DNA of 45,395 nucleotides, taken from positions 1,841 to 47,235 of the forward strand of contig MHEF01000121.1 of NCBI GenBank assembly GCA_001805125.1. Reading direction: 5' to 3'. Within the stretch, counting starts at the first letter, position 1, and each line of letters begins with the position of its first letter. The translations under genes were made by a program, and so were the position numbers. Under the pieces are notes generated by a model, which did not search any database, was not told where the DNA came from, and was given only the letters and a program-made list of their open reading frames with translations. This document shows positions 1 to 45,395 of this stretch, one piece after another. The stretch comes from Nitrospirae bacterium RBG_13_39_12 (GTDB lineage Bacteria > Nitrospirota > Thermodesulfovibrionia > Thermodesulfovibrionales > SM23-35).

Positions 1-310
1 TAAAGTCTTCAAAACCTTCCCAGGCATCCCCCATGGTATCGGAAAAGGAGAATGCGATGTTCAGTTTACCCTGGTGTACTCCTATCACATTAGCCGCACC
101 TCCCATGGGAACAGAAGAACCGGCCAGGTTAGGGCTCGCTTTCAGGACATCTTCGAGCATGGCATTGCCAAGTACTGCCCAGGTCCCACCCACAGGAGAC
201 GTTCCCCAACGAACATCGTACTTCTGAACTTGCCCGCTGGCATTCACAGATAACAGTGAAACCAAAGCCAATACAGATAAATAGACCAAAATCTCTCTTT
301 TCTTAAACAT
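1..310 (-). CDS. TAXI-family TRAP transporter solute-binding protein (N-terminal part; gene runs off the window start)
   Basis: Not in the ORF track because there is no stop in the window. My translation from ATG (complement of 308-310) is MFKKREILVYLSVLALVSLLSVNASGQVQKYDVRWGTSPVGGTWAVLGNAMLEDVLKASPNLAGSSVPMGGAANVIGVHQGKLNIAFSFSDTMGDAWEGFEDF. It has a signal peptide followed by a G-T-x-x-x-GG...GG-x-x-N pattern typical of TAXI receptors. A GGAGG RBS lies on the complement of 319-323. The gene sits immediately downstream of the TRAP fused permease. Confidence 0.7.
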   Translation of the reverse strand, partial: MFKKREILVYLSVLALVSLLSVNASGQVQKYDVRWGTSPVGGTWAVLGNAMLEDVLKASPNLAGSSVPMGGAANVIGVHQGKLNIAFSFSDTMGDAWEGFEDF

Positions 311-339
311 TTTTAGTTCCTCCTTTCAAAGTTTTTATT

Positions 340-2232
340 TTAGGCTACTTCCACTTTTCCCATCATTCGACGCCGCCCAAGGAGCTGGTTGATAATTAAG
401 AAGGCGCTGCCAACTCCACCCACCAGATCGAGAATTCCAAGCGGAAAGATCAAACAGATGGCTGAAATGGCGGCAATCACCCGCTCATAGATCTTCAATG
501 TACGTAATAAGTAACCTTCACCGGCAACTGCAATACACCAGACACCCACGCAGGCTGTCAATCCGTTTCCGAGAATTTTCCAGAGGCTCCCCACCCATAG
601 AAGCGACTGATCATAGGCAAACATAAAGGGGACAATGAATGCCACCAACGACATCTTCGTAGCTAACCAGCCCGTTTTCCATCCATCGGCATCCGCAAGG
701 CTCGCCGCAGTGTAAGCCGCAGAAGCATCCGGCGGCGTAATAAGAGCAAGACAGGCATAGTAGAAGGCAAACAGGTGTGCCACATAAATAGGCAATCCCA
801 ATTTCACTAAAGCCGGGATCACAGTGGTTACCTGGAGAATATATGCCGGCGTAGTCGGTAACCCCAGACCTAAGACAAACGCAATCACCATCCCCAGAAA
901 CAAACCGGCCAGCAAATTCCCCCCTGTAATGCTCATAAAGGCACTGCCAAACCTCTGGCTTAAGCCGGTGAGATCAAGTGTGCCGCAGAGAATACCAGCC
1001 GTGGCAGTGGAAACACAGACGATGAGCATCCCTTTTGCGCCGTCCTCCAGGGCAGCAAAGACAGAGGGCACGCTCAACCGGGTCGTTTTACGAAACTGGC
1101 TGGCAATGATGGCCGTGACCGTGCCCATGGCACCCGAAAGCCTGGGGGTGTAACCCATTACGAGAAAATAAAGGAGGACAGCAATGGGGATAAGCATATG
1201 ACCATAGTCAAGCAGGATAACCTTGAAAGTAAACTCGGGTTTTAAGCCTTTGAGCTTTAAACGCCGAGCTTCGAGATCGACATAGCAAAAAAGACTTAAG
1301 TAATAAAGGATCGCCGGGAAAGCGGCATAAAAACAGATCTTGGCATAAGGGATACCGGTAAAGGCGGCCATGACAAAAGCGGCAGCACCCATCACCGGAG
1401 GCATGATCTGCCCCCCACAGGAAGCCACAGCCTCTACCGCCGCTGCAAAAATCGGAGGGTAACCTGCCTTTTTCATCATGGGGATGGTGATGCTTCCAAT
1501 CGTGGCCACGTTTGCCGTAGCGCTACCGGAAATCATCCCCATAAGTGAACTGGCCACGACAGCCACTTTTGCAGGTCCACCCACGTAGCGACCTGCCACA
1601 CTGGTAGCGATATTACTAATCAGGAAGGAACCGCCACTCCGCATCAGGACAGATCCAAAGATGATAAACAACGCAATTTCGGTTGCAGAAACTCCTAAGG
1701 GAATTCCAAAAATTCCACCGAGGGAGAGATAGTTAAATTCGACCACTGAAACCCAGCCCACAGGAGCGGAATGCAATATACCAGGGAGGTAGGGACCGAT
1801 AAGGGGGTAAATTAGAAAAGCAACCCCTACATAGACTAACGCCGGATTGACCACCCGCTTTGCCCCTTCCAACACCAATAGGATGAGCAGAGTTCCCAGT
1901 AAATAATCGTACCAGCCTAACGGGCTCACCAGGGGAAATCGCCCCACTGTAATCCATTCATAACGCGCAAATAGGTAGCCGATCACAACGACGGTGGCTG
2001 CAATAGAGATGACATCGAGCTTCCCAATGGCTCGCCCCTTAGCGGTTTTCCCTGTTGTATAGACCAGAAAGACCAGGATCAAACCCAACCCTAAGTGAAC
2101 CGACCGCTGCATCAGGGCGTCGAAAGTTCCAAAGAGGGCCGTGTAGATGTGAAAAACGGCCATCGCAACGCCCACCACCGCTCCCATCCGTTGACTCACC
2201 GAGCGATCAAACCAGAACTGTTTCCAGGACAT
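340..2232 (-). CDS. TRAP transporter fused (DctQ-DctM type) permease, TAXI-associated
   Basis: 630-aa, very hydrophobic, multi-helix ORF of the size and architecture of TAXI-TRAP fused permeases. ATG 2232 lies 1 nt after the stop (2234-2236) of the Mo-subunit gene. It is followed by the TAXI receptor gene. Confidence 0.85.
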   Translation of the reverse strand: MSWKQFWFDRSVSQRMGAVVGVAMAVFHIYTALFGTFDALMQRSVHLGLGLILVFLVYTTGKTAKGRAIGKLDVISIAATVVVIGYLFARYEWITVGRFPLVSPLGWYDYLLGTLLILLVLEGAKRVVNPALVYVGVAFLIYPLIGPYLPGILHSAPVGWVSVVEFNYLSLGGIFGIPLGVSATEIALFIIFGSVLMRSGGSFLISNIATSVAGRYVGGPAKVAVVASSLMGMISGSATANVATIGSITIPMMKKAGYPPIFAAAVEAVASCGGQIMPPVMGAAAFVMAAFTGIPYAKICFYAAFPAILYYLSLFCYVDLEARRLKLKGLKPEFTFKVILLDYGHMLIPIAVLLYFLVMGYTPRLSGAMGTVTAIIASQFRKTTRLSVPSVFAALEDGAKGMLIVCVSTATAGILCGTLDLTGLSQRFGSAFMSITGGNLLAGLFLGMVIAFVLGLGLPTTPAYILQVTTVIPALVKLGLPIYVAHLFAFYYACLALITPPDASAAYTAASLADADGWKTGWLATKMSLVAFIVPFMFAYDQSLLWVGSLWKILGNGLTACVGVWCIAVAGEGYLLRTLKIYERVIAAISAICLIFPLGILDLVGGVGSAFLIINQLLGRRRMMGKVEVA

Positions 2233-2233
2233 C

Positions 2234-4489
2234 TCAATACTTCTCCTTTAAGAGCTTCCAAAGGCTTTCCGAAGTTACAGGAATTTCTTTCGCACGAACT
2301 CCTGCGGCTGTAGCAATCGCGTTTAGAATCGCAGGTGCGGTTGGAAGCAGTGCCGGCTCACCAACCCCCTTTGCTCCAAATGGACCTGTTGGTTCCTCAG
2401 TTTCTACAAGCAATGAAGTGACTTCAGGAAAATCTAAAGCCGTAGGGATGAAGTACTCACTGAAACGGGGATTCTGTATTACTCCGTCCTTCAATATCAC
2501 CTCCTCCATTAAGCCGTAGCCCAATCCCATTGAGACCCCTCCCTCTATCTGGCCTTCCACATTGATCGGGTTTCCTGCCTTTCCCACATCATGACAGGCT
2601 ACGATATCGAGGACTTCAACTTCTCCTGAGTCCATATCTACGGAAACTAATGCACCCTGGGTGGCAAAAGCGTAGGTTGCATAGGGATTTCCCTGCCCTG
2701 TCTTCATATCAAGGGAGGTTGTCTCAGGACTGAAAGTGCCCTCTCCCACTGGTGAAACCCCTTCTTTCTTCATTTTTTTGACTACTTCTACGATCGATAT
2801 CTTCTGATGAGGAGCCTCTTGAGGGTAGAAGAAGCCATGGTCAAGGACAAGGTCTTCTTTGGGAGCCCCGATCATCGAGGCCGCAGTTTCCTGGAGTAGG
2901 CTCCGAAGATTTTCGGCAGCCATCTGGACCGATCGACCAACGATATAGGTAACTCGGCTTGCTGTCGAGGTTCCCGAATCTGGACAAAGATCTGTGTCTC
3001 CAATCACCCATTTAATCTGTTCTACCTCGGAGTTCATTACCTCTGCCACAATCTGGGTCATCACGGTTGCAGAACCCTGTCCCACGTCTCCACAACCCAT
3101 ATAGAGCGTGAAATCTCCTGATTCGTTCGCTTCAATCCGAGAAAATCCGGGGTTCGGAAGTCCTGTTAAACCAATCCCGTAAAACATGGTCGCTATTCCC
3201 CACCCATATCGCTTGGAACCAAAAGAGATGGGCACGCCTCGCCTTGTTATCTCCTCCTTCACCCTCTCGATCGTTTCCTTATAGCCCACAGAGACATTGA
3301 GACTTTGACCCGTCGCAGTTAGCGATCCGGGCTTCATCCCGTTTTTCAAGCGGATCTCAAAGGGGTTCATTTTAAGAATTTCAGCAAGGATATCCATCTG
3401 GGATTCGTGGGCCACCACGACCTGAGGAACACCAAACCCCCGCATGGCTCCAGCAACTGGATTATTGGTATAGACCGCTCTTGCCCTCACATACACATTC
3501 GGGATTTCATAGGGGCCAGCGGCATGAACGAGACCCCGTACAAGAATCGAGGGACCATAAGAGGAATAGGCTCCTGTGTCTGCGATGATCTCCACTTTCG
3601 CGGCAAGGATTCGGCCATCCCTCGTGGCACCCGTGGTATAATGGATCAAAAAGGGATGACGCTTTGTGGAAGCAATGAAGGATTCCTCTCGATCATAAAC
3701 CATTTTGCATGGCCGCCCGGTCTTAAGGCTCGCGAGAGCCACGTAGTATCCAGGAGCCAGACACTGCTTATCACCAAAAGAACCGCCGATCGTCGTGAGG
3801 ATGACCCTCACTTTTTCGGGAGGAAGGCCGACAACCCCGGCCATCTCTTTGTGATCGAAATGGGCGTGTTTACTGGGCATCCAGACCGTGATCTTACCAT
3901 CTTCATATTTTGCAACACCCGCCTCTGGTTCGAGGTAGCCATGTTCAACCATCTGTGTACGATAAGTGTTCGTTATCACCACGTCCGCTTCTTTTATTGC
4001 CTGATCAGGATCTCCTCTCAAGAGCACCCTTTCGAGAAGGACATTTCCTGACTCGTGAATCTTTATGGCTTCGGGAATAAGCGCCTCCTCAGGTGAAAAA
4101 ATTCCGGGCAGGTCTTCATAATCAACCCGAATCAGAGAAGTAGCCTCTTCAGCTACTTTCTCGGTTTCTGCCGCAACCATCGCCACCGGGTCCCCAATAT
4201 AACGAACCTTGTCATCACATAGAACGGGCTGATCCTTATTTCTGGGACCCACTCGATTCGTTCCAGGAATATCCTTATGAGTAAACACTGCCACCACACC
4301 AGGATGGGTCTCTGCCTTTTCCGTATCAATCCTTAATATCCTGGCATGAGGTCGATCGCTCCGTAGAATCTTAAGGTGAACCATACCAGGAAAGAAAAGA
4401 TCTCCGGCATAGAGAGCCCTCCCGGCCAATTTATCAGGGGCATCCACCCTTAGAATGGACTGGCCAAAAGTCTGAAAGGGCTTAGCCAT
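2234..4489 (-). CDS. Xanthine dehydrogenase/CO dehydrogenase-family molybdopterin-binding large subunit
   Basis: 751 aa. Family motifs are visible: TTIGGSFGDK (GG-x-FG-x-K), AMRGFGVPQ, and C-terminal GAKGVGEPALLPTAPAILNAI (catalytic Glu of G-E-P). ATG 4489 overlaps the stop of the upstream zinc-ribbon ORF by 8 nt (ATGGCTAA). Confidence 0.9.
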   Translation of the reverse strand: MAKPFQTFGQSILRVDAPDKLAGRALYAGDLFFPGMVHLKILRSDRPHARILRIDTEKAETHPGVVAVFTHKDIPGTNRVGPRNKDQPVLCDDKVRYIGDPVAMVAAETEKVAEEATSLIRVDYEDLPGIFSPEEALIPEAIKIHESGNVLLERVLLRGDPDQAIKEADVVITNTYRTQMVEHGYLEPEAGVAKYEDGKITVWMPSKHAHFDHKEMAGVVGLPPEKVRVILTTIGGSFGDKQCLAPGYYVALASLKTGRPCKMVYDREESFIASTKRHPFLIHYTTGATRDGRILAAKVEIIADTGAYSSYGPSILVRGLVHAAGPYEIPNVYVRARAVYTNNPVAGAMRGFGVPQVVVAHESQMDILAEILKMNPFEIRLKNGMKPGSLTATGQSLNVSVGYKETIERVKEEITRRGVPISFGSKRYGWGIATMFYGIGLTGLPNPGFSRIEANESGDFTLYMGCGDVGQGSATVMTQIVAEVMNSEVEQIKWVIGDTDLCPDSGTSTASRVTYIVGRSVQMAAENLRSLLQETAASMIGAPKEDLVLDHGFFYPQEAPHQKISIVEVVKKMKKEGVSPVGEGTFSPETTSLDMKTGQGNPYATYAFATQGALVSVDMDSGEVEVLDIVACHDVGKAGNPINVEGQIEGGVSMGLGYGLMEEVILKDGVIQNPRFSEYFIPTALDFPEVTSLLVETEEPTGPFGAKGVGEPALLPTAPAILNAIATAAGVRAKEIPVTSESLWKLLKEKY

Positions 4490-4718
4490 CTTTCTCCTCT
4501 TGGGGTTCGTAGATCATCTCGGGTCTGATCCCGCCTTTGATCTGGGCCACGGCTGAGGTCCCACTTCCTCCCATATAGATTCCCGGGCTCTCTTTCTTGT
4601 AAAAATAATGGCCGCAGTAAGGGCAATGGAGTCTCACTTCCAGCTCAAAGAGGATGAGATCACAATAGTAAACCTTTTTACAATCCGGACAAGTGACATT
4701 AAAGATATCCATCTTCAC
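4482..4718 (-). CDS. Small zinc-ribbon protein, possible VdcD/BsdD-like accessory subunit of the UbiD-type enzyme
   Basis: 78 aa with two CxxC pairs (CPDC ... CPYC). It is translationally coupled on both sides: GTG 4718 overlaps the UbiD stop as GTGA, and an alternative ATG lies at 4712. Its position directly after a UbiD gene mirrors the vdcC-vdcD / bsdC-bsdD arrangement. Confidence 0.5.
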   Translation of the reverse strand: MKMDIFNVTCPDCKKVYYCDLILFELEVRLHCPYCGHYFYKKESPGIYMGGSGTSAVAQIKGGIRPEMIYEPQEEKDG

Positions 4719-6109
4719 CTCTGCTTGATATAATCTTCGAGTCTTATTTTTTCTAAAACGTCTCGCGGAACTTCCCCGCGCTTTGGAAAAGGCCGATCAA
4801 TAGGTTTTGTGGCATCGATGATCATTCCATCCGACCGGATTTCGTGACGGAGAGAAGGGTCAAGGACATGACCCTGAAGTCCTTTTAGAATGACGACGTT
4901 CTCACTCGCCTGAACCCTCGTGGCCACTGCCCACATCACCTCCTGGAGGTTGGCCGGGTTGATATCATCATCCACAACGATCACATGTTTCAGAAAATTG
5001 GAAGCAGCGAGGGCTGCCATGGCCGCCCTTAAAGGTTGCCCCTCCATGGTCTTTTTTAGACTGATGATCAGATTGAAAGGGCCTCCAGAACCGATCCAAC
5101 AGGTCTCTTTCACCGAAGGAACAGCCTTTTTCACCTCACCATAAATCGAAGCCTCGATCGGGAGATGGGCGTTGAGATGCTCTGTCTTGCAAGGAAAGAT
5201 GTCGATTAAAATGGCATCCTGCCGATAGGTGATGGCCTTCGCCTCAAAAAGACAGGCAAGCCTCTGAGAACCACTATAACCTGTGAATTCCCCGAACGGA
5301 CCCTCCACCACCCTCCTCCCAACATGAATCTCACCCTCAATCACCATCTCCGAGTCCGCAGGAACCAGAAGGTCCTCTCCATAAAACTCCGAGGGAACGA
5401 TCCGCAAAGGCTCCCCTAACACCCCTCCGGCTGCATCATACTCATCCTGATCAAGAGGGGTAAGCAATGCACCCGTAATGTGAAATGCAGGATGATGCCC
5501 CAAGACCACACCCATAGGAATATTTTTACCCTCCGACTCCGCCCTCGAAAAATAAGACCAGAGATGACGAGGAGACATATAGATCCCAAGATGTCTTGCG
5601 TCGAGGTACATCATCCGATTCCAGGAAACATTGTAACGCTTCCCTCCCGGTTCTTTCGATACAATGATGGGCGTGAGGTAGGGACCTCCATCCATATCCA
5701 CATGGCGGACAATAGGAAGTTCCCTCAAATCCAAGGTTTCGTCCCTTTTCACAACCTGTTTCACCGGAGCCTCTTCTTTCGAAATCTGTAAAGGCTTAAT
5801 CGCCTTTGTCTGTCGCTCAAGCATCTTTTCGATGATCTCGATTCGTTTACCTTTCGGAATGTCTAAGGCAGCTCCGATCTTTGGAAGTGTCCCGAACGTA
5901 TTTATCAAAATCTTGAAAGGACTTAATTTCCCCTTGATATCTTTCACCCGTTCAAACAGAACTGCCTCAAACCTTCCCTGACATTCCATCTGATGAAGGA
6001 CCGCCGTCACCTCGAAGGCCAATGGGTCCACTTCTTTAGATACATAAACCAGTTCATCCGGAATTTCCTGTTCAATCTTCTTTAGCCAATACCTCAGATC
6101 TTTAACCAA
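4715..6109 (-). CDS. UbiD-family (prFMN-dependent) aromatic (de)carboxylase
   Basis: 464 aa. It has a UbiD-like N-terminus (VKDLRYWL) and the hallmark EGPFGEFTGYSG motif (compare EGPFGDHTGYY in UbiD). The TTG start at 6109 is preceded by GGGGAGAG and overlaps the 2Fe-2S subunit stop by 8 nt. Confidence 0.9.
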   Translation of the reverse strand: MVKDLRYWLKKIEQEIPDELVYVSKEVDPLAFEVTAVLHQMECQGRFEAVLFERVKDIKGKLSPFKILINTFGTLPKIGAALDIPKGKRIEIIEKMLERQTKAIKPLQISKEEAPVKQVVKRDETLDLRELPIVRHVDMDGGPYLTPIIVSKEPGGKRYNVSWNRMMYLDARHLGIYMSPRHLWSYFSRAESEGKNIPMGVVLGHHPAFHITGALLTPLDQDEYDAAGGVLGEPLRIVPSEFYGEDLLVPADSEMVIEGEIHVGRRVVEGPFGEFTGYSGSQRLACLFEAKAITYRQDAILIDIFPCKTEHLNAHLPIEASIYGEVKKAVPSVKETCWIGSGGPFNLIISLKKTMEGQPLRAAMAALAASNFLKHVIVVDDDINPANLQEVMWAVATRVQASENVVILKGLQGHVLDPSLRHEIRSDGMIIDATKPIDRPFPKRGEVPRDVLEKIRLEDYIKQR

Positions 6110-6605
6110 GTGACTCTCCCCTTTCCTTTCGCATCTTATCCGAAGCTAACCGAATGGCTCGAATGATCTTTATATAGCCTGTGCAGCGGCAGAGGTTTCC
6201 TGAAATGGCCTCCTTCACTTCCTCAATGAGGGGTTCAGGATTTTCATCGAGGAGGACTTTTGCCGAAAGCAACATTCCTGGCGTGCAATAACCGCATTGC
6301 ACAGCCCCCACTTCCCAGAAGGCCTGTTGAAGAGGGTGTAGTTTGTCTTTCTCTGCCAATCCCTCCACTGTCAAGATCTCTGCCCCATCTGCCTTCAAAG
6401 CAGGAATGAGGCAGGCGAGCACTGCCTTTCCATTCATAACAATGGTACACGCCCCGCATTCTCCCTCTCCGCATCCCTTCTTTGTTCCAGTGAGCCCCAA
6501 ATCTTCACGTAAAAGATTGAGGAGCATACGATCGGGTGAGACAGATAGGGTATATTCAAACCTGTTCACCCTTATTTTAATTGGTTTTTTACTTCCATCT
6601 TCCAT
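6102..6605 (-). CDS. (2Fe-2S)-binding small subunit of the molybdenum hydroxylase
   Basis: 167 aa. It carries the plant-ferredoxin-type motif CGEGECGACT plus second-cluster motifs CGYCTPG and CRCTGY, as in CoxS/XdhA-N type subunits. Confidence 0.9.
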   Translation of the reverse strand: MEDGSKKPIKIRVNRFEYTLSVSPDRMLLNLLREDLGLTGTKKGCGEGECGACTIVMNGKAVLACLIPALKADGAEILTVEGLAEKDKLHPLQQAFWEVGAVQCGYCTPGMLLSAKVLLDENPEPLIEEVKEAISGNLCRCTGYIKIIRAIRLASDKMRKERGESLG

Positions 6606-6639
6606 TTGATCACCTTGACCTGTATCAGCATTTTATGAC

Positions 6640-7287
6640 TTAACCCAGAATCTCTTCAAATATCTTTTTCCGATCCCATTTCAACCAAGTTTCTATGGAT
6701 ACTTTGTCAAATTCCTGAAAGTATTTCGGGGACTGGAATGTATATTTTTGGGAGTATTCTTTAACCACACTCCCTATCTCCTTCATGATCTCAGGTTTTA
6801 CTTTTAAAGTAACCTTTTTACCTTTATACATAAAGATCGCCACTGGTTGATTGAGAGGGGCTACCGTGATGGCTCCTCGACCCAAGCTCGCTCCTGTCGA
6901 TACCTGAATCCCATCGTTCAGACAGCTCAAGGGTTGGATATATCCGGAAAAGGAGATTACATCTAATTCATCAAAGGGCGCCTCTAAGATCTCCCTCGCT
7001 CTAACTCCCATCTTCGCCCCAACGATAGACAACATTCCCAGGTGCCGGTGAAGTTCATTGGTCAAGAGGCAGGCTTTCCACTCCTCCCTGCCATGCTGTT
7101 CAATTATTTTTTTTACATAGGGCTGCAGATCCCCTTTGAATAGCGCAGGATCGGTTGGAAATTCTTTCAAACAAACCGTTTCGCGTGGGCTCAGACCATG
7201 TTCAACGTCGGCGCTTAAAAATCGAAGTAAACAGAAGGTTAATCCTACACATAAAATGAATACTACCGCAAATCTTTTTCGTAACAT
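6640..7287 (-). CDS. FmdE-family-like protein with N-terminal signal peptide/membrane anchor
   Basis: The track ORF 6640-7359 is trimmed to ATG 7287, which has a strong AAGGAGG RBS upstream. After MLRKRFAVVFILCVGLTFCLL the sequence follows the FmdE pattern: HRHLGMLSIVGAKMG ... C-LNDGIQVSTGASLGRG ... VAIFMYKGKKVTLKV (compare fHGHlCPG..G ... C.vDaiQv.TGCT.GKgnl...GK.a.tf). Confidence 0.5.
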   Translation of the reverse strand: MLRKRFAVVFILCVGLTFCLLRFLSADVEHGLSPRETVCLKEFPTDPALFKGDLQPYVKKIIEQHGREEWKACLLTNELHRHLGMLSIVGAKMGVRAREILEAPFDELDVISFSGYIQPLSCLNDGIQVSTGASLGRGAITVAPLNQPVAIFMYKGKKVTLKVKPEIMKEIGSVVKEYSQKYTFQSPKYFQEFDKVSIETWLKWDRKKIFEEILG

Positions 7288-7371
7288 ATTTTCCTCCTTT
7301 TTTGTGACATCGCATAGGCTGGATGTCCGGTTATTTTGATTTCCCGCTTCAAAACCCAATAAAAATAAAGG

Positions 7372-8250
7372 TCACTTCTTTCCCTTTGCTTCCTCCAATA
7401 CCTTTTCGATGGTGCGTATTAAATTGACCCTTACCATCTCCTTTCTATAGAAGGCGCTTCCACGAAGGCTATCTCTTGGGCTGGCTTCCTCCGAAGCAAT
7501 CCGGCAAGCTTCGAGAAGGCTCTCAGGAGAAACCTCATTCGCTTCCAGATAGGTCTCTGAGTTTTTTGGCCGGAAGGGTTTCTTTGCAACAGGTCCAATG
7601 GCTATTCTTGCCTTTTCAATTCGCTTCTTCGAAGGGTTAAAGACAATGGCAACTGCTCCATTCAAAATAGGGAGGGCAAGGGTTTTTCGCCTTGCCATCC
7701 GGAAGAAACCTGTCGCACCATATTCTCCTAATTTCCGAAACCTTACTTCCTTCACCACCTCCTTTCTCGCATCAACGGCTGAAATGCCTACTCCTTGATA
7801 AGCCTCCTCCAAGGCGATCCAACGCTCTCCACTCTTTGAGACCACTTTTATCTCTGCCTCAAGAACCATCAATGGAATTGCACCATCACCTGCAGGTTGG
7901 GCACTGATCACATTTCCAACCAATGTCGCCATATTCCGGATCTGGGGAGAACCCACATGGCCACAACCTTTTGCGAGGGCTTCTGCTTCTCTTCGGATGA
8001 GAGCACTTCGGGCCACCTCGGCATGGGTTACTCCGGCTCCTATCCGAATCCAACCGTCCTCCTCCTGGATCTGTTTTAACTCATCTATCCCGGTGATATC
8101 GACAAGAAGATCGACCCTATGCTCACCCCGTTTCAGTTGCAGGATGAGGTCTGTCCCACCAGCGATCACGCGGCCCTTCCCCTCAGCCCCCTCTAAAAGT
8201 ATCAGAGCCTCAGAAAGATCTTTCGGTTTTTTGTAAGCAATCCATTCCAT
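7372..8250 (-). CDS. FAD-binding medium subunit of the molybdenum hydroxylase (CoxM/XdhB type)
   Basis: It has the AGGTDLILQLK motif, TLVGNV, and a CO-dehydrogenase-flavoprotein-like C-terminus. The track start 8322 is a TTG. ATG 8250 (MEWIAYKKPKDL) gives the usual protein length. Confidence 0.85.
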   Translation of the reverse strand: MEWIAYKKPKDLSEALILLEGAEGKGRVIAGGTDLILQLKRGEHRVDLLVDITGIDELKQIQEEDGWIRIGAGVTHAEVARSALIRREAEALAKGCGHVGSPQIRNMATLVGNVISAQPAGDGAIPLMVLEAEIKVVSKSGERWIALEEAYQGVGISAVDARKEVVKEVRFRKLGEYGATGFFRMARRKTLALPILNGAVAIVFNPSKKRIEKARIAIGPVAKKPFRPKNSETYLEANEVSPESLLEACRIASEEASPRDSLRGSAFYRKEMVRVNLIRTIEKVLEEAKGKK

Positions 8251-8336
8251 AACTGGGAATATACTTTCCAATTTCTGAGGTAACCGGACTAATACAAACG
8301 CATTATATCTTTTGTAGGGCAACCCTTAAGGGTGGC

Positions 8337-9041
8337 TCAGACCTCCACACCGAGGTATCGGATGAGAACCTCTTTTTTCCCTTGAACTTCTTCTTTTCCT
8401 GCATTGTATTCTATCTTCCCCTTCACCATAAAATAGACGCTATCGGCCATCGTTAATGCAAAAGGAATCTTTTCTTCTACCAACAAGATCGCCATCCCGC
8501 TCTCGTTGAGCTTCTTGATGACTTCCATCAGTTTGGAAACAAAAATGGGCATCAGGCCTGTTGTCGGTTCATCCAACAAAAGGATCTCAGGTCTTTTTAC
8601 CAACGCCCTTGAAATAGCGAGGGCCTGTTGTTCTCCTCCACTCAAGGTTCCTGCCAATTGATGCAGCCTCTCCCGAAGGACCGAAAAGAGATGAAAAACT
8701 CCCTCTAACTGACGTTCATCCGACTGGTCAGTCATGCCTGTTTTTAAATTTTCCAATACGGTCATCTTTGGAAATAGATGCCTCCCCTGGGGAACGTATC
8801 CGATACCCTTCCTCGCTACCTTATAGGCTGCGAGCTTGGTAATATCTGCATCTTTAAAAAAAATGGTTCCTGCCCTGGGCTTGATGAGGCCCATGATGGT
8901 CTTCAACATAGTGGTTTTTCCAGCCCCATTCCGGCCTAACAGGGCTACGATCTCCTTTTTTTTTACCTCCAGGGATGCTCCCTGTAAAATATAACTTCTC
9001 CCGTAATAGGTGTGGATGTCATCCACTCTTAATAAACTCAA
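8337..9041 (-). CDS. ABC transporter ATP-binding protein, LivF-like
   Basis: Walker A GRNGAGKTT, signature LSGGEQQ and Walker B LLLDEP. It overlaps the upstream ATPase gene by 4 nt. Confidence 0.9.
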   Translation of the reverse strand: MSLLRVDDIHTYYGRSYILQGASLEVKKKEIVALLGRNGAGKTTMLKTIMGLIKPRAGTIFFKDADITKLAAYKVARKGIGYVPQGRHLFPKMTVLENLKTGMTDQSDERQLEGVFHLFSVLRERLHQLAGTLSGGEQQALAISRALVKRPEILLLDEPTTGLMPIFVSKLMEVIKKLNESGMAILLVEEKIPFALTMADSVYFMVKGKIEYNAGKEEVQGKKEVLIRYLGVEV

Positions 9042-9793
9042 CTGATCTCTCCAAGATATATTCTTTGAACCTCTTCGTTCTTGCTGATCTCATCAGGAGA
9101 ACCTTCGGCGATCACCCGGCCTTCGTTCAAAACGGTGATGATATGGCAGAGACGCAGAACGACGTCCATGCTATGCTCGATTAAAATAATTGTCATCTTT
9201 TTTGACAACCTCTCAACGACTTCTAAAATATTGTCCGTCTCTTTCGGACTCACCCCTTGCGTGGGTTCATCCAGGAGAAGGACAGAGGGTTGGGTGCTAA
9301 TGGCCATGCCTATTTCTAAAATCTTTTGATCTCCATAAGAAAGATTGGAGGCCAATTCGTTCATTTTCTCCTTTAACCCAACCAAGTGACAGATCTCCTG
9401 TGTCTTTTGAGAGAGATCAGCCACATGATGAGCAAGGGTCACTGGATTCCATGGCCGCTTTGCCCTCGAGTTCACTCCCACCCAAATACTCTCATAAACG
9501 GTCATCTCTGGAAAGATAAATGTTAATTGAAAGGTTCGACTCAGACCCTTCTGACAGATGATATGGGGAGTGAGATGGGTGATCTCCTCGCCTCTTAAAA
9601 ATATCTTTCCTGATGTCGGCTGCAACTCACCGGTGATGACATTAAAAAGAGTGGTCTTTCCAGCCCCGTTTGGTCCTATGATACCCCGTACCTCCCTCTC
9701 TTTGATAGTATAGGTGACGTCATCAAGAGCTGTTAAACCGCCAAAACGCATCGTCACTGAAACGGTTTCTAAAAGATTGCTGCCAGAGGCCAT
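9038..9793 (-). CDS. ABC transporter ATP-binding protein, LivG-like
   Basis: Walker A GPNGAGKTT, signature LSYGDQK, Walker B LLLDEP, and a LivG-like C-terminal extension. Confidence 0.9.
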   Translation of the reverse strand: MASGSNLLETVSVTMRFGGLTALDDVTYTIKEREVRGIIGPNGAGKTTLFNVITGELQPTSGKIFLRGEEITHLTPHIICQKGLSRTFQLTFIFPEMTVYESIWVGVNSRAKRPWNPVTLAHHVADLSQKTQEICHLVGLKEKMNELASNLSYGDQKILEIGMAISTQPSVLLLDEPTQGVSPKETDNILEVVERLSKKMTIILIEHSMDVVLRLCHIITVLNEGRVIAEGSPDEISKNEEVQRIYLGEIS

Positions 9794-9799
9794 GGCCCT

Positions 9800-10789
9800 T
9801 TATGTCAACCTCCTGCTGATCACATATCCCAGAATGCCTTTACGGGATATCCTTAAAATCAGTAAGATAATAATACCAAAGAGTATCAAATAGTATGTCC
9901 ACCAAGCACTCACGTAATACTGGAATAAAGACATGATCACTACCCCTATCCACGAACCTGCAAGCGTTCCAAGGCCGCCGATGAGACACCAGACAACAGG
10001 CATGATCGACCAATGAAAACTAAAGAAATCAGCAGACCCATAACGAAGTGTCAGGGCATAAAGACCACCGCTCAAGGCGGCAAACATCCCTGAGACGATA
10101 AAGGCGATCAGCTTATAGCGATAGACATTATATCCTAAGAACTGCACTCTTTTCTCATTTTCTCGGATCGACACAAAGACCCTCCCCATTGGAGATCTGG
10201 CTATCCTGTTCAAGATTAAATAGCTTACGGCCAGGAATATTAGGACAAAATAGTAATTGACCCATGGATTGTAGAGGGAAATGGTTTCAGGTCCAAGAGA
10301 AATGGATGGAAGTTTAATGGAGAGGCCATCATCTCCACCTGTCAACCATGTCATATCCATGGCTAATAGATGGAATACGGCGAAAAAAATAGCGGTGATG
10401 ATGACAAAGTAAGCTTCTGAGAGGCGTACACAGATCAATCCCACGATCAGCGACAGGAGAAGGCCTGCCCCCACGCTGAAGAAGATGGAGGGTAAAATTC
10501 CAAACTTCAGATGGAGTATAGAAAAAATAGCCCCATAGGCCCCTCCACCAAAAAAGACAGAATGGCCCAAGCTGCACTGGTTCGTAAGACCAAAACAGAC
10601 ATCGTATCCCATGGCCAAAATAGAGAAGATCATCATATGGGTCACCAATGATCTCGCACCTTTGGGCAGGAGGATTCCCATTACCACCCACAGGAGTAAA
10701 AAGGTGATGGCGAAGTAATTGAGGGTAGTTCTTTTCTCGCCCACCTTCTCAAATTCCATATCCATTCCCTTTTTAGCCAATGGCTTCAA
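9800..10789 (-). CDS. Branched-chain-amino-acid-type ABC permease, LivM-like
   Basis: 329-aa polytopic membrane protein in the LivH-LivM-LivG-LivF gene order. It overlaps the upstream permease stop by 4 nt. Confidence 0.85.
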   Translation of the reverse strand: MKPLAKKGMDMEFEKVGEKRTTLNYFAITFLLLWVVMGILLPKGARSLVTHMMIFSILAMGYDVCFGLTNQCSLGHSVFFGGGAYGAIFSILHLKFGILPSIFFSVGAGLLLSLIVGLICVRLSEAYFVIITAIFFAVFHLLAMDMTWLTGGDDGLSIKLPSISLGPETISLYNPWVNYYFVLIFLAVSYLILNRIARSPMGRVFVSIRENEKRVQFLGYNVYRYKLIAFIVSGMFAALSGGLYALTLRYGSADFFSFHWSIMPVVWCLIGGLGTLAGSWIGVVIMSLFQYYVSAWWTYYLILFGIIILLILRISRKGILGYVISRRLT

Positions 10790-11646
10790 TCCCTGAACAA
10801 GCCCTGAGGACGACGTATGAGTATCATGATCATAATGACAAAAATCGCTGCCCTGGCCTTCGTGGGAGAAAGCACAGAAGCCAGCACTCCTTCTAATGAA
10901 CAGAGTGATAACGCGGCGATCAAAGTACCCTTGAGGCTACCCAGACCACCGATAATCACCACGATGAAAGAGAGTAGAATCACATTATCGCCCATCAGGT
11001 AGAAAACCTGGTTGATAGGAGCAGCAAGGACTCCCCCTACAGCCGCAAGGACACTACCCATGGCGAAAGTGGTAATGAGCACCTTGTTGACGTCGATACC
11101 CATCGCGCTTGCCATCTCTCTATCCTGCATGGATGCCCTGACCAAAATCCCATAGGAGGTCTTGTATAAAAAAAGCCAGAGGCCCACAAGGATAAGAACA
11201 GAAATGCAGGCGACCAACAAGCGGTAACCAGGATAGTCCACACCAAGGAAATTAAAACTGATGGGCCAAGGACTGATTATCTTTTTGGGAATTCCCCCAT
11301 AAGTCCCAAGGGCGATTTGTTGAATGATGAACGAAATCCCAACTGTGGCGATCATGGTGGAAGAATGATGACCTTCATAGGGTCTCAATATAAAACGCTC
11401 CACCGGCGCTGAAACCAAGATGACGATGGCCGGAACCAATATCAAACTCAGCCAAAAGTTCCCAAGCATTCCTACCACATAAAAGGAAAGGACAGCCCCT
11501 ACCATGTAAATATCACCATGGGCCATATTCACGATCCCCATGACACCAAAGATGAGGCAGTGGCCAATGGCTATTAGAGCGACGATGAGGCCCCAGATCA
11601 GGCCATTAACAAGAAGGAAGAGAATGGTGGTTACAATCTCTGGCAA
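10786..11646 (-). CDS. Branched-chain-amino-acid-type ABC permease, LivH-like
   Basis: 286-aa polytopic membrane protein. Its size and position are typical of LivH. Confidence 0.85.
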   Translation of the reverse strand: MPEIVTTILFLLVNGLIWGLIVALIAIGHCLIFGVMGIVNMAHGDIYMVGAVLSFYVVGMLGNFWLSLILVPAIVILVSAPVERFILRPYEGHHSSTMIATVGISFIIQQIALGTYGGIPKKIISPWPISFNFLGVDYPGYRLLVACISVLILVGLWLFLYKTSYGILVRASMQDREMASAMGIDVNKVLITTFAMGSVLAAVGGVLAAPINQVFYLMGDNVILLSFIVVIIGGLGSLKGTLIAALSLCSLEGVLASVLSPTKARAAIFVIMIMILIRRPQGLFRD

Positions 11647-11724
11647 CGATAAACACCTCTATTCCAAGGCGTGTTTTTAATCTAAAACCCTATAGGCTTA
11701 GGACCCGTTAAAGAACTTTCTCTT

Positions 11725-11930
11725 ACCTAAATTGAGCGATTTTTCGTTATTCATTACATCAAAGATACTGGATTCCTGCTTCCGCAGGAATGACGACTAC
11801 CACCCAATGAATGAAAATGTCATTTCCCCCCTGCTTTCGCAGGGGTAAACTTGTCCCCGCAAAGGCGGGGAACGGGAATCCAGAAGGGTTTATCTTTAAT
11901 AATAATTATTAAGAATCGCTCAATTTAGGT
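11725..11930. repeat. Nested-hairpin REP/MITE-like element (R1) between the binding-protein and permease genes
   Basis: A perfect 17-bp terminal inverted repeat, ACCTAAATTGAGCGATT (11725-11741) / AATCGCTCAATTTAGGT (11914-11930), encloses three GC-rich hairpins. These are 11772-11791 (ATTCCTGC-ttcc-GCAGGAAT), 11828-11845 (CCCCTGC-tttc-GCAGGGG) and 11854-11871 (TCCCCGC-aaag-GCGGGGA). The 25-mer at 11770-11794 is the exact reverse complement of 32270-32294. Confidence 0.75.
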
Positions 11931-11939
11931 CTTATAAAT

Positions 11940-13190
11940 TTATAATGGTTCTTTTGTATGATCAATTGCAGGTGGATAAGTCGCATCCTTTGCAGGGATC
12001 CTTGCCACCACCTTTATCTCTCCCTTTTGGATCTGTTCTATATAGAGTCCTGTAATAGTAAAGTGATCTTCAGCACGGATATGCATATCCCCCTGAGGAA
12101 ACTCTAAACTCTCCTTGAAGACCATGCCTTCCAAAGTCTTAATAACCTTTGGCGTGTCTGCTCTTCCTTTCCATCCACTCTTCTCAATAGCCGCTTTGAG
12201 CGCAAAGAAAGGTTGCCAGACCGCCCAGTCATAAGCCAAAACAAAATATTTGCCTGTGCCAATCTCCTTCCCATCCCCATCGACTTTGATCAGATCCCGA
12301 TAAGCCTTATTAAATTTGGTGTTCAACCCCTCCAGGCGGGTGGGATAGGAGGTGATGCAATAAGCCCCTTCTGCGGGAGCACCGAGCTGCTTTGGATCCT
12401 GAGCCGAAAAGGCATAGACGGCGCCCAGTTTTTTGATGTCAGGCCGCACCGCATGCAAATCTCTGATGAAGGAGAGGAAGTCAGAACCATAGCATGCAAA
12501 GTAGATTGCTTCTGCCTCCTTCGGGATTTTGCCTTTTAAATAAGGAAGCCAGTCACCCGTGCCCAGGGGTACCCGGATCGCTCCGAGCACGGTCCCGCCG
12601 CTTTCCGTAATATAGGTTTTGAAGTCGCTCTCGTTTGCCCATCCCCAGGCAAAATCGACGACGACGGTCATCCATTTCTTTCCTATCTTCTCAATCGCAA
12701 ACTTCGCCGCAGCCTTGCACTCCTCTCTCACATTTGTGGCTGACTGAAAGACATACCGGTTCCCTTTATCTCCTGAGATCTCTGTCGCAGAACCACAGGG
12801 GAAATAGGGCGTCTGAAGCTCTTTGGCGATAGGGGCGCATGCGATACAGATTCCCGAATGGTTGGAATCGAAGACAAAACTTGCCCCGTTTGTCTCAACT
12901 AACTTTCTAAATTTCAAAGCCCCCACTGAAGGCTTCGATTCTGTATCTTCCACGTAAAGTTCGATAGGGCGGCCCGCAATCCCTCCCTCTTTGTTCACCT
13001 TTTCGACCGCTGCCACCATCACCTTCTCATGAGAATATCCATAGGCCGCCAGCCCCCCTGTTTTTTCAGCAAGCAACCCGATCTTGATAGGCTCCCTTTT
13101 CGCCTGACCTACTGCCCTTCTTTCGCTCGTACTGATCCAAATGACGAATGCCAGCATGATGATTAACAAAACGATGACATACTTCTTCAT
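11940..13190 (-). CDS. ABC transporter periplasmic substrate-binding protein (LivK/PBP1 type)
   Basis: 416 aa with an N-terminal signal/anchor (MKKYVIVLLIIMLAFVIWI). Its size and pattern match a type-1 periplasmic binding protein, and it is the first gene of the Liv-type operon. Confidence 0.85.
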   Translation of the reverse strand: MKKYVIVLLIIMLAFVIWISTSERRAVGQAKREPIKIGLLAEKTGGLAAYGYSHEKVMVAAVEKVNKEGGIAGRPIELYVEDTESKPSVGALKFRKLVETNGASFVFDSNHSGICIACAPIAKELQTPYFPCGSATEISGDKGNRYVFQSATNVREECKAAAKFAIEKIGKKWMTVVVDFAWGWANESDFKTYITESGGTVLGAIRVPLGTGDWLPYLKGKIPKEAEAIYFACYGSDFLSFIRDLHAVRPDIKKLGAVYAFSAQDPKQLGAPAEGAYCITSYPTRLEGLNTKFNKAYRDLIKVDGDGKEIGTGKYFVLAYDWAVWQPFFALKAAIEKSGWKGRADTPKVIKTLEGMVFKESLEFPQGDMHIRAEDHFTITGLYIEQIQKGEIKVVARIPAKDATYPPAIDHTKEPL

Positions 13191-13293
13191 AAGATCCTCC
13201 TTTCTACTCTATTTTTCGACAGTTAAAGATTAACATTCTGACCCACCGCAAAAATCGAACGAAAATGATTAATATTGAATTTCTATCTGTTTG

Positions 13294-14271
13294 TCAAGCT
13301 GAAATTCCATTCTCGACATAGTTCAAGAGCCCCTCAAGGCTCATCCCTTGAATGCCCATCTTTTCCAGTGTCCACCCAGTCTTCCAGTAATCTATTCCAT
13401 TAATAATCGAAGCCAGATCAATCAAAGCATTGATAATAGGCGCAGGAACATCTAACATCCTTCCCAGATAAGCCATGGGAACGATTCCAAAGGGAATATC
13501 TTCGGTTAAAAAACGGTAGGAGAGATTCTCGGGCGCCCGGATAAACCGATTGGGTTCGCTTTCTTGAAGGGCCTGATAAAGAGAACCGGATTGGTAAGCC
13601 CTTTCGCTGGTTGAACCTGCTTTATAGAAGAAATCCAAAAACCGATCGCTCTTGAAACTGAGCTTCTGACAGATAGCCATTCTTTCCTTATCAACCTTCT
13701 CCATGACCCGGGCAACAGCCGGAGTAGTGCCTTCACAGTAGTAAGAAAAATTTCCCTTCGCGTGTTCAATCCACCCGGCATTCAAAATCATTCCCGGTGG
13801 ATGGAGCACTGCGTTGATATTGGTCAGTGATGTCTCCAGAACGTTCTTCCGTTCTGTACTTTCAGGAAAGAGCCCCTTAAATATCTGATAGCATTCCATT
13901 GTCTTCTTACCCGGGAGCGATGCAAACTGGACTTTCGACCGAGATGTGATTTTCACTCTGGAAGGACCAACCAGACGACAGATATAGGTCAAGGTGTTTG
14001 TCTCGCAGATGGGGACATCCATTCTTGCTCCCCTTTCCCGCAGAATCTTTTTAAAGGCTAAAGCCCCTCCTGTGGATCCAGGATTTAGGACAACCATCTG
14101 TCCATTTTTGAGGTAGGGTGCGCAAGCATGGGCATAGTATTCATGGGCAATAGCCGGGACAGTGATGAGGATGGCCTCTGCTTCTTCCAAAGCTTCTTCG
14201 ATGGTCTCACACACTCGGTGGATATGGACAAACTGTTCACCGGAGGGTGAAGCACTTATCAATCTCTCCAT
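13294..14271 (-). CDS. NAD/NADP octopine/nopaline dehydrogenase-family protein, apparently lacking the N-terminal Rossmann GxGxxG segment (possible gene relic)
   Basis: The stretch ILITVPAIAHEYYAHACAPYLKNGQMVVLNPGSTGGALAF aligns by eye to about residues 60-110 of family members. The ORF starts only about 20 aa upstream of that stretch, and the space further upstream is occupied by the TtcA-like gene (stop 14259). Confidence 0.65.
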   Translation of the reverse strand: MERLISASPSGEQFVHIHRVCETIEEALEEAEAILITVPAIAHEYYAHACAPYLKNGQMVVLNPGSTGGALAFKKILRERGARMDVPICETNTLTYICRLVGPSRVKITSRSKVQFASLPGKKTMECYQIFKGLFPESTERKNVLETSLTNINAVLHPPGMILNAGWIEHAKGNFSYYCEGTTPAVARVMEKVDKERMAICQKLSFKSDRFLDFFYKAGSTSERAYQSGSLYQALQESEPNRFIRAPENLSYRFLTEDIPFGIVPMAYLGRMLDVPAPIINALIDLASIINGIDYWKTGWTLEKMGIQGMSLEGLLNYVENGISA

Positions 14272-14993
14272 TTTGAGAAGGTATAATCCATTTTAATATT
14301 GGACAGAGATCGAAAGATATTGCCCTTCACCCTGCGGTTCTTTTTCTCCAGGGACTCAATCAATTCCTTCACCTCTCTTCTCTTTGTCTTTCCAGAACTC
14401 GGGCAACCGCTGGGACCAAATGGGAGTTCCATCTCCTTGGCGAACCGCTCAATCTTCTTCTCCTCCAAAAGGGCTAATGGCCGAATGAGAGTAATTTTCC
14501 CCTTGAACAAGGTTTGAAGGGGAAGCATGGTGCTGATCTCGCCGGAGTAAAAAATATTTAAGAGAAGTGTTTCGATGATGTCGTCCTTGTGATGACCAAG
14601 GGCAATCTTGTTACATTTCAAACGATGGGCCAGATGGAAGAGCTGCTTTCTCCTCTCCCAGGAGCAAAGGAAACAGGGGTTCTCTCGATTCTCAGAACTG
14701 TTCGCCTTCCTTCCGATATCTGTGAATTCAATATGATACGGAAGGCCGTGCATTTCAAAAAAGCCTTTCAGGACTTCAGCTCTTCCAGAATCAAAACCTA
14801 AGTCAATGTGGACAGGGATCAGCTCGTAATCAATCGGAACCCGTTTCTGACGCTCCTGAAGGAGGTTTAGCAGTGTGAGACTGTCCTTTCCTCCTGAAAC
14901 CCCCACTAAGATCCGGTCTCCATCCTGGACCAATCCGAAACGATGGATGGCCTTCCCTATTAAACTTCGAATCTCTTTTTCCCAGTAAGCCAT
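14259..14993 (-). CDS. ttcA: TtcA-family PP-loop ATPase (tRNA 2-thiocytidine synthetase-like)
   Basis: PP-loop SGGKDS, CFLCS (CxxC), ALGHHKDDIIETLLLNIFYSG (compare E. coli TtcA [21 protein letters not shown]), and a C-terminal Cys (GCPSSG). Confidence 0.8.
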   Translation of the reverse strand: MAYWEKEIRSLIGKAIHRFGLVQDGDRILVGVSGGKDSLTLLNLLQERQKRVPIDYELIPVHIDLGFDSGRAEVLKGFFEMHGLPYHIEFTDIGRKANSSENRENPCFLCSWERRKQLFHLAHRLKCNKIALGHHKDDIIETLLLNIFYSGEISTMLPLQTLFKGKITLIRPLALLEEKKIERFAKEMELPFGPSGCPSSGKTKRREVKELIESLEKKNRRVKGNIFRSLSNIKMDYTFSKWRD

Positions 14994-15014
14994 CTTTACT
15001 TCACAAAGTTATAA

Positions 15015-15070
15015 GTGAGCTAAAGTGAACTAAAGTTTTTAAGAAATTGAACTTTAGGCACTTTAGTCAC
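15015..15070. repeat. Word-repeat hairpin H1 (about 10-nt word GTGARCTAAA and its complement)
   Basis: The left arm GTGAGCTAAAGTGAACTAAAGTT (15015-15037) pairs with the right arm AACTTTAGGCACTTTAGTCAC (15050-15070) apart from two small bulges. Further CACTTTAG words continue into the 3' end of the EndoIII-like CDS. Confidence 0.7.
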
Positions 15071-15073
15071 TCA

Positions 15074-15721
15074 TCACTTTAGACACTTTATCTCTTTTAG
15101 GGGACAACTATCACATCTCGGTATCTTTCTGCACGCAGTTTTCCCCAGATGTACAAGGAGGGCATGGTATTCATTAAATAGTCTTTCATCAGGAGGAAGA
15201 TGGTTCATAAAGAGATCCTGGATTTCTCCATAAGAAGCTTGCTCTGAAATGATCCCATGTCTTGAAAGGATTCGTTTTGTATAAGCATCGACAACAAAAA
15301 TTGGTTTTTTAAGTCCGTAAAGAAGGATGCTATCTGCCGTTTCAGGTCCGACTCCCTTCACTTCCAGGAGTTTCTCCCGCAACGTTTCCATCCTTTCTCT
15401 CCTCATCTTCTTTAGATCTCCATTATATTCTTCAAATAGAAAACTCACGAAGGCCTTCAAACGATCGGCCTTGATTCGATAGTAACCTGAAGATCTGATC
15501 AGGGGGGCCAACTGTGATTTCCTAAGTTGACGAATCCCTTCTGCACTTAAAAATCCCTTATTCTTAAGCTTTTGAATCGCTTTTTCCACATTTTTCCAAG
15601 AAGTATTTTGGGTAAGGATAGCTCCCACCATCACCTCAAAAGGAGTCTCTCCAGGCCACCAGTGCCGTGGACCATAAGCCTTATAAAGTGCACGATAAAT
15701 CTTCATCAATAGGTTCTTCAT
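15074..15721 (-). CDS. Endonuclease III-like HhH-GPD DNA glycosylase domain protein
   Basis: Helix-hairpin-helix LLEVKGVGPETADSILLY followed by VVDAYTKRIL (catalytic Asp). A C-terminal four-Cys cluster is present (CRKIPRCDSCPLKEIKC). The start was moved to the internal ATG (MKNLLMKIYRAL), so the start is uncertain. Confidence 0.75.
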   Translation of the reverse strand: MKNLLMKIYRALYKAYGPRHWWPGETPFEVMVGAILTQNTSWKNVEKAIQKLKNKGFLSAEGIRQLRKSQLAPLIRSSGYYRIKADRLKAFVSFLFEEYNGDLKKMRRERMETLREKLLEVKGVGPETADSILLYGLKKPIFVVDAYTKRILSRHGIISEQASYGEIQDLFMNHLPPDERLFNEYHALLVHLGKTACRKIPRCDSCPLKEIKCLK

Positions 15722-15838
15722 AACACAATCCAGGTCTCCTCTTAAGGGTCCCACAAAGGGGTCCAAGGGGTCTATGGTTCGAGTGGTGAAGCGAAAGGAT
15801 AAAAATGATAAGGAATAAAGAATTTGGAATGTAAACCC

Positions 15839-15870
15839 TTGAACCCATGAACCCTCGAATCCTTGAACCC
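15839..15870. repeat. Word-repeat H2: four tandem 8-mers (TTGAACCC ATGAACCC TCGAATCC TTGAACCC)
   Basis: Read directly at 15839-15870, ending 4 nt before the stop codon (15875-15877) of the ABC-2 permease gene. There is only a weak complementary arm upstream (GGTTCGAG at about 15776). Confidence 0.6.
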
Positions 15871-15874
15871 TTTT

Positions 15875-17014
15875 TCATTTGAGCCTCTTCTGGAATCTCA
15901 AGGAACTTAAGAGGATCATAAACCCGCCCAAAACTGCAAGTGCCAACATCTGAGGCCAGAGTATATCCAATCCGATCCCTTTCAAAAAGACGCCTCGGAC
16001 GATGATCAAAAAGTATCGTAGGGGGTTTATATAGGTTATATATTGAATCCACTGCGGCATATTCTCTAATGGAAAGGCAAAACCAGATAGGATAAAGGCG
16101 GGCATCATGAACAAGAAGGTAGAGATCTGAGCTTGCTGCTGTGTTGAAGAGACGGTGGAAATGAAGAGGCCCACACCCACTGAACTCATTAAAAAGAGGA
16201 CATTGCCTAAAAAAAGGATGAGGGGATTTCCTCGAAGGGGGACTTCAAACCATAATACGCCAATGAGGGCAATCATAATCACATCCAGAAGACCGATCAA
16301 AGCAAAGGGAACCGTCTTCCCCAAGACCAGTTCCCAGGGACGAATGGGGGTGACCATGATCTGTTCGAGTGTTCCGATCTCCCTCTCCCTCACAATGGCC
16401 TGGGCCGTAAGGATGATGGGGAGGAGAAAGGCAATGGAAGCGATGACCCCTGGCACATAAAAGTATCGACTTTCGAAATTTGGATTGAACCAGGTCCGGT
16501 GTGCTAATTCTACTCCGGCCTCCTCGAAACCGATCATTCCTTCCTGGTTCAGCCTTTTTATAAAAGCCACCGTTGAATATTCTGAAAGAATGCGATTCAC
16601 ATAGCCCAGGGCGATCATTGCGGTATTCGACTCGGTTCCGTCGAGGAGAATCTGGACGTCGGCGGTCTCCCCTTTTTTTAGCTTTTTCGAAAACCCACTG
16701 GGGATCTCAATGCTCATGATGATATTCCCTTTTTTAATAAAGTCTTCAATTTCCTTTGGGGTCTGAGGAAAAGAAACGATATCAAAATATTTTGAACTTC
16801 CAAATCGAGCGATGAGGTCCCTCGAATCCACAGTCTGGTCAAGATCTCGAAAAGCGGTGTAGATATTCTTCACATCCAGATTTGCGGCATATCCGAAGAT
16901 GATCAACTGAAAAAGGGGAGGGATGACGAGGGTGATCCTTAACCGCTTATCTCTTAGAACCTGGATTAACTCTTTCACAAAGAGGTACCGAACTCGTTTA
17001 AACATAAAAAACAT
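15875..17014 (-). CDS. ABC-2 type transporter permease (YbhS/YbhR-like)
   Basis: 379 aa. It has an N-terminal TM helix, a large extracytoplasmic loop, then 5 C-terminal TM helices, which is typical of ABC-2 exporters. It is the last gene of the HlyD-ATPase-ATPase-permease-permease operon. Confidence 0.85.
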   Translation of the reverse strand: MFFMFKRVRYLFVKELIQVLRDKRLRITLVIPPLFQLIIFGYAANLDVKNIYTAFRDLDQTVDSRDLIARFGSSKYFDIVSFPQTPKEIEDFIKKGNIIMSIEIPSGFSKKLKKGETADVQILLDGTESNTAMIALGYVNRILSEYSTVAFIKRLNQEGMIGFEEAGVELAHRTWFNPNFESRYFYVPGVIASIAFLLPIILTAQAIVREREIGTLEQIMVTPIRPWELVLGKTVPFALIGLLDVIMIALIGVLWFEVPLRGNPLILFLGNVLFLMSSVGVGLFISTVSSTQQQAQISTFLFMMPAFILSGFAFPLENMPQWIQYITYINPLRYFLIIVRGVFLKGIGLDILWPQMLALAVLGGFMILLSSLRFQKRLK

Positions 17015-17015
17015 G

Positions 17016-17107
17016 TTGGAATATTGGAAGAATGGAATGATGGAAAAAGAATTTTTTAAATCTTTCTATCCTTAGTTTTCCACTATTCCAATACTCCATT
17101 ATTCCAT
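17016..17107. repeat. Word-repeat hairpin H3: 4 x 8-mer (wTGGAAdr) facing 4 x complementary 8-mer
   Basis: The left array is TTGGAATA TTGGAAGA ATGGAATG ATGGAAAA (17016-17047). The right array is TTTTCCAC TATTCCAA TACTCCAT TATTCCAT (17076-17107). Together they form an imperfect hairpin of about 32 bp that fills the gap between the two permease genes. Confidence 0.75.
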
Positions 17108-17121
17108 CCTTCCTTATATTT

Positions 17122-18255
17122 TTATCGTAATTCCTTTTTAAAACTCTTGGTTGCTACCCAGAGCCCTGCGATTGCCATTCCAATCAATATCAGGGTCTCT
17201 TTCCAAAGAAAGGAGATATCCGCTCCCTTCAGAAAGATCTCCTTCAGAATCGTTACGTAATATCGGGGGGCAATCCCATAGGTGATGATCTGGAGCCATA
17301 AAGGCATATTGGCAATGACAAAGGTAAACCCTGATAAAAGAAACGTGGGAAGGAACCCGATGATCATGGCCATCTGATTAGCCAGAAGTTGTGTCCTTGT
17401 TACCGTGGAGATGGTCAAACCGAGAGCCAAGGCCACGAGGAGATAGATGCAAGAGAGGAGGAAAAGGAGTGTGATGCTTCCCCTCAATGGAACCTGAAAG
17501 ACCCATTTTGCCATCCAAACAGCAAGAAAAAGATCCAAAAGGCCTAAAAAAAAGTATGGAAATAATTTCCCGATGATTAATTCCCCCTTTTGAACCGGAG
17601 TTGAGATGAGGAGCTCCATCGTTCCCTTCTCCCATTCCCGAACAATGACCTGCCCGGTGAGGAGCACTCCGATGATCGACATGATCACAGCCACCAATCC
17701 CGGGATGAAATAATTCTTCGATTCCAGTTCTTCATTGAACCAGATCCTCGTCCGACCCTCCACAGGCGGATTCGGCCTTTCCTTTCCCATCCGTTCTATT
17801 TTTAAGAAGGTCTTTTCTTGTGTGTATTGACGGGCGATGGCCTGGACATAATTGAGGATGATATTCGCTGTATTGGAATCACTCCCATCTAATAATACTT
17901 GAACAATGGCCTTCCTCCCAGCCTTCACCTTCTTTGAGAAATCCCATGGAAGGACCAATCCCATCTTGACTGTTCCCTCGTCAATGAGTCTCTTCATCTC
18001 TTTTTCATCTTGAACAAAAATGTGAAGGGAGAAATAGGGAGAACCACTGAACCGATGGGTGAAAGATAGGCTTTCTTGGGTTCCGTCATGGTCCAAAACG
18101 GCCATCGGTACTTTTTTCACATCGAGGGTCACTGCATAACCAAATAGAAGCATCAGGAGCGCTGGCATGAGAATCACCAATGCCAAGCTTCTTGGATCCC
18201 GATAGATGTGGATAAATTCTTTTCTTGCAATGGCCCAGGTGCGAGAAGGATTCAT
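17122..18255 (-). CDS. ABC-2 type transporter permease (YbhR/YbhS-like)
   Basis: Same architecture as the other permease. The start is set at ATG 18255 (MNPSRTWAIARKEF), which overlaps the upstream ATPase stop as ATGA (18252-18255). The track start 18315 lies inside the ATPase gene. Confidence 0.85.
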   Translation of the reverse strand: MNPSRTWAIARKEFIHIYRDPRSLALVILMPALLMLLFGYAVTLDVKKVPMAVLDHDGTQESLSFTHRFSGSPYFSLHIFVQDEKEMKRLIDEGTVKMGLVLPWDFSKKVKAGRKAIVQVLLDGSDSNTANIILNYVQAIARQYTQEKTFLKIERMGKERPNPPVEGRTRIWFNEELESKNYFIPGLVAVIMSIIGVLLTGQVIVREWEKGTMELLISTPVQKGELIIGKLFPYFFLGLLDLFLAVWMAKWVFQVPLRGSITLLFLLSCIYLLVALALGLTISTVTRTQLLANQMAMIIGFLPTFLLSGFTFVIANMPLWLQIITYGIAPRYYVTILKEIFLKGADISFLWKETLILIGMAIAGLWVATKSFKKELR

Positions 18256-19193
18256 CTCTCCTCCTCTCTTCCGATCAATGAAACAAAGACATCTTCCAAG
18301 GAAGGCCTGATCCATTCTATTCTTTTCAGGACAATCCCATGAGTCTGAAATAAAGCCTCGATGGCCTGTTCTGAATCAACCCCTTCTTTCCCGATCACAT
18401 GGAGGCCATTTCCAAACACTGCCGATTCTAAGATCCAGGGCTCCTTCTTCAGAAGATCAAGAGCCGGGATGAGTGGATCGCATTCCACTTCCATGACTCC
18501 TCGTGTAAGGGTCTTTAATTTCAAATCGGTCGGGGTTCCGAGGGCGATGATCTTCCCCTGATAGATCAATGCCAATCGATCGCAATATTCAGCTTCATCC
18601 ATATAGTGGGTTGTGACAAAGGTCGTTACACCCCTTTCTGCCATCTGCTGGATCAAACTCCAGAAATTTCTTCGTGAGATCGGATCCACTCCGGAGGTAG
18701 GTTCGTCTAAAAAGAGAATAGAGGGATGATGGAGGATGGCGCAGCCTAATGCCAGACGCTGCTTCCAGCCGACAGCCAGTGTCCGGGTGATCCGATCCCG
18801 GAGTTCTTTTAGCCCGGCCATCTCCAACACCTGCCCCTCCCTTTCTCTTTGGAGGGATCCGGAAAGACCGTAAATCCCTCCGAAAAAGTGAAGGTTTTCC
18901 ATTACGGTCAGGTCTTCATAAAGGGAGAATTTTTGAGACATATAGCCGATCACCTGCTTAATCTTCTCCGGTTCTTCTACGATATCAATTCCTGCGACTC
19001 TACCTTTCCCAGAAGTGGGCATTAAAAGTCCGCAGAGCATTCGGATGGTAGTGGACTTTCCAGCTCCATTGGGTCCTAGAAATCCAAAGATTTCTCCCTT
19101 CGCCACCTGGAAATGGATGTGATCAACTGCAACAAAAGTCCCAAATGTTTTGACGAGGTCTTCAACCTCAACCGCAAGAGTTGGCATAGTCAT
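18252..19193 (-). CDS. ABC transporter ATP-binding protein (second ATPase of the exporter)
   Basis: Walker A GPNGAGKST, Walker B LFLDEPTSG, and a C-terminal regulatory-type domain. Confidence 0.9.
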   Translation of the reverse strand: MTMPTLAVEVEDLVKTFGTFVAVDHIHFQVAKGEIFGFLGPNGAGKSTTIRMLCGLLMPTSGKGRVAGIDIVEEPEKIKQVIGYMSQKFSLYEDLTVMENLHFFGGIYGLSGSLQREREGQVLEMAGLKELRDRITRTLAVGWKQRLALGCAILHHPSILFLDEPTSGVDPISRRNFWSLIQQMAERGVTTFVTTHYMDEAEYCDRLALIYQGKIIALGTPTDLKLKTLTRGVMEVECDPLIPALDLLKKEPWILESAVFGNGLHVIGKEGVDSEQAIEALFQTHGIVLKRIEWIRPSLEDVFVSLIGREEER

Positions 19194-19287
19194 AAGTTAT
19201 GAGTTTGGAGTTATGAATTATGAGTTATGAATTATGAGTTGAGAGTTGTGAATCTTTAACTCTTAATTCTTCATTTATAACTCTTAA
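19194..19287. repeat. Word-repeat hairpin H4: about nine tandem 7-mers (GAGTTAT/GAATTAT) followed by their complements
   Basis: 19194-19256 reads AAGTTAT GAGTTTG GAGTTAT GAATTAT GAGTTAT GAATTAT GAGTTGA GAGTTGT GAATCTT. 19255-19287 contains TAACTC / TTAATTC / ATAACTC / TTAATTA words. The repeat fills the whole gap between the two ATPase genes. Confidence 0.75.
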
Positions 19288-20211
19288 TTATTTTTTCCTC
19301 CCTTGGACCATGGAGACAAAGGCGTCCTCAAGTGTGGGTCTGACCGCTATCAAACCCAATACCTCCATCCCCTGCGCCTTTAAAACTTCTCGAATGATCC
19401 TTTCTCCTTCCTGAGGATCATCCACCAAGACATGAATTTTATCCCCTGACAAGACAAGGCTACGGAAAGATCCGATCCCTTCTAACATCTTTATACCTTT
19501 CTGATAATCCTCCAAACGCAGTTCCAACACTGCCCCTTCCATCTGAGCTTTTACAGCCGAGGGCCTATCAGCGATCAATAACTTCCCTTGGTAGATCAAA
19601 CCTATGCGACTGCATCGCTCTGCCTCATCCATGTAGGAGGTTGAAAAAAGAATGGTCACCCCCTCTTTTAACAAGTCATAGAGGATGACCCAGAAATCCC
19701 TTCGAGAGAGGGGATCGACTCCGGTGGTCGGTTCATCTAAAAAGAGGAGTTGGGGGGTATGAATCAACGCACAGATCAACCCTAACTTCTGTTTCATTCC
19801 ACCGGAAAGATCCTGAGCTTTTCGTCTCCCAAAAGGTTCAAGGTTGGCAAATCGAAGCAGCCTTTCTATCCTCTCCTTCCTCCTCTGCTTCGATACCTGA
19901 AAAAGGTCCGCGTAGAAATGAATGTTTTCGAGGACAGTCAGATCTCCATAGAGCCCAAACCGTTGGGGAAGATAACCTACCTTTTCCTTTAGAAGTTCTG
20001 CCTCTTTTCGGATATCAAAACCAGCCACCCTCGCCTCTCCTCCATCAGGAGGGAGAATTCCGCATAACATCCGGAGGGTGGTCGTCTTGCCGGAAGCATC
20101 TGGACCTACAAGGCCAAAGATCTCTCCGGTCTTCACCTCCAAATTCAATTGGCTGACAGCGACTAACGATCCAAAGGTCTTGGTCAGATTATTCGTTTGA
20201 ATGGATAACAT
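19288..20211 (-). CDS. ABC transporter ATP-binding protein (first ATPase of the exporter)
   Basis: Degenerate-looking Walker A GPDASGKTT, signature LSGGMKQK and Walker B LFLDEPTTG. It overlaps the HlyD-family gene by 1 nt. Confidence 0.9.
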   Translation of the reverse strand: MLSIQTNNLTKTFGSLVAVSQLNLEVKTGEIFGLVGPDASGKTTTLRMLCGILPPDGGEARVAGFDIRKEAELLKEKVGYLPQRFGLYGDLTVLENIHFYADLFQVSKQRRKERIERLLRFANLEPFGRRKAQDLSGGMKQKLGLICALIHTPQLLFLDEPTTGVDPLSRRDFWVILYDLLKEGVTILFSTSYMDEAERCSRIGLIYQGKLLIADRPSAVKAQMEGAVLELRLEDYQKGIKMLEGIGSFRSLVLSGDKIHVLVDDPQEGERIIREVLKAQGMEVLGLIAVRPTLEDAFVSMVQGRKK

Positions 20212-21215
20212 TAGGGTTTGCTGGGTGCAGATGACATTGTGAAAATCCTTCCATCGGCTGGCATCCCGGGCTTCAGTTCCCGATCCAGATTTGGAATGTC
20301 AACTTTGATCCGGTAAACTAAGGTGACTCTCTCTTTTTCTGTCTGAATCTGCTTGGGTGTGAATTCAGCTTGAGACGAAATGAATGATATTCTCCCTTGG
20401 TACGCTTTTTGAGGCCGGAGGTCCGTCGTCACCATCACTTCCTGCCCCCACTTCACCCGACTGAGATCGGTCTCTGGGATATAGGCTTTCAACCAAACAT
20501 TTTCAATATCAGCCAGGGTAAGGATCGATCTTCCCGGATTGATGACTTCGCCGATTTCACCAGATTTAACCAAAACAACTCCAGAGATAGGGGAATGAAG
20601 AACCGTATAACTGAGCTGAGTCTCCGCCAGTCTCAGAGAAGCCCTGGCCTGTTCCACCTGGGCTCTGGCATCCTCGATATCCTCTTTTCTCGGCCCCTCC
20701 TTTACCAGATTGTAATTTTCAGTTGCCTTCTGTAAGACAGCCTTTGCGATCTTATATCCTGTCTCCGAATTATCTAAAATTTCTTTAGGAATCACATGCC
20801 TACCAAAGAGGGCCTTCGTTCGTTCATATTGAACTTTTTTATTCTCGAAATCGAATTGGGCCTGATGGAGGCTGGCCTCCGCTTCCCTCACCTCCTCCGG
20901 CCTTGAGCCTGCTAACAATTTTTCTAAACGAGCCTGGGCTGACCTTAATGTAGCTCTTGTGACTTCGAGACGTTGGCGGAGGTCCTCATCATCCAATTTT
21001 GCAATCACCTTTCCTTTTTCGACCCAATCCCCTTCCTGAACAGAGAGGCTGACAATCCGTCCGACAATCTTGAATCCAACGTCAACTTCTGTCGTTTCGA
21101 TATTTCCTGAGACCTTGATAAAAACATCCCCTCCCCCTTTATCTCGGGTGAATAAATAATATACAAGACCGGCAATGCCAACAACCACCAAAATACCAAT
21201 CCACCAACGTTTCAT
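20211..21215 (-). CDS. HlyD-family periplasmic adaptor (YbhG-like)
   Basis: N-terminal TM anchor (WWIGILVVVGIAGLVYYLF), a coiled-coil-rich middle, and lipoyl/beta-barrel segments. The track start 21242 is a TTG, so ATG 21215 (MKRWWIG) is preferred. Confidence 0.85.
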   Translation of the reverse strand: MKRWWIGILVVVGIAGLVYYLFTRDKGGGDVFIKVSGNIETTEVDVGFKIVGRIVSLSVQEGDWVEKGKVIAKLDDEDLRQRLEVTRATLRSAQARLEKLLAGSRPEEVREAEASLHQAQFDFENKKVQYERTKALFGRHVIPKEILDNSETGYKIAKAVLQKATENYNLVKEGPRKEDIEDARAQVEQARASLRLAETQLSYTVLHSPISGVVLVKSGEIGEVINPGRSILTLADIENVWLKAYIPETDLSRVKWGQEVMVTTDLRPQKAYQGRISFISSQAEFTPKQIQTEKERVTLVYRIKVDIPNLDRELKPGMPADGRIFTMSSAPSKP

Positions 21216-21311
21216 CTTGAACCTCTTCCAACGTTTAGGCAAAACCCATTATAAATTTCATTTCTACCCCTGTCAAAACTTTTGTCATCGACAAGGAGGA
21301 CCCCCTCCCCC

Positions 21312-21340
21312 TTGAATTTTCCAATAGTTATAGGTATCAT
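21312..21340 (+). promoter_or_regulatory. Candidate sigma-70-type promoter for rel (TTGAAT-N17-TATCAT)
   Basis: TTGAAT at 21312-21317, a 17-nt spacer, and TATCAT at 21335-21340. The -10 element ends only 9 nt before the ATG at 21350, which would imply a nearly leaderless mRNA. This is a pattern match only. Confidence 0.25.
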
Positions 21341-21349
21341 GGAATTAAG

Positions 21350-23521
21350 ATGTTGAGATTCAATGATATTTTAGATCGACTGGCTTCCTACAATCCTAAC
21401 GCCGACATGGACCTTTTAAGAAAGGCTTATGTCTTCTCTGCCAAAGTCCATTTGAGGCAGACTCGTCTTTCTGGAGAACCTTATCTTATTCATCCCCTCG
21501 AGGTGGCTGGAATTTTGACTCAACTCAAACTCGATGTCGCCAGTCTTGCCACTGGACTTCTTCACGATACTGTAGAGGATACTTTAACCACCCTCGAAGA
21601 GATCAGCGAAAACTTTGGGAAAGAAATTGCTCAACTGGTGGACGGTTTGACCAAGATCAGCCAGATCTCTCTTCGATCCTCTGAAGAAGACCAAGCAGAG
21701 AATTTCCGGAAGATGATTTTAGCCATGGTGAAGGACATCCGGGTCATTTTGATTAAATTAGCTGATCGCCTCCATAACATGCGAACCCTTAAGTACCACA
21801 CACCTGAAAAACAGGGCGAGATCGCTCAAGAAACCCTTGATATCTATGCTCCTTTAGCCAACCGGCTCGGCATTGACTGGATCAAAACAGAATTAGAAGA
21901 CCTTGCCTTTCAATACCTCCATCCTGATATCTATGAAGAAATCCAACGCAAGATCGCCAAGAAGGAGAAGGAAAGATCTCGTTATATCGACGAAGTGAAA
22001 CGAACCTTTATGAAGAAACTTTACGAAAATCATATCGAGGGTGAGGTCACCGGTCGATTAAAGCAGATCTATAGTATCTATTTGAAAATGAAAGACCAGC
22101 ATATCGATTTTAATCAGGTCTACGACATCACCGCCTTTCGAGTCATCGTCAATACCATTAAAGAATGTTACGACGTACTTGGGATCATCCATTCCCTCTG
22201 GAAACCCATTCCAGGAAAATTCAAAGATTATATTGGGCTTTCGAAAGAGAATATGTATCAATCCCTTCATACCGCTGTCATTGGACCTTATGGCGAGCGG
22301 ATTGAGATCCAGATTCGGACTCATGAGATGCATAAGATTGCAGAAGAGGGGATCGCTGCCCATTGGAAATACAAAGAGGGAAAGGCATTTAATGAAGCGG
22401 ATGACAAGCGTTTTACTTGGCTTCGACAACTATTAGAATGGCAGCGAGATTTAAAGGATGACGCAGAATTTATTGAGAGTGTAAAAGTGGACCTCTTCCC
22501 CCTTGAAGTCTACATCTTCACCCCGAAAGGAGAAGTTAAGGAATTTCCTGTCGGAGCCACCCCTATCGATTTCGCTTTCAGCATCCACTCCGATATCGGA
22601 AATCATTGTGTAGGAGCAAAAGTAAATGGAAAGATCGTTCCTCTGAAATATGAATTTCGAAGCGGGGATACTGTTGAGATTCTCACTTCCCCAAACCAAA
22701 AACCCAGCAAAGATTGGCTTAAATTTGTCAAGACCCCACGGGCCAAAACAAAAATTCGTCAATGGTTTAAAACAGAGGAGAGGGAAAAATCGATCGCCCT
22801 TGGTAAAGAGATCTTGGAGAAGGAGCTTCGGAAATACAATCTCCAACAAACCAAATTGATCAAGGCAGGAGAGTTGGCCAAAGTGGCTGCCGAATTCAGT
22901 TTCCAAGGAGTGGATGATCTCATTGCTGCTGTCGGTTATGGAAAACTGACTGTCAACCAGATCCTTGGAAAGATCCTCCCTCAGGAAAGGCTGGAACAGA
23001 AAGAGGAACAAGAAGAAGGCCGTTTAAAATCCCTCATCCAAAAGATCACCCGCAGCAGTCCCAAAGACGCCCTCCTCATCAAAGGAATTGACAATGTAAT
23101 GGTTCGTTACGCAGGGTGCTGCAACCCTGTGCCCGGAGATAAGGTGGTAGGGTTCATCACAAGAGGAAGGGGAGTAACGATTCATACTGTCGATTGCCAG
23201 AATGTGATAGACGATGATCCCAACCGGAAGGTGGAAGTAGAATGGGATTCCACAAAAGAATACAGCTACCCCGTACGACTCCGTATCTATTCTGAAGATA
23301 AAAAAGGGTTATTGGCCGAGATTAGCAGTTCGATCTCCTCCAATGAAGCTAACATCACAAATGCAAGGGTTGATACAACGGATGATAAAAAGGCAATCAG
23401 TATTTTTGAGCTGGAGATTCGAGATCTGAACCATCTCAAGAAGGTGATCAAAGGTCTCGAAAGGATCAAAGGGATTCATCGAGTGGAAAGAATGAGAGTT
23501 GAAACACAGGCCGAATCCTAA
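21350..23521 (+). CDS. rel: Bifunctional (p)ppGpp synthetase/hydrolase, long RelA/SpoT homologue
   Basis: 723 aa. HD hydrolase motif (HPLEVA ... LLHDTVEDT), synthetase domain (AFRVIV ... YQSLHTAV ... EIQIRT), TGS (VYIFTPKGEVKEFPVGATPIDFAFSIH) and a C-terminal ACT-like domain. Confidence 0.95.
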   Translation: MLRFNDILDRLASYNPNADMDLLRKAYVFSAKVHLRQTRLSGEPYLIHPLEVAGILTQLKLDVASLATGLLHDTVEDTLTTLEEISENFGKEIAQLVDGLTKISQISLRSSEEDQAENFRKMILAMVKDIRVILIKLADRLHNMRTLKYHTPEKQGEIAQETLDIYAPLANRLGIDWIKTELEDLAFQYLHPDIYEEIQRKIAKKEKERSRYIDEVKRTFMKKLYENHIEGEVTGRLKQIYSIYLKMKDQHIDFNQVYDITAFRVIVNTIKECYDVLGIIHSLWKPIPGKFKDYIGLSKENMYQSLHTAVIGPYGERIEIQIRTHEMHKIAEEGIAAHWKYKEGKAFNEADDKRFTWLRQLLEWQRDLKDDAEFIESVKVDLFPLEVYIFTPKGEVKEFPVGATPIDFAFSIHSDIGNHCVGAKVNGKIVPLKYEFRSGDTVEILTSPNQKPSKDWLKFVKTPRAKTKIRQWFKTEEREKSIALGKEILEKELRKYNLQQTKLIKAGELAKVAAEFSFQGVDDLIAAVGYGKLTVNQILGKILPQERLEQKEEQEEGRLKSLIQKITRSSPKDALLIKGIDNVMVRYAGCCNPVPGDKVVGFITRGRGVTIHTVDCQNVIDDDPNRKVEVEWDSTKEYSYPVRLRIYSEDKKGLLAEISSSISSNEANITNARVDTTDDKKAISIFELEIRDLNHLKKVIKGLERIKGIHRVERMRVETQAES

Positions 23522-23567
23522 CGACTCAGAAGGCGCAAAGCGCAAACGGTTTTAACACTATGCTCTA

Positions 23568-23590
23568 TGCCTGCTTGCAGTAGGCAGGCA
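23568..23590. terminator. Hairpin between convergent rel and rpmB (possible bidirectional terminator)
   Basis: TGCCTGC (23568-23574), a 9-nt loop, and GCAGGCA (23584-23590). There is only a short T-run afterwards, so this is a weak intrinsic-terminator candidate. It is flanked by a 15-nt direct repeat (23556-23570 / 23589-23603). Confidence 0.35.
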
Positions 23591-23605
23591 CTTTGCTCTA
23601 TGCTT

Positions 23606-23797
23606 TTATGCGGCCTTGGTAATCAACCCTGAGCGAAGGCATCGGGAACAGATCTTCATCCGAATCGTCCTTCCCTCTTTGATCGCCTTCACCTTATGGA
23701 GGTTGGGATACCAGACTTTCCGAGTCTTGTTGTTGGCATGGCTCACATTGTGGCCAAAGACCGGCCCTTTTCCACAAATCTCACATACCTTTGCCAT
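23606..23797 (-). CDS. rpmB: 50S ribosomal protein L28
   Basis: 63 aa: [37 protein letters not shown]..., the canonical L28 N-terminus and length. Confidence 0.95.
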
Positions 23798-23855
23798 CTC
23801 AGAACCTCAAAATAATTTTTAATTTAATTAACATAATTCTAATTAAATTTCAACA

Positions 23856-24374
23856 TTATTTTGGATTTTCACCCAGATAGGCTTTAATAAAGATATCCAC
23901 TACCTCTTCCACACTGTCTCGGAGTTGGCTCAATATAATTTTCCCTATCGACCCCACTCCACCCGTTGACCAGGTCACTGCATACGTAATTTGTTCTGGA
24001 CCCCGTAGGAGAGAAACCTTTTGTATTAACATCACATCGATGGTATAGGGGTAAATCTCACTTTCAGTTTTTGCCAAATTCACATTAATATTGATGTAAA
24101 GGTATGGCTCTCCCGGCGTCTTTGAACATTCCTCTTTTGTTAATACCTTTATCCCTGCCATCCGAAGCTTAGATTCTGCCTCCATCTGTAGTTGATTTCT
24201 GACGAGCCCTTCCCTTTCAACCTCAGGTGGCAATTGTTCTACGAGTATTCCAACTCCTTTTAGCCCTCGAAGGGTAGCCCGATTGGATCTACCATTGACT
24301 GCAAATATGGGTAAATCCAATGTTAAGATCATGGCGACCACCATCAATAGTATTAACCATTTTTTAAAATTCAT
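23856..24374 (-). CDS. Hypothetical secreted protein
   Basis: 172-aa ORF with a clear signal peptide (MNFKKWLILLMVVAMILTLDLPIFA). I recognise no family. Confidence 0.5.
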   Translation of the reverse strand: MNFKKWLILLMVVAMILTLDLPIFAVNGRSNRATLRGLKGVGILVEQLPPEVEREGLVRNQLQMEAESKLRMAGIKVLTKEECSKTPGEPYLYININVNLAKTESEIYPYTIDVMLIQKVSLLRGPEQITYAVTWSTGGVGSIGKIILSQLRDSVEEVVDIFIKAYLGENPK

Positions 24375-25009
24375 ATTTCCACCCCCTTCATTTACCTGTA
24401 ACCAATTATATCAAAAAAGTGAAATTTTGGAAAATAACTAATAAAAGCAGGCGAAGCAAGTCAATGGGTTTGAAGCGATTTTAGTTAAGGAGTGGGAGGA
24501 GTGGAAAAGACCATCAGCGGTGAGATCGGACAAAAAGTTTCTAAAAGGCCTCTTTTCAATAGAACATCTAATGGAACTTTATTTCCAATAAGTGGTAATC
24601 TGTTACACACTAAAGGACTTCTTTGAACCAATAATTATGGCACTATATAAATAGAAAAGTATAATTAAAACAATAGAATAAACTCATTAAGCAGTGCCTA
24701 ATTTTGAATTGGAATCAAATTTGCATTTATTGTCATTTGTTTGAAAACGATTTCACTAAATTTCCAATTATTTCGTATTTATAATTGTGCTGGCGGAGCC
24801 ATATTTTTTCCAAACCTCTTGCTGCAACCAATAAATATTCTTTTTAACAGTTCTGTTATGGGACTATTTAAAATAAGATTTTGAAATAAATGCAATCTCT
24901 TTAGACCAGCATCGAACCTTGAAGTAACACTTTCTCCCTTAACAGAGAAGTTACCTAAGTAAGAATGTAAGGGTTAAATAATTTTTTCTTAGATCAGGAG
25001 ATAGTAATT
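24375..25009. other. 635-bp AT-rich non-coding spacer, marking a compositional and strand-polarity boundary and the likely control region of the EPS locus
   Basis: No ORF of 60 aa or more on either strand. Upstream genes are GC-richer and minus-strand; all downstream genes are AT-rich and plus-strand. Confidence 0.6.
24710..24725 (+). promoter_or_regulatory. Sigma-54-like -24/-12 element (TGGAATCAAATTTGCA)
   Basis: GG at 24711-24712 and GC at 24723-24724 have the consensus spacing of TGGCAC-N5-TTGCW. The element is about 285 nt upstream of the first EPS gene. This is pattern only and could arise by chance in AT-rich DNA. Confidence 0.25.
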
Positions 25010-26767
25010 ATGAAAGTTCTTCCTACTGAACAATGGGTTAAAAAAGCTGTAATCCTGGCAGGAGGGCAAAATACCCACTTAGCTCCTTTGACCAATTATT
25101 GCCCAACATGGATGTTTCCTGTCCTTAATAAACCTCTTATAGAGTATACCGTAGATTTTTTAAGAAAGAATGGTTTTGAGGAAATAATCATCTCCTTGCC
25201 TGAAGAAGCGAAAATCCCTGACTATTTAAAACAGAATAAGGTTCCAGGGATTAATATTAAATTCCATAAGGAAGATAGACCGAGAGGAACGGCTGGGGCA
25301 CTCAAGGATCTTGAGAATATTTTAGACAAAGAACCCTTCCTTGTTATTGAAGGCAATCTTTTTTCGGAAAGTATAAATTTAAATAAGTTTATTGAGTTTT
25401 ACAAAGAAACAGATTCAATTGCTACTGTTGGAGTATACCGAGAGAATGGTCGTAAGATTGAAGAGAATGTTACAATTAACAACGATAGCATGATTAACAG
25501 TTTCCATATCATTCACTCTTCAGTGGATAGGAGATCGCCATGGAGACCTTCTGGTATATATCTCTTCGATCCAATCATACTAAGATTTATTGACCGAAAG
25601 AATTATAAGGACATCAAGGAACAATTAATACCTGCCTTACAAAGAGAAGGTTTGAATGTCTCTGCGTGTGAAATTGAAGGGTTTCACTCCCTTCTCCGAA
25701 ACATGAACGATTACATCAATATCCATCGAGACCTTCTTTTGAAAAACGGCCATAAATATTTTGATGACAAGGAAGAGATAACAAAAGGGGTGTGGGTCGG
25801 CAAGAATGTGAAAATCTCTCCCAAAGCCTATTTATTAGGTCCGATTTTTATAGGCGATGGTTGTGAGATAAAAGATTGGGCACAAATCATCGGACCAACA
25901 GTCATTGGCAAAAAATGCCTGATATCAGAGGAGGTTGTAATTCGTGAGAGTATTCTATGGGGTGGCATATCTTTATCAAAAAAGTCGAGGATTGAATATT
26001 CAATCATAGGTGAGAGAGCCGATATTCCAGATAATTTTTATAGCAATAATATGATTTTGTTAAACGGATTATCCATTAGAGATGTTAGCCTGATCCCCTC
26101 AGACCAAAGTATAAAAGGAATTATTAACTTATCAGATGTTGTATCCACCATAGGGAGCAGACAGAAGATATATGAAATATCAAAGAGAATAATGGATATC
26201 ATTCTTTCTGCCACTGGCATTATTCTTCTCTTTCCTTTATTATTATTATTTGCTATTGTGATAAAGATCGATTCTCCAGGATCCGTATTTTATATTCAAA
26301 AGCGATGTGGCAGGGAGGGCAAATTGTTTGGTATGATAAAGTTTAGGACGATGGTTGCCAATGCCGAGAAACTCCAAAAAGAACTAATTGCTATTAAAGA
26401 GATTGATGGCCCGATGTTTAAGATATCAAATGACCCAAGAATCACAAGAGTTGGAAGGATATTACGAAATACCAGCCTCGATGAAATCCCTCAGCTATTC
26501 AATGTTCTTAAGGGAGAAATGAGTCTTGTCGGCCCAAGGCCATTGATAATGGATGAGATGCAATTCAGCCCAAGTTGGCGTGATACAAGGCTGAAAGTAA
26601 AACCGGGTATAACAGGATTATGGCAGATACAGGGTAGGAGTGAAGCCCCTTTCCACGACTGGATAAGATATGATGCAGGGTATGTCAAGAACCAGTCCCT
26701 CTGGATGGATATTAAAATACTGCTGAAGACAATAAAAGTTGTTCTAAAAAAATCAGGGGCGTATTGA
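25010..26767 (+). CDS. Fusion protein: sugar-1-phosphate nucleotidyltransferase-like domain plus left-handed beta-helix, fused to a monotopic phosphoglycosyl transferase (bacterial sugar transferase, PglC/WbaP-C type)
   Basis: The N-terminus has an NTP-transferase pattern (AVILAGGQNTHLAPLT ... NKPLIEY) followed by hexapeptide repeats (VGKNVKISPKAYLLGPIFIGDGCEIKDWAQIIGPTVIGKKC). The C-terminal 200 aa has a re-entrant helix (IILSATGIILLFPLLLLFAIVIKIDSPG), KFRTM, and the signature DEIPQLFNVLKGEMSLVGPRP. An AGGAG RBS lies upstream. Confidence 0.85.
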   Translation: MKVLPTEQWVKKAVILAGGQNTHLAPLTNYCPTWMFPVLNKPLIEYTVDFLRKNGFEEIIISLPEEAKIPDYLKQNKVPGINIKFHKEDRPRGTAGALKDLENILDKEPFLVIEGNLFSESINLNKFIEFYKETDSIATVGVYRENGRKIEENVTINNDSMINSFHIIHSSVDRRSPWRPSGIYLFDPIILRFIDRKNYKDIKEQLIPALQREGLNVSACEIEGFHSLLRNMNDYINIHRDLLLKNGHKYFDDKEEITKGVWVGKNVKISPKAYLLGPIFIGDGCEIKDWAQIIGPTVIGKKCLISEEVVIRESILWGGISLSKKSRIEYSIIGERADIPDNFYSNNMILLNGLSIRDVSLIPSDQSIKGIINLSDVVSTIGSRQKIYEISKRIMDIILSATGIILLFPLLLLFAIVIKIDSPGSVFYIQKRCGREGKLFGMIKFRTMVANAEKLQKELIAIKEIDGPMFKISNDPRITRVGRILRNTSLDEIPQLFNVLKGEMSLVGPRPLIMDEMQFSPSWRDTRLKVKPGITGLWQIQGRSEAPFHDWIRYDAGYVKNQSLWMDIKILLKTIKVVLKKSGAY

Positions 26768-26816
26768 TATGATCGTTATGCCAAAAGAAGGCGAGAGAAG
26801 ATGATAGAGTAAATTA

Positions 26817-27109
26817 CCCCGCAGCAGAGCTGCGGGGCATCCAATTCTCTAAAAACTTTCCTCCACCTTGAGAGACTGTGTCGTAATTATTGTTTTGTCA
26901 CCCTGAATTTATTTCAGGGTCTCGTAAGTATTTGATTCTATTAGATGCTGAAACAAGTTCAGCATGACATTTTTCGCTGTTTTCCCCATTGTGACACAGT
27001 CTCTGATGGGGGAGGATTAAGGTGGGGGTGATCATAAGATCATTTCACCCTAACCCTCTTCCCCCAGGGGAGAGGGAATGCCATTCATCCGCCCAGCAGA
27101 GCTGAGCGG
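26817..27109. repeat. Nested-hairpin REP/MITE-like element cluster (R2)
   Basis: Hairpins occur at 26817-26837 (CCCCGCAGC-aga-GCTGCGGGG), 26900-26920 (ACCCTGAA-tttat-TTCAGGGT), 26945-26965 (ATGCTGAA-acaag-TTCAGCAT), 27054-27076, and 27089-27109 (a diverged copy of the first). A long-range inverted repeat also links 26860-26882 with 26993-27027. Confidence 0.7.
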
Positions 27110-27144
27110 TATTCAACAGGGATTTTTATAAAGGAGAATAAGAT

Positions 27145-27930
27145 ATGAACTTCAGAAACATAAATCCCTCATATATATATATCGGGATATTCGTCCTCAT
27201 TATCTCTATTTTATTAAATGGATGCTCAACCATTGGGACTACATCAAAAACGACCGAAGGGGGAGTCTCTCCGGCATCAGATGAGGAACCTAAGGAGGTT
27301 AAGCTCAATGAGTTTATCCTTGGCCCAGGAGATAGGGTTGAGATTATAGTCTATCGCCACGATGACTTAAAAAGAACCGCCCAAATAGATACTTCTGGAA
27401 AGATAGCCTACCCATTGGTTGGAGATATTCAGGCAGGAGGATCAAGTATTTTTCAATTGAGGGATAAAATTCGGGATGGGCTTTCAAAGTATATCATAAA
27501 TCCCGAGGTTACAATTGGTGTTGTATCTGTCCTGAGCCAGAAGGTTGGAGTCCTTGGTGAAGTCAACAATCCTGGGTTATTTACTCTTGATACTTCATTA
27601 ACTGCAGTAGAGGCTGTATCTAAGGCTGGAGGGTTTACCATAAATGCAAAACAGAAAAATGTTCTTCTTATCAGAGGTGGGTTGAAAAAACCTGAGTTAA
27701 TAACTCTTAATATAAATAACTTTTTTAGGGAACAGGATCTAACTCAAAACGTTTCTCTCAAAAATGGAGATATTATCTATGTGCCAGCAACATTTATAGA
27801 AAATGTTGCCAGATTCTTTGACCATTTGTCAAGGATCCTTGCACCTCTTACCTCGATAGAATCTGGAATCTATATAGGCCAACAAATAAAACAGGGAACC
27901 GGCGGAGGAGCATCTGTTCCAGCAAGATAA
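27145..27930 (+). CDS. Polysaccharide export outer-membrane lipoprotein (Wza/OPX family, short form)
   Basis: Lipobox LLNGC. Poly_export motif (FILGPGDRVEIIVY ... IDTSGKIAYPLVGDIQAGGSS) and an SLBB-like segment (VGVLGEVNNPGLFTL ... AVSKAGGFT). At 261 aa it lacks the long C-terminal helix of E. coli Wza. Confidence 0.85.
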   Translation: MNFRNINPSYIYIGIFVLIISILLNGCSTIGTTSKTTEGGVSPASDEEPKEVKLNEFILGPGDRVEIIVYRHDDLKRTAQIDTSGKIAYPLVGDIQAGGSSIFQLRDKIRDGLSKYIINPEVTIGVVSVLSQKVGVLGEVNNPGLFTLDTSLTAVEAVSKAGGFTINAKQKNVLLIRGGLKKPELITLNINNFFREQDLTQNVSLKNGDIIYVPATFIENVARFFDHLSRILAPLTSIESGIYIGQQIKQGTGGGASVPAR

Positions 27931-27961
27931 GTTTTATCTATAAAAGGAGGTTTATATTAAT

Positions 27962-29464
27962 ATGACACTTGTTGAAATGCTTGAGAGAAATGAAAGAGAA
28001 TTCCCCAACAAGATAGCTATCATCTATCGTCATACCGGGATTACATATAGAGAACTGAATGTGACGGTTGACAAGATAGCCAATGCCTTAATAGCCATGG
28101 GGCTTAAAAAGGGGGATAGGGTTGGGCTGATGCTTCCTCGAGTTCCTGAACTTATTGTCAGTTTTCTTTCTATAGCCAAGGCTCAAGGGATTGTTGTACC
28201 CATCAATTTTGAACTTTTAGAAGAGAAAATTAGAACGATACTAATTAATATTTTACCCCGATATCTTATTATCCATGAAAACTTTTTAGACCTTGCCAAA
28301 AGATCACTTCCTTCAGGTCTAAAAATTCCTATCATAGCTGTTGGAGAAAGAATGAATGGAGAGGAATTTTTCTGGGAGGAGATGCTGAAAGGCAAGAGTT
28401 CGCCCCCCCCAGCTTTAGAAGTTAAAGAAAATGATGTGGTTTACCTCAACTATACCACTGGTTCGACAGGGAATCCGAAGGGGGCTATCACTACTCATTC
28501 ACATATATACTGGAATACAGTTGCCTCCATCGATGCCCTCAAAATGACTTCTAATGATGTTCATCTCTGTATGTTTGCCCCCTTTGCGCATCCGCACGAA
28601 ATATTTGCCAGACCCCTCTACCTGGGAGGAACAATGGTTTTGGTTGACAAGATATATCCGAAGTCTATTGCAGAAGCCATTGCTCATCATCAGGTGACCT
28701 GTATGATGGGACTTGCTCCAATGTACGAGAATCTGTTAGAGGTCCTTGAGCACAAAACTTACAATTTTGGTTCTTTAAGGATCCCAGAAAGTGGCGGTAT
28801 GTATACACGGCCAGAACTTATTGAGAGATTCAAAAGGAAGGTGGGTGTGCCAATTCTATCCGTATTGGGAACTACAGAAACAGCAGGTATTGCGATTGCC
28901 AATAGACCAGGTGAGACAATTATTTCTGGTTCTGCGGGAAAACCCTGTAAGTCCTATGAGGTAAAAATTGTTGATGAATATGATATGGAACTTCCAAAAA
29001 ACGAAATTGGAGAGATGATATTCAAAGGGCCTGGAGTGGTTCAGGGATACTATCAGGACCCTATCAATACTCAAAGTTGCTTCAAAAATGGTTGGTATTA
29101 CAGCGGAGATTTAGGAAGAAGAGACGAAGAAAATAACTTCTACTTTATTGAAAGAAAGTCAGGAATGATGAAGGTAGCAGGCCTAAAAGTCTACCCCTTG
29201 GAAATTGAATTGGCATTGCTGGAACATCCAGACATAAAAGAAGTCGCTATCATCTCTGTGAAGGACACACTTAGAGGGGAAATCCCCAAGGCCGTCATCG
29301 TTACAAAAAATGGGGTTGATTTAACCGAGAAAGAGGTTATTGCATTTTGTAGAGATAGATTGCCAAATTATATGGTGCCTCGCATTGTGGAGTTAAGAGA
29401 GGCCCTTCCAAAAATCGGGAGCGGAAAGATTAATAAAAAAGAATTACAGATGGAGAGAATATAA
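27962..29464 (+). CDS. Adenylate-forming enzyme (AMP-dependent synthetase/ligase; DltA/acyl-carrier-loading candidate)
   Basis: 500 aa. Core motifs: YTTGSTGNPKGA (A3), YYSGDLGRRDEENNFYFIERKSGMMKVAGLKVYPLEIE (A7/A8), and GSGKINKKEL (A10). A strong AAGGAGG RBS is present. Confidence 0.9.
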   Translation: MTLVEMLERNEREFPNKIAIIYRHTGITYRELNVTVDKIANALIAMGLKKGDRVGLMLPRVPELIVSFLSIAKAQGIVVPINFELLEEKIRTILINILPRYLIIHENFLDLAKRSLPSGLKIPIIAVGERMNGEEFFWEEMLKGKSSPPPALEVKENDVVYLNYTTGSTGNPKGAITTHSHIYWNTVASIDALKMTSNDVHLCMFAPFAHPHEIFARPLYLGGTMVLVDKIYPKSIAEAIAHHQVTCMMGLAPMYENLLEVLEHKTYNFGSLRIPESGGMYTRPELIERFKRKVGVPILSVLGTTETAGIAIANRPGETIISGSAGKPCKSYEVKIVDEYDMELPKNEIGEMIFKGPGVVQGYYQDPINTQSCFKNGWYYSGDLGRRDEENNFYFIERKSGMMKVAGLKVYPLEIELALLEHPDIKEVAIISVKDTLRGEIPKAVIVTKNGVDLTEKEVIAFCRDRLPNYMVPRIVELREALPKIGSGKINKKELQMERI

Positions 29465-29573
29465 GACATTGAATATTAATGCAGAATAGAAACCTAAAAA
29501 AGGTATCTCTTAAATGAAGATAAAGATGTAAAACAAAGAACCCTTGTATGATTGGTTTCTAATAATAGTAAAG

Positions 29574-29613
29574 AGCCCCGCTCTTATATAGCATACGATA
29601 TAGGAGCGGGGCT
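29574..29613 (+). terminator. Long GC-clamped hairpin downstream of the adenylating-enzyme gene
   Basis: AGCCCCGCTC (29574-29583) pairs with GAGCGGGGCT (29604-29613), with additional TATAT/ATATA pairing inside, and is followed by TTT. It lies 110 nt after the stop codon. Confidence 0.5.
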
Positions 29614-29649
29614 TTAAAACTTAAATGATTTAGAACCAAAATAGAGATT

Positions 29650-29719
29650 CAGAAACAAGTTCGGGATGACAACAATGGTAGTTCCATTCTTCTTGTCATG
29701 CTGAATTTGGTCCGGCATC
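29650..29719. repeat. Degenerate hairpin-repeat element (R3), related to the ATGCTGAAACAAGTTCAGCATGACA unit of R2
   Basis: CAGAAACAAGTTCGGGATGACAA (29650-29672) resembles 26948-26970. An inverted degenerate copy, TTGTCATGCTGAATTTGGTCCGGCAT, lies at 29693-29718. Confidence 0.45.
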
Positions 29720-29881
29720 TCAATTCCATTTTGGAAATTTTTATTTTAGAGTAATACTTCTGCCGTTTTGGTTGAATCATTCGTGGGAATCATCTTTTTG
29801 GCTTTGGCAACGGTGCTTTTAGTTGATATTCTTAATGATTAAGGATAGATTGAAAGATCATACCATAAAGGGGAATTAATC

Positions 29882-31924
29882 ATGGAGATTAGAAAATATT
29901 TTGAAATCATTTGGAAAAGGAAGTGGGTACTGATTTCCAGTTTTTGCATCATTGTTATTCTTGTGGTGATAGCAACTAACGTTTTAACTCCAATTTATGA
30001 GGCAAAAACCAAGGTCCTTATTGAACAATCAAGTGCTCTATCTGCCATTATGAGCAGCCTTAACGTGCCAACGAATCCTTTGCTTACTCCAAATCTTACT
30101 AATATTGCATATGGATACGATACAGAAATCACTCTTGTGAAGATAAGTCCTATTCTCCAAAAACTTATTGCTAACTTGAATCTAAAGGACAGGAAGGGAG
30201 AAACATTAAAACCAGAAAAGGTTCCATTTTCTATAACAAGACTTATTCTCCCCCAACCGTATATAGCTGTGGACCAATATCTAAGCTCAAATATTCTGGA
30301 AATTACAGGAGGTTCTACTAATCCCGCAGAGGCAGCCAAAATATCAAATGAATTAGCTAAATTGTATATAGACAATACTGTGGGTGAGGTAAAAAAAAGT
30401 TTCAGAGCTGCCCGTTTATTCATTGAAAATCAAATGGAGGATGTTAAGAAAAAATATTTTAAGTCTTTATTAGAAAGAAAAAATTTTATGACCGAAGAAT
30501 CAACGGTTGATTTAACAAGGGAGATTTCAGAGCTCCTTGATACTATAACAAAATTAAAGCAGGGTTATAATGACAATGAAGCTACTATAGCTCAGGCCGA
30601 AGAAAGCATCAGTTTGATAGAAAAACAGATTGCAGGGAAAGAGCATATTTCCAGTAATCTAATAAACACGATGGAGTCAAAATTAAATGATTTGTTAATA
30701 AATATCTCAGGCAAGAAGATTGAACTTACCGAAAAACATCCTGATATTGTAATACTTAATAAACAAATTGATACTATAAAAAAGCAATTGGAAGAAAAGA
30801 TGGAAATTGCCTTTAGCGAAAAGGCAGTCTCTATGGCCCCCGTTTACGAAGAATTAATAAGAAACCTGAAGGATGCATACATTAATAAAAAGACCGGAGA
30901 AATAAAAAGAGAATTATTAAAGCAATTTATTGATAAATATCAAGATGAACTAATGAAAATCCCTCCTAAAATCATGAGATCCTCCGCGATAGACGTTTCG
31001 CTCAATGCTAACCAAGATACCTATAAAAATCTTTTAACAAGCCTGAATCAGTTGGGTGTTGCCGAGTCTATCACCCTCGCCAATATCAGATTAGTTGAAC
31101 CTGCAGTAGAACCGGAAAGCGATGCACTCTATTTCCCCAAAAAGAATCTAAGCTATGTTCTCGGAATATTTCTTAGTTTATTCTGTGGGCTGTTTCTGAC
31201 TTTTTTTATAGAATATATAGACAATAAAATAAGAAGCCCTGAGGATATTAAACAATATGGATTTACGTTTTTAGGGTCTATTCCAAAGTTTAAATGGTTT
31301 AAAGGGAAACCTATGGTTTCAAAGTTAAATCCGAACGACCCGATCTATGAAGCCTATCGAAAGATACTTACCAATATTGATTTTGTAACGCTTGATAAGC
31401 CTTATAATAACCTATTAGTTAGCGGTATCAATCCAAAGGAAGGAAGTTCTACCACGGCAATGAACCTTGGAATTATACTTGCCAGTGAGGGGAAGAAAGT
31501 CCTTTTGGTGGATGCAGACCTCAGAAAACCTAACCTTCATCGATTGTTTGGGCTCCCCAATACGAAAGGTTTTATTGATTTATTATTTGGAAATGCAGAA
31601 ATGGAAAAAGTGATTCAGCCATCAAAGATTGATGGTTTAAGCATTATCCCAACAGGTCCAGCAACCCCGGATCCAGGCCTGCTTATCAAATCTAATAAAA
31701 TGCGAGAGGTTATTAGAGGCTTAAAAGGAAAATTTGACATCATTTTATTCCGTTCTGCTCCTCTTTTAATTAGGAACGATGCAGTTTTATTAATGAGAAA
31801 TTTAGATGCTATGATAATCGTTTCCAGGAATGGAGTCACTAACCATCCTTCTATTGCCAGAACTGACGAACTTTTAAAGAATTCAAAGATAACCCCGATA
31901 GGAATCATCCTAAACCGGGTTTAA
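29882..31924 (+). CDS. Polysaccharide co-polymerase (Wzz/PCP-2 type) with a C-terminal BY-kinase-like domain carrying degenerate Walker A and B motifs
   Basis: 680 aa. It has an N-terminal TM plus Wzz-like start (IWKRKWVLISSF), a long coiled-coil periplasmic region, and a second TM (YVLGIFLSLFCGLFLTFFI). The C-terminal domain has Walker A' LLVDADLRKP. Walker A reads GINPKEGSST rather than ..GEGKST, Walker B reads DIILFRSAP rather than D..iDTPP, and there is no C-terminal Tyr cluster. Confidence 0.8.
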   Translation: MEIRKYFEIIWKRKWVLISSFCIIVILVVIATNVLTPIYEAKTKVLIEQSSALSAIMSSLNVPTNPLLTPNLTNIAYGYDTEITLVKISPILQKLIANLNLKDRKGETLKPEKVPFSITRLILPQPYIAVDQYLSSNILEITGGSTNPAEAAKISNELAKLYIDNTVGEVKKSFRAARLFIENQMEDVKKKYFKSLLERKNFMTEESTVDLTREISELLDTITKLKQGYNDNEATIAQAEESISLIEKQIAGKEHISSNLINTMESKLNDLLINISGKKIELTEKHPDIVILNKQIDTIKKQLEEKMEIAFSEKAVSMAPVYEELIRNLKDAYINKKTGEIKRELLKQFIDKYQDELMKIPPKIMRSSAIDVSLNANQDTYKNLLTSLNQLGVAESITLANIRLVEPAVEPESDALYFPKKNLSYVLGIFLSLFCGLFLTFFIEYIDNKIRSPEDIKQYGFTFLGSIPKFKWFKGKPMVSKLNPNDPIYEAYRKILTNIDFVTLDKPYNNLLVSGINPKEGSSTTAMNLGIILASEGKKVLLVDADLRKPNLHRLFGLPNTKGFIDLLFGNAEMEKVIQPSKIDGLSIIPTGPATPDPGLLIKSNKMREVIRGLKGKFDIILFRSAPLLIRNDAVLLMRNLDAMIIVSRNGVTNHPSIARTDELLKNSKITPIGIILNRV

Positions 31925-32139
31925 ATATAGGGATTTTCCAAGATTGTATTGAAATTATCAGGATTTTGGGCAATTATTTCATTTTTTCGAAACCAGGTTG
32001 CCTTTTTTGTTTTTTATCAAGTTATTTTCCTGTCCAAAATACCATTTTTTAAAACCTAATTTTACCAAAAGTGGTATTAAATGATTAAATTACTAATCAG
32101 GCCATAATTATATAGACATTGAAAACTAAATCCCTCCTT

Positions 32140-32463
32140 CCTCCCTTTACCAAAGGGAGGAATCCCCCTCTTTGGCAAACTGATCGTTACCCATAAATGG
32201 GGAGGCTGGACACAAGGGGCTAAGTTATATGTTGCTAACATGACGAAATCATTATTATTCTTTAAGTTTGTCATTCCTGCGGAAGCAGGAATCCAGGTAT
32301 TTCCTATTGGTCATGGATTCCCGTTTTCACGGGAATGACATCTAAATACATTATGCTAAAGCCTCAATTGCCCCAGTTATGCCCCCCTCCTTGTGTCCAG
32401 CAGCCGACTTATGGGACACGTTCAGTTTGGCAAAGAGGGGTTACCTGCCTGCCGGTAGGCAGG
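32140..32463. repeat. Nested-hairpin REP/MITE-like element cluster (R4)
   Basis: Hairpins occur at 32140-32160 (CCTCCCTTT-acc-AAAGGGAGG), 32273-32292 (ATTCCTGC-ggaa-GCAGGAAT), 32317-32336 (ATTCCCG-ttttca-CGGGAAT) and 32444-32463. A long imperfect inverted repeat links 32165-32219 with 32383-32440. 32270-32294 is the exact reverse complement of 11770-11794. Confidence 0.75.
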
Positions 32464-32535
32464 GGGGAGATTTTCTAAAGATTATGTCTACTCGATTATG
32501 GACTCCTTAGTAAATTAACAGGGAGTAATAAAGGT

Positions 32536-33918
32536 ATGAAAGTTTTACTCGTCCAATCACATTTAGGCAGGATGAAGTTTTCCCCTCCTTTATTCCCAAT
32601 TGGGTTGTGTTATATCGCTACTGCTTTAACAAAGCATGATGTTAGGATATTAGATCTTAATATGTGGGAACTTTCTACCGCCTATGAAAAATTAAAAGAA
32701 GAAATTGTGAATTTTAGCCCAAATATTGTTGGAATTTCCATTCGGGATATTGATACAACAAATAGATCAGATATTTTTTACAATTTTAAGACTGTTAAAC
32801 CAACTGCCCAGTTAATAAAAAAAATAAATCCCAACATAAAACTTTTGGTTGGAGGCTCTGGTTTCTCCATATTTGCTCAAAATATTATGGAGCGAATTCC
32901 AGAATTTAATTTTGGTATTCATTTAGAGGGAGAAGAATCTATCCCAGAGCTTTTAGACCATATTGACTTCCCAGAAACTGTTAAGGGTATTTTTATCAGG
33001 AATAATGATTCGACTTATTTTACTGGTTTTAGAGCACTACCTGATTTTAATAATTTACCCATTCCTAAAAGGAACGAGAGTTTAATAAATATTAAACCAT
33101 ACATAGGAGCGATGGATAACAATATAGGGATTCAAAGCAAGCGCGGGTGTATATTAAATTGTGCTTACTGTAGTTATCCCTTTTTAAGTGGTAAGCAATT
33201 GCGCCTTCGTTCACCCGAAATCGTTGTAGATGAAATAGAATACCTTATCAGTTTAGGGGTTAAAAGGTTTACTTTTGTAGATAATATTTTTAATGTTCCA
33301 GTATCACATTCCAAAGAAATTTGTGAGGAGATAATCAAACGAGGGTTAGATGTCGAGTGGAGTGCATGGTTTGAGATAAAACATACAACTGAAGAACTGA
33401 TGCTTCTTGCTAAAAAAGCTGGGTGTAAACATTTTGGTTTTTCACCTGATGGTGCTACCAATAAAACACTTTCTTTTCTCAAAAAAGGCATTACTGAGAA
33501 GGACATCGAAGAAAATTTAAGAATGGTCAGAAGAATAGATGGGATAAAAGCCGGCTATAATTTTTTTTTAATGCTACCGGGAATGAATTTACGAGATTTA
33601 ATAAAAACTTTGATTCTATATTTCAAATTGCCTATTCTCCTGTTTGGCAAAGGAGGAGGAGCTTTATTGGGATGGATACGTATAGAACCTCACACAAAGA
33701 TACATGAGTTCGCTGTTAAAGAGGGCATTCTGAGTCAGGATACCGATTTACTACCAGAAGATGAAAAGGAACTGATAAAACTTTTTTATACTAACCCTAA
33801 ATATCGATATATCGATTTATTTCTTTTATTTTTAGTTAAATTAATGGAAAACATTGTAAAACCATTTGCAAAGTTTGTGATAAAGGGTTTTCCCAGAAGC
33901 AAAGGTAACAGCATATAA
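32536..33918 (+). CDS. B12-binding-domain radical SAM protein (class B)
   Basis: The N-terminus is Rossmann-like and cobalamin-domain-like (MKVLLVQSH...FPIGLCYIATAL...IVGISI). It is followed by the radical SAM cluster motif CILNCAYCSYP (CxxxCxxC). Confidence 0.85.
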   Translation: MKVLLVQSHLGRMKFSPPLFPIGLCYIATALTKHDVRILDLNMWELSTAYEKLKEEIVNFSPNIVGISIRDIDTTNRSDIFYNFKTVKPTAQLIKKINPNIKLLVGGSGFSIFAQNIMERIPEFNFGIHLEGEESIPELLDHIDFPETVKGIFIRNNDSTYFTGFRALPDFNNLPIPKRNESLINIKPYIGAMDNNIGIQSKRGCILNCAYCSYPFLSGKQLRLRSPEIVVDEIEYLISLGVKRFTFVDNIFNVPVSHSKEICEEIIKRGLDVEWSAWFEIKHTTEELMLLAKKAGCKHFGFSPDGATNKTLSFLKKGITEKDIEENLRMVRRIDGIKAGYNFFLMLPGMNLRDLIKTLILYFKLPILLFGKGGGALLGWIRIEPHTKIHEFAVKEGILSQDTDLLPEDEKELIKLFYTNPKYRYIDLFLLFLVKLMENIVKPFAKFVIKGFPRSKGNSI

Positions 33919-33990
33919 TTTTCAACTATTGAATTAAACAAGAACAGAAAAAAAGAACATGAAATCATGATTTAATATAATGACAATCTG

Positions 33991-34986
33991 ATGGTAAATA
34001 ATAAAAATATTTTGGGGGATATTTTTCTTTGGTTTGTTTGGTTCCCCTTTCGTATCTTTATACATCACCTACCTATAAAATTGGTAAATTTAATGGGGCA
34101 ATTAGGCGGCCTTGCTCTGTATGCATTCTCAAGAAAAAAGAGAGCGATAATGACTGAGGAACTTTCTTTTTTATTTAGCCATTCATCATCTTTAAACCAA
34201 AAAGAAATTAAAAAAATGGTCTATCGGGGCCTTCAGATATTTAGTAAAAGACAGATGGAGAATCTCTTTTGGGGGAAAATGAGTCCCCAGCTTATCAATC
34301 GCATGATTACAATCGAGGGAATTGCGCATCTTGAAAAAGCCTTGCAAAATAAAGATGGTGCTATTCTTCTCACTGCCCATTTTGGCTCTCAACAGATTGC
34401 CCCACTCGTGTTAGGTTTTAAAGGATATAAGGTTAATATAATGGCTGGTCCCCCTTTGATAGAAAAACAGACACCAATCCATGGGAAGATATTCAAAAGC
34501 CGCTCGAAAGAATCTAAGAGATTACCAATAAACTTTATTACACTTGATAGGTCTAAGAGACATTTATTTAGAGCACTAAGAAATAATGAGATACTATACA
34601 TTGGGTTTGATGGAAGGGAGGGAGTTAATTGGATTCCAGTAGATTTCTTCAATCATAAAGCCTTTTTTTCACCTGGTCCTATAAAACTGTCACTTAAAAC
34701 AAGAGCACCTATTTTGCCTACATTTATAGTAAGACAGAAGGACGATACACATCGGTTAATTATCGAGCCACCTTTTGAGCTTGAATTAGCAGAGGATGAA
34801 AAAAAAACACTTACCTTGAACACAGCGAAATTTGCTAAAATATTCGAGGAGTATATCTCAAAATATCCGTGTCACTATGCGATGACATTAATGCGTATGA
34901 AAGAATTGATGCAGGAAGGTGCGCTTGAATCAAGTCTTTTTCAAGGACATAAAAGAGAAGTATTAGTGAAAAATATGTTGAAATGA
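33991..34986 (+). CDS. LpxL/HtrB-like (lipid A biosynthesis-type) acyltransferase family protein
   Basis: N-terminal membrane anchor, then the family pattern: AILLTAHFGSQQIAP (compare vil.tpHfGnwEl), LRALRNNEILYIGFDGREG, FFNHKAFFSPGPIKLSLKTRAPILP. The dyad position H-x4-E reads H-F-G-S-Q-Q. Confidence 0.65.
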   Translation: MVNNKNILGDIFLWFVWFPFRIFIHHLPIKLVNLMGQLGGLALYAFSRKKRAIMTEELSFLFSHSSSLNQKEIKKMVYRGLQIFSKRQMENLFWGKMSPQLINRMITIEGIAHLEKALQNKDGAILLTAHFGSQQIAPLVLGFKGYKVNIMAGPPLIEKQTPIHGKIFKSRSKESKRLPINFITLDRSKRHLFRALRNNEILYIGFDGREGVNWIPVDFFNHKAFFSPGPIKLSLKTRAPILPTFIVRQKDDTHRLIIEPPFELELAEDEKKTLTLNTAKFAKIFEEYISKYPCHYAMTLMRMKELMQEGALESSLFQGHKREVLVKNMLK

Positions 34987-35169
34987 TGACATCTATTATG
35001 TCATATAAGTAGAAGCACTTCCTAAGCACTTATTATGAAGGAAAGGAATAAGAGTATTTTTTATAAAGTGCGCAAGAAATTGCTTTTATTCGAGAACCAT
35101 TTGTAGATAGGGCCACTGAATATTAACACGTAAAAGTCTGATAAAAACTCAATTTAATAGAAAATAGTC

Positions 35170-36357
35170 ATGGCAAAGATTTTGTATATTATAATATCCT
35201 TGTCCCTAGGCGTTTTGGTTTATTGGTTTCTTCCTAAAAGAAGTCGCAGCATATTTCTGCTTGCGGCGAGTCTTTTTTTTATGTCCTTCTTTAGTATAAA
35301 ATATACACTTTATTTTCTGCTTATTGCATTATCTATTTATTTTACAGGTATTTTTATACAGAAAGAGGACAAAAATAAAATACTTTTTCTCAAGCTTGCA
35401 TTATTCTTTCTAATTGGAAATCTCTGCGTTTTTAAGTATATTGATTCATTACTCAATGCTATATTTAGGATTGGTTTTCAATTTCCAGTGATACCAGAGA
35501 CAACATTTTCGAAGATAGCTATCCCTATGGGGATGTCGTATATTATTTTCAGGTTAATACATTATGTTGTAGAGATTTACAGAAAAACCCTGCCTACCCA
35601 TACATTCTGGGACCTTGCATTATTTGTATTCTTTTTCCCCACGTTTTTGGCGGGACCAGTTGATAGATTTCAAAGATTCCAACCACAGATTGCAGAGCAA
35701 AATTCTTTTGATTCTTCAGATATGAATTACGGTTTGTTTCGCATCGTCTCAGGAATGATTAAGAAATTTATTATAGCAGACCACCTGAAACCATTAGTCA
35801 TATCTGTACTTTCATCACCACAGGAATCTTTATGGGCGATTGTAGTGCTTGCAATCTATGGCTTGGCAATACAGATTTATATGGATTTTTCTGGTTATAC
35901 AGACATGGCTGTTGGTGTCGCAAGATTATTTGGATACAAGATAATGGAAAACTTTAACTATCCATATTTTAAAAAGAACATTGCCCTGTTTTGGCGAAAC
36001 TGGCATATTTCTGTTTACAGTTTTATAAGGGACTATTTTTTCTTCCCATTCTTCGGTTATCGCGCTTCCCGAAAAAAGATTTACATTGGTATATTTATAA
36101 CTATGATTGTATTTATGTTATGGCATGAGGCCAGCCTACCTTTTCTATTTTTGGGAATTTATCATGGTTCTGGTTTAGTGTTATGGCAAGGTTTCCAGGA
36201 ATTAAAAGGGAAACATGCAAGCATTAAAAAAATGGTAGATAATAAGTATTTGGATCCCCTTTTAAATTTTTTAACATTTAGTTTTGTGAGTTTCAGTTTT
36301 ATCTTTTTCAGTTTTGACATGAATGCCATAAAAGCTATTTTGCTTAGAATATTCTAA
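35170..36357 (+). CDS. MBOAT-family membrane-bound O-acyltransferase (DltB/AlgI-like)
   Basis: 395-aa polytopic protein. MBOAT hallmarks: SYIIFRLIHYVVE, FWRNWHISVYSFIRDYFFFPF, and MLWHEASLPFLFLGIYHG (conserved His). Confidence 0.9.
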   Translation: MAKILYIIISLSLGVLVYWFLPKRSRSIFLLAASLFFMSFFSIKYTLYFLLIALSIYFTGIFIQKEDKNKILFLKLALFFLIGNLCVFKYIDSLLNAIFRIGFQFPVIPETTFSKIAIPMGMSYIIFRLIHYVVEIYRKTLPTHTFWDLALFVFFFPTFLAGPVDRFQRFQPQIAEQNSFDSSDMNYGLFRIVSGMIKKFIIADHLKPLVISVLSSPQESLWAIVVLAIYGLAIQIYMDFSGYTDMAVGVARLFGYKIMENFNYPYFKKNIALFWRNWHISVYSFIRDYFFFPFFGYRASRKKIYIGIFITMIVFMLWHEASLPFLFLGIYHGSGLVLWQGFQELKGKHASIKKMVDNKYLDPLLNFLTFSFVSFSFIFFSFDMNAIKAILLRIF

Positions 36358-36420
36358 TACCTACTTTCTTTAGGAAGCAAACATTACCAATTTAGTTATG
36401 AATAAATATGGGGATGATAC

Positions 36421-36660
36421 ATGAAAGAACAAATTAAAAAATTTATAATTAATAATTTTATGTTTGGTGAAGGTATTCTTAAAGATGATGATCCCTTATT
36501 CGAATCGGGCATAATAGATTCGCTCGGTTTTATTAAATTGCTTGCCTTTATAGAAGAGAAGTTTGAGGTTTGTATAGATATGGGCGAAGTTACCATAGAA
36601 AAATTTAATACTATCAATGAAATGATGAAAACCTTAGAAAATAAATTACCTAAGGTTTAG
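36421..36660 (+). CDS. Acyl/aminoacyl carrier protein (DltC/ACP-like)
   Basis: 79 aa with the phosphopantetheine attachment motif GIIDSLGFIKLLAFIEEKF (D-S-L). It lies directly after the MBOAT gene. Confidence 0.85.
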   Translation: MKEQIKKFIINNFMFGEGILKDDDPLFESGIIDSLGFIKLLAFIEEKFEVCIDMGEVTIEKFNTINEMMKTLENKLPKV

Positions 36661-36737
36661 TAATTTCTACTCTAAAAAGATAATGTTGAGGATCATTATA
36701 GAGAAAATAGTTAGAAAAATACTAAAAAGGAGTACAT

Positions 36738-36857
36738 ATGAAAAATAACAAAAAAACATTTTTTACGGTTATCTTAATCCTTATTTTAATTTTAATTGTT
36801 TACGTATTGTATCTTCTGGGTTACAAGCTGGAAGGTTTCGTATATGAAAAATTTTAA
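36738..36857 (+). CDS. 39-aa single-pass membrane microprotein with C-terminal F-V-Y-E-K-F (DltX-like acyl-shuttle candidate)
   Basis: Below the ORF-track size cut-off and translated by hand: MKNNKKTFFTVILILILILIVYVLYLLGYKLEGFVYEKF*. AAGGAG lies at 36727-36732, 5 nt before ATG 36738. The stop is at 36855-36857, overlapping the next gene's ATG (36844) by 14 nt. Confidence 0.6.
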   Translation: MKNNKKTFFTVILILILILIVYVLYLLGYKLEGFVYEKF

Positions 36858-37875
36858 GCACCTTTTTATGCCTTCATATATTGTTAGACATAGCGGGTTT
36901 AGGGCAGTATATATTGCATTCATTATTATTTTTATATTTATTTTCTCATTGGAACTTACTGATAGGATTCTTTTTAGACCAAAAAGTATTTTTGCCAGAA
37001 GTGTACGCGATTTTGAAAAACAAAAAAGTCAAATACAAATTCTATTCCTTGGTCAATCAGATGTGCAATTTGACATTATCCCTGATGAGTTTAATTACAG
37101 GGCATTTAATTTCTCTGGTAGCGGAGAAACTTTTTTAGAAACATATTATAAATTAAAACACTATATACGTGATATGCATGAGGTAAAAATAGTTGTATTG
37201 GCAGTTACCTTCTCGACTTTTTCATCTTATCGTGCAGACGAAATACAATGGGAATATTTTGTATATAGGTATATAACATATAGTGAGATCTTGGAGTTAT
37301 ACAAGCTGAAGGGACCGATGGTAATAAGAGAAAAGCTTTTGAGCTTTTGTCCTATTGTTAGAAGAATTGAGATGATTGATTTTCTTCGTAATATGAAAAA
37401 GTTACTAACAAATCAGCCTATTGATAAAACAGAAATGTATGATGGGTTTGTAAAGAATGTTGGAAGCAATGTTACTAAGGAAGGAGCGTTAGAAAGGGTA
37501 GAAAGACAATTTAAGGGACAAAATTTATTAGATAATAATTTTTTATTATATTTCGAAAAAATATTGAAATTGTGCGTGGACAATAATATTAAAGTATTTT
37601 TGGTAACATTACCGGTAAGTAATTATTATTTTGAACATTCAAAAAAATACATAAACAAAGATTTACTTTATAAAAAGGTTATAAATAATCCAGTATATGG
37701 CAAATACGTACATAAATATTTGGATCTGTTAGAAATTTATAAAAATGATAATGACCTTTTTTTAAATCAGGACCATTTAAATGATGAAGGTGCCCGGAAA
37801 GTATCAAGGCTTATAGCATCTGAATGGTCTAAGACGATCGAAGATATTATGAATGCTCAATATTTCCTAAAATGA
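36844..37875 (+). CDS. Membrane-anchored DltD/SGNH-like acyl-transfer protein (DUF1574-like)
   Basis: The track start 36796 is a TTG inside the microprotein ORF, so ATG 36844 (MKNFKHLF) is preferred. It has an N-terminal TM (AVYIAFIIIFIFIFSL), a block-I-like ILFLGQSDV (candidate Ser nucleophile), and a block-V-like NQDHLNDEGA (D-x-x-H) near the C-terminus. Confidence 0.5.
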   Translation: MKNFKHLFMPSYIVRHSGFRAVYIAFIIIFIFIFSLELTDRILFRPKSIFARSVRDFEKQKSQIQILFLGQSDVQFDIIPDEFNYRAFNFSGSGETFLETYYKLKHYIRDMHEVKIVVLAVTFSTFSSYRADEIQWEYFVYRYITYSEILELYKLKGPMVIREKLLSFCPIVRRIEMIDFLRNMKKLLTNQPIDKTEMYDGFVKNVGSNVTKEGALERVERQFKGQNLLDNNFLLYFEKILKLCVDNNIKVFLVTLPVSNYYFEHSKKYINKDLLYKKVINNPVYGKYVHKYLDLLEIYKNDNDLFLNQDHLNDEGARKVSRLIASEWSKTIEDIMNAQYFLK

Positions 37876-37900
37876 TTTATTTAAAGGGCGGAATGAAGGT

Positions 37901-38965
37901 ATGAAATATGAAATTATAAGTTTGCAACCACTTAGAGTTGAGAATACGAGTTATAATGCAGCCCTGAGTTATTTGGGAAGAGAAAATTTAATAAAGATTA
38001 AATTTATAGAATTTTCATTACTCAGACAAGTTTGGCTGATTTGGCGTGGTACAACAAGAAAATATCCCCTCTCAAGGATCATTAAAAATATTTATGCTAT
38101 AGTGAAATTGTTTTTGTCTAAAAATAAAACTCTCATAATAGGAGCGGCGCCATACAGCATAGTTGTATTTTTGCTCAACAAGCTAAAATCAAGGAACAGA
38201 TGTATTTTTTACACATCATGGCCGTACTGGGATGAAAAGAGATATCCCGAGAGGGTATTTATATCTTCTCAAATAAAAGCATGGAAAAAGTTTTTAGATG
38301 GCATTATATCCGCCGGTGTAACTACGGCTTCCTGTGAAGGCATAGCAAAATATGGAGCAAAAAGTTTTTTCATGCCACATACTATTGATACGAACTTATT
38401 CAGGCCACTTGTCACGAAACCTACCTCAGATAAAGTCAAAGTATTGTATGTTGGAAAACTATTAAAGATAAAGGGATTACCAAGAATTGTAAATTTAGTC
38501 AAAAACTATAAGTGGCAAAATATAGAATTCTGTATTGCCGGTGGGGGCCCATATGAAGAGGAAATTATAAAAATGGAAAAAGGAAACTATCCGGTCAGAT
38601 ATCTGGGTTATATCGAAAACAAAAGGGATTTGGTATCTATTTACCAAGGCTCTGACATTCTAATCTTACCGTCGTTCCAAGAAAATTTTGGAATTGTCCT
38701 GATAGAAGCAATGGCATGCCAGCTTCCAGTGATAGCAACTGACTGTGCCGGCCCGAGGGAGATTATAGAGGATGGTGTGAATGGTATGCTTATTCCACAG
38801 GAAAGCGAGGAGGCATTAAGAGACGCCGTTCTGCAATTGGCTAATTCACCGGAATTACGGGATAAATATGGTGTAAATGGCAGAAAGAAAGTAGAAAAAA
38901 TGTATGATGTAAAGGAAGCTGCAAGGCGGTGGCTGGAAATAATAGAAATGGTTCATACTACATAA
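37901..38965 (+). CDS. GT4-family (GT-B fold) glycosyltransferase
   Basis: C-terminal domain pattern ILILPSFQENFGIVLIEAMACQLPVIATDCAGPREIIEDGVNGMLI (E-x7-E region). Confidence 0.9.
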   Translation: MKYEIISLQPLRVENTSYNAALSYLGRENLIKIKFIEFSLLRQVWLIWRGTTRKYPLSRIIKNIYAIVKLFLSKNKTLIIGAAPYSIVVFLLNKLKSRNRCIFYTSWPYWDEKRYPERVFISSQIKAWKKFLDGIISAGVTTASCEGIAKYGAKSFFMPHTIDTNLFRPLVTKPTSDKVKVLYVGKLLKIKGLPRIVNLVKNYKWQNIEFCIAGGGPYEEEIIKMEKGNYPVRYLGYIENKRDLVSIYQGSDILILPSFQENFGIVLIEAMACQLPVIATDCAGPREIIEDGVNGMLIPQESEEALRDAVLQLANSPELRDKYGVNGRKKVEKMYDVKEAARRWLEIIEMVHTT

Positions 38966-38984
38966 AACAAGGAGTCTCAAATAT

Positions 38985-39956
38985 ATGAAGGGGATTATAG
39001 CAAGATTCAAAGCAAATCTATTTTTTGCATTGCCTGTTAATAGATATATAGTCAACATCCTGAAACATAGGCTTTTCAGTGGTCTTTATATTCCTCAAGT
39101 GATACAGCTTGAAGTTACTAATTACTGCAATGCAAAATGCATTTTATGCCCATATACAAAAATTACAAGACCAAAAGGTTATATGCCATGGCACATTTTT
39201 GAGAAGATAATTAACGAATGCTCGCAATTTGAAAAAGGCAGAGGATTAAAATTAATCCTGCATAAAGATGGAGAACCATTGATGGACCCCTTGCTTTTTA
39301 AAAGAATTGATTATATCAAAGAAAAGCTGAAAAAGAGTACAGTCCATTTCAACACTAATGCAATGCTTTTGAATGAAGATAAAGCTATCAATATACTAAA
39401 TTCTCCCCTGGATTCCATTACATTCAGCGTTGACGGCACTTCCAAAGAGACTTATGAAAAGATTAGAGAGGGCCTGAAATATGATGCTGTTGTAAAAAAT
39501 ATAAATAATTTTTTTAATAAGAAAAAAGAATTAAATAAGAAAATTCATATAACTATGCAGATGGTATTGAATAAAGACAATATGCATGAAATTGGCAAAT
39601 ATAAGAAATTGTGGGGCGATAAGGCAGACAGGATTTTTATTAAAAATGCGCATAATTTTTTAGTGCAGAAAACATCATTCCATGGCGGAGTGCTGGGTGA
39701 AAAACAATTAAGCAGGTGTATGCAGACATTTAATCTTATGTTGTTCTACTGGAATGGTGATGTTGCTTTATGCTGTTGGGATTATGATAATTTAGTAGGC
39801 CTTGGGAATATAGAGAAAGACTCATTGTTGGGAATTTATAATAACGATAAGTTTAATAAGGTAAGGAATGCCATGAAAAATAAGAACTGCAAAGATATTG
39901 TACCCTGCAATATTTGCTCTCAGATTTACGGCAAAGATGGTAGACAATGGGCGTAA
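38985..39956 (+). CDS. Radical SAM protein with C-terminal SPASM/twitch-like Cys-rich domain
   Basis: Cluster motif TNYCNAKCILCPY (CxxxCxxC). The C-terminal stretch is CMQTF...WNGDVALCCWDYDNLVGLGNI...CKDIVPCNICSQ. An AAGGAG RBS is present. Confidence 0.85.
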   Translation: MKGIIARFKANLFFALPVNRYIVNILKHRLFSGLYIPQVIQLEVTNYCNAKCILCPYTKITRPKGYMPWHIFEKIINECSQFEKGRGLKLILHKDGEPLMDPLLFKRIDYIKEKLKKSTVHFNTNAMLLNEDKAINILNSPLDSITFSVDGTSKETYEKIREGLKYDAVVKNINNFFNKKKELNKKIHITMQMVLNKDNMHEIGKYKKLWGDKADRIFIKNAHNFLVQKTSFHGGVLGEKQLSRCMQTFNLMLFYWNGDVALCCWDYDNLVGLGNIEKDSLLGIYNNDKFNKVRNAMKNKNCKDIVPCNICSQIYGKDGRQWA

Positions 39957-39983
39957 GGTAAGTAAAAAGAAGGAGGGGAAGAT

Positions 39984-41645
39984 ATGAAATCCTATCCTAA
40001 GAAGACAATATTATACGCTGTTGTTTTTTTTACCTTAATTTTTGTTATTTTTTATATTACAAGCCCAATATATTCTTTAGAGCGGGATAGGAATGGCCAA
40101 GTATTTCAGGCTGCTAATTCTGAGATATCGCAGAAAAAAGAACAAGCCCATAGATTAATCAAACAAAAAGGGTTGGAAGGAGTAGATGTCTCTGAAACCA
40201 CATCGCTTCTTGAACAATTGCGAATCGCTATGAAAAATGGCGATAAAGAAGAGTGTCTGAGATTATTAGATAAGTCGATTATTGTGTTGGAAAAAGGTGA
40301 GTTAGCAGGGCGGAAACAAGCTGAACCTGCTGATATAAAACAAAGAGATGAAATAGCTGTAGAACTGCCGGTCGCATCAGAAAAAGTTGATGTAACAGAA
40401 TTAGTACCTAATTTGACATCTGGAAAAGACGCCGAGAAACTCACATCTGCGTTTAAATTTTATCAACTAAACGTTAAAAATGGAAAGGCATCATTAAGCG
40501 TGGGCTCCGTGCCTTTACTCATAACTGAAATTGCGTCTAAACAGGAAGACAGAACTGATTGCAAGGATTCACCTTTCGGGATTCATGACGTAGATGAATT
40601 TGATGAACGTCTCGTTGATGTAGGTGCATGCTGGATCCGGCACGCCGGCAATACGTCGCTTGTCTGGGATAGTGCGGAACATGAAAAAGGGAAGTTTGAT
40701 TGGTCTCGAACAGATTCTGCACTAATTGAAACCAACCGGAACAATTTATATATGGTAGTTAACATAAAGAGTTTTAATCATTGGGATCAAGGTAGAAAAC
40801 GTGGCGGAGGAAATAAACTGGTTAAGGATATTGACGCCTATCAAACCTTCTTGCAAAAAGCCGTGAAGCGGTATCCATTTGTTAAGGCGTGGCAGATAGG
40901 AAATGAACCGAATTATCAAAGGTCATGGGCAGACACGCCTGAAAATTACCTGACACTAATGAAAGTATCATATCAGGCAATTAAGCGGGCAAATCCTGAT
41001 GCTCTGGTGGTTATTGGAGGTGTATCTGATCCAAACGCTCTGAGTGAAGGATTCTGGCCAGAGATTTTTAAGCAAATAGGCAGAGGGAAAGAAAAGGAAC
41101 GTTATTTTGATGTATTTGATGCCCATTGGTTTCTGCACCAAGACAAATATAAGGAGGATATTGCACAACTGACTCCCTATATACAGAATATAAGGAAAAA
41201 GCTGAATGAAGCAGGATACAAAGATACTCCCATTTGGATTACTGAGATGGCGTCATATAGCGGAAGTCCGGTTATTATGAGCCGGGCAAGGACACGAGAA
41301 AAAAATAGACCTCAGATTTCAGAAATACAACATGCCGGTGAATTGGTGAAACTATATGTCCACGCTCTGAGTCTGGGTGTATCAAAAATATTCTGGGTAA
41401 GATTAATAGAATGGAACGGATACAATATTAAAAATGGATATTTTGACAACACAGGGCTTATAAACAACCCCCTTAATGATGGTGAATCACATAAAAAATT
41501 GGCTTATTACTCATATAAAAAACTTGCTGAAACTTTGAAAGGGGTTAATCCGAAAACCATTGAGGTATTAAATCTGGGGAAACAGCTCCATGCTTATAAA
41601 CTCTCAAAAAATGGACATCCAGTATATTTTATATGGGCTAATTGA
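39984..41645 (+). CDS. Membrane-anchored clan GH-A (TIM-barrel) glycoside hydrolase, PslG-like EPS hydrolase candidate
   Basis: N-terminal TM (ILYAVVFFTLIFVIFYITSPIY) and a linker of about 170 aa. It then shows AWQIGNEPN (N-E-P acid/base motif) and PIWITEMAS (nucleophile Glu) at the spacing expected for GH5/GH39-type enzymes. A strong GAAGGAGGGG RBS is present. Confidence 0.65.
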   Translation: MKSYPKKTILYAVVFFTLIFVIFYITSPIYSLERDRNGQVFQAANSEISQKKEQAHRLIKQKGLEGVDVSETTSLLEQLRIAMKNGDKEECLRLLDKSIIVLEKGELAGRKQAEPADIKQRDEIAVELPVASEKVDVTELVPNLTSGKDAEKLTSAFKFYQLNVKNGKASLSVGSVPLLITEIASKQEDRTDCKDSPFGIHDVDEFDERLVDVGACWIRHAGNTSLVWDSAEHEKGKFDWSRTDSALIETNRNNLYMVVNIKSFNHWDQGRKRGGGNKLVKDIDAYQTFLQKAVKRYPFVKAWQIGNEPNYQRSWADTPENYLTLMKVSYQAIKRANPDALVVIGGVSDPNALSEGFWPEIFKQIGRGKEKERYFDVFDAHWFLHQDKYKEDIAQLTPYIQNIRKKLNEAGYKDTPIWITEMASYSGSPVIMSRARTREKNRPQISEIQHAGELVKLYVHALSLGVSKIFWVRLIEWNGYNIKNGYFDNTGLINNPLNDGESHKKLAYYSYKKLAETLKGVNPKTIEVLNLGKQLHAYKLSKNGHPVYFIWAN

Positions 41646-41677
41646 TGAGCTTGAGTGACAGAATGGTAAATATTTTC

Positions 41678-41965
41678 AGTCTCAGTGCTCCAAACCAGTG
41701 CGTGAATGTAGAGCTTATGGGGCTGAGTACTGACGGGGCATTCGCCGAATATGCAGCTGTAAGTGAAAGATACTGCTAGGAAAATTAACTAATTGGAAAA
41801 GATATATTCTGGCAATGGTATCTTTGATATAGGCGCCCTTATTGAACCTATCGGCTGCGCCTACAACGGCACCTTTATCGCAGGCGGCGGATTTATAACC
41901 CTGGTGATGTTGTAGCCGTTTACGGCGCATGGACTCTATAGGACTTGGTGCTATTTTGCTTGAAC
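41678..41965 (+). pseudogene. Decayed internal fragment of a zinc-type medium-chain dehydrogenase/reductase (alcohol/sorbitol/threonine dehydrogenase family)
   Basis: Frame A (41678-41779) reads SLSAPNQCVNVELMGLSTDGAFAEYAAVSERYC*. Frame B (from 41826) reads DIGALIEPIGCAYNGTFIAGG.... A shifted frame (from 41900) reads PGDVVAVYGA..., and a further shift (from 41938) reads IGLGAILLE. This matches the MDR order dGgfAEY ... EPla ... G..V.V.GaGpiGL. It is broken by at least 2 frameshifts and 3 stops, and both termini are missing. Confidence 0.65.
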
Positions 41966-42063
41966 CTCCTTTCTTTATTAATTCTATCAGGTGATATTCT
42001 ATCACTATTGACAGAGGTTTCAAACCTTATGCTAATTTTTTAGCGGACAACAGTGAAATAAAG

Positions 42064-42666
42064 ATGCAGAAAATTAAGAAAGATTTAGAAGAATATATTA
42101 GAGGTAAAAAGTCAGTATTTCTTTTTACCGGGGATAGAGGCTCTACGCTTTTAATGAATATTATTAAAGATATGGGGGTCAGTATAATTTTTATTGATAC
42201 TGCGTATCAATTTAATGAGATTACGGATTATATCAAAAGTTTAGGCAGTAAGGTTGAGATTATTATTAGTAATGCTTCAGTTGATTTTACATCTGGTATG
42301 AGTGAATGCTGTTATCAAAGAAAAACAAGGGTATTAAAAGAATATTTAGATAAGACTAATGCCGAGTGTTTAATAGTTCCATTTATAGATGAGGAAAGAA
42401 ATAATGGAATTGAAGACTCCTATTTAACTGGGATCAACAATCTTAAAATAATAAGACCTATATCAGATTTAACAGAGCAAGATGTCTGGATAAAGATAAA
42501 AGAATACAAACTGCCATTTTCACCTATTTATAACAAAGGCTATAGGTTTGTTGATTGTAAATGCTGTACAACACATCATGGCAGGAAAAAATTCATTGAA
42601 GGGGATAAAAACAGAGAATTAGACAAAGAAACAGAAGAAAAACTTAAATCATTAGGGTATATGTAG
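42064..42666 (+). CDS. PAPS-reductase-family (PP-loop-like) protein with a CC...CxxC cysteine pattern
   Basis: 200 aa. FLFTGDRGSTLL...IIFIDTAYQFNEITDYI follows the family pattern (fSGGkDS ... vvfiDTG..FpET). SECCYQRKTRVLKEYL (compare kCC..RKv.PL) and, about 75 aa later, DCKCC recall the Fe-S motif of APS reductases. There is no ECGLH tail. Confidence 0.6.
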   Translation: MQKIKKDLEEYIRGKKSVFLFTGDRGSTLLMNIIKDMGVSIIFIDTAYQFNEITDYIKSLGSKVEIIISNASVDFTSGMSECCYQRKTRVLKEYLDKTNAECLIVPFIDEERNNGIEDSYLTGINNLKIIRPISDLTEQDVWIKIKEYKLPFSPIYNKGYRFVDCKCCTTHHGRKKFIEGDKNRELDKETEEKLKSLGYM

Positions 42667-42667
42667 G

Positions 42668-44044
42668 ATGGAAAAAGTTATAGTCATCTTATGTGATACA
42701 CTTAGAGCAAAAAGCCTGCACCACTATGGCAATGAGAGAAACACCCTTCCTCAACTTGCTCGTATAATAGAAGAGGATTTTATTGTTTATAAAAGGGCAT
42801 ACGCACCTTCTTCTTGGACAATCCCTTCGCATCTGTCTCTTTTTACCGGATTGTATCCTTCTCAAGTTATGGAAAATAGAACATCATTTAATTTAAACCC
42901 TAATTTTATAACTTTAGCTGATTTATTTAAAGGCTCAGGATACAAAACGTTTGCTTTAATTACTAACGGTTTTTTATCAGATAGATTCGGATATAACAAG
43001 GGATTTGATGGGTTTTTCCAATTGTGGCTGCCAAAGCCGGGTGAAAAGGAAATGCTTTTAGATTTAGGTGGCAGTAACCAATTTAAAAAACTATTTAAGT
43101 TACTTCAACTAATAATTATGGGAGATAACAAAGAAACTATTTTAAAAGGTGCCAGACAGAGGATGTATAGAAGATTCAGAATGATTCCTAAAGATGCTAC
43201 TTACTCTACAAATAGAGCTATGAATTTATTAAAACAGCATATATTAGAAAATAGCGCTAAAAGATTATTTTGTTTTGTAAATCTCATGCAGACACATGAA
43301 AAATATAATCCACCTCCTCTCACAAGAAACAAATTTATAAAACATAATGCTAAATATGAAGATTATCATAAGAGGAAAACATCAGCAGACCATTATGCAG
43401 TTGAGCCTTTCAGTCAAGAGTTTTTAGAATATCTTAAATTGCGATATGAGGAAGAAATATTATACCTTGATATAGTAATTTCAGATTTTATCCAGTTCCT
43501 GAAAAAACATGCCTTATATGATGAAAGCACTATTATAATTACAAGTGACCATGGTGAACAATTTGGAGAAAATGGACGATTTGCACATGGATTTTCAGTT
43601 TATGAGCCTGTAATAAGAATTCCGTTATATATTAAATGGAATGGGAATTCAGAGAACAATAGTAAGGTTGATGATAGATTAGTTATGTTACAGGATTTAT
43701 ACTCAACATTTATAACCTTATTGAATCACTGGCAGCCATATCCAGAGAGTTCTGTTGATTTAACATCTTCATGCGAACGTTCCTGGATATTGTCTCAATT
43801 ACCTGATATGTCCCATAATATTAAAAGTTGTCAGAAAAAGCGGCAGACATTTTCTATAAAAGAGATAGGATTGGAGGAAGACAGTCTTGCTGCCTATGTT
43901 TTTAATGACGGGGTAAAAATTATAGAGGACGGCAGTAAGGTTTTGTGTTACGACTTGAAAAACGACTCTGATGAAAAGAAACCATATCCGGTATCAGTTG
44001 AAAGAATAAAAACATTAGAGAAGATAAGAACTTTAATACAATAG
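42668..44044 (+). CDS. Sulfatase-fold (alkaline-phosphatase superfamily) protein with Thr at the nucleophile position
   Basis: VIVILCDTLRAKSL (metal-ligand Asp), APSSWTIPSHLSLFTGLYP aligned to ..C-x-P-S-R-x-S-L-L-T-G (C to T, R to H), and ITSDHGEQFGENGRFAHG (D-H ... H ligands). It has no signal peptide or TM segment. Confidence 0.75.
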   Translation: MEKVIVILCDTLRAKSLHHYGNERNTLPQLARIIEEDFIVYKRAYAPSSWTIPSHLSLFTGLYPSQVMENRTSFNLNPNFITLADLFKGSGYKTFALITNGFLSDRFGYNKGFDGFFQLWLPKPGEKEMLLDLGGSNQFKKLFKLLQLIIMGDNKETILKGARQRMYRRFRMIPKDATYSTNRAMNLLKQHILENSAKRLFCFVNLMQTHEKYNPPPLTRNKFIKHNAKYEDYHKRKTSADHYAVEPFSQEFLEYLKLRYEEEILYLDIVISDFIQFLKKHALYDESTIIITSDHGEQFGENGRFAHGFSVYEPVIRIPLYIKWNGNSENNSKVDDRLVMLQDLYSTFITLLNHWQPYPESSVDLTSSCERSWILSQLPDMSHNIKSCQKKRQTFSIKEIGLEEDSLAAYVFNDGVKIIEDGSKVLCYDLKNDSDEKKPYPVSVERIKTLEKIRTLIQ

Positions 44045-44071
44045 TATCCCCGGCTTGTAACCCCGATATAA

Positions 44072-45395
44072 ATGGTTTATCAATCAGACCTTTCTAAGAT
44101 AGCCAAAAATGCCGGTATAAGCGGAATCGGCGAGGTTGTTTTTAAAATCTTAGGATATATAACAACTATCGTTATAACCCGAACAGTTGGTCCTGCAGTA
44201 TTTGGAATCTTTAATCTTGCTAATACCATAACTAATATGACTCAGATATTTTCAAGTATAGGATTGGGACAAGGACTTCTGAGATTTGTTGCCTTTTACA
44301 AGGGCAGAGCAGATATACCGCGATTAAAGGGTGCAATAATATTTGCTACTCGGGTATCCATTTTTTTGAGTTTATTATTTGCGGTGATTATGTTCTATTT
44401 ATCTGATTTAATTGCTGTCCGATTTTTCCGTAATCCTGATGTGGGATTCGCTATTAAGATATTAATGATATCGCTTCCTTTTTTAACTCTCGGAGAATTA
44501 TGGCTAAAAAGTATTCAGTCACTCCAGATTATAAAATATCAGGTATATATCCAGAAAATCTATGCGCCTGTTGCTAAATTAATATCACTTGCAATACTTT
44601 TCCTGCTCGGATTGAAGTTGAGCGGAATATTGGCAGCCAGCATCATCTCAGCTCTTGTAGGATTTCTTTTTGCATTTTACTATTTATCAAAGATATCCCC
44701 AATCCATAAAAAAATACCTGCTCCCATATATGAAAAAAAAGAAATAATAAATTTTTCTCTGCCATTATCCTTAACCCAATTCTTAGATTTTATAATCTTC
44801 TCCATAAATATTTTGATGTTGGGTTATTTTAAGACTACTACAGATGTGGGGATTTACGTCGCAGTGACTAAGTTAGGAGGGTTAGTGGTTTTACCATTGG
44901 TTTCATTTAATAATATCTTTGCACCAATGATTTCTGAATTTTATAGTCGTAATAAAATGAACAAATTAGAGGATTTATTTAAGACTGTAACAAAGTGGAT
45001 TTTTACCTTCAGCCTGCCTGTATTCCTTATTTTTATCCTGTTTGCTCAGCCGATAATGGGAATCTTTGGGCAAAATTTTGCGATAGGGGCAGCGGCTTTA
45101 ATTGTTTTTGGAGCAGGTCAGTTAATCAATGCCGGGACAGGTTCTGTAGGGATTATACTTATGATGACTGGAAGACCAAAGATAAATCTTCTGAATTCTA
45201 TTGCTCTCTGTGTTTTAAACATCATCCTTAATTACTTATTAATCCCTCAATATGGCATTATTGGAGCGGCTTTTGCTACTGGATTGTCAATTGCAATAGT
45301 TAATATCTTAAGACTAATTGAGGTTTATTATTTTTTGAGGATTCATCCATTTAAGCTAAATTATTTAAAGCCATGTATGGCAGGGTTTTTATCTC
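44072..45395 (+). CDS. Wzx-type oligosaccharide flippase (MOP/polysaccharide biosynthesis protein family), 3' end outside the window
   Basis: Not in the ORF track because there is no stop in the window. I translated it by hand from ATG 44072 with no stop through 45395: MVYQSDLSKIAKNAGISGIGEVVFKILGYITTIVITRTVGPAVFGIFNLANTI...GIIGAAFATGLSIAIVNILRLIEVYYF.... It is polytopic and shows the typical Wzx N-terminal pattern. Confidence 0.8.
   Translation, partial: MVYQSDLSKIAKNAGISGIGEVVFKILGYITTIVITRTVGPAVFGIFNLANTITNMTQIFSSIGLGQGLLRFVAFYKGRADIPRLKGAIIFATRVSIFLSLLFAVIMFYLSDLIAVRFFRNPDVGFAIKILMISLPFLTLGELWLKSIQSLQIIKYQVYIQKIYAPVAKLISLAILFLLGLKLSGILAASIISALVGFLFAFYYLSKISPIHKKIPAPIYEKKEIINFSLPLSLTQFLDFIIFSINILMLGYFKTTTDVGIYVAVTKLGGLVVLPLVSFNNIFAPMISEFYSRNKMNKLEDLFKTVTKWIFTFSLPVFLIFILFAQPIMGIFGQNFAIGAAALIVFGAGQLINAGTGSVGIILMMTGRPKINLLNSIALCVLNIILNYLLIPQYGIIGAAFATGLSIAIVNILRLIEVYYFLRIHPFKLNYLKPCMAGFLS

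Follow-up and report, generated by a model that had tools for sequence, protein, structure and literature searches.

The locus raises the question of why the genes of a UbiD-family decarboxylase and a small zinc-ribbon protein should lie inside the operon of a molybdenum (Mo) hydroxylase, and which compound such an assembly might process. The window, i.e. the whole stretch of 45,395 nucleotides analysed here, belongs to a Nitrospirae metagenome-assembled genome (MAG) of an uncultured anaerobe; the cluster is common to dozens of other anaerobes. On balance, comparison of the sequences makes it more probable than not that the cluster is a conserved module with which anaerobes break down a small, ring-shaped carboxylic acid; an N-heteroaromatic acid is the likeliest.

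Gene content of the locus

The genes occupy the minus strand from position 13190 to 1, in the order Liv-type ABC importer, FAD subunit, FmdE-like protein, 2Fe-2S subunit, UbiD, zinc-ribbon protein, Mo subunit, fused TRAP permease and TAXI receptor. The reading frames and domains match the gene order and domain calls of the earlier note, and the location of the UbiD and zinc-ribbon genes inside the hydroxylase operon is confirmed both by the sequence and by the related loci. Also as noted earlier, neither UbiX nor XdhC is encoded in the window, and no CoA ligase is encoded within the cluster; no hydrolase, regulator or UbiX gene was found beside the module in the window. GC content and strand bias shift at ~24 kb, 16 kb from the module.

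All three subunits of an XDH-family hydroxylase are predicted on the minus strand: the FAD-binding medium subunit (7372-8250; FAD_binding_5 and CO_deh_flav_C), the small subunit with two [2Fe-2S] clusters (6102-6605; Fer2 and Fer2_2, 8 Cys) and the Mo catalytic subunit (2234-4489; Ald_Xan_dh_C, MoCoBD_1 and MoCoBD_2). The best solved relative of the latter is the nicotinate dehydrogenase of Eubacterium barkeri (NdhFSLM, 3HRD), with 396 bits and 46% identity for NdhL and 258 bits for NdhM, followed by the alpha subunit of 4-hydroxybenzoyl-CoA reductase (4-HBCR, 357 bits). NdhFSLM shares the division into FAD, 2x[2Fe-2S] and Mo units, and is the enzyme of an anaerobe that performs water-dependent hydroxylation of a heteroaromatic carboxylate. 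In contrast to NdhFSLM, however, the counterparts of L and M are fused here in one chain of 751 aa, a decarboxylase gene lies inside the operon, and no nicotinate-fermentation genes are nearby. The catalytic Glu of the Mo subunit is kept, within the motif GAKGVGEP. The FAD subunit has only 2 Cys and therefore lacks the [4Fe-4S] insertion that is typical of 4-HBCR beta.

Between the FAD and FeS genes lies the FmdE-like gene (6640-7287, minus strand; PF02663, E=7e-16), with a strong ribosome binding site (AAAGGAGG) ahead of its ATG at 7287. The product is predicted to be secreted, and its N-terminal signal peptide is conserved in the family. No homologue was present in any of 77 related loci, the closest included, and in L083 a member of the family stands in an unrelated gene context. 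Judged by these comparisons, the gene is a lineage-specific insertion outside the conserved module.

The UbiD decarboxylase and its zinc-ribbon partner

The UbiD gene (4715-6109, minus strand, TTG start) encodes a putative prFMN-dependent decarboxylase with all three domains of the family (UbiD_N, UbiD and UbiD_C) and a TIGR00148 score of 295, which exceeds the cutoff of 245. Its best PDB match is the HmfF protein of P. thermopropionicum (6H6V, 245 bits, 38% identity) and its second-best solved relative is VdcC (160 bits); sequence comparison places it in a branch sister to the FDCA decarboxylase HmfF. A ubiquinone-type UbiD, which would not have fitted the original proposal, is contradicted by the PRK10922 score (103, cutoff 788) and by the relationship to HmfF. 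UbiD homologues are named '2,5-furandicarboxylate decarboxylase 1' by JGI. The E-R-E residues and the conserved Leu are retained (R165, E269, E274 and L416), and with their catalytic residues present both the UbiD and the Mo enzymes look active. The HmfF-specific FDCA site presumably consists of three residues. At two of these positions, R304 and R331 of HmfF, all members of the clade of the window UbiD carry Ile and Pro instead; His311 of the window UbiD is aligned to HmfF His296. Without these distal-carboxylate arginines, the enzyme would suit a monocarboxylate or a previously hydroxylated acid as substrate.

The adjacent gene (4482-4712, minus strand) encodes a 76-aa zinc-ribbon protein (C8, C11, C30, C33) that matched no Pfam family. 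A homologous small ORF of the CxxC...CPxC type adjoins UbiD in 66 of 75 related loci, and a search of 1.84 billion proteins yielded 72 representative clusters of what is an unannotated, so far undescribed family. The AF2 model consists of short beta strands and a disordered tail. Given its position beside UbiD, the protein can best be regarded as a small partner dedicated to this branch of UbiD enzymes rather than as an independent gene product.

A comparable pairing is found in the non-oxidative hydroxyarylic acid decarboxylases VdcBCD, ShdBCD and BsdBCD, composed of UbiX, UbiD and a zinc-ribbon protein D (structures 7AE4/5/7), where a zinc-ribbon gene for ~75 aa (CxxC...CxxC) likewise comes immediately after UbiD and its start codon overlaps or adjoins the stop codon of the latter. 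VdcC requires the zinc-ribbon protein VdcD as an allosteric activator, which binds near the E-R-E loops and is obligate for activation (PMC8379154). By analogy, we infer that the 76-aa protein may be an activating subunit of the window UbiD. Homology to VdcD was, however, not detectable by sequence, by profile (hhalign probability 7.6%) or with Foldseek (best E=0.67), Vdc operons lack a Mo hydroxylase, and the VdcC model scored 267 on the window UbiD, below its cutoff of 650.

Gene junctions and conservation of the module

Most of the junctions described earlier were found again: the UbiD gene (TTG at 6109) overlaps the FeS gene (stop 6104-6102) by 8 nt, the ATG of the Mo gene lies inside the end of the zinc-ribbon gene (8-nt overlap), and a gap of 1 nt separates the Mo stop from the TRAP permease gene. 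The TRAP and TAXI genes are spaced by 29 nt. The exception is the 4-nt overlap claimed for UbiD and the zinc-ribbon gene. Because all homologues of the small protein start with MDIF, its start must be ATG 4712 and not GTG 4718, and therefore the two genes are 2 nt apart. They are tightly coupled despite the corrected start, and in relatives with 57-86% UbiD identity the corresponding gap is 1-2 nt and the overlap with the Mo gene 1-8 nt. Such an arrangement is far from what chance would give.

Contiguous UbiD, zinc-ribbon and Mo genes, with the zinc-ribbon gene in the centre, were found in 29 of the 40 related loci that have the Mo gene on the strand of UbiD. These loci come from Thermodesulfobacteriota/'Deltaproteobacteria', Bacillota, Thermoleophilia, Binatia and Syntrophorhabdus MAGs. 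More than 30 loci show the order FAD-FeS-UbiD-Zn-Mo-TRAP-TAXI or a permuted form of it; their hosts are Desulfarculaceae, Desulfobacteraceae, Syntrophorhabdus, Peptococcaceae, Neomoorella stamsii, Thermoleophilia and Binatia, the first two being represented by uncultured 'Deltaproteobacteria'/Thermodesulfobacteriota. The interleaved order thus extends over several phyla and is not unique to the contig of the window, a point on which the earlier proposal depended. The identities of UbiD and Mo proteins to those of the window co-vary (r=0.97, n=32 loci), and this triad, joined as tightly as here, is present in independent assemblies, including 2.7 Mb long-read contigs and the genome of the N. 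stamsii isolate.

UbiX adjoins the module in six clade-A and 12 clade-B loci, and an MBL-fold gene was found in 15 clade-A loci and in none of clade B or clade C. In L088 an Amidohydro_1/3 gene directly follows the Mo gene, N. stamsii has an M20 peptidase, an amidohydrolase and a PucR regulator, and amidohydrolases and an M20 peptidase are encoded near the module of the relative with 86% UbiD identity. As judged from gene neighbourhoods, UbiX, a GntR regulator and candidate ring hydrolases belong to the module in relatives. A CoA ligase (HmfD) or hydratase (HmfE) was conserved in no neighbourhood examined, and 6-hydroxynicotinate reductase and other nicotinate-fermentation genes were not seen in these neighbourhoods. 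Several Desulfarculaceae-type loci have no FAD or FeS genes in the operon, which is odd for an XDH-type enzyme; variants keeping the Mo-binding subunit alone have also been noted for the lumazine cluster discussed below (PMC12391406).

Transporters

The TAXI-family solute receptor gene (1-310, minus strand) continues past the edge of the window. The fragment, comprising the N-terminal 103 aa with a signal peptide, matches TIGR02122 with E=2.5e-9, and a full-length orthologue (L081:16155-17126) scores 217.7 with this model (cutoff 84). The neighbouring gene (340-2232, minus strand) encodes a fused DctQM-type TRAP permease, the TAXI-type membrane component (TIGR02123, 571.9 with a cutoff of 320.65; Pfam DctM). 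TAXI-TRAP genes stand alongside the module in many related loci, and in about 15 of them TAXI genes with 47-66% identity come after the TRAP permease gene. A complete Liv/HAAT-type ABC importer (8337-13190, minus strand) is located directly upstream of the module and is co-directional with it, consisting of a binding protein (13190-11940, Peripla_BP_6), two permeases (11646-10786 and 10789-9800, BPD_transp_2) and two ATPases (9793-9038 and 9041-8337, ABC_tran). The same importer (75-82% identity) lies ahead of the module in L001, as does a diverged one in L010-12, L016, L018, L021, L023 and L026.

Alternative explanations

An argument against an N-heteroaromatic substrate is that HmfF, to which the UbiD protein is closest among solved structures, acts on a furan. 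In an Hmf-type pathway UbiD would be HmfF, the Mo enzyme furoyl-CoA (or furoate) dehydrogenase HmfABC, and lactone hydrolysis would lead to 2-oxoglutarate. The JGI naming and the matching His311 agree with this, an MBL-fold hydrolase could serve as lactonase, and the typical cargo of TAXI-TRAP systems is di-carboxylates. The FDCA and 2-furoate pathway of Cupriavidus basilensis HMF14 (HmfF/HmfG and HmfABC(DE)) and the related cluster of Geobacillus kaustophilus pHTA426 also direct a prFMN UbiD and an XDH-family Mo hydroxylase, with oxygen from water, to one heteroaromatic ring. We consider a furan pathway nevertheless quite unlikely: the identity to HmfF is only 38%, the presumed FDCA-site arginines are lost clade-wide, CoA ligase, hydratase and XdhC are missing here, the genes do not form separate units but are interleaved, the transporter is TAXI-TRAP instead of MFS, and the hosts are strict anaerobes. 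Moreover, the Geobacillus cluster contains XdhC and an adenylate-forming enzyme and no zinc-ribbon ORF, its HmfA-like fragment is 37% identical to the Mo subunit, against 46% for NdhL, and the recurring amidohydrolase and M20 genes suggest C-N bond chemistry. A pyridine-carboxylate route, a specific sub-case of the N-heteroaromatic reading, would pair a nicotinate- or picolinate-type dehydrogenase with decarboxylation by UbiD and its zinc-ribbon partner, either of a dicarboxylate before hydroxylation or of a 6-hydroxy acid after it, cf. VdcCD on 4-hydroxybenzoate. NdhL and NdhM together reach 654 bits, far above any other solved enzyme, the small zinc-ribbon partner of UbiD resembles the situation in VdcCD, the missing arginines suit a hydroxy-monocarboxylate, and the amidohydrolases nearby are compatible with the enamidase-type ring opening known from nicotinate fermentation. 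This narrower assignment seems unlikely, as 46% identity does not settle specificity in the XDH family, the NCBIfam matches include no nicotinate dehydrogenase-specific model, with all matching equivalog models below their cutoffs, and genes of nicotinate fermentation such as 6-hydroxynicotinate reductase were not seen in the neighbourhoods.

Besides occurring as separate units, Mo hydroxylase and UbiD genes are combined in the pterin/lumazine cluster I of Cupriavidus sp. LA-1 (lumazine dehydrogenase LuDH, the isomerase DHLI, the decarboxylase XCDC for xanthine-8-carboxylate, and UbiX; Doi et al. 2025, PMC12391406). That cluster comprises a three-subunit Mo dehydrogenase, UbiD, amidohydrolases as hydrolase-fold enzymes and a GntR regulator, all for an N-heterocycle, and its version on a Sinorhizobium medicae plasmid (L084) also has an MBL-fold gene. 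The window genes are very unlikely to be its orthologues, with lumazine dehydrogenase as Mo enzyme and xanthine-8-carboxylate decarboxylase as UbiD: identities to the S. medicae proteins are only 32% (UbiD) and 39% (Mo subunit), the published cluster has no zinc-ribbon ORF, TAXI-TRAP genes or interleaved order, and the DHLI-type amidohydrolase pair, pterin deaminase and NCS2 transporter are not conserved with the module. In the lumazine pathway, hydroxylation comes before the isomerisation that makes the carboxylate, and the hosts are aerobic soil bacteria. The ranking of 4-HBCR alpha and VdcC as second-best solved relatives, and the degradation of aromatics by some host lineages, e.g. Syntrophorhabdus, could point to a phenolic-acid route, with a VdcCD-type 4-hydroxybenzoate decarboxylase or phenol carboxylase and 4-HBCR. 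This is highly improbable in view of the FAD subunit without the insertion, the TIGR03194/03195/03193 scores (541, 108 and 165) far under the cutoffs (995, 405 and 258), the hydroxylase-typical catalytic Glu, where 4-HBCR is aligned as 'ASEG', the subthreshold VdcC score and the missing CoA ligase. The probability that the genes are adjacent by coincidence or through faulty assembly, with enzymes of unrelated pathways brought together, is close to negligible. A MAG as source and the shift in composition might suggest it, but the shift is remote from the module, and the triad in independent assemblies and the co-variation of the enzymes effectively refute it.

Proposed pathway

Uptake, hydroxylation and (de)carboxylation of a (hetero)aromatic carboxylate, the core of the earlier proposal, is strongly supported by comparative genomics. 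In the module for a small, probably N-heteroaromatic acid that we favour, the acid would be imported by the TAXI-TRAP system, with the Liv-type ABC system also present in this lineage. The two-subunit prFMN decarboxylase (UbiD and the 76-aa protein) would strip the ring carboxyl group, and the nicotinate-dehydrogenase-like hydroxylase (Mo, 2x[2Fe-2S], FAD) would add a water-derived hydroxyl beside the heteroatom to yield a lactam or lactone. The ring may then be opened by a hydrolase of the kind encoded nearby in relatives, an MBL-fold enzyme, amidohydrolases or M20 peptidases. In this scheme decarboxylation is taken to precede hydroxylation, and hydroxylase and decarboxylase may form a physical complex. 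The accessory genes (MBL, amidohydrolase, M20, AFOR) vary by lineage, and downstream chemistry may therefore differ. The cluster adds to the known precedents for a Mo hydroxylase combined with UbiD, the Hmf pathway and the lumazine cluster of 2025.

Gene organization of the module

Between positions 13190 and 1 the minus strand carries an unbroken run of co-directional genes, and Pfam and NCBIfam searches bore out all gene assignments that an earlier note had made from the sequence. At 100%, the window matches the MAG Nitrospirae bacterium RBG_13_39_12. A complete Liv/HAAT-type ABC importer (8337-13190), the upstream continuation of the gene string, is followed on the same strand by genes for an FAD subunit (8250-7372; FAD_binding_5 and CO_deh_flav_C), an FmdE-like protein (7287-6640; PF02663), a 2x[2Fe-2S] subunit (FeS, 6605-6102; Fer2 and Fer2_2), a UbiD protein (6109-4715; three UbiD domains), a small Cys-rich protein (Zn, 4712-4482), a molybdenum (Mo) subunit (4489-2234; hammerhead and MoCoBD_1/2), a fused TRAP permease (2232-340; TIGR02123 571.9, cutoff 320.65) and a TAXI receptor (310-<1), of which only a fragment is present at the window edge. 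The last two genes show the TAXI-TRAP architecture of a fused DctQM permease and a TAXI receptor: the edge-clipped fragment scored 36 bits with TIGR02122, and a full-length orthologue of the receptor scored 217.7 (cutoff 84).

Most of the tight junctions claimed before were found in the sequence, namely the 8-nt overlap between the FeS and UbiD genes, the 8-nt overlap between the Zn and Mo genes and the 1-nt gap between the Mo and TRAP genes. The 4-nt overlap between UbiD and the small gene did not hold. Because all homologues of the small protein begin with MDIF, its start was placed at ATG 4712, and the UbiD stop is therefore followed by a 2-nt spacer. Promoter and terminator scans of positions 1-14500 gave counts at shuffle level and are thus uninformative on operon structure, and Rfam and tRNA scans of the window yielded no match, the Moco riboswitch included. 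In agreement with the earlier note, domain annotation of the 45-kb window, which is the part of this MAG covered by the search, revealed no UbiX (PF02441) and no XdhC-type Moco insertion chaperone; no CoA ligase lies near the cluster.

Two observations concern other parts of the window. The ORF at 13294-14271 (minus strand) matches octopine/nopaline dehydrogenase in the C-terminal helical domain (PF02317) alone; an N-terminal Rossmann motif could not be recognised. The start of this ORF, which overlaps the PP-loop gene, may have been miscalled, or the ORF may be truncated. From 24000 to 45395 the DNA is poorer in GC (29-40%, down from about 45-50%), and coding shifts to the plus strand. This region holds a polysaccharide-type cluster encoding a sugar transferase, Poly_export, an AMP-binding enzyme, a Wzz/tyrosine-kinase-like protein, a B12 radical SAM protein, a lipid A-type acyltransferase, MBOAT, GT4, a radical SAM/SPASM protein, a GH5-like protein, a PAPS reductase-like protein and a sulfatase. 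Either a low-GC island for surface polysaccharide or a chimera in the MAG could account for it.

Conservation of the arrangement

Scanning the UbiD alignment against one genome per GTDB species yielded 77 related loci, onto which the window proteins were mapped and all of whose ORFs were clustered. The earlier note had proposed a search for the interleaved order in other genomes, as an order unique to this contig would suggest an assembly artefact. The order recurs with tight junctions in relatives, and these conservation data exclude an artefact. Many MAGs of uncultured 'Deltaproteobacteria'/Thermodesulfobacteriota, Desulfobacteraceae and Desulfarculaceae among them, carry the string FAD-FeS-UbiD-Zn-Mo-TRAP-TAXI; a permuted order, FeS-Mo-Zn-UbiD-FAD, occurs in Syntrophorhabdus, Peptococcaceae, Clostridia and Thermoleophilia, and the order UbiD-Zn-Mo in Binatia. 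UbiD, the small gene (in the middle) and the Mo gene are contiguous in 29 of the 40 loci that have a Mo gene on the UbiD strand. According to the gene calls in relatives with 57-86% UbiD identity, the UbiD/Zn gap is 1-2 nt and the Zn/Mo overlap 1-8 nt, and the identities of UbiD and of the Mo subunit to their window counterparts co-vary (r=0.97, n=32 loci). The FAD and FeS genes differ in position between loci, and in the Desulfarculaceae-type loci (L009-L012, L026, L030 and L079 in our numbering; for example L079:9283-17772) the operon reads GntR-UbiD-Zn-Mo-TRAP-TAXI-MBL, without genes for the FAD and 2Fe-2S subunits. We conclude that the module is real, widely conserved and catabolic.

Several accessory genes accompany the module in relatives. 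In the UbiD branch to which the window belongs (clade A), a GntR/FCD regulator was found in 14 loci and an MBL-fold hydrolase of about 309 aa in 15; the latter occurs in no other clade and usually lies directly after the TAXI gene, and its solved relatives are all uncharacterised. Other hydrolases vary between loci: one relative has an Amidohydro_1/3 gene immediately 3' of the Mo gene, the 86% relative has amidohydrolases and an M20 peptidase nearby, Neomoorella stamsii combines an M20 peptidase with an amidohydrolase and a PucR regulator, and Binatia have Amidohydro_2. After the Mo or TAXI gene, three of the closest relatives with readable context carry an AFOR/Pyr_redox_2/ThiS-like/Fer4 set (L001:14030-17230 in the closest locus, L087:14438-18383, and the contig encoding protein P0013). 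This set resembles a tungsten aldehyde oxidoreductase complex, which hints that an aldehyde may be an intermediate.

The genes upstream of the module (14259-17014; ABC-2 permease, HhH-GPD glycosylase, PP-loop TtcA-like protein) are syntenic with L087:1-1975. This locus, from a Thermodesulfobacteriota MAG with a UbiD 82% identical to that of the window, has neither a Liv nor a TRAP importer at the module. Because it shares the upstream synteny but not the importers, the enzyme core seems to stay constant while importers next to it are gained and lost.

The molybdenum hydroxylase

The features of the XDH/aldehyde oxidase family are all present and above thresholds: the hammerhead and MoCoBD_1/2 domains, the 2x[2Fe-2S] subunit, which has eight Cys, and FAD_binding_5. 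The Mo subunit is 46% identical to NdhL, one of the two Mo subunits of Eubacterium barkeri nicotinate dehydrogenase, and continues with an NdhM-like half (396 and 258 bits, respectively). Whereas in NdhFSLM the Mo subunit is split into L and M, the equivalents of both are fused in the window into one ORF of 751 aa. The catalytic Glu near the C-terminus, which we take to be the equivalent of bovine E1261, is kept in the motif GAKGVGEP, aligning with 'GVGEL/GIGES' of D. gigas aldehyde oxidoreductase and CoxL. The Mo subunit also matched the alpha subunit of 4-hydroxybenzoyl-CoA reductase (4-HBCR) with 357 bits. An enzyme of this type was rejected: the scores stayed below the cutoffs (TIGR03194, 541 and 995; TIGR03195, 108 and 405; TIGR03193, 165 and 258, score and cutoff in each case), and the FAD subunit, with 292 aa, has only two Cys, which excludes a [4Fe-4S] insertion of the 4-HBCR type. 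Every NCBIfam equivalog score of the hydroxylase was under its cutoff.

The UbiD decarboxylase

All three UbiD domains (PF20695, PF01977 and PF20696) scored above the gathering threshold, and TIGR00148 gave 295.3 (cutoff 244.85). The catalytic E-R-E residues R165, E269 and E274, and L416, the Leu that the whole family conserves, are invariant or nearly so in our alignment (A1) and match HmfF residues. Among relatives of solved structure the best was HmfF of P. thermopropionicum (6H6V; 245 bits, 38% identity), ahead of VdcC (160 bits), AroY (128 bits) and E. coli UbiD (96 bits); the identity of 6H6V as HmfF is confirmed by the literature (PMC8988006). Clustering with the ubiquinone-biosynthesis type, for which the earlier note had proposed to look, was not found: NF008175 scored 102.9 (cutoff 788), in addition to the low score of the E. 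coli structures. The VdcC equivalog was rejected likewise, with NF041204 at 266.7 (cutoff 650).

HmfF itself, a 2,5-furandicarboxylate (FDCA) decarboxylase, had to be weighed as the nearest solved relative. Its FDCA site is reportedly made up of H296, R304 and R331. The role of the His in this site has been confirmed (PMC7976604). In the window UbiD the three positions are occupied by H311, I318 and P344. Ile and Pro stand at the R304 and R331 positions in nearly all of about 34 clade-A sequences, with I/S or L/P in three others, and the H311 position is Asn in the permuted subclade; in the Binatia UbiD clade only R304 of the triad is kept. HmfD (furoyl-CoA synthetase) and HmfE (hydratase) are absent from the window and from the conserved neighbourhoods. 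A bona fide HmfF was rejected on these grounds, two of the three residues of the triad being replaced. Because only the His is kept, with Ile and Pro in place of R304 and R331, the window UbiD, judged by its sequence, does not decarboxylate FDCA but belongs to a sister branch of HmfF. Hundreds of metagenomic proteins bear the automatic JGI label '2,5-furandicarboxylate decarboxylase', which is probably wrong.

An adjacent gene for UbiX, the flavin prenyltransferase that partners UbiD enzymes, occurs in six clade-A loci (L005, L017, L024, L026, L067 and L076). A sister branch, clade B (L031-L066, e.g. L033, L040 and L041), comprises UbiD proteins of Clostridia and other taxa with 41-48% identity and T-K-R at the triad positions. 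Its genes occur with the same zinc-ribbon ORF, TAXI-TRAP, UbiX, an AsnC-like regulator and a PAC_bac-like protein, without a Mo hydroxylase, and these enzymes probably decarboxylate a dicarboxylate.

The small zinc-ribbon protein

The small protein (76 aa) has Cys pairs at C8/C11 and C30/C33 and matched no Pfam family. A homologous CxxC...CPxC ORF of 48-104 aa adjoins UbiD in 66 of 75 loci, spanning all four UbiD clades. When 1.84 billion representative proteins were searched with a profile of the family, 72 clusters matched, nearly all of them stand-alone small proteins. The Geobacillus Hmf cluster and the Sinorhizobium lumazine-type cluster contain no zinc-ribbon ORF of this kind.

The obvious analogue is VdcD, with which the window protein shares size, gene position and the CxxC...CxxC layout; moreover, the vdcC and vdcD genes of P. 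megaterium overlap, which can be likened to the coupling of UbiD and the small gene. VdcD is itself a zinc-ribbon; it binds VdcC close to the E-R-E loops, and VdcC needs it for activity (PMC8379154). Searches for homology between the two small proteins were negative: phmmer found no VdcD match in the PDB, the probability from hhalign of a 64-sequence family alignment with P. megaterium VdcD was 7.6%, and Foldseek against the PDB with an AF2 model (pLDDT 58.6) retrieved generic zinc-ribbons only (best E=0.67). By analogy with VdcD we infer a small-subunit role for these proteins, which would constitute a new family.

The FmdE-like gene

The FmdE-like gene, lying between the FAD and FeS genes of the window, is absent from all 77 related loci; in the closest of them, L001, the FeS gene follows the FAD gene directly. 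The family (about 215 aa) is common in Desulfobacterota, and its N-terminal signal peptide is conserved (proteins P0131-P0250). In the one other genome inspected (L083) the gene stands in an unrelated context, after a CCG/Fer4 protein. We considered that the protein might substitute for XdhC, and rejected this on the signal peptide, the absence from all relatives and the unrelated context: being secreted and lineage-specific, it is unlikely to be a stand-in. We regard the gene as an insertion particular to this lineage and not as one for a Moco chaperone. Many proteins of the FmdE-domain family carry the JGI tag 'pyrimidine-specific ribonucleoside hydrolase', which looks like a misannotation.

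Discussion

Two pairings of a Mo hydroxylase with a UbiD enzyme have been published, the Hmf pathway and the pterin/lumazine cluster (LuDH-DHLI-XCDC) of Cupriavidus sp. LA-1, for which membership of cluster I was defined by >60% similarity to the cluster I proteins (PMC12391406). Against the lumazine-type counterpart of S. medicae, the window proteins are 32% (UbiD) and 39% (Mo subunit) identical, and the window has neither the pair of DHLI amidohydrolase-type isomerases nor a pterin deaminase; an orthologue of the lumazine cluster was rejected on these counts. The S. medicae locus (L084; plasmid pMl3, 209636-228913) is a plasmid counterpart of the lumazine/pterin cluster, with genes for two amidohydrolases, UbiD, UbiX, an NCS2 transporter, a GTPase, the XDH Mo, FeS and FAD subunits and GntR. 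UbiD matches occur in 116 Sinorhizobium plasmid records, the gene context having been inspected in one.

The module adds one more version to this known combination of Mo hydroxylase and prFMN decarboxylase. In contrast to the Hmf pathway and the lumazine cluster, its genes are interleaved and translationally coupled, and the zinc-ribbon partner, the TAXI-TRAP and Liv importers, the MBL-type hydrolases and the anaerobic hosts are its own. Literature searches for the combination of UbiD, XDH and TAXI found no description, and a search on pyridine-dicarboxylate found nothing relevant. The substrate is probably an N-heteroaromatic carboxylate; the sequence of the two reactions, and any physical complex, we infer.

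A bolder reading, to which we give a low probability, is that UbiD, the zinc-ribbon and the Mo subunit form one physical decarboxylase-hydroxylase complex. In it, the activation of UbiD, and perhaps also its link to the Mo subunit, would fall to the zinc-ribbon, and a volatile, toxic or unstable decarboxylation product would be handed directly to the Mo site. The gene data fit such a complex, because the Zn gene usually lies between those for UbiD and the Mo subunit, some operons have the Mo subunit as their only hydroxylase gene, and the junctions are tight and conserved. Such a complex, if it existed, would provide the first case of physical coupling between a prFMN enzyme and a molybdenum hydroxylase. 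It would also mark out an anaerobic pathway, widespread but not recognised until now, for a heteroaromatic acid that is abundant in nature.

UbiD enzymes are in demand as catalysts for reversible (de)carboxylation, and substrates are known for few of their branches. The branch described here occurs widely in anoxic sediments, aquifers and digesters, and its substrate pocket differs from that of HmfF. Because it has its own zinc-ribbon partner, heterologous expression of the UbiD without the latter may fail, as with VdcC without VdcD. Neomoorella stamsii DSM 26217 is a cultured carrier of the module (locus L029; NZ_PVXL01000040.1, 16889-38265). The obligatory association with importers of its own and with a Mo hydroxylase resembling nicotinate dehydrogenase suggests that the branch serves an oxygen-independent route for a heteroaromatic acid.

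Follow-up and report, generated by a model that had tools for sequence, protein, structure and literature searches.

In the uncultivated Nitrospirae bacterium RBG_13_39_12, four genes at positions 35170-37875 of the 45,395-nucleotide stretch of DNA analysed here (the window) probably form a DltB/DltC/DltX/DltD-type acyl-shuttle cassette that depends on a carrier protein, a putative function for genes that are annotated there as "hypothetical". The genes are contiguous, lie on the + strand, and encode in order a short MBOAT, a carrier, a microprotein and an SGNH protein; they likely occupy the variable region of an exopolysaccharide (EPS) locus of the Wzx/Wzy type. Dlt machinery in Gram-positive bacteria transfers D-alanine onto teichoic acids, and it has apparently been repurposed here for a different acyl group.

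An earlier note on this DNA had described a complete but split Dlt-like pathway of five parts, the fifth being a dedicated adenylase. All five ORFs were found exactly where the note placed them, on the + strand, and the gene order was also as described, with the adenylase between the OPX and Wzc genes about 5.7 kb upstream and the B12-binding radical SAM (B12-rSAM) and LpxL-like genes directly before the MBOAT gene. Pfam and NCBIfam matches of the surrounding genes upheld the EPS-locus setting, and a DltD-like fold, a microprotein family that reaches Pfam DltX and a DltC/PltL-like carrier bore out the Dlt architecture of the other four parts. The features are as follows.

25010-31924, + strand: EPS assembly/export genes (Pfam and NCBIfam matches)
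25010-26767, + strand: NTP-transferase/Bac_transf initiating enzyme (Pfam Bac_transf 1e-69)
27145-27930, + strand: OPX exporter (Poly_export 1e-20)
27962-29464, + strand: ANL adenylate-forming enzyme, 500 aa (AMP-binding 2e-77 and AMP-binding_C)
29465-29881: non-coding gap, the site of an IolM-like Zn-dependent dehydrogenase in most relatives
29882-31924, + strand: Wzc-type co-polymerase/tyrosine kinase (Wzz/GNVR/AAA_31; TIGR01007 135.6 bits)
32536-33918, + strand: B12-binding radical SAM enzyme (Pfam B12-binding and Radical_SAM)
33991-34986, + strand: LpxL-family (Lip_A_acyltrans) acyltransferase (PF03279 3e-28)
35170-36357, + strand: short DltB-like MBOAT, 395 aa (PF03062 1.6e-15)
36421-36660, + strand: stand-alone carrier protein, 79 aa, type II PCP/DltC-like (PP-binding 1e-6)
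36738-36857, + strand: DltX-like membrane microprotein, 39 aa, ending FVYEKF
36844-37875, + strand: N-terminally anchored SGNH-fold protein, 343 aa, DltD/DUF1574-like (AF2 model and Foldseek)
37901-41645, + strand: GT4 glycosyltransferase, radical SAM/SPASM enzyme and GH5-like protein (Pfam matches)

The four cassette proteins resemble Dlt components

The only NCBIfam model matched by the MBOAT was DltB (TIGR04091, 168 bits, below the cutoff of 375), and its only sequence relatives in the PDB were DltB structures (6bug/8jem, E 2.6e-27). Two histidines are conserved, His279 (WRNWH) and His319 (LWHE), the latter aligned to DltB His336, and the C-terminus (...AILLRIF) carries no FxYxxF motif. The carrier has its predicted phosphopantetheine site at Ser34 in IIDSLG, which agrees, together with the PP-binding match, with the DSL phosphopantetheinylation site proposed earlier. 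Its best PDB matches were PltL (5.5e-7), DltC (1.1e-6) and PigG (5e-5), with FAS ACPs ranking behind, and it scored 38.7 bits against NCBIfam DltC (cutoff 68).

The microprotein is unannotated in GenBank, where the locus tags leave no room for one. It has a basic N-terminus, one TM helix and a C-terminal acyl-shuttle motif (F34-V-Y36-E-K-F39), and its ORF overlaps the ATG of the SGNH gene by 14 nt. The window microprotein itself reached no Pfam or NCBIfam model; Pfam DltX was matched by 7 of 11 distinct members of its family (best 4e-5). Both the ORF and the motif were as first read, and an F[VI]Y[EDQ][EK]F ending was kept in all 27 homologous microprotein ORFs found in related loci, with F34, Y36 and F39 invariant.

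Profile HMM searches matched AMP-binding, PP-binding and MBOAT families in the expected proteins but gave no DltD or DUF1574 match for the SGNH protein, which had no Pfam or NCBIfam match even at E=10. Its AF2 model (pLDDT 91.8) supported an SGNH/DltD fold: the top 12 PDB matches in Foldseek were all DltD (E 3e-7 to 1e-4), at modest TM-scores of 0.35-0.44, followed by PatB and generic SGNH proteins. The proposed nucleophile is Ser72 (G70-Q-S72-D73) and the proposed base His311 (NQDHLN); across 109 relatives, G70 was invariant and S72 and H311 were nearly invariant (at least 90%). Of the two motifs claimed for this protein, GQSD is present but DxxH is absent anywhere in the 343 aa; block V instead reads N308-Q-D310-H311, with Asn at the His-3 position, where only some relatives have Asp. 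DUF1574 was matched by 50 of the 109 relatives (best 5e-13) and DltD by 22, and a deep profile of the family reached OatA-SGNH at 5e-4 and DltD at 0.048. Judging from these sequence matches, the family appears to bridge DUF1574 and DltD.

The cassette recurs as a unit

A short MBOAT, a carrier, an ORF of about 40 aa with the conserved ending and a DltD-like homolog were found together in about 30 independent loci, and the carrier gene always accompanied the other three. Because the arrangement recurs in so many loci with the motif in every microprotein ORF found, it is more than chance. Among relatives of the SGNH protein on sufficiently long contigs, a carrier and a microprotein accompanied a short MBOAT of 395-432 aa in every case with at least 40% identity, whereas among relatives whose neighbouring gene is visible, nearly all those at about 30% identity or less had a long MBOAT (464-495 aa) that ends in FxYxxF, without a carrier. 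This split mirrors the dichotomy described for Dlt versus PatA/AlgI systems (PMC12148441).

The adenylase may be a general gene of the EPS locus

The 27962-29464 product is indeed an adenylate-forming enzyme, as claimed, and is the sole adenylase in the window. Its 25 best NCBIfam matches were mostly acyl-CoA-ligase families, the best ones all below their cutoffs, and included no DltA or amino-acid-adenylation model; its best PDB matches were feruloyl/fatty-acyl-CoA synthetases, with DltA absent from the best 60. The enzyme is not DltA-like. AHPHE takes the place of HFDLS in an A-domain relative, so that the alpha-amino-binding Asp is missing, which narrows the "carboxylic or amino acid" substrate proposed earlier.

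Could this enzyme be a dedicated DltA-equivalent that loads the carrier and has merely been displaced 5.7 kb upstream, making up a five-part pathway? We give this reading somewhat less than even weight. It is favored by the lack of any other adenylase in the window, by a position that shares both locus and strand with the cassette, and by the co-occurrence of the two in the window, L001, L005, L006 and L008. Moreover, cassettes outside EPS loci had their own adenylase in all 17 loci, some of them a FAAL and others an amino-acid A domain accompanied by a PigA-like dehydrogenase, while no adenylase lay within any EPS-embedded cassette, a pattern that fits replacement by the locus enzyme. However, the adenylase belongs to a conserved 5' block of EPS loci (sugar transferase, OPX, adenylase, Zn-ADH, Wzc; 64-84% identity, several phyla), and sequences 63-84% identical to it, from different phyla, made up more than 120 clusters. 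All seven sampled loci with this block lacked an MBOAT, carrier, microprotein or DltD-like ORF (verified on DNA), and the A4 segment of the adenylase was identical in cassette-bearing and cassette-free loci (7/7 sampled). The enzyme does not cluster by cassette presence: the window adenylase is closer to those of cassette-free loci (79-81%) than to those of other cassette-bearing loci (68-69%). The CoA-ligase character of its best family matches also speaks against dedication to the carrier, and its conserved partner in relatives is the Zn-ADH rather than a carrier. That Zn-dependent dehydrogenase gene, paired with the adenylase in most relatives, is lost in the window, where the gap contains no ORF; at this position, the Zn-dependent ADH is present in L001, L008, L041-44 and L047, fragmentary in L046 and absent in L045.

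Together, these sequence comparisons suggest that the adenylase is a general, cassette-independent gene of such EPS loci that may not belong to the cassette, and the description of the pathway as complete but split, with a dedicated adenylase, was not supported as stated because the enzyme is present in seven of seven sampled cassette-free loci. Since cassettes outside EPS loci always bring a loader and EPS-embedded ones none, co-option of the locus adenylase is possible, and we tentatively regard it as a candidate loader of the carrier; otherwise, the carrier would be charged by an enzyme encoded elsewhere.

Proposed acyl transfer and its acceptor

On the model of Dlt and PatAB, an acyl thioester on the Ser34-phosphopantetheine of the carrier would dock at the short MBOAT on the cytoplasmic face. 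MBOAT His319 would then move the acyl group across the membrane and onto Tyr36, within the FVYEKF motif of the microprotein. From acyl-Tyr36 the group would reach Ser72 of the SGNH protein, which is anchored in the membrane and would esterify a periplasmic polymer. Going by gene context, the most probable acceptor is the polysaccharide of this same locus, prior to OPX export.

Six loci (the window, L001, L005, L006, L008 and L030) hold the cassette between EPS genes, with Wzc/B12-rSAM on one side and GT4 on the other where the contig reaches that far, and cassette divergence between the window and L001/L008 is in step with that of the flanking Wzc, GT4 and related genes. These observations argue against an incidental position in the EPS locus and an acceptor other than its EPS (such as peptidoglycan, LPS/lipid A or a different glycolipid, or else a protein that is secreted), a possibility that we consider unlikely but worth weighing. 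Compact cassettes L002/L003 point in that direction, as they are surrounded by genes for restriction-modification, CheR and ECF-sigma proteins and not by EPS genes, and the two DltD-like paralogs in compact loci hint at more than one acceptor; the Dlt, PatAB and AlgIJFX platform, moreover, serves very different acceptors.

The Vibrio cholerae proteins AlmE, AlmF and AlmG, which glycylate lipid A, are a trio of adenylase, carrier and LpxL-family transferase. Genes for the same three kinds of protein lie within 9 kb in this one locus, and the LpxL-like gene is next to the cassette both in the window and in L001/L005, raising the idea of a similar cytoplasmic route in which the carrier, charged by the adenylase, supplies the LpxL-family enzyme for modifying a lipid or lipid-linked sugar at the inner face, the MBOAT branch being secondary. 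We find this improbable. Unlike in AlmEFG, many related, cassette-free loci have both the adenylase and the LpxL-like gene but no carrier gene nearby, and the LpxL-like enzyme therefore does not need the cassette carrier. No LpxL-like gene was found in the compact cassettes, and the carrier instead goes together with the genes for the MBOAT, the microprotein and the SGNH protein.

Comparison with known systems

The cassette resembles the DltXABCD systems of Firmicutes (also found in Dickeya and Pectobacterium), whose mechanism has been described (PMC12148441), in its short MBOAT without a fused motif, stand-alone carrier, separate membrane microprotein of about 40 aa ending FxYxxF, N-anchored SGNH protein with a DltD-like fold and overlapping, co-directional genes. 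Unlike those systems, it has no DltA, it belongs to a Gram-negative-type Nitrospirae that lacks teichoic acids, its surroundings are those of a Wzx/Wzy EPS locus, and its SGNH protein has Asn replacing the block V Asp. Despite the resemblance, a true D-alanylation (dlt) operon from Firmicutes, as in Dickeya and Pectobacterium, is very hard to reconcile with the lack of a DltA, with a sole adenylase that has neither the alpha-amino-binding Asp nor DltA among its top matches, with four cassette proteins of which none reaches an NCBIfam Dlt cutoff (below cutoff or no match), and with relatives in which this core comes with a FAAL, or else with a Pro-type A domain and a PigA-like dehydrogenase. 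Because cassette relatives use FAAL or Pro-type loaders, the acyl group is very probably not D-alanine. If the locus adenylase is the loader, it is probably not an alpha-amino acid either.

O-acetylation systems of the PatA/PatB, AlgI/AlgJ/AlgX and WssH type also join an MBOAT to a periplasmic SGNH transferase, with an envelope or secreted polysaccharide as target and an acyl-Tyr in FxYxxF, and the window SGNH protein has distant relatives (<=30% identity) that partner such long MBOATs. PatA/AlgI-type systems use acetyl-CoA, and their motif is fused onto an MBOAT of greater length, without carrier or microprotein (PMC12148441), whereas both are present in the window. The SGNH-clan family DUF1574 (PF07611), which has no known activity or structure (PMC9487903), matches relatives of the window protein as given above but not the protein itself or its tight subfamily, and those matching relatives that were examined have long MBOATs as partners and no carrier. 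PltL and PigG, the best solved relatives of the carrier, come from pyrrole type II PCP modules (PltF/PltL/PltE, PigI/PigG/PigA), and sister cassettes L011-L013 have an amino-acid A domain and a PigA/RedW-like prolyl-carrier dehydrogenase beside the carrier. The window has neither, and the known pyrrole pathways pass their product to a PKS, not to an MBOAT.

Other genes of the locus

The Wzc-type protein matched the eps tyrosine autokinase model TIGR01007 above its cutoff. The LpxL-like gene is a backbone gene of the locus: it is present in cassette-free loci L041, L043-45 and L047, and in L001/L005 it is found at the opposite flank of the cassette from that in the window. Relatives of the B12-rSAM enzyme occur in cassette-free loci L043 and L045 and within some cassettes (L006-8, L015). 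Because both genes recur in cassette-free loci, they are not core parts of the cassette. The B12-rSAM enzyme scored 270 bits against a BzaD-like and 207 bits against a lipid-biosynthesis B12-rSAM NCBIfam model, both below cutoff, and as a variable-region enzyme it possibly tailors the acyl group or a sugar. The variable-region genes at 37901-41645 are co-inherited with the cassette, occurring in the same order at 59-74% identity in L001/L005.

A Dlt-like cassette is embedded in an exopolysaccharide locus

An exact-sequence look-up identified the window as part of the metagenome-assembled genome (MAG) Nitrospirae bacterium RBG_13_39_12. GC content is about 0.47 over the first 23 kb but only 0.29-0.40 in the co-directional genes from 25010 onward, which make up a Wzx/Wzy-type exopolysaccharide (EPS) locus. 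Among its products are an initiating enzyme of the NTP-transferase/Bac_transf type, an OPX exporter, a co-polymerase/kinase of the Wzc type, a GT4 glycosyltransferase and a GH5-like protein. The earlier note had described a complete but split Dlt-like pathway of five parts in this locus, and all of the ORFs that it listed were found in place:

27962-29464, + strand: adenylase, a 500-aa ANL enzyme
35170-36357, + strand: MBOAT
36421-36660, + strand: carrier protein
36738-36857, + strand: microprotein
36844-37875, + strand: 343-aa SGNH protein

Also as described, Lip_A_acyltrans (LpxL-like) and B12-binding/radical-SAM (B12-rSAM) genes sit immediately 5' of the MBOAT gene. The last four genes form a contiguous cassette (35170-37875), with the adenylase gene about 5.7 kb upstream of it. 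Within the cassette, the carrier, microprotein and DltD-like genes (36421-37875) have the lowest GC content of the locus, at 0.23-0.29 versus 0.33-0.41 in their neighbours. GenBank lists three of the products as "hypothetical protein" (adenylase, OGW37831; MBOAT, OGW37835; 343-aa protein, OGW37837), and the microprotein is unannotated, as locus tags A2Y97_04055, 04060 and 04065 leave no free slot for it (the numbering jumps from 04060 to 04065). The corresponding ORF of about 40 aa was listed by gene callers in three related loci, L001-L003. Counts from a promoter and terminator scan of 24.3-38.2 kb equalled the shuffled expectation and were therefore uninformative on transcription units.

The 395-aa MBOAT matched the Pfam MBOAT family (1.6e-15), and its only NCBIfam match was DltB (TIGR04091, 168 bits against a cutoff of 375). 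DltB was likewise its only relative among solved structures (E 2.6e-27), with His319 aligned to DltB His336, and its C-terminus carries no FxYxxF extension. Judged by this putative catalytic His and the missing C-terminal motif, the MBOAT is of the short DltB type. The carrier matched PP-binding (1e-6), with Ser34 lying within IIDSLG, and reached 38.7 bits against the NCBIfam DltC cutoff of 68. Its best matches in the PDB were PltL (5.5e-7), DltC (1.1e-6) and PigG (5e-5), which are stand-alone aminoacyl carriers and not FAS ACPs.

The window microprotein had no Pfam or NCBIfam match, even at E=10. At the equivalent position in related loci we found 27 ORFs of about 40 aa with a basic N-terminus and one hydrophobic helix, all ending in F[VI]Y[EDQ][EK]F, with F34, Y36 and F39 invariant (the window microprotein is 39 aa long and ends in FVYEKF). 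Seven of the 11 distinct sequences matched Pfam DltX (best 4e-5), and phmmer linked the window peptide to them; by motif and homology, it is a predicted DltX-like microprotein. In the Dlt pathway, DltB takes D-Ala from DltC and places it on the invariant Tyr within the DltX FXYXXF motif, and DltX then hands it to the catalytic Ser of DltD; in other MBOAT/SGNH pathways the motif is fused to a longer MBOAT, and the carrier protein and DltX-like microprotein are absent (PMC12148441).

The 343-aa protein is predicted to adopt a DltD-like SGNH fold

Direct scans of the 343-aa protein were empty in both Pfam and NCBIfam even at E=10, DUF1574 (PF07611) and DltD included, so that homolog profiles and a structure model were needed. 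A database search returned homologs in 53 clusters, nearly all metagenomic, with DUF1574 or SGNH domains in the distant ones. An exhaustive profile search collected 5,987 representatives at E≤1e-3, and the tight subfamily of close DltD-like relatives accounts for only about 12 of the 50%-identity representatives and comprises about 46 clusters at 90% identity. Among 109 relatives, 50 matched DUF1574 (best 5e-13), 22 matched Pfam DltD (best 2.5e-8) and 17 matched the AT3-fused SGNH domain; distant relatives match DUF1574, and the window protein does not. Against PDB sequences, a first profile of 27 sequences gave only E ~1 for OatA and PAF-AH, and the 109-sequence profile reached the OatA SGNH domain at 5e-4 and DltD (6o93) at 0.048, over block V.

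The AlphaFold2 model, built with 27 homologs, is confident (mean pLDDT 91.8, pTM 0.87) and has a long helix at the N-terminus leading into an alpha/beta domain. The SGNH/DltD fold on which the earlier reading depended is indeed seen in this model: the best 12 Foldseek matches in the PDB were all DltD (E 3e-7 to 1e-4, at modest TM-scores of 0.35-0.44), followed by generic SGNH esterases and PatB. The two SGNH motifs reported for the protein fared differently. Block I is present and conserved as GQSD, with G70 invariant among the 109 relatives and S72 kept in at least 90% of them. The reported "DxxH" is absent: no D-x-x-H occurs anywhere in the protein, whose block V is N308-Q-D-H311. The His of this block is conserved in the family (H311, also in at least 90%), and the Asp is off its canonical position because the window protein reads NQDH, with Asn at His-3. 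Ser-His dyads occur in CE2 SGNH enzymes, and DUF1574 is an SGNH family without known activity or structure (PMC9487903). On the strength of the model, we assign the 343-aa protein as a DltD/DUF1574-like SGNH protein, probably membrane-anchored, with a DltD-like fold and a predicted Ser/His active site.

The cassette recurs with interchangeable loading modules

Mapping the window proteins onto 49 loci (those with L numbers) allowed the cassette to be compared across relatives. The tight subfamily is rare: among 185,579 species-representative genomes, only three have it, namely a groundwater bin from Hainich and one MAG each from Nitrospirae and Syntrophaceae. Wherever the DltD-like protein was at least 40% identical and the contig long enough, it was always accompanied by a short MBOAT (395-432 aa), a carrier and a microprotein, and the carrier gene adjoined the MBOAT gene in all loci with a relative at this identity. 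Relatives of about 30% identity or less with a visible neighbour nearly all had a long MBOAT (464-495 aa) ending in FIYFQF or similar, and nearly all lacked the carrier and microprotein. The carrier-plus-microprotein design and the fused-motif design thus form two branches of one SGNH family. Four layouts were distinguished.

Layouts of the cassette in the window and related loci (D, D1 and D2, DltD-like genes; FAAL, fatty acyl-AMP ligase)
Type I, EPS-embedded (window, L001, L005, L006, L008, L030): cassette without internal adenylase
Type II (L002, L003, L007, L009, L010, L014, L015, L017, L021): MBOAT, carrier, D1, (methyltransferase or B12-rSAM), FAAL, microprotein, D2
Type III (L011-L013): MBOAT, carrier, acyl-CoA-dehydrogenase-fold protein, adenylase, microprotein, D, microprotein, D
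Type IV (L020, L024, L025, L029): MBOAT, carrier, microprotein, D, FAAL

The adenylases of types II and IV are FAAL-like, scoring about 295 bits to fatty acyl-AMP ligase. That of type III scores above the cutoff of the amino-acid-adenylation model TIGR01733 (379 bits, cutoff 317), and the dehydrogenase-fold protein encoded beside it resembles PigA/RedW (453 and 391 bits, short of the equivalog cutoffs); this pairing suggests that a prolyl or pyrrolyl group is loaded on the type III carrier. The L011 cassette, which spans 1413-8007 of its locus, carries two pairs of microprotein and DltD-like genes, and cassettes of its type suggest that a prolyl or pyrrole-2-carboxyl group is exported and attached to a polymer of the envelope. 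Compact FAAL cassettes (L002, 8459-14048; L007, L009, L014, L015, L017 and L021) have two DltD-like paralogs with a microprotein before the second only, and in some of them a class-I methyltransferase or B12-rSAM gene lies between the first paralog and the FAAL. The compact cassettes of L002 and L003 sit outside any EPS locus.

The adenylase is a conserved gene of EPS loci

The earlier note had counted the adenylase as the fifth part of the pathway. The gene does encode an adenylate-forming enzyme (Pfam AMP-binding, 2e-77), and its best 25 NCBIfam matches were mostly acyl-CoA ligase families, all below cutoffs, with neither DltA nor the amino-acid-adenylation model among those 25. Its best PDB relatives were feruloyl- and fatty-acyl-CoA synthetases, and DltA was absent from the best 60 PDB matches listed. 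In NRPS-type enzymes, the Asp of an HFDLS-type segment binds the alpha-amino group. The window adenylase has AHPHE where the type III A domain has HFDLS and so lacks this Asp. The enzyme is not DltA-like.

Homologs of the adenylase far outnumber the DltD-like subfamily: more than 120 clusters share 63-84% identity, and 769 reach E≤1e-60. They stem from Nitrospirota, Deltaproteobacteria, Thermodesulfovibrio, Omnitrophica, Schekmanbacteria and Planctomycetota. In all seven adenylase loci sampled (L041-L047), it lies beside a sugar transferase, usually OPX, usually an IolM-like Zn-ADH, and Wzc, in a different order in L042. Checked on the DNA, these loci contain no MBOAT, carrier or DltD-like ORF, nor any ORF ending in FxYxxF. 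LpxL-like and B12-rSAM genes are each present in five of these seven loci, so neither is cassette-specific. In a neighbour-joining tree, the window adenylase grouped with those of cassette-free L045 and L046 (79-81% identity) and not with those of cassette-bearing L001, L005 and L008 (68-69%), which led us to reject the idea that cassette-locus adenylases form a clade of their own. The A4 segment FAPFAHPHEIF was identical in 10 of the 11 loci compared, L042 differing at the last two residues.

Between the window and L045/L046, the 5' block of sugar transferase, OPX and adenylase is 61-79% identical, while downstream Wzc and LpxL are only 39% and 32% identical, which points to a capsule-like organisation with a conserved 5' block and a swappable downstream region. 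These comparisons indicate that the adenylase is a conserved EPS-locus gene and not a cassette gene, and that proximity alone mis-assigns it; it is half of a distinct pair, adenylase and Zn-ADH, that is very common in EPS loci. The Dlt-like machine thus stands as a four-gene cassette; the adenylase, which is present in 7/7 sampled cassette-free loci and is not specialised, is at most a candidate fifth part, and the five-part "complete but split" pathway over-reads proximity because the adenylase, LpxL-like and B12-rSAM genes occur without the cassette in related loci.

The 5' block itself (NTP-transferase/Bac_transf, OPX, adenylase, Zn-ADH, Wzc; window 25010-31924, also L001 and L041-L047) is found in Nitrospirota, Deltaproteobacteria, Schekmanbacteria and others. 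Its adenylase is 64-84% identical across lineages with no carrier gene nearby, and its Zn-ADH is IolM-like (NF041097, 537 bits, above cutoff in L001). Where most relatives encode this Zn-ADH partner, the window has a 418-nt non-coding gap (29465-29881) that holds a GC-rich inverted repeat, AGAGCCCCGCTC...GAGCGGGGCTTT. The window has lost the gene, and loss is under way in its sub-lineage, since L046 keeps fragments only and L045 none.

Loading of the carrier and a proposed acyl relay

Two candidate ties between the window adenylase and the cassette were rejected: the compact-locus adenylase is not its ortholog (23% identity over a fragment, FAAL-like), and the L011-type adenylase is not a closer relative (27% identity, an amino-acid A domain). 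There is no second adenylase within the window. The sole positive argument for the locus adenylase as carrier loader is the distribution of dedicated enzymes, as an own adenylase is present in 17/17 non-EPS cassettes with enough flank and in none of the EPS-embedded cassettes. We consider it possible that the locus adenylase charges the cassette carrier, while leaning somewhat against it.

By analogy with the Dlt relay, a loader would form an acyl thioester on carrier Ser34, and the MBOAT (His319) would transfer the acyl group to microprotein Tyr36 on the periplasmic side. From there it would pass to Ser72 of the SGNH protein, which would esterify a hydroxyl group on a polymer in the periplasm. 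Both the microprotein and the SGNH protein have a basic N-terminus, consistent with an N-in, C-out topology. The most likely acceptor is the locus polysaccharide, because the cassette is embedded in the EPS variable region and co-diverges with it: between the window and L001/L008, the cassette is 55-72% identical and the variable-region neighbours 56-74%, having diverged in step. The compact cassettes found elsewhere are not in EPS loci.

Relation to Dlt and other acyl-transfer systems

In architecture the cassette resembles the Dlt system, with a short MBOAT, carrier, microprotein and SGNH protein. It differs in having no DltA, in window proteins that fall below the NCBIfam/Pfam Dlt cutoffs or are unmatched, in its Gram-negative-type host and in sister cassettes with non-D-Ala loaders. 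A genuine Dlt (D-alanylation) operon was rejected, given the missing alpha-amino-binding Asp and the scores below the cutoffs, and an AlmEFG-like route is unlikely. Current descriptions of bacterial MBOAT-SGNH polymer acylation are of two kinds: Dlt, which alone has a carrier and a separate microprotein and is specific for D-alanine on teichoic acids, and acetyl-CoA systems with the motif fused to the MBOAT. The cassette shows that a Dlt-type design also exists apart from D-alanylation, in uncultivated bacteria of Gram-negative type, with a FAAL, a Pro-type A domain or no loader of its own. In the literature searched we found no account of MBOAT systems that depend on a carrier and use FAAL or Pro-type loaders, or of such systems in EPS loci, although the survey of Schultz et al. 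2023 may already mention either.

Our tentative reading, which taken as a whole we hold at just short of even confidence, is that these loci represent a cassette family not described before: mobile, carrier-dependent MBOAT-DltX-SGNH modules for "acyl export", found in anaerobes of Gram-negative type (Nitrospirota, Syntrophaceae and unbinned bacteria from groundwater or sediment). They would attach acyl groups that are neither acetate nor D-alanine to extracytoplasmic polymers. Their loading modules would be interchangeable: a FAAL for fatty acids, an A domain with a PigA-like dehydrogenase for prolyl or pyrrolyl groups, or a co-opted locus adenylase. If this is so, the window EPS would be esterified with an unusual, possibly B12-rSAM-tailored carboxylic acid. 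If functional, an acyl-tyrosine relay of this kind would let bacteria bring acyl groups of larger size or varied chemistry through the inner membrane and attach them to secreted polymers, and the systems would be compact enough for direct testing.

Other genes of the locus

A 172-aa ORF (23856-24374, - strand) separates relA/spoT from the beginning of the EPS locus; its N-terminus includes a hydrophobic segment, and Pfam gave no match even at E=10. A radical SAM/SPASM gene (38985-39956, + strand) directly follows the GT4 gene and is 74% identical in L001/L005. Related loci such as L045 carry up to five consecutive B12-radical-SAM genes, which is unusual for polysaccharide loci. At 42064-44044, a PAPS-reductase-like gene (PF01507, 1e-13) is followed directly by a sulfatase/alkaline-phosphatase-family gene (PF00884, 6e-34); this pair, which has a comparable PAPS_reduct and Phosphodiest counterpart in L044, may be a sulfo- or phospho-modification module for the EPS.

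Follow-up and report, generated by a model that had tools for sequence, protein, structure and literature searches.

A free-standing FxYxxF microprotein as a probable acyl-shuttle subunit of an MBOAT-SGNH module in an exopolysaccharide cluster

Can a 39-residue membrane peptide encoded in an exopolysaccharide (EPS) cluster do what DltX does in the teichoic-acid system of Firmicutes, and carry an acyl group on a tyrosine near its C-terminus? The DltX motif is FXYXXF, in which the Tyr is the acyl acceptor (PMC12148441, summarising Schultz, Snow and Walker 2023). Outside Dlt, MBOAT/SGNH pathways are said to have neither a carrier protein nor a microprotein like DltX (PMC12148441, 2025). The question is raised by a 45,395-nt stretch of DNA from Nitrospirae bacterium RBG_13_39_12 (hereafter the window), in which a sequence-only reading had picked out a short ORF as encoding a DltX-type shuttle peptide. 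We consider it likely that this microprotein is the free-standing acyl-shuttle subunit (single-pass, N-in/C-out) of a carrier-dependent MBOAT-SGNH acyltransferase in a Wza/Wzc-type EPS cluster.

The microprotein gene and its conservation

The ORF lies between the gene for a carrier protein upstream (36421..36660) and that for a DltD-like protein downstream (36844..37875). Its features are as follows:

36727..36732, + strand: Shine-Dalgarno sequence AAGGAG of the microprotein gene, followed by the 5-nt spacer TACAT and then ATG 36738
36738..36857, + strand: microprotein gene, 39 codons and a stop, translated as MKNNKKTFFTVILILILILIVYVLYLLGYKLEGFVYEKF
36837..36854, + strand: FVYEKF hexapeptide (F34-V-Y36-E-K-F39), the FxYxxF acyl-shuttle motif, in the codons before the stop

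The Tyr36 codon is TAT (36843-36845), and the stop codon TAA (36855-36857) comes directly after FVYEKF. The product begins with a basic stub, MKNNKK, with three Lys within residues 2-6, followed by a TM helix at about residues 8-27 (36759-36818; a hydrophobic stretch of ~20 residues) and a tail of 12 residues. A cytoplasmic N-terminus and an extracytoplasmic C-terminus are inferred from the positive-inside rule only, with neither a topology predictor nor an experiment behind them. The ATG of the next gene (36844) is inside TAT-GAA, the codons of Tyr36-Glu37, and the two genes overlap by 14 nt (ATGAAAAATTTTAA). The sequence-only reading had described the ORF with AAGGAG 5 nt before its ATG, the Lys-rich stub, the single helix, the tail ending in FVYEKF, the 14-nt overlap and the order of the three genes; coordinates, translation and gene order all agreed with that description when we verified them.

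Could such a short ORF have stayed open by chance, or be mere non-coding sequence that separates the carrier and SGNH genes? It is AT-rich and missing from the supplied gene track, and the public gene collection has no record of the window's own peptide. On the other side, no Rfam family matched the region of the ORF, and of the 435 six-frame ORFs in the window that reach 25 aa the microprotein alone ends in F.Y..F; the hexapeptide F.Y..F preceded only 2 of the window's 3066 stop codons. Scans for promoters and terminators near the ORF gave only background levels.

The stronger evidence comes from homologous loci, which were collected via the SGNH protein (the 36844-37875 product). Besides the window, 19 related loci have an intact homolog of 39-40 codons directly upstream of a DltD-like gene (L001, L005, L006, L008, L009, L011-L019, L022, L025, L032, L033 and L034), and the reading frame is intact in all 19, down to 38% amino-acid identity. 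In a codon-level comparison of 16 copies, dN/dS was 0.04-0.22, far below 1, and third codon positions varied in 38 of 40 columns compared with 17 of 40 for second positions. A GGAG-type Shine-Dalgarno sequence stands 5-8 nt before the ATG in every one of these 16 copies. Six residues are invariant across 26 family sequences (M1, L13, G28, F34, Y36 and F39), three of them in the hexapeptide. A profile search retrieved 25 database clusters of the microprotein, all exactly 40 aa long and all unnamed or 'hypothetical', and phmmer, run exhaustively over 1.84 billion representatives, turned up only five relatives. PDB sequence searches with the peptide and with the family profile returned only chance TM matches. 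In L032 and L033, whose clusters match that of the window nearly gene for gene, public gene callers had annotated the microprotein gene, at 40 aa and overlapping the next gene by the same 14 nt.

The conserved intact copies, the dN/dS values and the constant length of the database clusters refute the chance or non-coding reading, to which we assign next to no probability; conservation across loci is what shows that the ORF did not arise by chance. The conservation check that the sequence-only reading had suggested for syntenic loci thus came out in its favor. Judged by comparative sequence evidence, the ORF is a real, conserved gene under purifying selection, for which there is no expression, peptide or biochemical evidence. 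The motif might still have been kept merely through its overlap with the SGNH start codon. Across the loci, however, the motif Tyr is encoded by either TAT or TAC, and several loci in which the two genes do not overlap keep the motif; the overlap therefore does not explain its conservation, and we reject this explanation.

The partner proteins and the relation to DltX

The microprotein gene has three neighbors with Dlt-like features, and related loci repeat the window's order of MBOAT, carrier, peptide and SGNH genes:

35170..36357, + strand: short DltB-like MBOAT, 395 aa (Pfam MBOAT, 1.6e-15)
36421..36660, + strand: stand-alone phosphopantetheine carrier, 79 aa (PP-binding, 1.1e-6)
36844..37875, + strand: membrane-anchored SGNH protein, DltD-like by predicted fold, 343 aa, with an N-terminal TM helix

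The MBOAT matched the DltB family TIGR04091 at 4.2e-49 over positions 10-377 of 380, with 167.8 bits against a cut-off of 375, and its only PDB sequence matches were the DltB entries 6BUG and 8JEM (~3e-27). His319 (36124-36126) aligned to the catalytic His336 of DltB, and a second WH of the window protein, residues 278-279, aligned to the DltB His289 region; DltB Tyr345 aligned to Leu328, which counts against the proposed shuttle. On these alignments the MBOAT is DltB-like in form and is not an equivalog.

The carrier has a predicted attachment site at Ser34 (DSLG, 36520-36522). Its NCBIfam matches were OlsHI-ACP (5e-13) and DltC (8e-10), both below cut-off (39 vs 68 for DltC), and its PDB matches were the PltL PCP (5.5e-7) and DltC (1.1e-6). 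By these sequence matches it resembles DltC or a type II PCP.

The 343-aa SGNH protein had no Pfam or NCBIfam match and just 53 homologs in a set of 5.8 billion proteins; none of these has a name, and one comes from a Nitrospirae MAG. Ser72 in a GxS motif (GQSD, 37057-37059) and His311 (DHLN, 37774-37776) are invariant. The acid residue is not strictly conserved, and position 308 is Asn in the window, a further point against the proposed shuttle. The AF2 model (pLDDT 90.2) has an N-terminal helix at residues 11-47, and the 12 best Foldseek matches of this model were all DltD structures (E 9e-7 to 6e-4), followed by generic SGNH esterases and PatB. The predicted fold thus resembles that of DltD, and together with the invariant Ser72 and His311 it upholds the earlier assignment of the downstream gene as DltD/SGNH-like.

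How close, then, is the microprotein itself to DltX? The sequence-only reading had left room for the Firmicute motif to differ from the window's tail. The published C-termini do fit: the motif is given as FXYXXF (PMC12148441), and DltX ends in FIYNEF in L. plantarum (PMC13653941) and in FLYFGF in S. thermophilus (PMC11035591). The proposed search with a DltX HMM gave a divided answer. The window peptide had no match to Pfam DltX (PF12459) at E<=10 and no NCBIfam match. Among the microprotein relatives, 17 of 26 matched PF12459 below its gathering threshold of 25 bits; the best, P0057, reached 24.5 bits (E=2e-5) over profile positions 13-43 of 43. In controls the score fell to 12.3 bits with the tail changed to FIAQEA and to 15.5 bits with a scrambled helix, and no match remained with AIYQEA; the DltX score therefore depends on both motif and helix. 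Fused MBOAT tails, which we describe below, gave no match to PF12459 in six of six tests. Since relatives match the profile below threshold and fused tails do not, the microprotein family is, at the level of sequence profiles, nearer to DltX than the fused tails are; formal membership of the Pfam DltX family is not met. A database search baited with the published FIYNEF C-terminus and an approximate Bacillus DltX retrieved no DltX sequences.

Split and fused forms of the shuttle motif

The sequence-only reading had stated that in many non-Dlt systems the motif is fused to the MBOAT, and had noted that the window's MBOAT (35170..36357) ends in ...AILLRIF without FxYxxF. The translation confirms that ending, by which the window MBOAT fails a test for a PatA-type fused motif, and a comparison of 26 loci, 17 with a short and 9 with a long MBOAT, bears out the wider point. 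All nine long MBOATs (474-569 aa; L002, L003, L004, L023, L024, L026, L027, L029 and L031) end in F[IL]YFQF, and their loci have neither carrier nor microprotein. They are encoded directly upstream of distant SGNH homologs (26-33% identity) from Omnitrophota, Falkowbacteria, Desulfococcus and unnamed contigs. The short MBOATs (395-399 aa where complete), in contrast, lack the motif; they are accompanied by a carrier in 17 of 17 loci and by the free-standing microprotein wherever the contig reaches. They stop where the long ones start a 74-92-aa extension made up of two hydrophobic segments and the motif. With hhalign, the microprotein family aligned to the last helix and motif of the fused tails (E=0.001) along the pattern LG, 5-6 residues, F[IV]Y..F.

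The motif thus comes either as part of a long MBOAT or from a microprotein gene, never both and never neither, with the single exception of L028, a 1.9-kb fragment with a 401-aa MBOAT that has no motif and no recognisable peptide. A naive Fisher test of the 17-vs-9 association gave p=3e-7, kinship ignored. Because the split loci form one SGNH clade (>= 40% identity) to which the fused loci are the outgroup, the association may reflect a single evolutionary event. The same difference in C-terminal extension has been described between DltB and other bacterial MBOATs, and those encoded with SGNH proteins have been grouped with the fused motif of PatA (PMC12148441).

Duplicated units offer another view of the motif. 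In L006, L008, L009, L011 and L034 the order is MBOAT, carrier, remnant, DltD-1, methyltransferase, FAAL-like (fatty-acyl-AMP-ligase-like) ligase, microprotein, DltD-2. The microprotein before DltD-2 is intact (..FVYEEF), whereas the copy at the site syntenic with the window has lost its start and helix and persists as tail fragments such as WKPLKFVLEEF and WKPFKFISETF, in which, in some loci, the motif Tyr has become Leu or Ser. From the intact copy and the decayed one we conclude that one functional copy is kept while the redundant one decays. A remnant is also present in L007, L010 and L020, whose contigs end before the second site.

These observations bear on the possibility that the peptide, though a conserved membrane subunit, takes no part in acyl-Tyr chemistry and serves either as an MBOAT-SGNH scaffold or as an upstream ORF that drives translation of the SGNH gene. 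The 14-nt overlap (ATGA...TAA) is compatible with translational coupling, conservation extends beyond the tail to the helix and L27-G28, and in DltX the TM helix, too, is reported to contact DltD (PMC13653941). Against either role, the three invariant residues of the tail are exactly the chemically defined FxYxxF positions of DltX and PatA, the motif is retained in loci where the genes do not overlap, and the Tyr is lost in decayed copies. The short MBOATs, moreover, are without the motif that every related long MBOAT has, and the system would therefore have no acceptor Tyr without the peptide. We regard a role without acyl transfer as quite unlikely. A DltX-type shuttle peptide, as first proposed from the sequence, is supported by the conserved FxYxxF, the Dlt-like neighbors and the split/fused pattern; its acyl-Tyr chemistry is inferred.

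Host cluster, cargo and comparison with known systems

The acylation genes sit in a + strand cluster of the Wza/Wzc type, which agrees with the EPS setting named in the sequence-only reading; the genes in the left 24 kb of the window, for metabolism and transport, are unrelated to it. The other features of the cluster are:

25010-26767, + strand: NTP-transferase/Bac_transf priming enzyme
27145-27930, + strand: Wza-like exporter
27962..29464, + strand: ANL-family adenylating enzyme, 500 aa (AMP-binding, 2.3e-77)
29882-31924, + strand: Wzz/GNVR/kinase protein
32536..33918, + strand: B12-binding radical SAM enzyme (Pfam), just upstream of the acylation genes
33991..34986, + strand: LpxL-like (Lip_A_acyltrans) acyltransferase (Pfam, 3e-28)
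after 37875, + strand: GT4 glycosyltransferase, radical SAM/SPASM enzyme, GH5-like protein, PAPS-reductase-like protein and sulfatase

The B12-binding radical SAM enzyme is conserved in L001, L005, L032 and L033 and has below-cut-off NCBIfam matches that include a lipid-biosynthesis B12/rSAM family. L032 and L033 also keep the LpxL-like acyltransferase, which may draw on the acyl-carrier as a second consumer; this functional link is inference only.

The ANL enzyme is the candidate for activating the acyl group. Its best NCBIfam match was the long-chain-fatty-acid-CoA ligase PRK06187 (1.1e-113, below that family's cut-off), its best PDB matches were feruloyl/fatty-acyl-CoA synthetases (5e-61), and no DltA was among the top 60 in the PDB or among the top NCBIfam matches. 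The gene is conserved in the same cluster in L032 and L033. It probably loads the carrier protein, although it lies 7 kb from the MBOAT gene and the link rests on co-occurrence only. In the sister clade (L006, L008, L009, L011 and L034) a FAAL-like gene is directly upstream of the peptide-DltD-2 pair. Because the cluster's ligase is of the acyl-CoA-synthetase type and that of the sister clade is FAAL-like, the cargo is, as far as sequence matches can indicate, probably not D-alanine; a DltA elsewhere in the genome is not excluded.

The possibility that remains is an ordinary but divergent dlt operon, with a true DltX ortholog, D-alanine as cargo and DltA encoded elsewhere, which would be new only in its host lineage. 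In its favor, Dlt proteins are the nearest characterised relatives of each of the four module proteins, other genes separate the ANL gene from the MBOAT gene, and the rest of the genome is out of view. Against such an operon, the only ANL enzyme of the cluster is of the acyl-CoA-synthetase type, with at least 60 PDB ANL enzymes outscoring any DltA, which sets the locus apart from a usual D-alanylation operon. The FAAL-like gene of the sister clade stands directly before the peptide-DltD pair, the NCBIfam equivalog cut-offs for Dlt proteins are missed widely (168 vs 375 for DltB, 39 vs 68 for DltC), the gene order is B-C-X-D and not X-A-B-C-D, and the setting is a Wza/Wzc EPS cluster. We therefore hold a divergent dlt operon to be unlikely.

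The free-standing shuttle that we favor would work as a relay of four steps. The in-locus ANL ligase would activate a carboxylic acid and load it onto Ser34 of the 79-aa carrier. The DltB-like MBOAT, with His319, would then carry the acyl group to the other side of the membrane, onto Tyr36 in the exposed FVYEKF tail, and the tail would hand it to Ser72 of the membrane-anchored DltD-like SGNH protein. This protein would in turn esterify an extracytoplasmic acceptor, for which the cluster's polysaccharide is the obvious candidate and, by inference, the probable one. That the relay passes through acyl-Tyr and acyl-Ser intermediates is inferred by analogy to DltX and PatA biochemistry, as are topology, cargo and acceptor; none of these has been shown, and there is no model of the complex.

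Literature searches for DltX-, DltB- or DltD-like systems outside dlt operons returned nothing relevant among the papers they covered. Since these searches found no such system and PMC12148441 states that carrier and microprotein are lacking outside Dlt, we see the novelty in the combination: a split shuttle of the Dlt type, served by a ligase other than DltA, within an EPS cluster of Nitrospirae-like bacteria. The principle itself is not new. Contrary to that published account, the family described here has both carrier and microprotein, alongside a ligase that is not DltA, and its polysaccharide cluster comes from an uncultured lineage. We go further only tentatively, and with slightly more doubt than belief, in suggesting that this is the first Dlt-type split acyl-shuttle outside teichoic-acid D-alanylation, a relay that would esterify a diderm EPS or envelope glycan with a non-alanyl (fatty, aryl or other) acid from a FadD/FAAL-type ligase. 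If that is true, it suggests a rule in which the shuttle peptide is free-standing where the donor is a carrier protein and fused where the donor is acyl-CoA. If the relay works as proposed, the acyl-Tyr shuttle is more widespread than has been described. The occurrence of split and fused versions within one SGNH family provides a natural comparison for the question of why DltX is a separate peptide, and the locus suggests that the exopolysaccharide of an environmental bacterium bears an uncharacterised, possibly lipophilic, modification. For annotation, the microprotein is another functionally essential gene, by its inferred function, below the usual annotation length.

Three known systems invite comparison. 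AlmEFG of Vibrio cholerae combines a DltA-like ligase, a DltC-like carrier and an LpxL-like transferase and places glycine on lipid A. A stand-alone carrier, an ANL ligase and an LpxL-family acyltransferase also co-occur in the window cluster. AlmEFG differs in that it is not known to include an MBOAT, SGNH protein or shuttle peptide, and the link between LpxL-like enzyme and carrier in the window is speculative.

The PatA-type fused MBOATs, which depend on acyl-CoA, share with the window F-x-Y-x-x-F after a TM helix and a conserved Gly (LLG/LFG, 5-6 residues, F[IV]Y). They also share an SGNH partner encoded downstream; distant homologs of the window's SGNH family pair with MBOATs ending in FIYFQF. 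They differ in that helix and motif form a separate gene in the window, next to an MBOAT that is 74-92 residues shorter, and in that the window locus has a carrier, which is absent from the fused systems in our comparison.

DltX of the Firmicute dlt operon is a single-pass microprotein of ~40-49 aa with a basic N-terminus, a form that the window peptide shares as far as its sequence can tell. In both, the FxYxxF hexapeptide stands at the very C-terminal end of the protein, and both are encoded with a short DltB-type MBOAT, a stand-alone carrier and a membrane-anchored DltD-type SGNH protein. The window's SGNH protein has only 11-14% identity to DltD and no Pfam DltD match. The DltX gene heads its operon, whereas the window gene lies between the carrier and SGNH genes; the partner ligase in the window is of the acyl-CoA-synthetase or FAAL type and not DltA; and DltX belongs to a teichoic-acid system, whereas the window peptide belongs to a Wza/Wzc exopolysaccharide locus of a Nitrospirae-like, presumably diderm, bacterium.

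Decayed and additional copies of the microprotein gene

Several of the related loci fetched via the DltD-like SGNH protein carry a remnant of the microprotein gene at the site syntenic to the window ORF, among them:

L006:3619-3730, microprotein gene remnant
L008:2027-2121, microprotein gene remnant
L009:5886-5984, microprotein gene remnant
L020:4470-4565, microprotein gene remnant
L034:5333-5420, microprotein gene remnant

These remnants lack a start as well as the helix, and some have another residue in place of the Tyr; an intact microprotein copy lies 3-5 kb downstream where the contig reaches that far, ahead of a second DltD-like paralog. Second tandem copies of the peptide, each with a GTG start and ahead of a further DltD-like paralog, were found in three loci:

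L013:1592-1687, second tandem peptide copy
L016:1007-1102, second tandem peptide copy
L034:~9587-9682, second tandem peptide copy

This 31-aa peptide (VTFLLTLLILVVLYLLFFLGGEPLKFIYEEF) is missing the basic N-terminal stub and may or may not be functional.

The MBOAT and the split/fused rule

In the related loci compared, a short MBOAT goes with a carrier and, where the contig reaches, a free microprotein, a long one with a fused FxYxxF and neither of these. In the 1.9-kb fragment L028 (1-1951), a 401-aa MBOAT with the C-terminus KAFGIGSL is followed by a distant DltD-like gene, and no fused FxYxxF, carrier or recognisable microprotein was visible within this fragment. L028 is possibly an exception to the rule, or else an assembly artefact. 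In the window MBOAT (residues 319-333, 36124-36180), Leu328 aligned to DltB Tyr345, which is listed among the key active-site residues (PMC11035591). The Leu at this position could mean that the cargo differs, or that the peptide is bound in another way.

Flanking and distal features of the EPS cluster

Window 23856-24374 (-), 172-aa ORF between the RelA/SpoT gene and the cluster start
Window 32165-32201 and 32404-32440, inverted repeat with 37-nt arms
Window 32269-32295 and 32314-32340, inverted repeat with 27-nt arms
Window 42064-44044, PAPS-reductase-like and sulfatase-family genes at the distal end

The 172-aa ORF had no Pfam match. The nested inverted repeats, in the 611-nt gap separating the Wzc-like gene from the B12-rSAM gene (31925-32535), look like a MITE or REP-type insertion. 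The distal genes are a hint that the same polymer may be sulfated or phospho-modified; a sulfatase is also present in L033.

Radical SAM enzymes and the LpxL-family acyltransferase

Window 32536-33918, B12-binding radical SAM enzyme
Window 38985-39956, SPASM-type radical SAM enzyme
Window 33991-34986, L032:11055-12026 and L033:12290-13132, cluster-conserved LpxL-family acyltransferase

Both radical SAM enzymes are kept within the EPS cluster of L032 and L033, which match the window almost gene for gene, and in L033 the MBOAT and carrier genes are separated by an additional B12-rSAM gene. Matches of the window B12 enzyme to a lipid-biosynthesis B12/rSAM family were below the cut-off. The acyl chain could be a substrate of the radical SAM chemistry, whose actual substrate is unknown.

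The LpxL-family acyltransferase is conserved in the same cluster as the ligase and carrier. A single carrier might supply both a cytoplasmic and a periplasmic transferase. The acyltransferase, ligase and carrier of the window cluster together recall carrier-dependent lipid acylation of the AlmEFG type.
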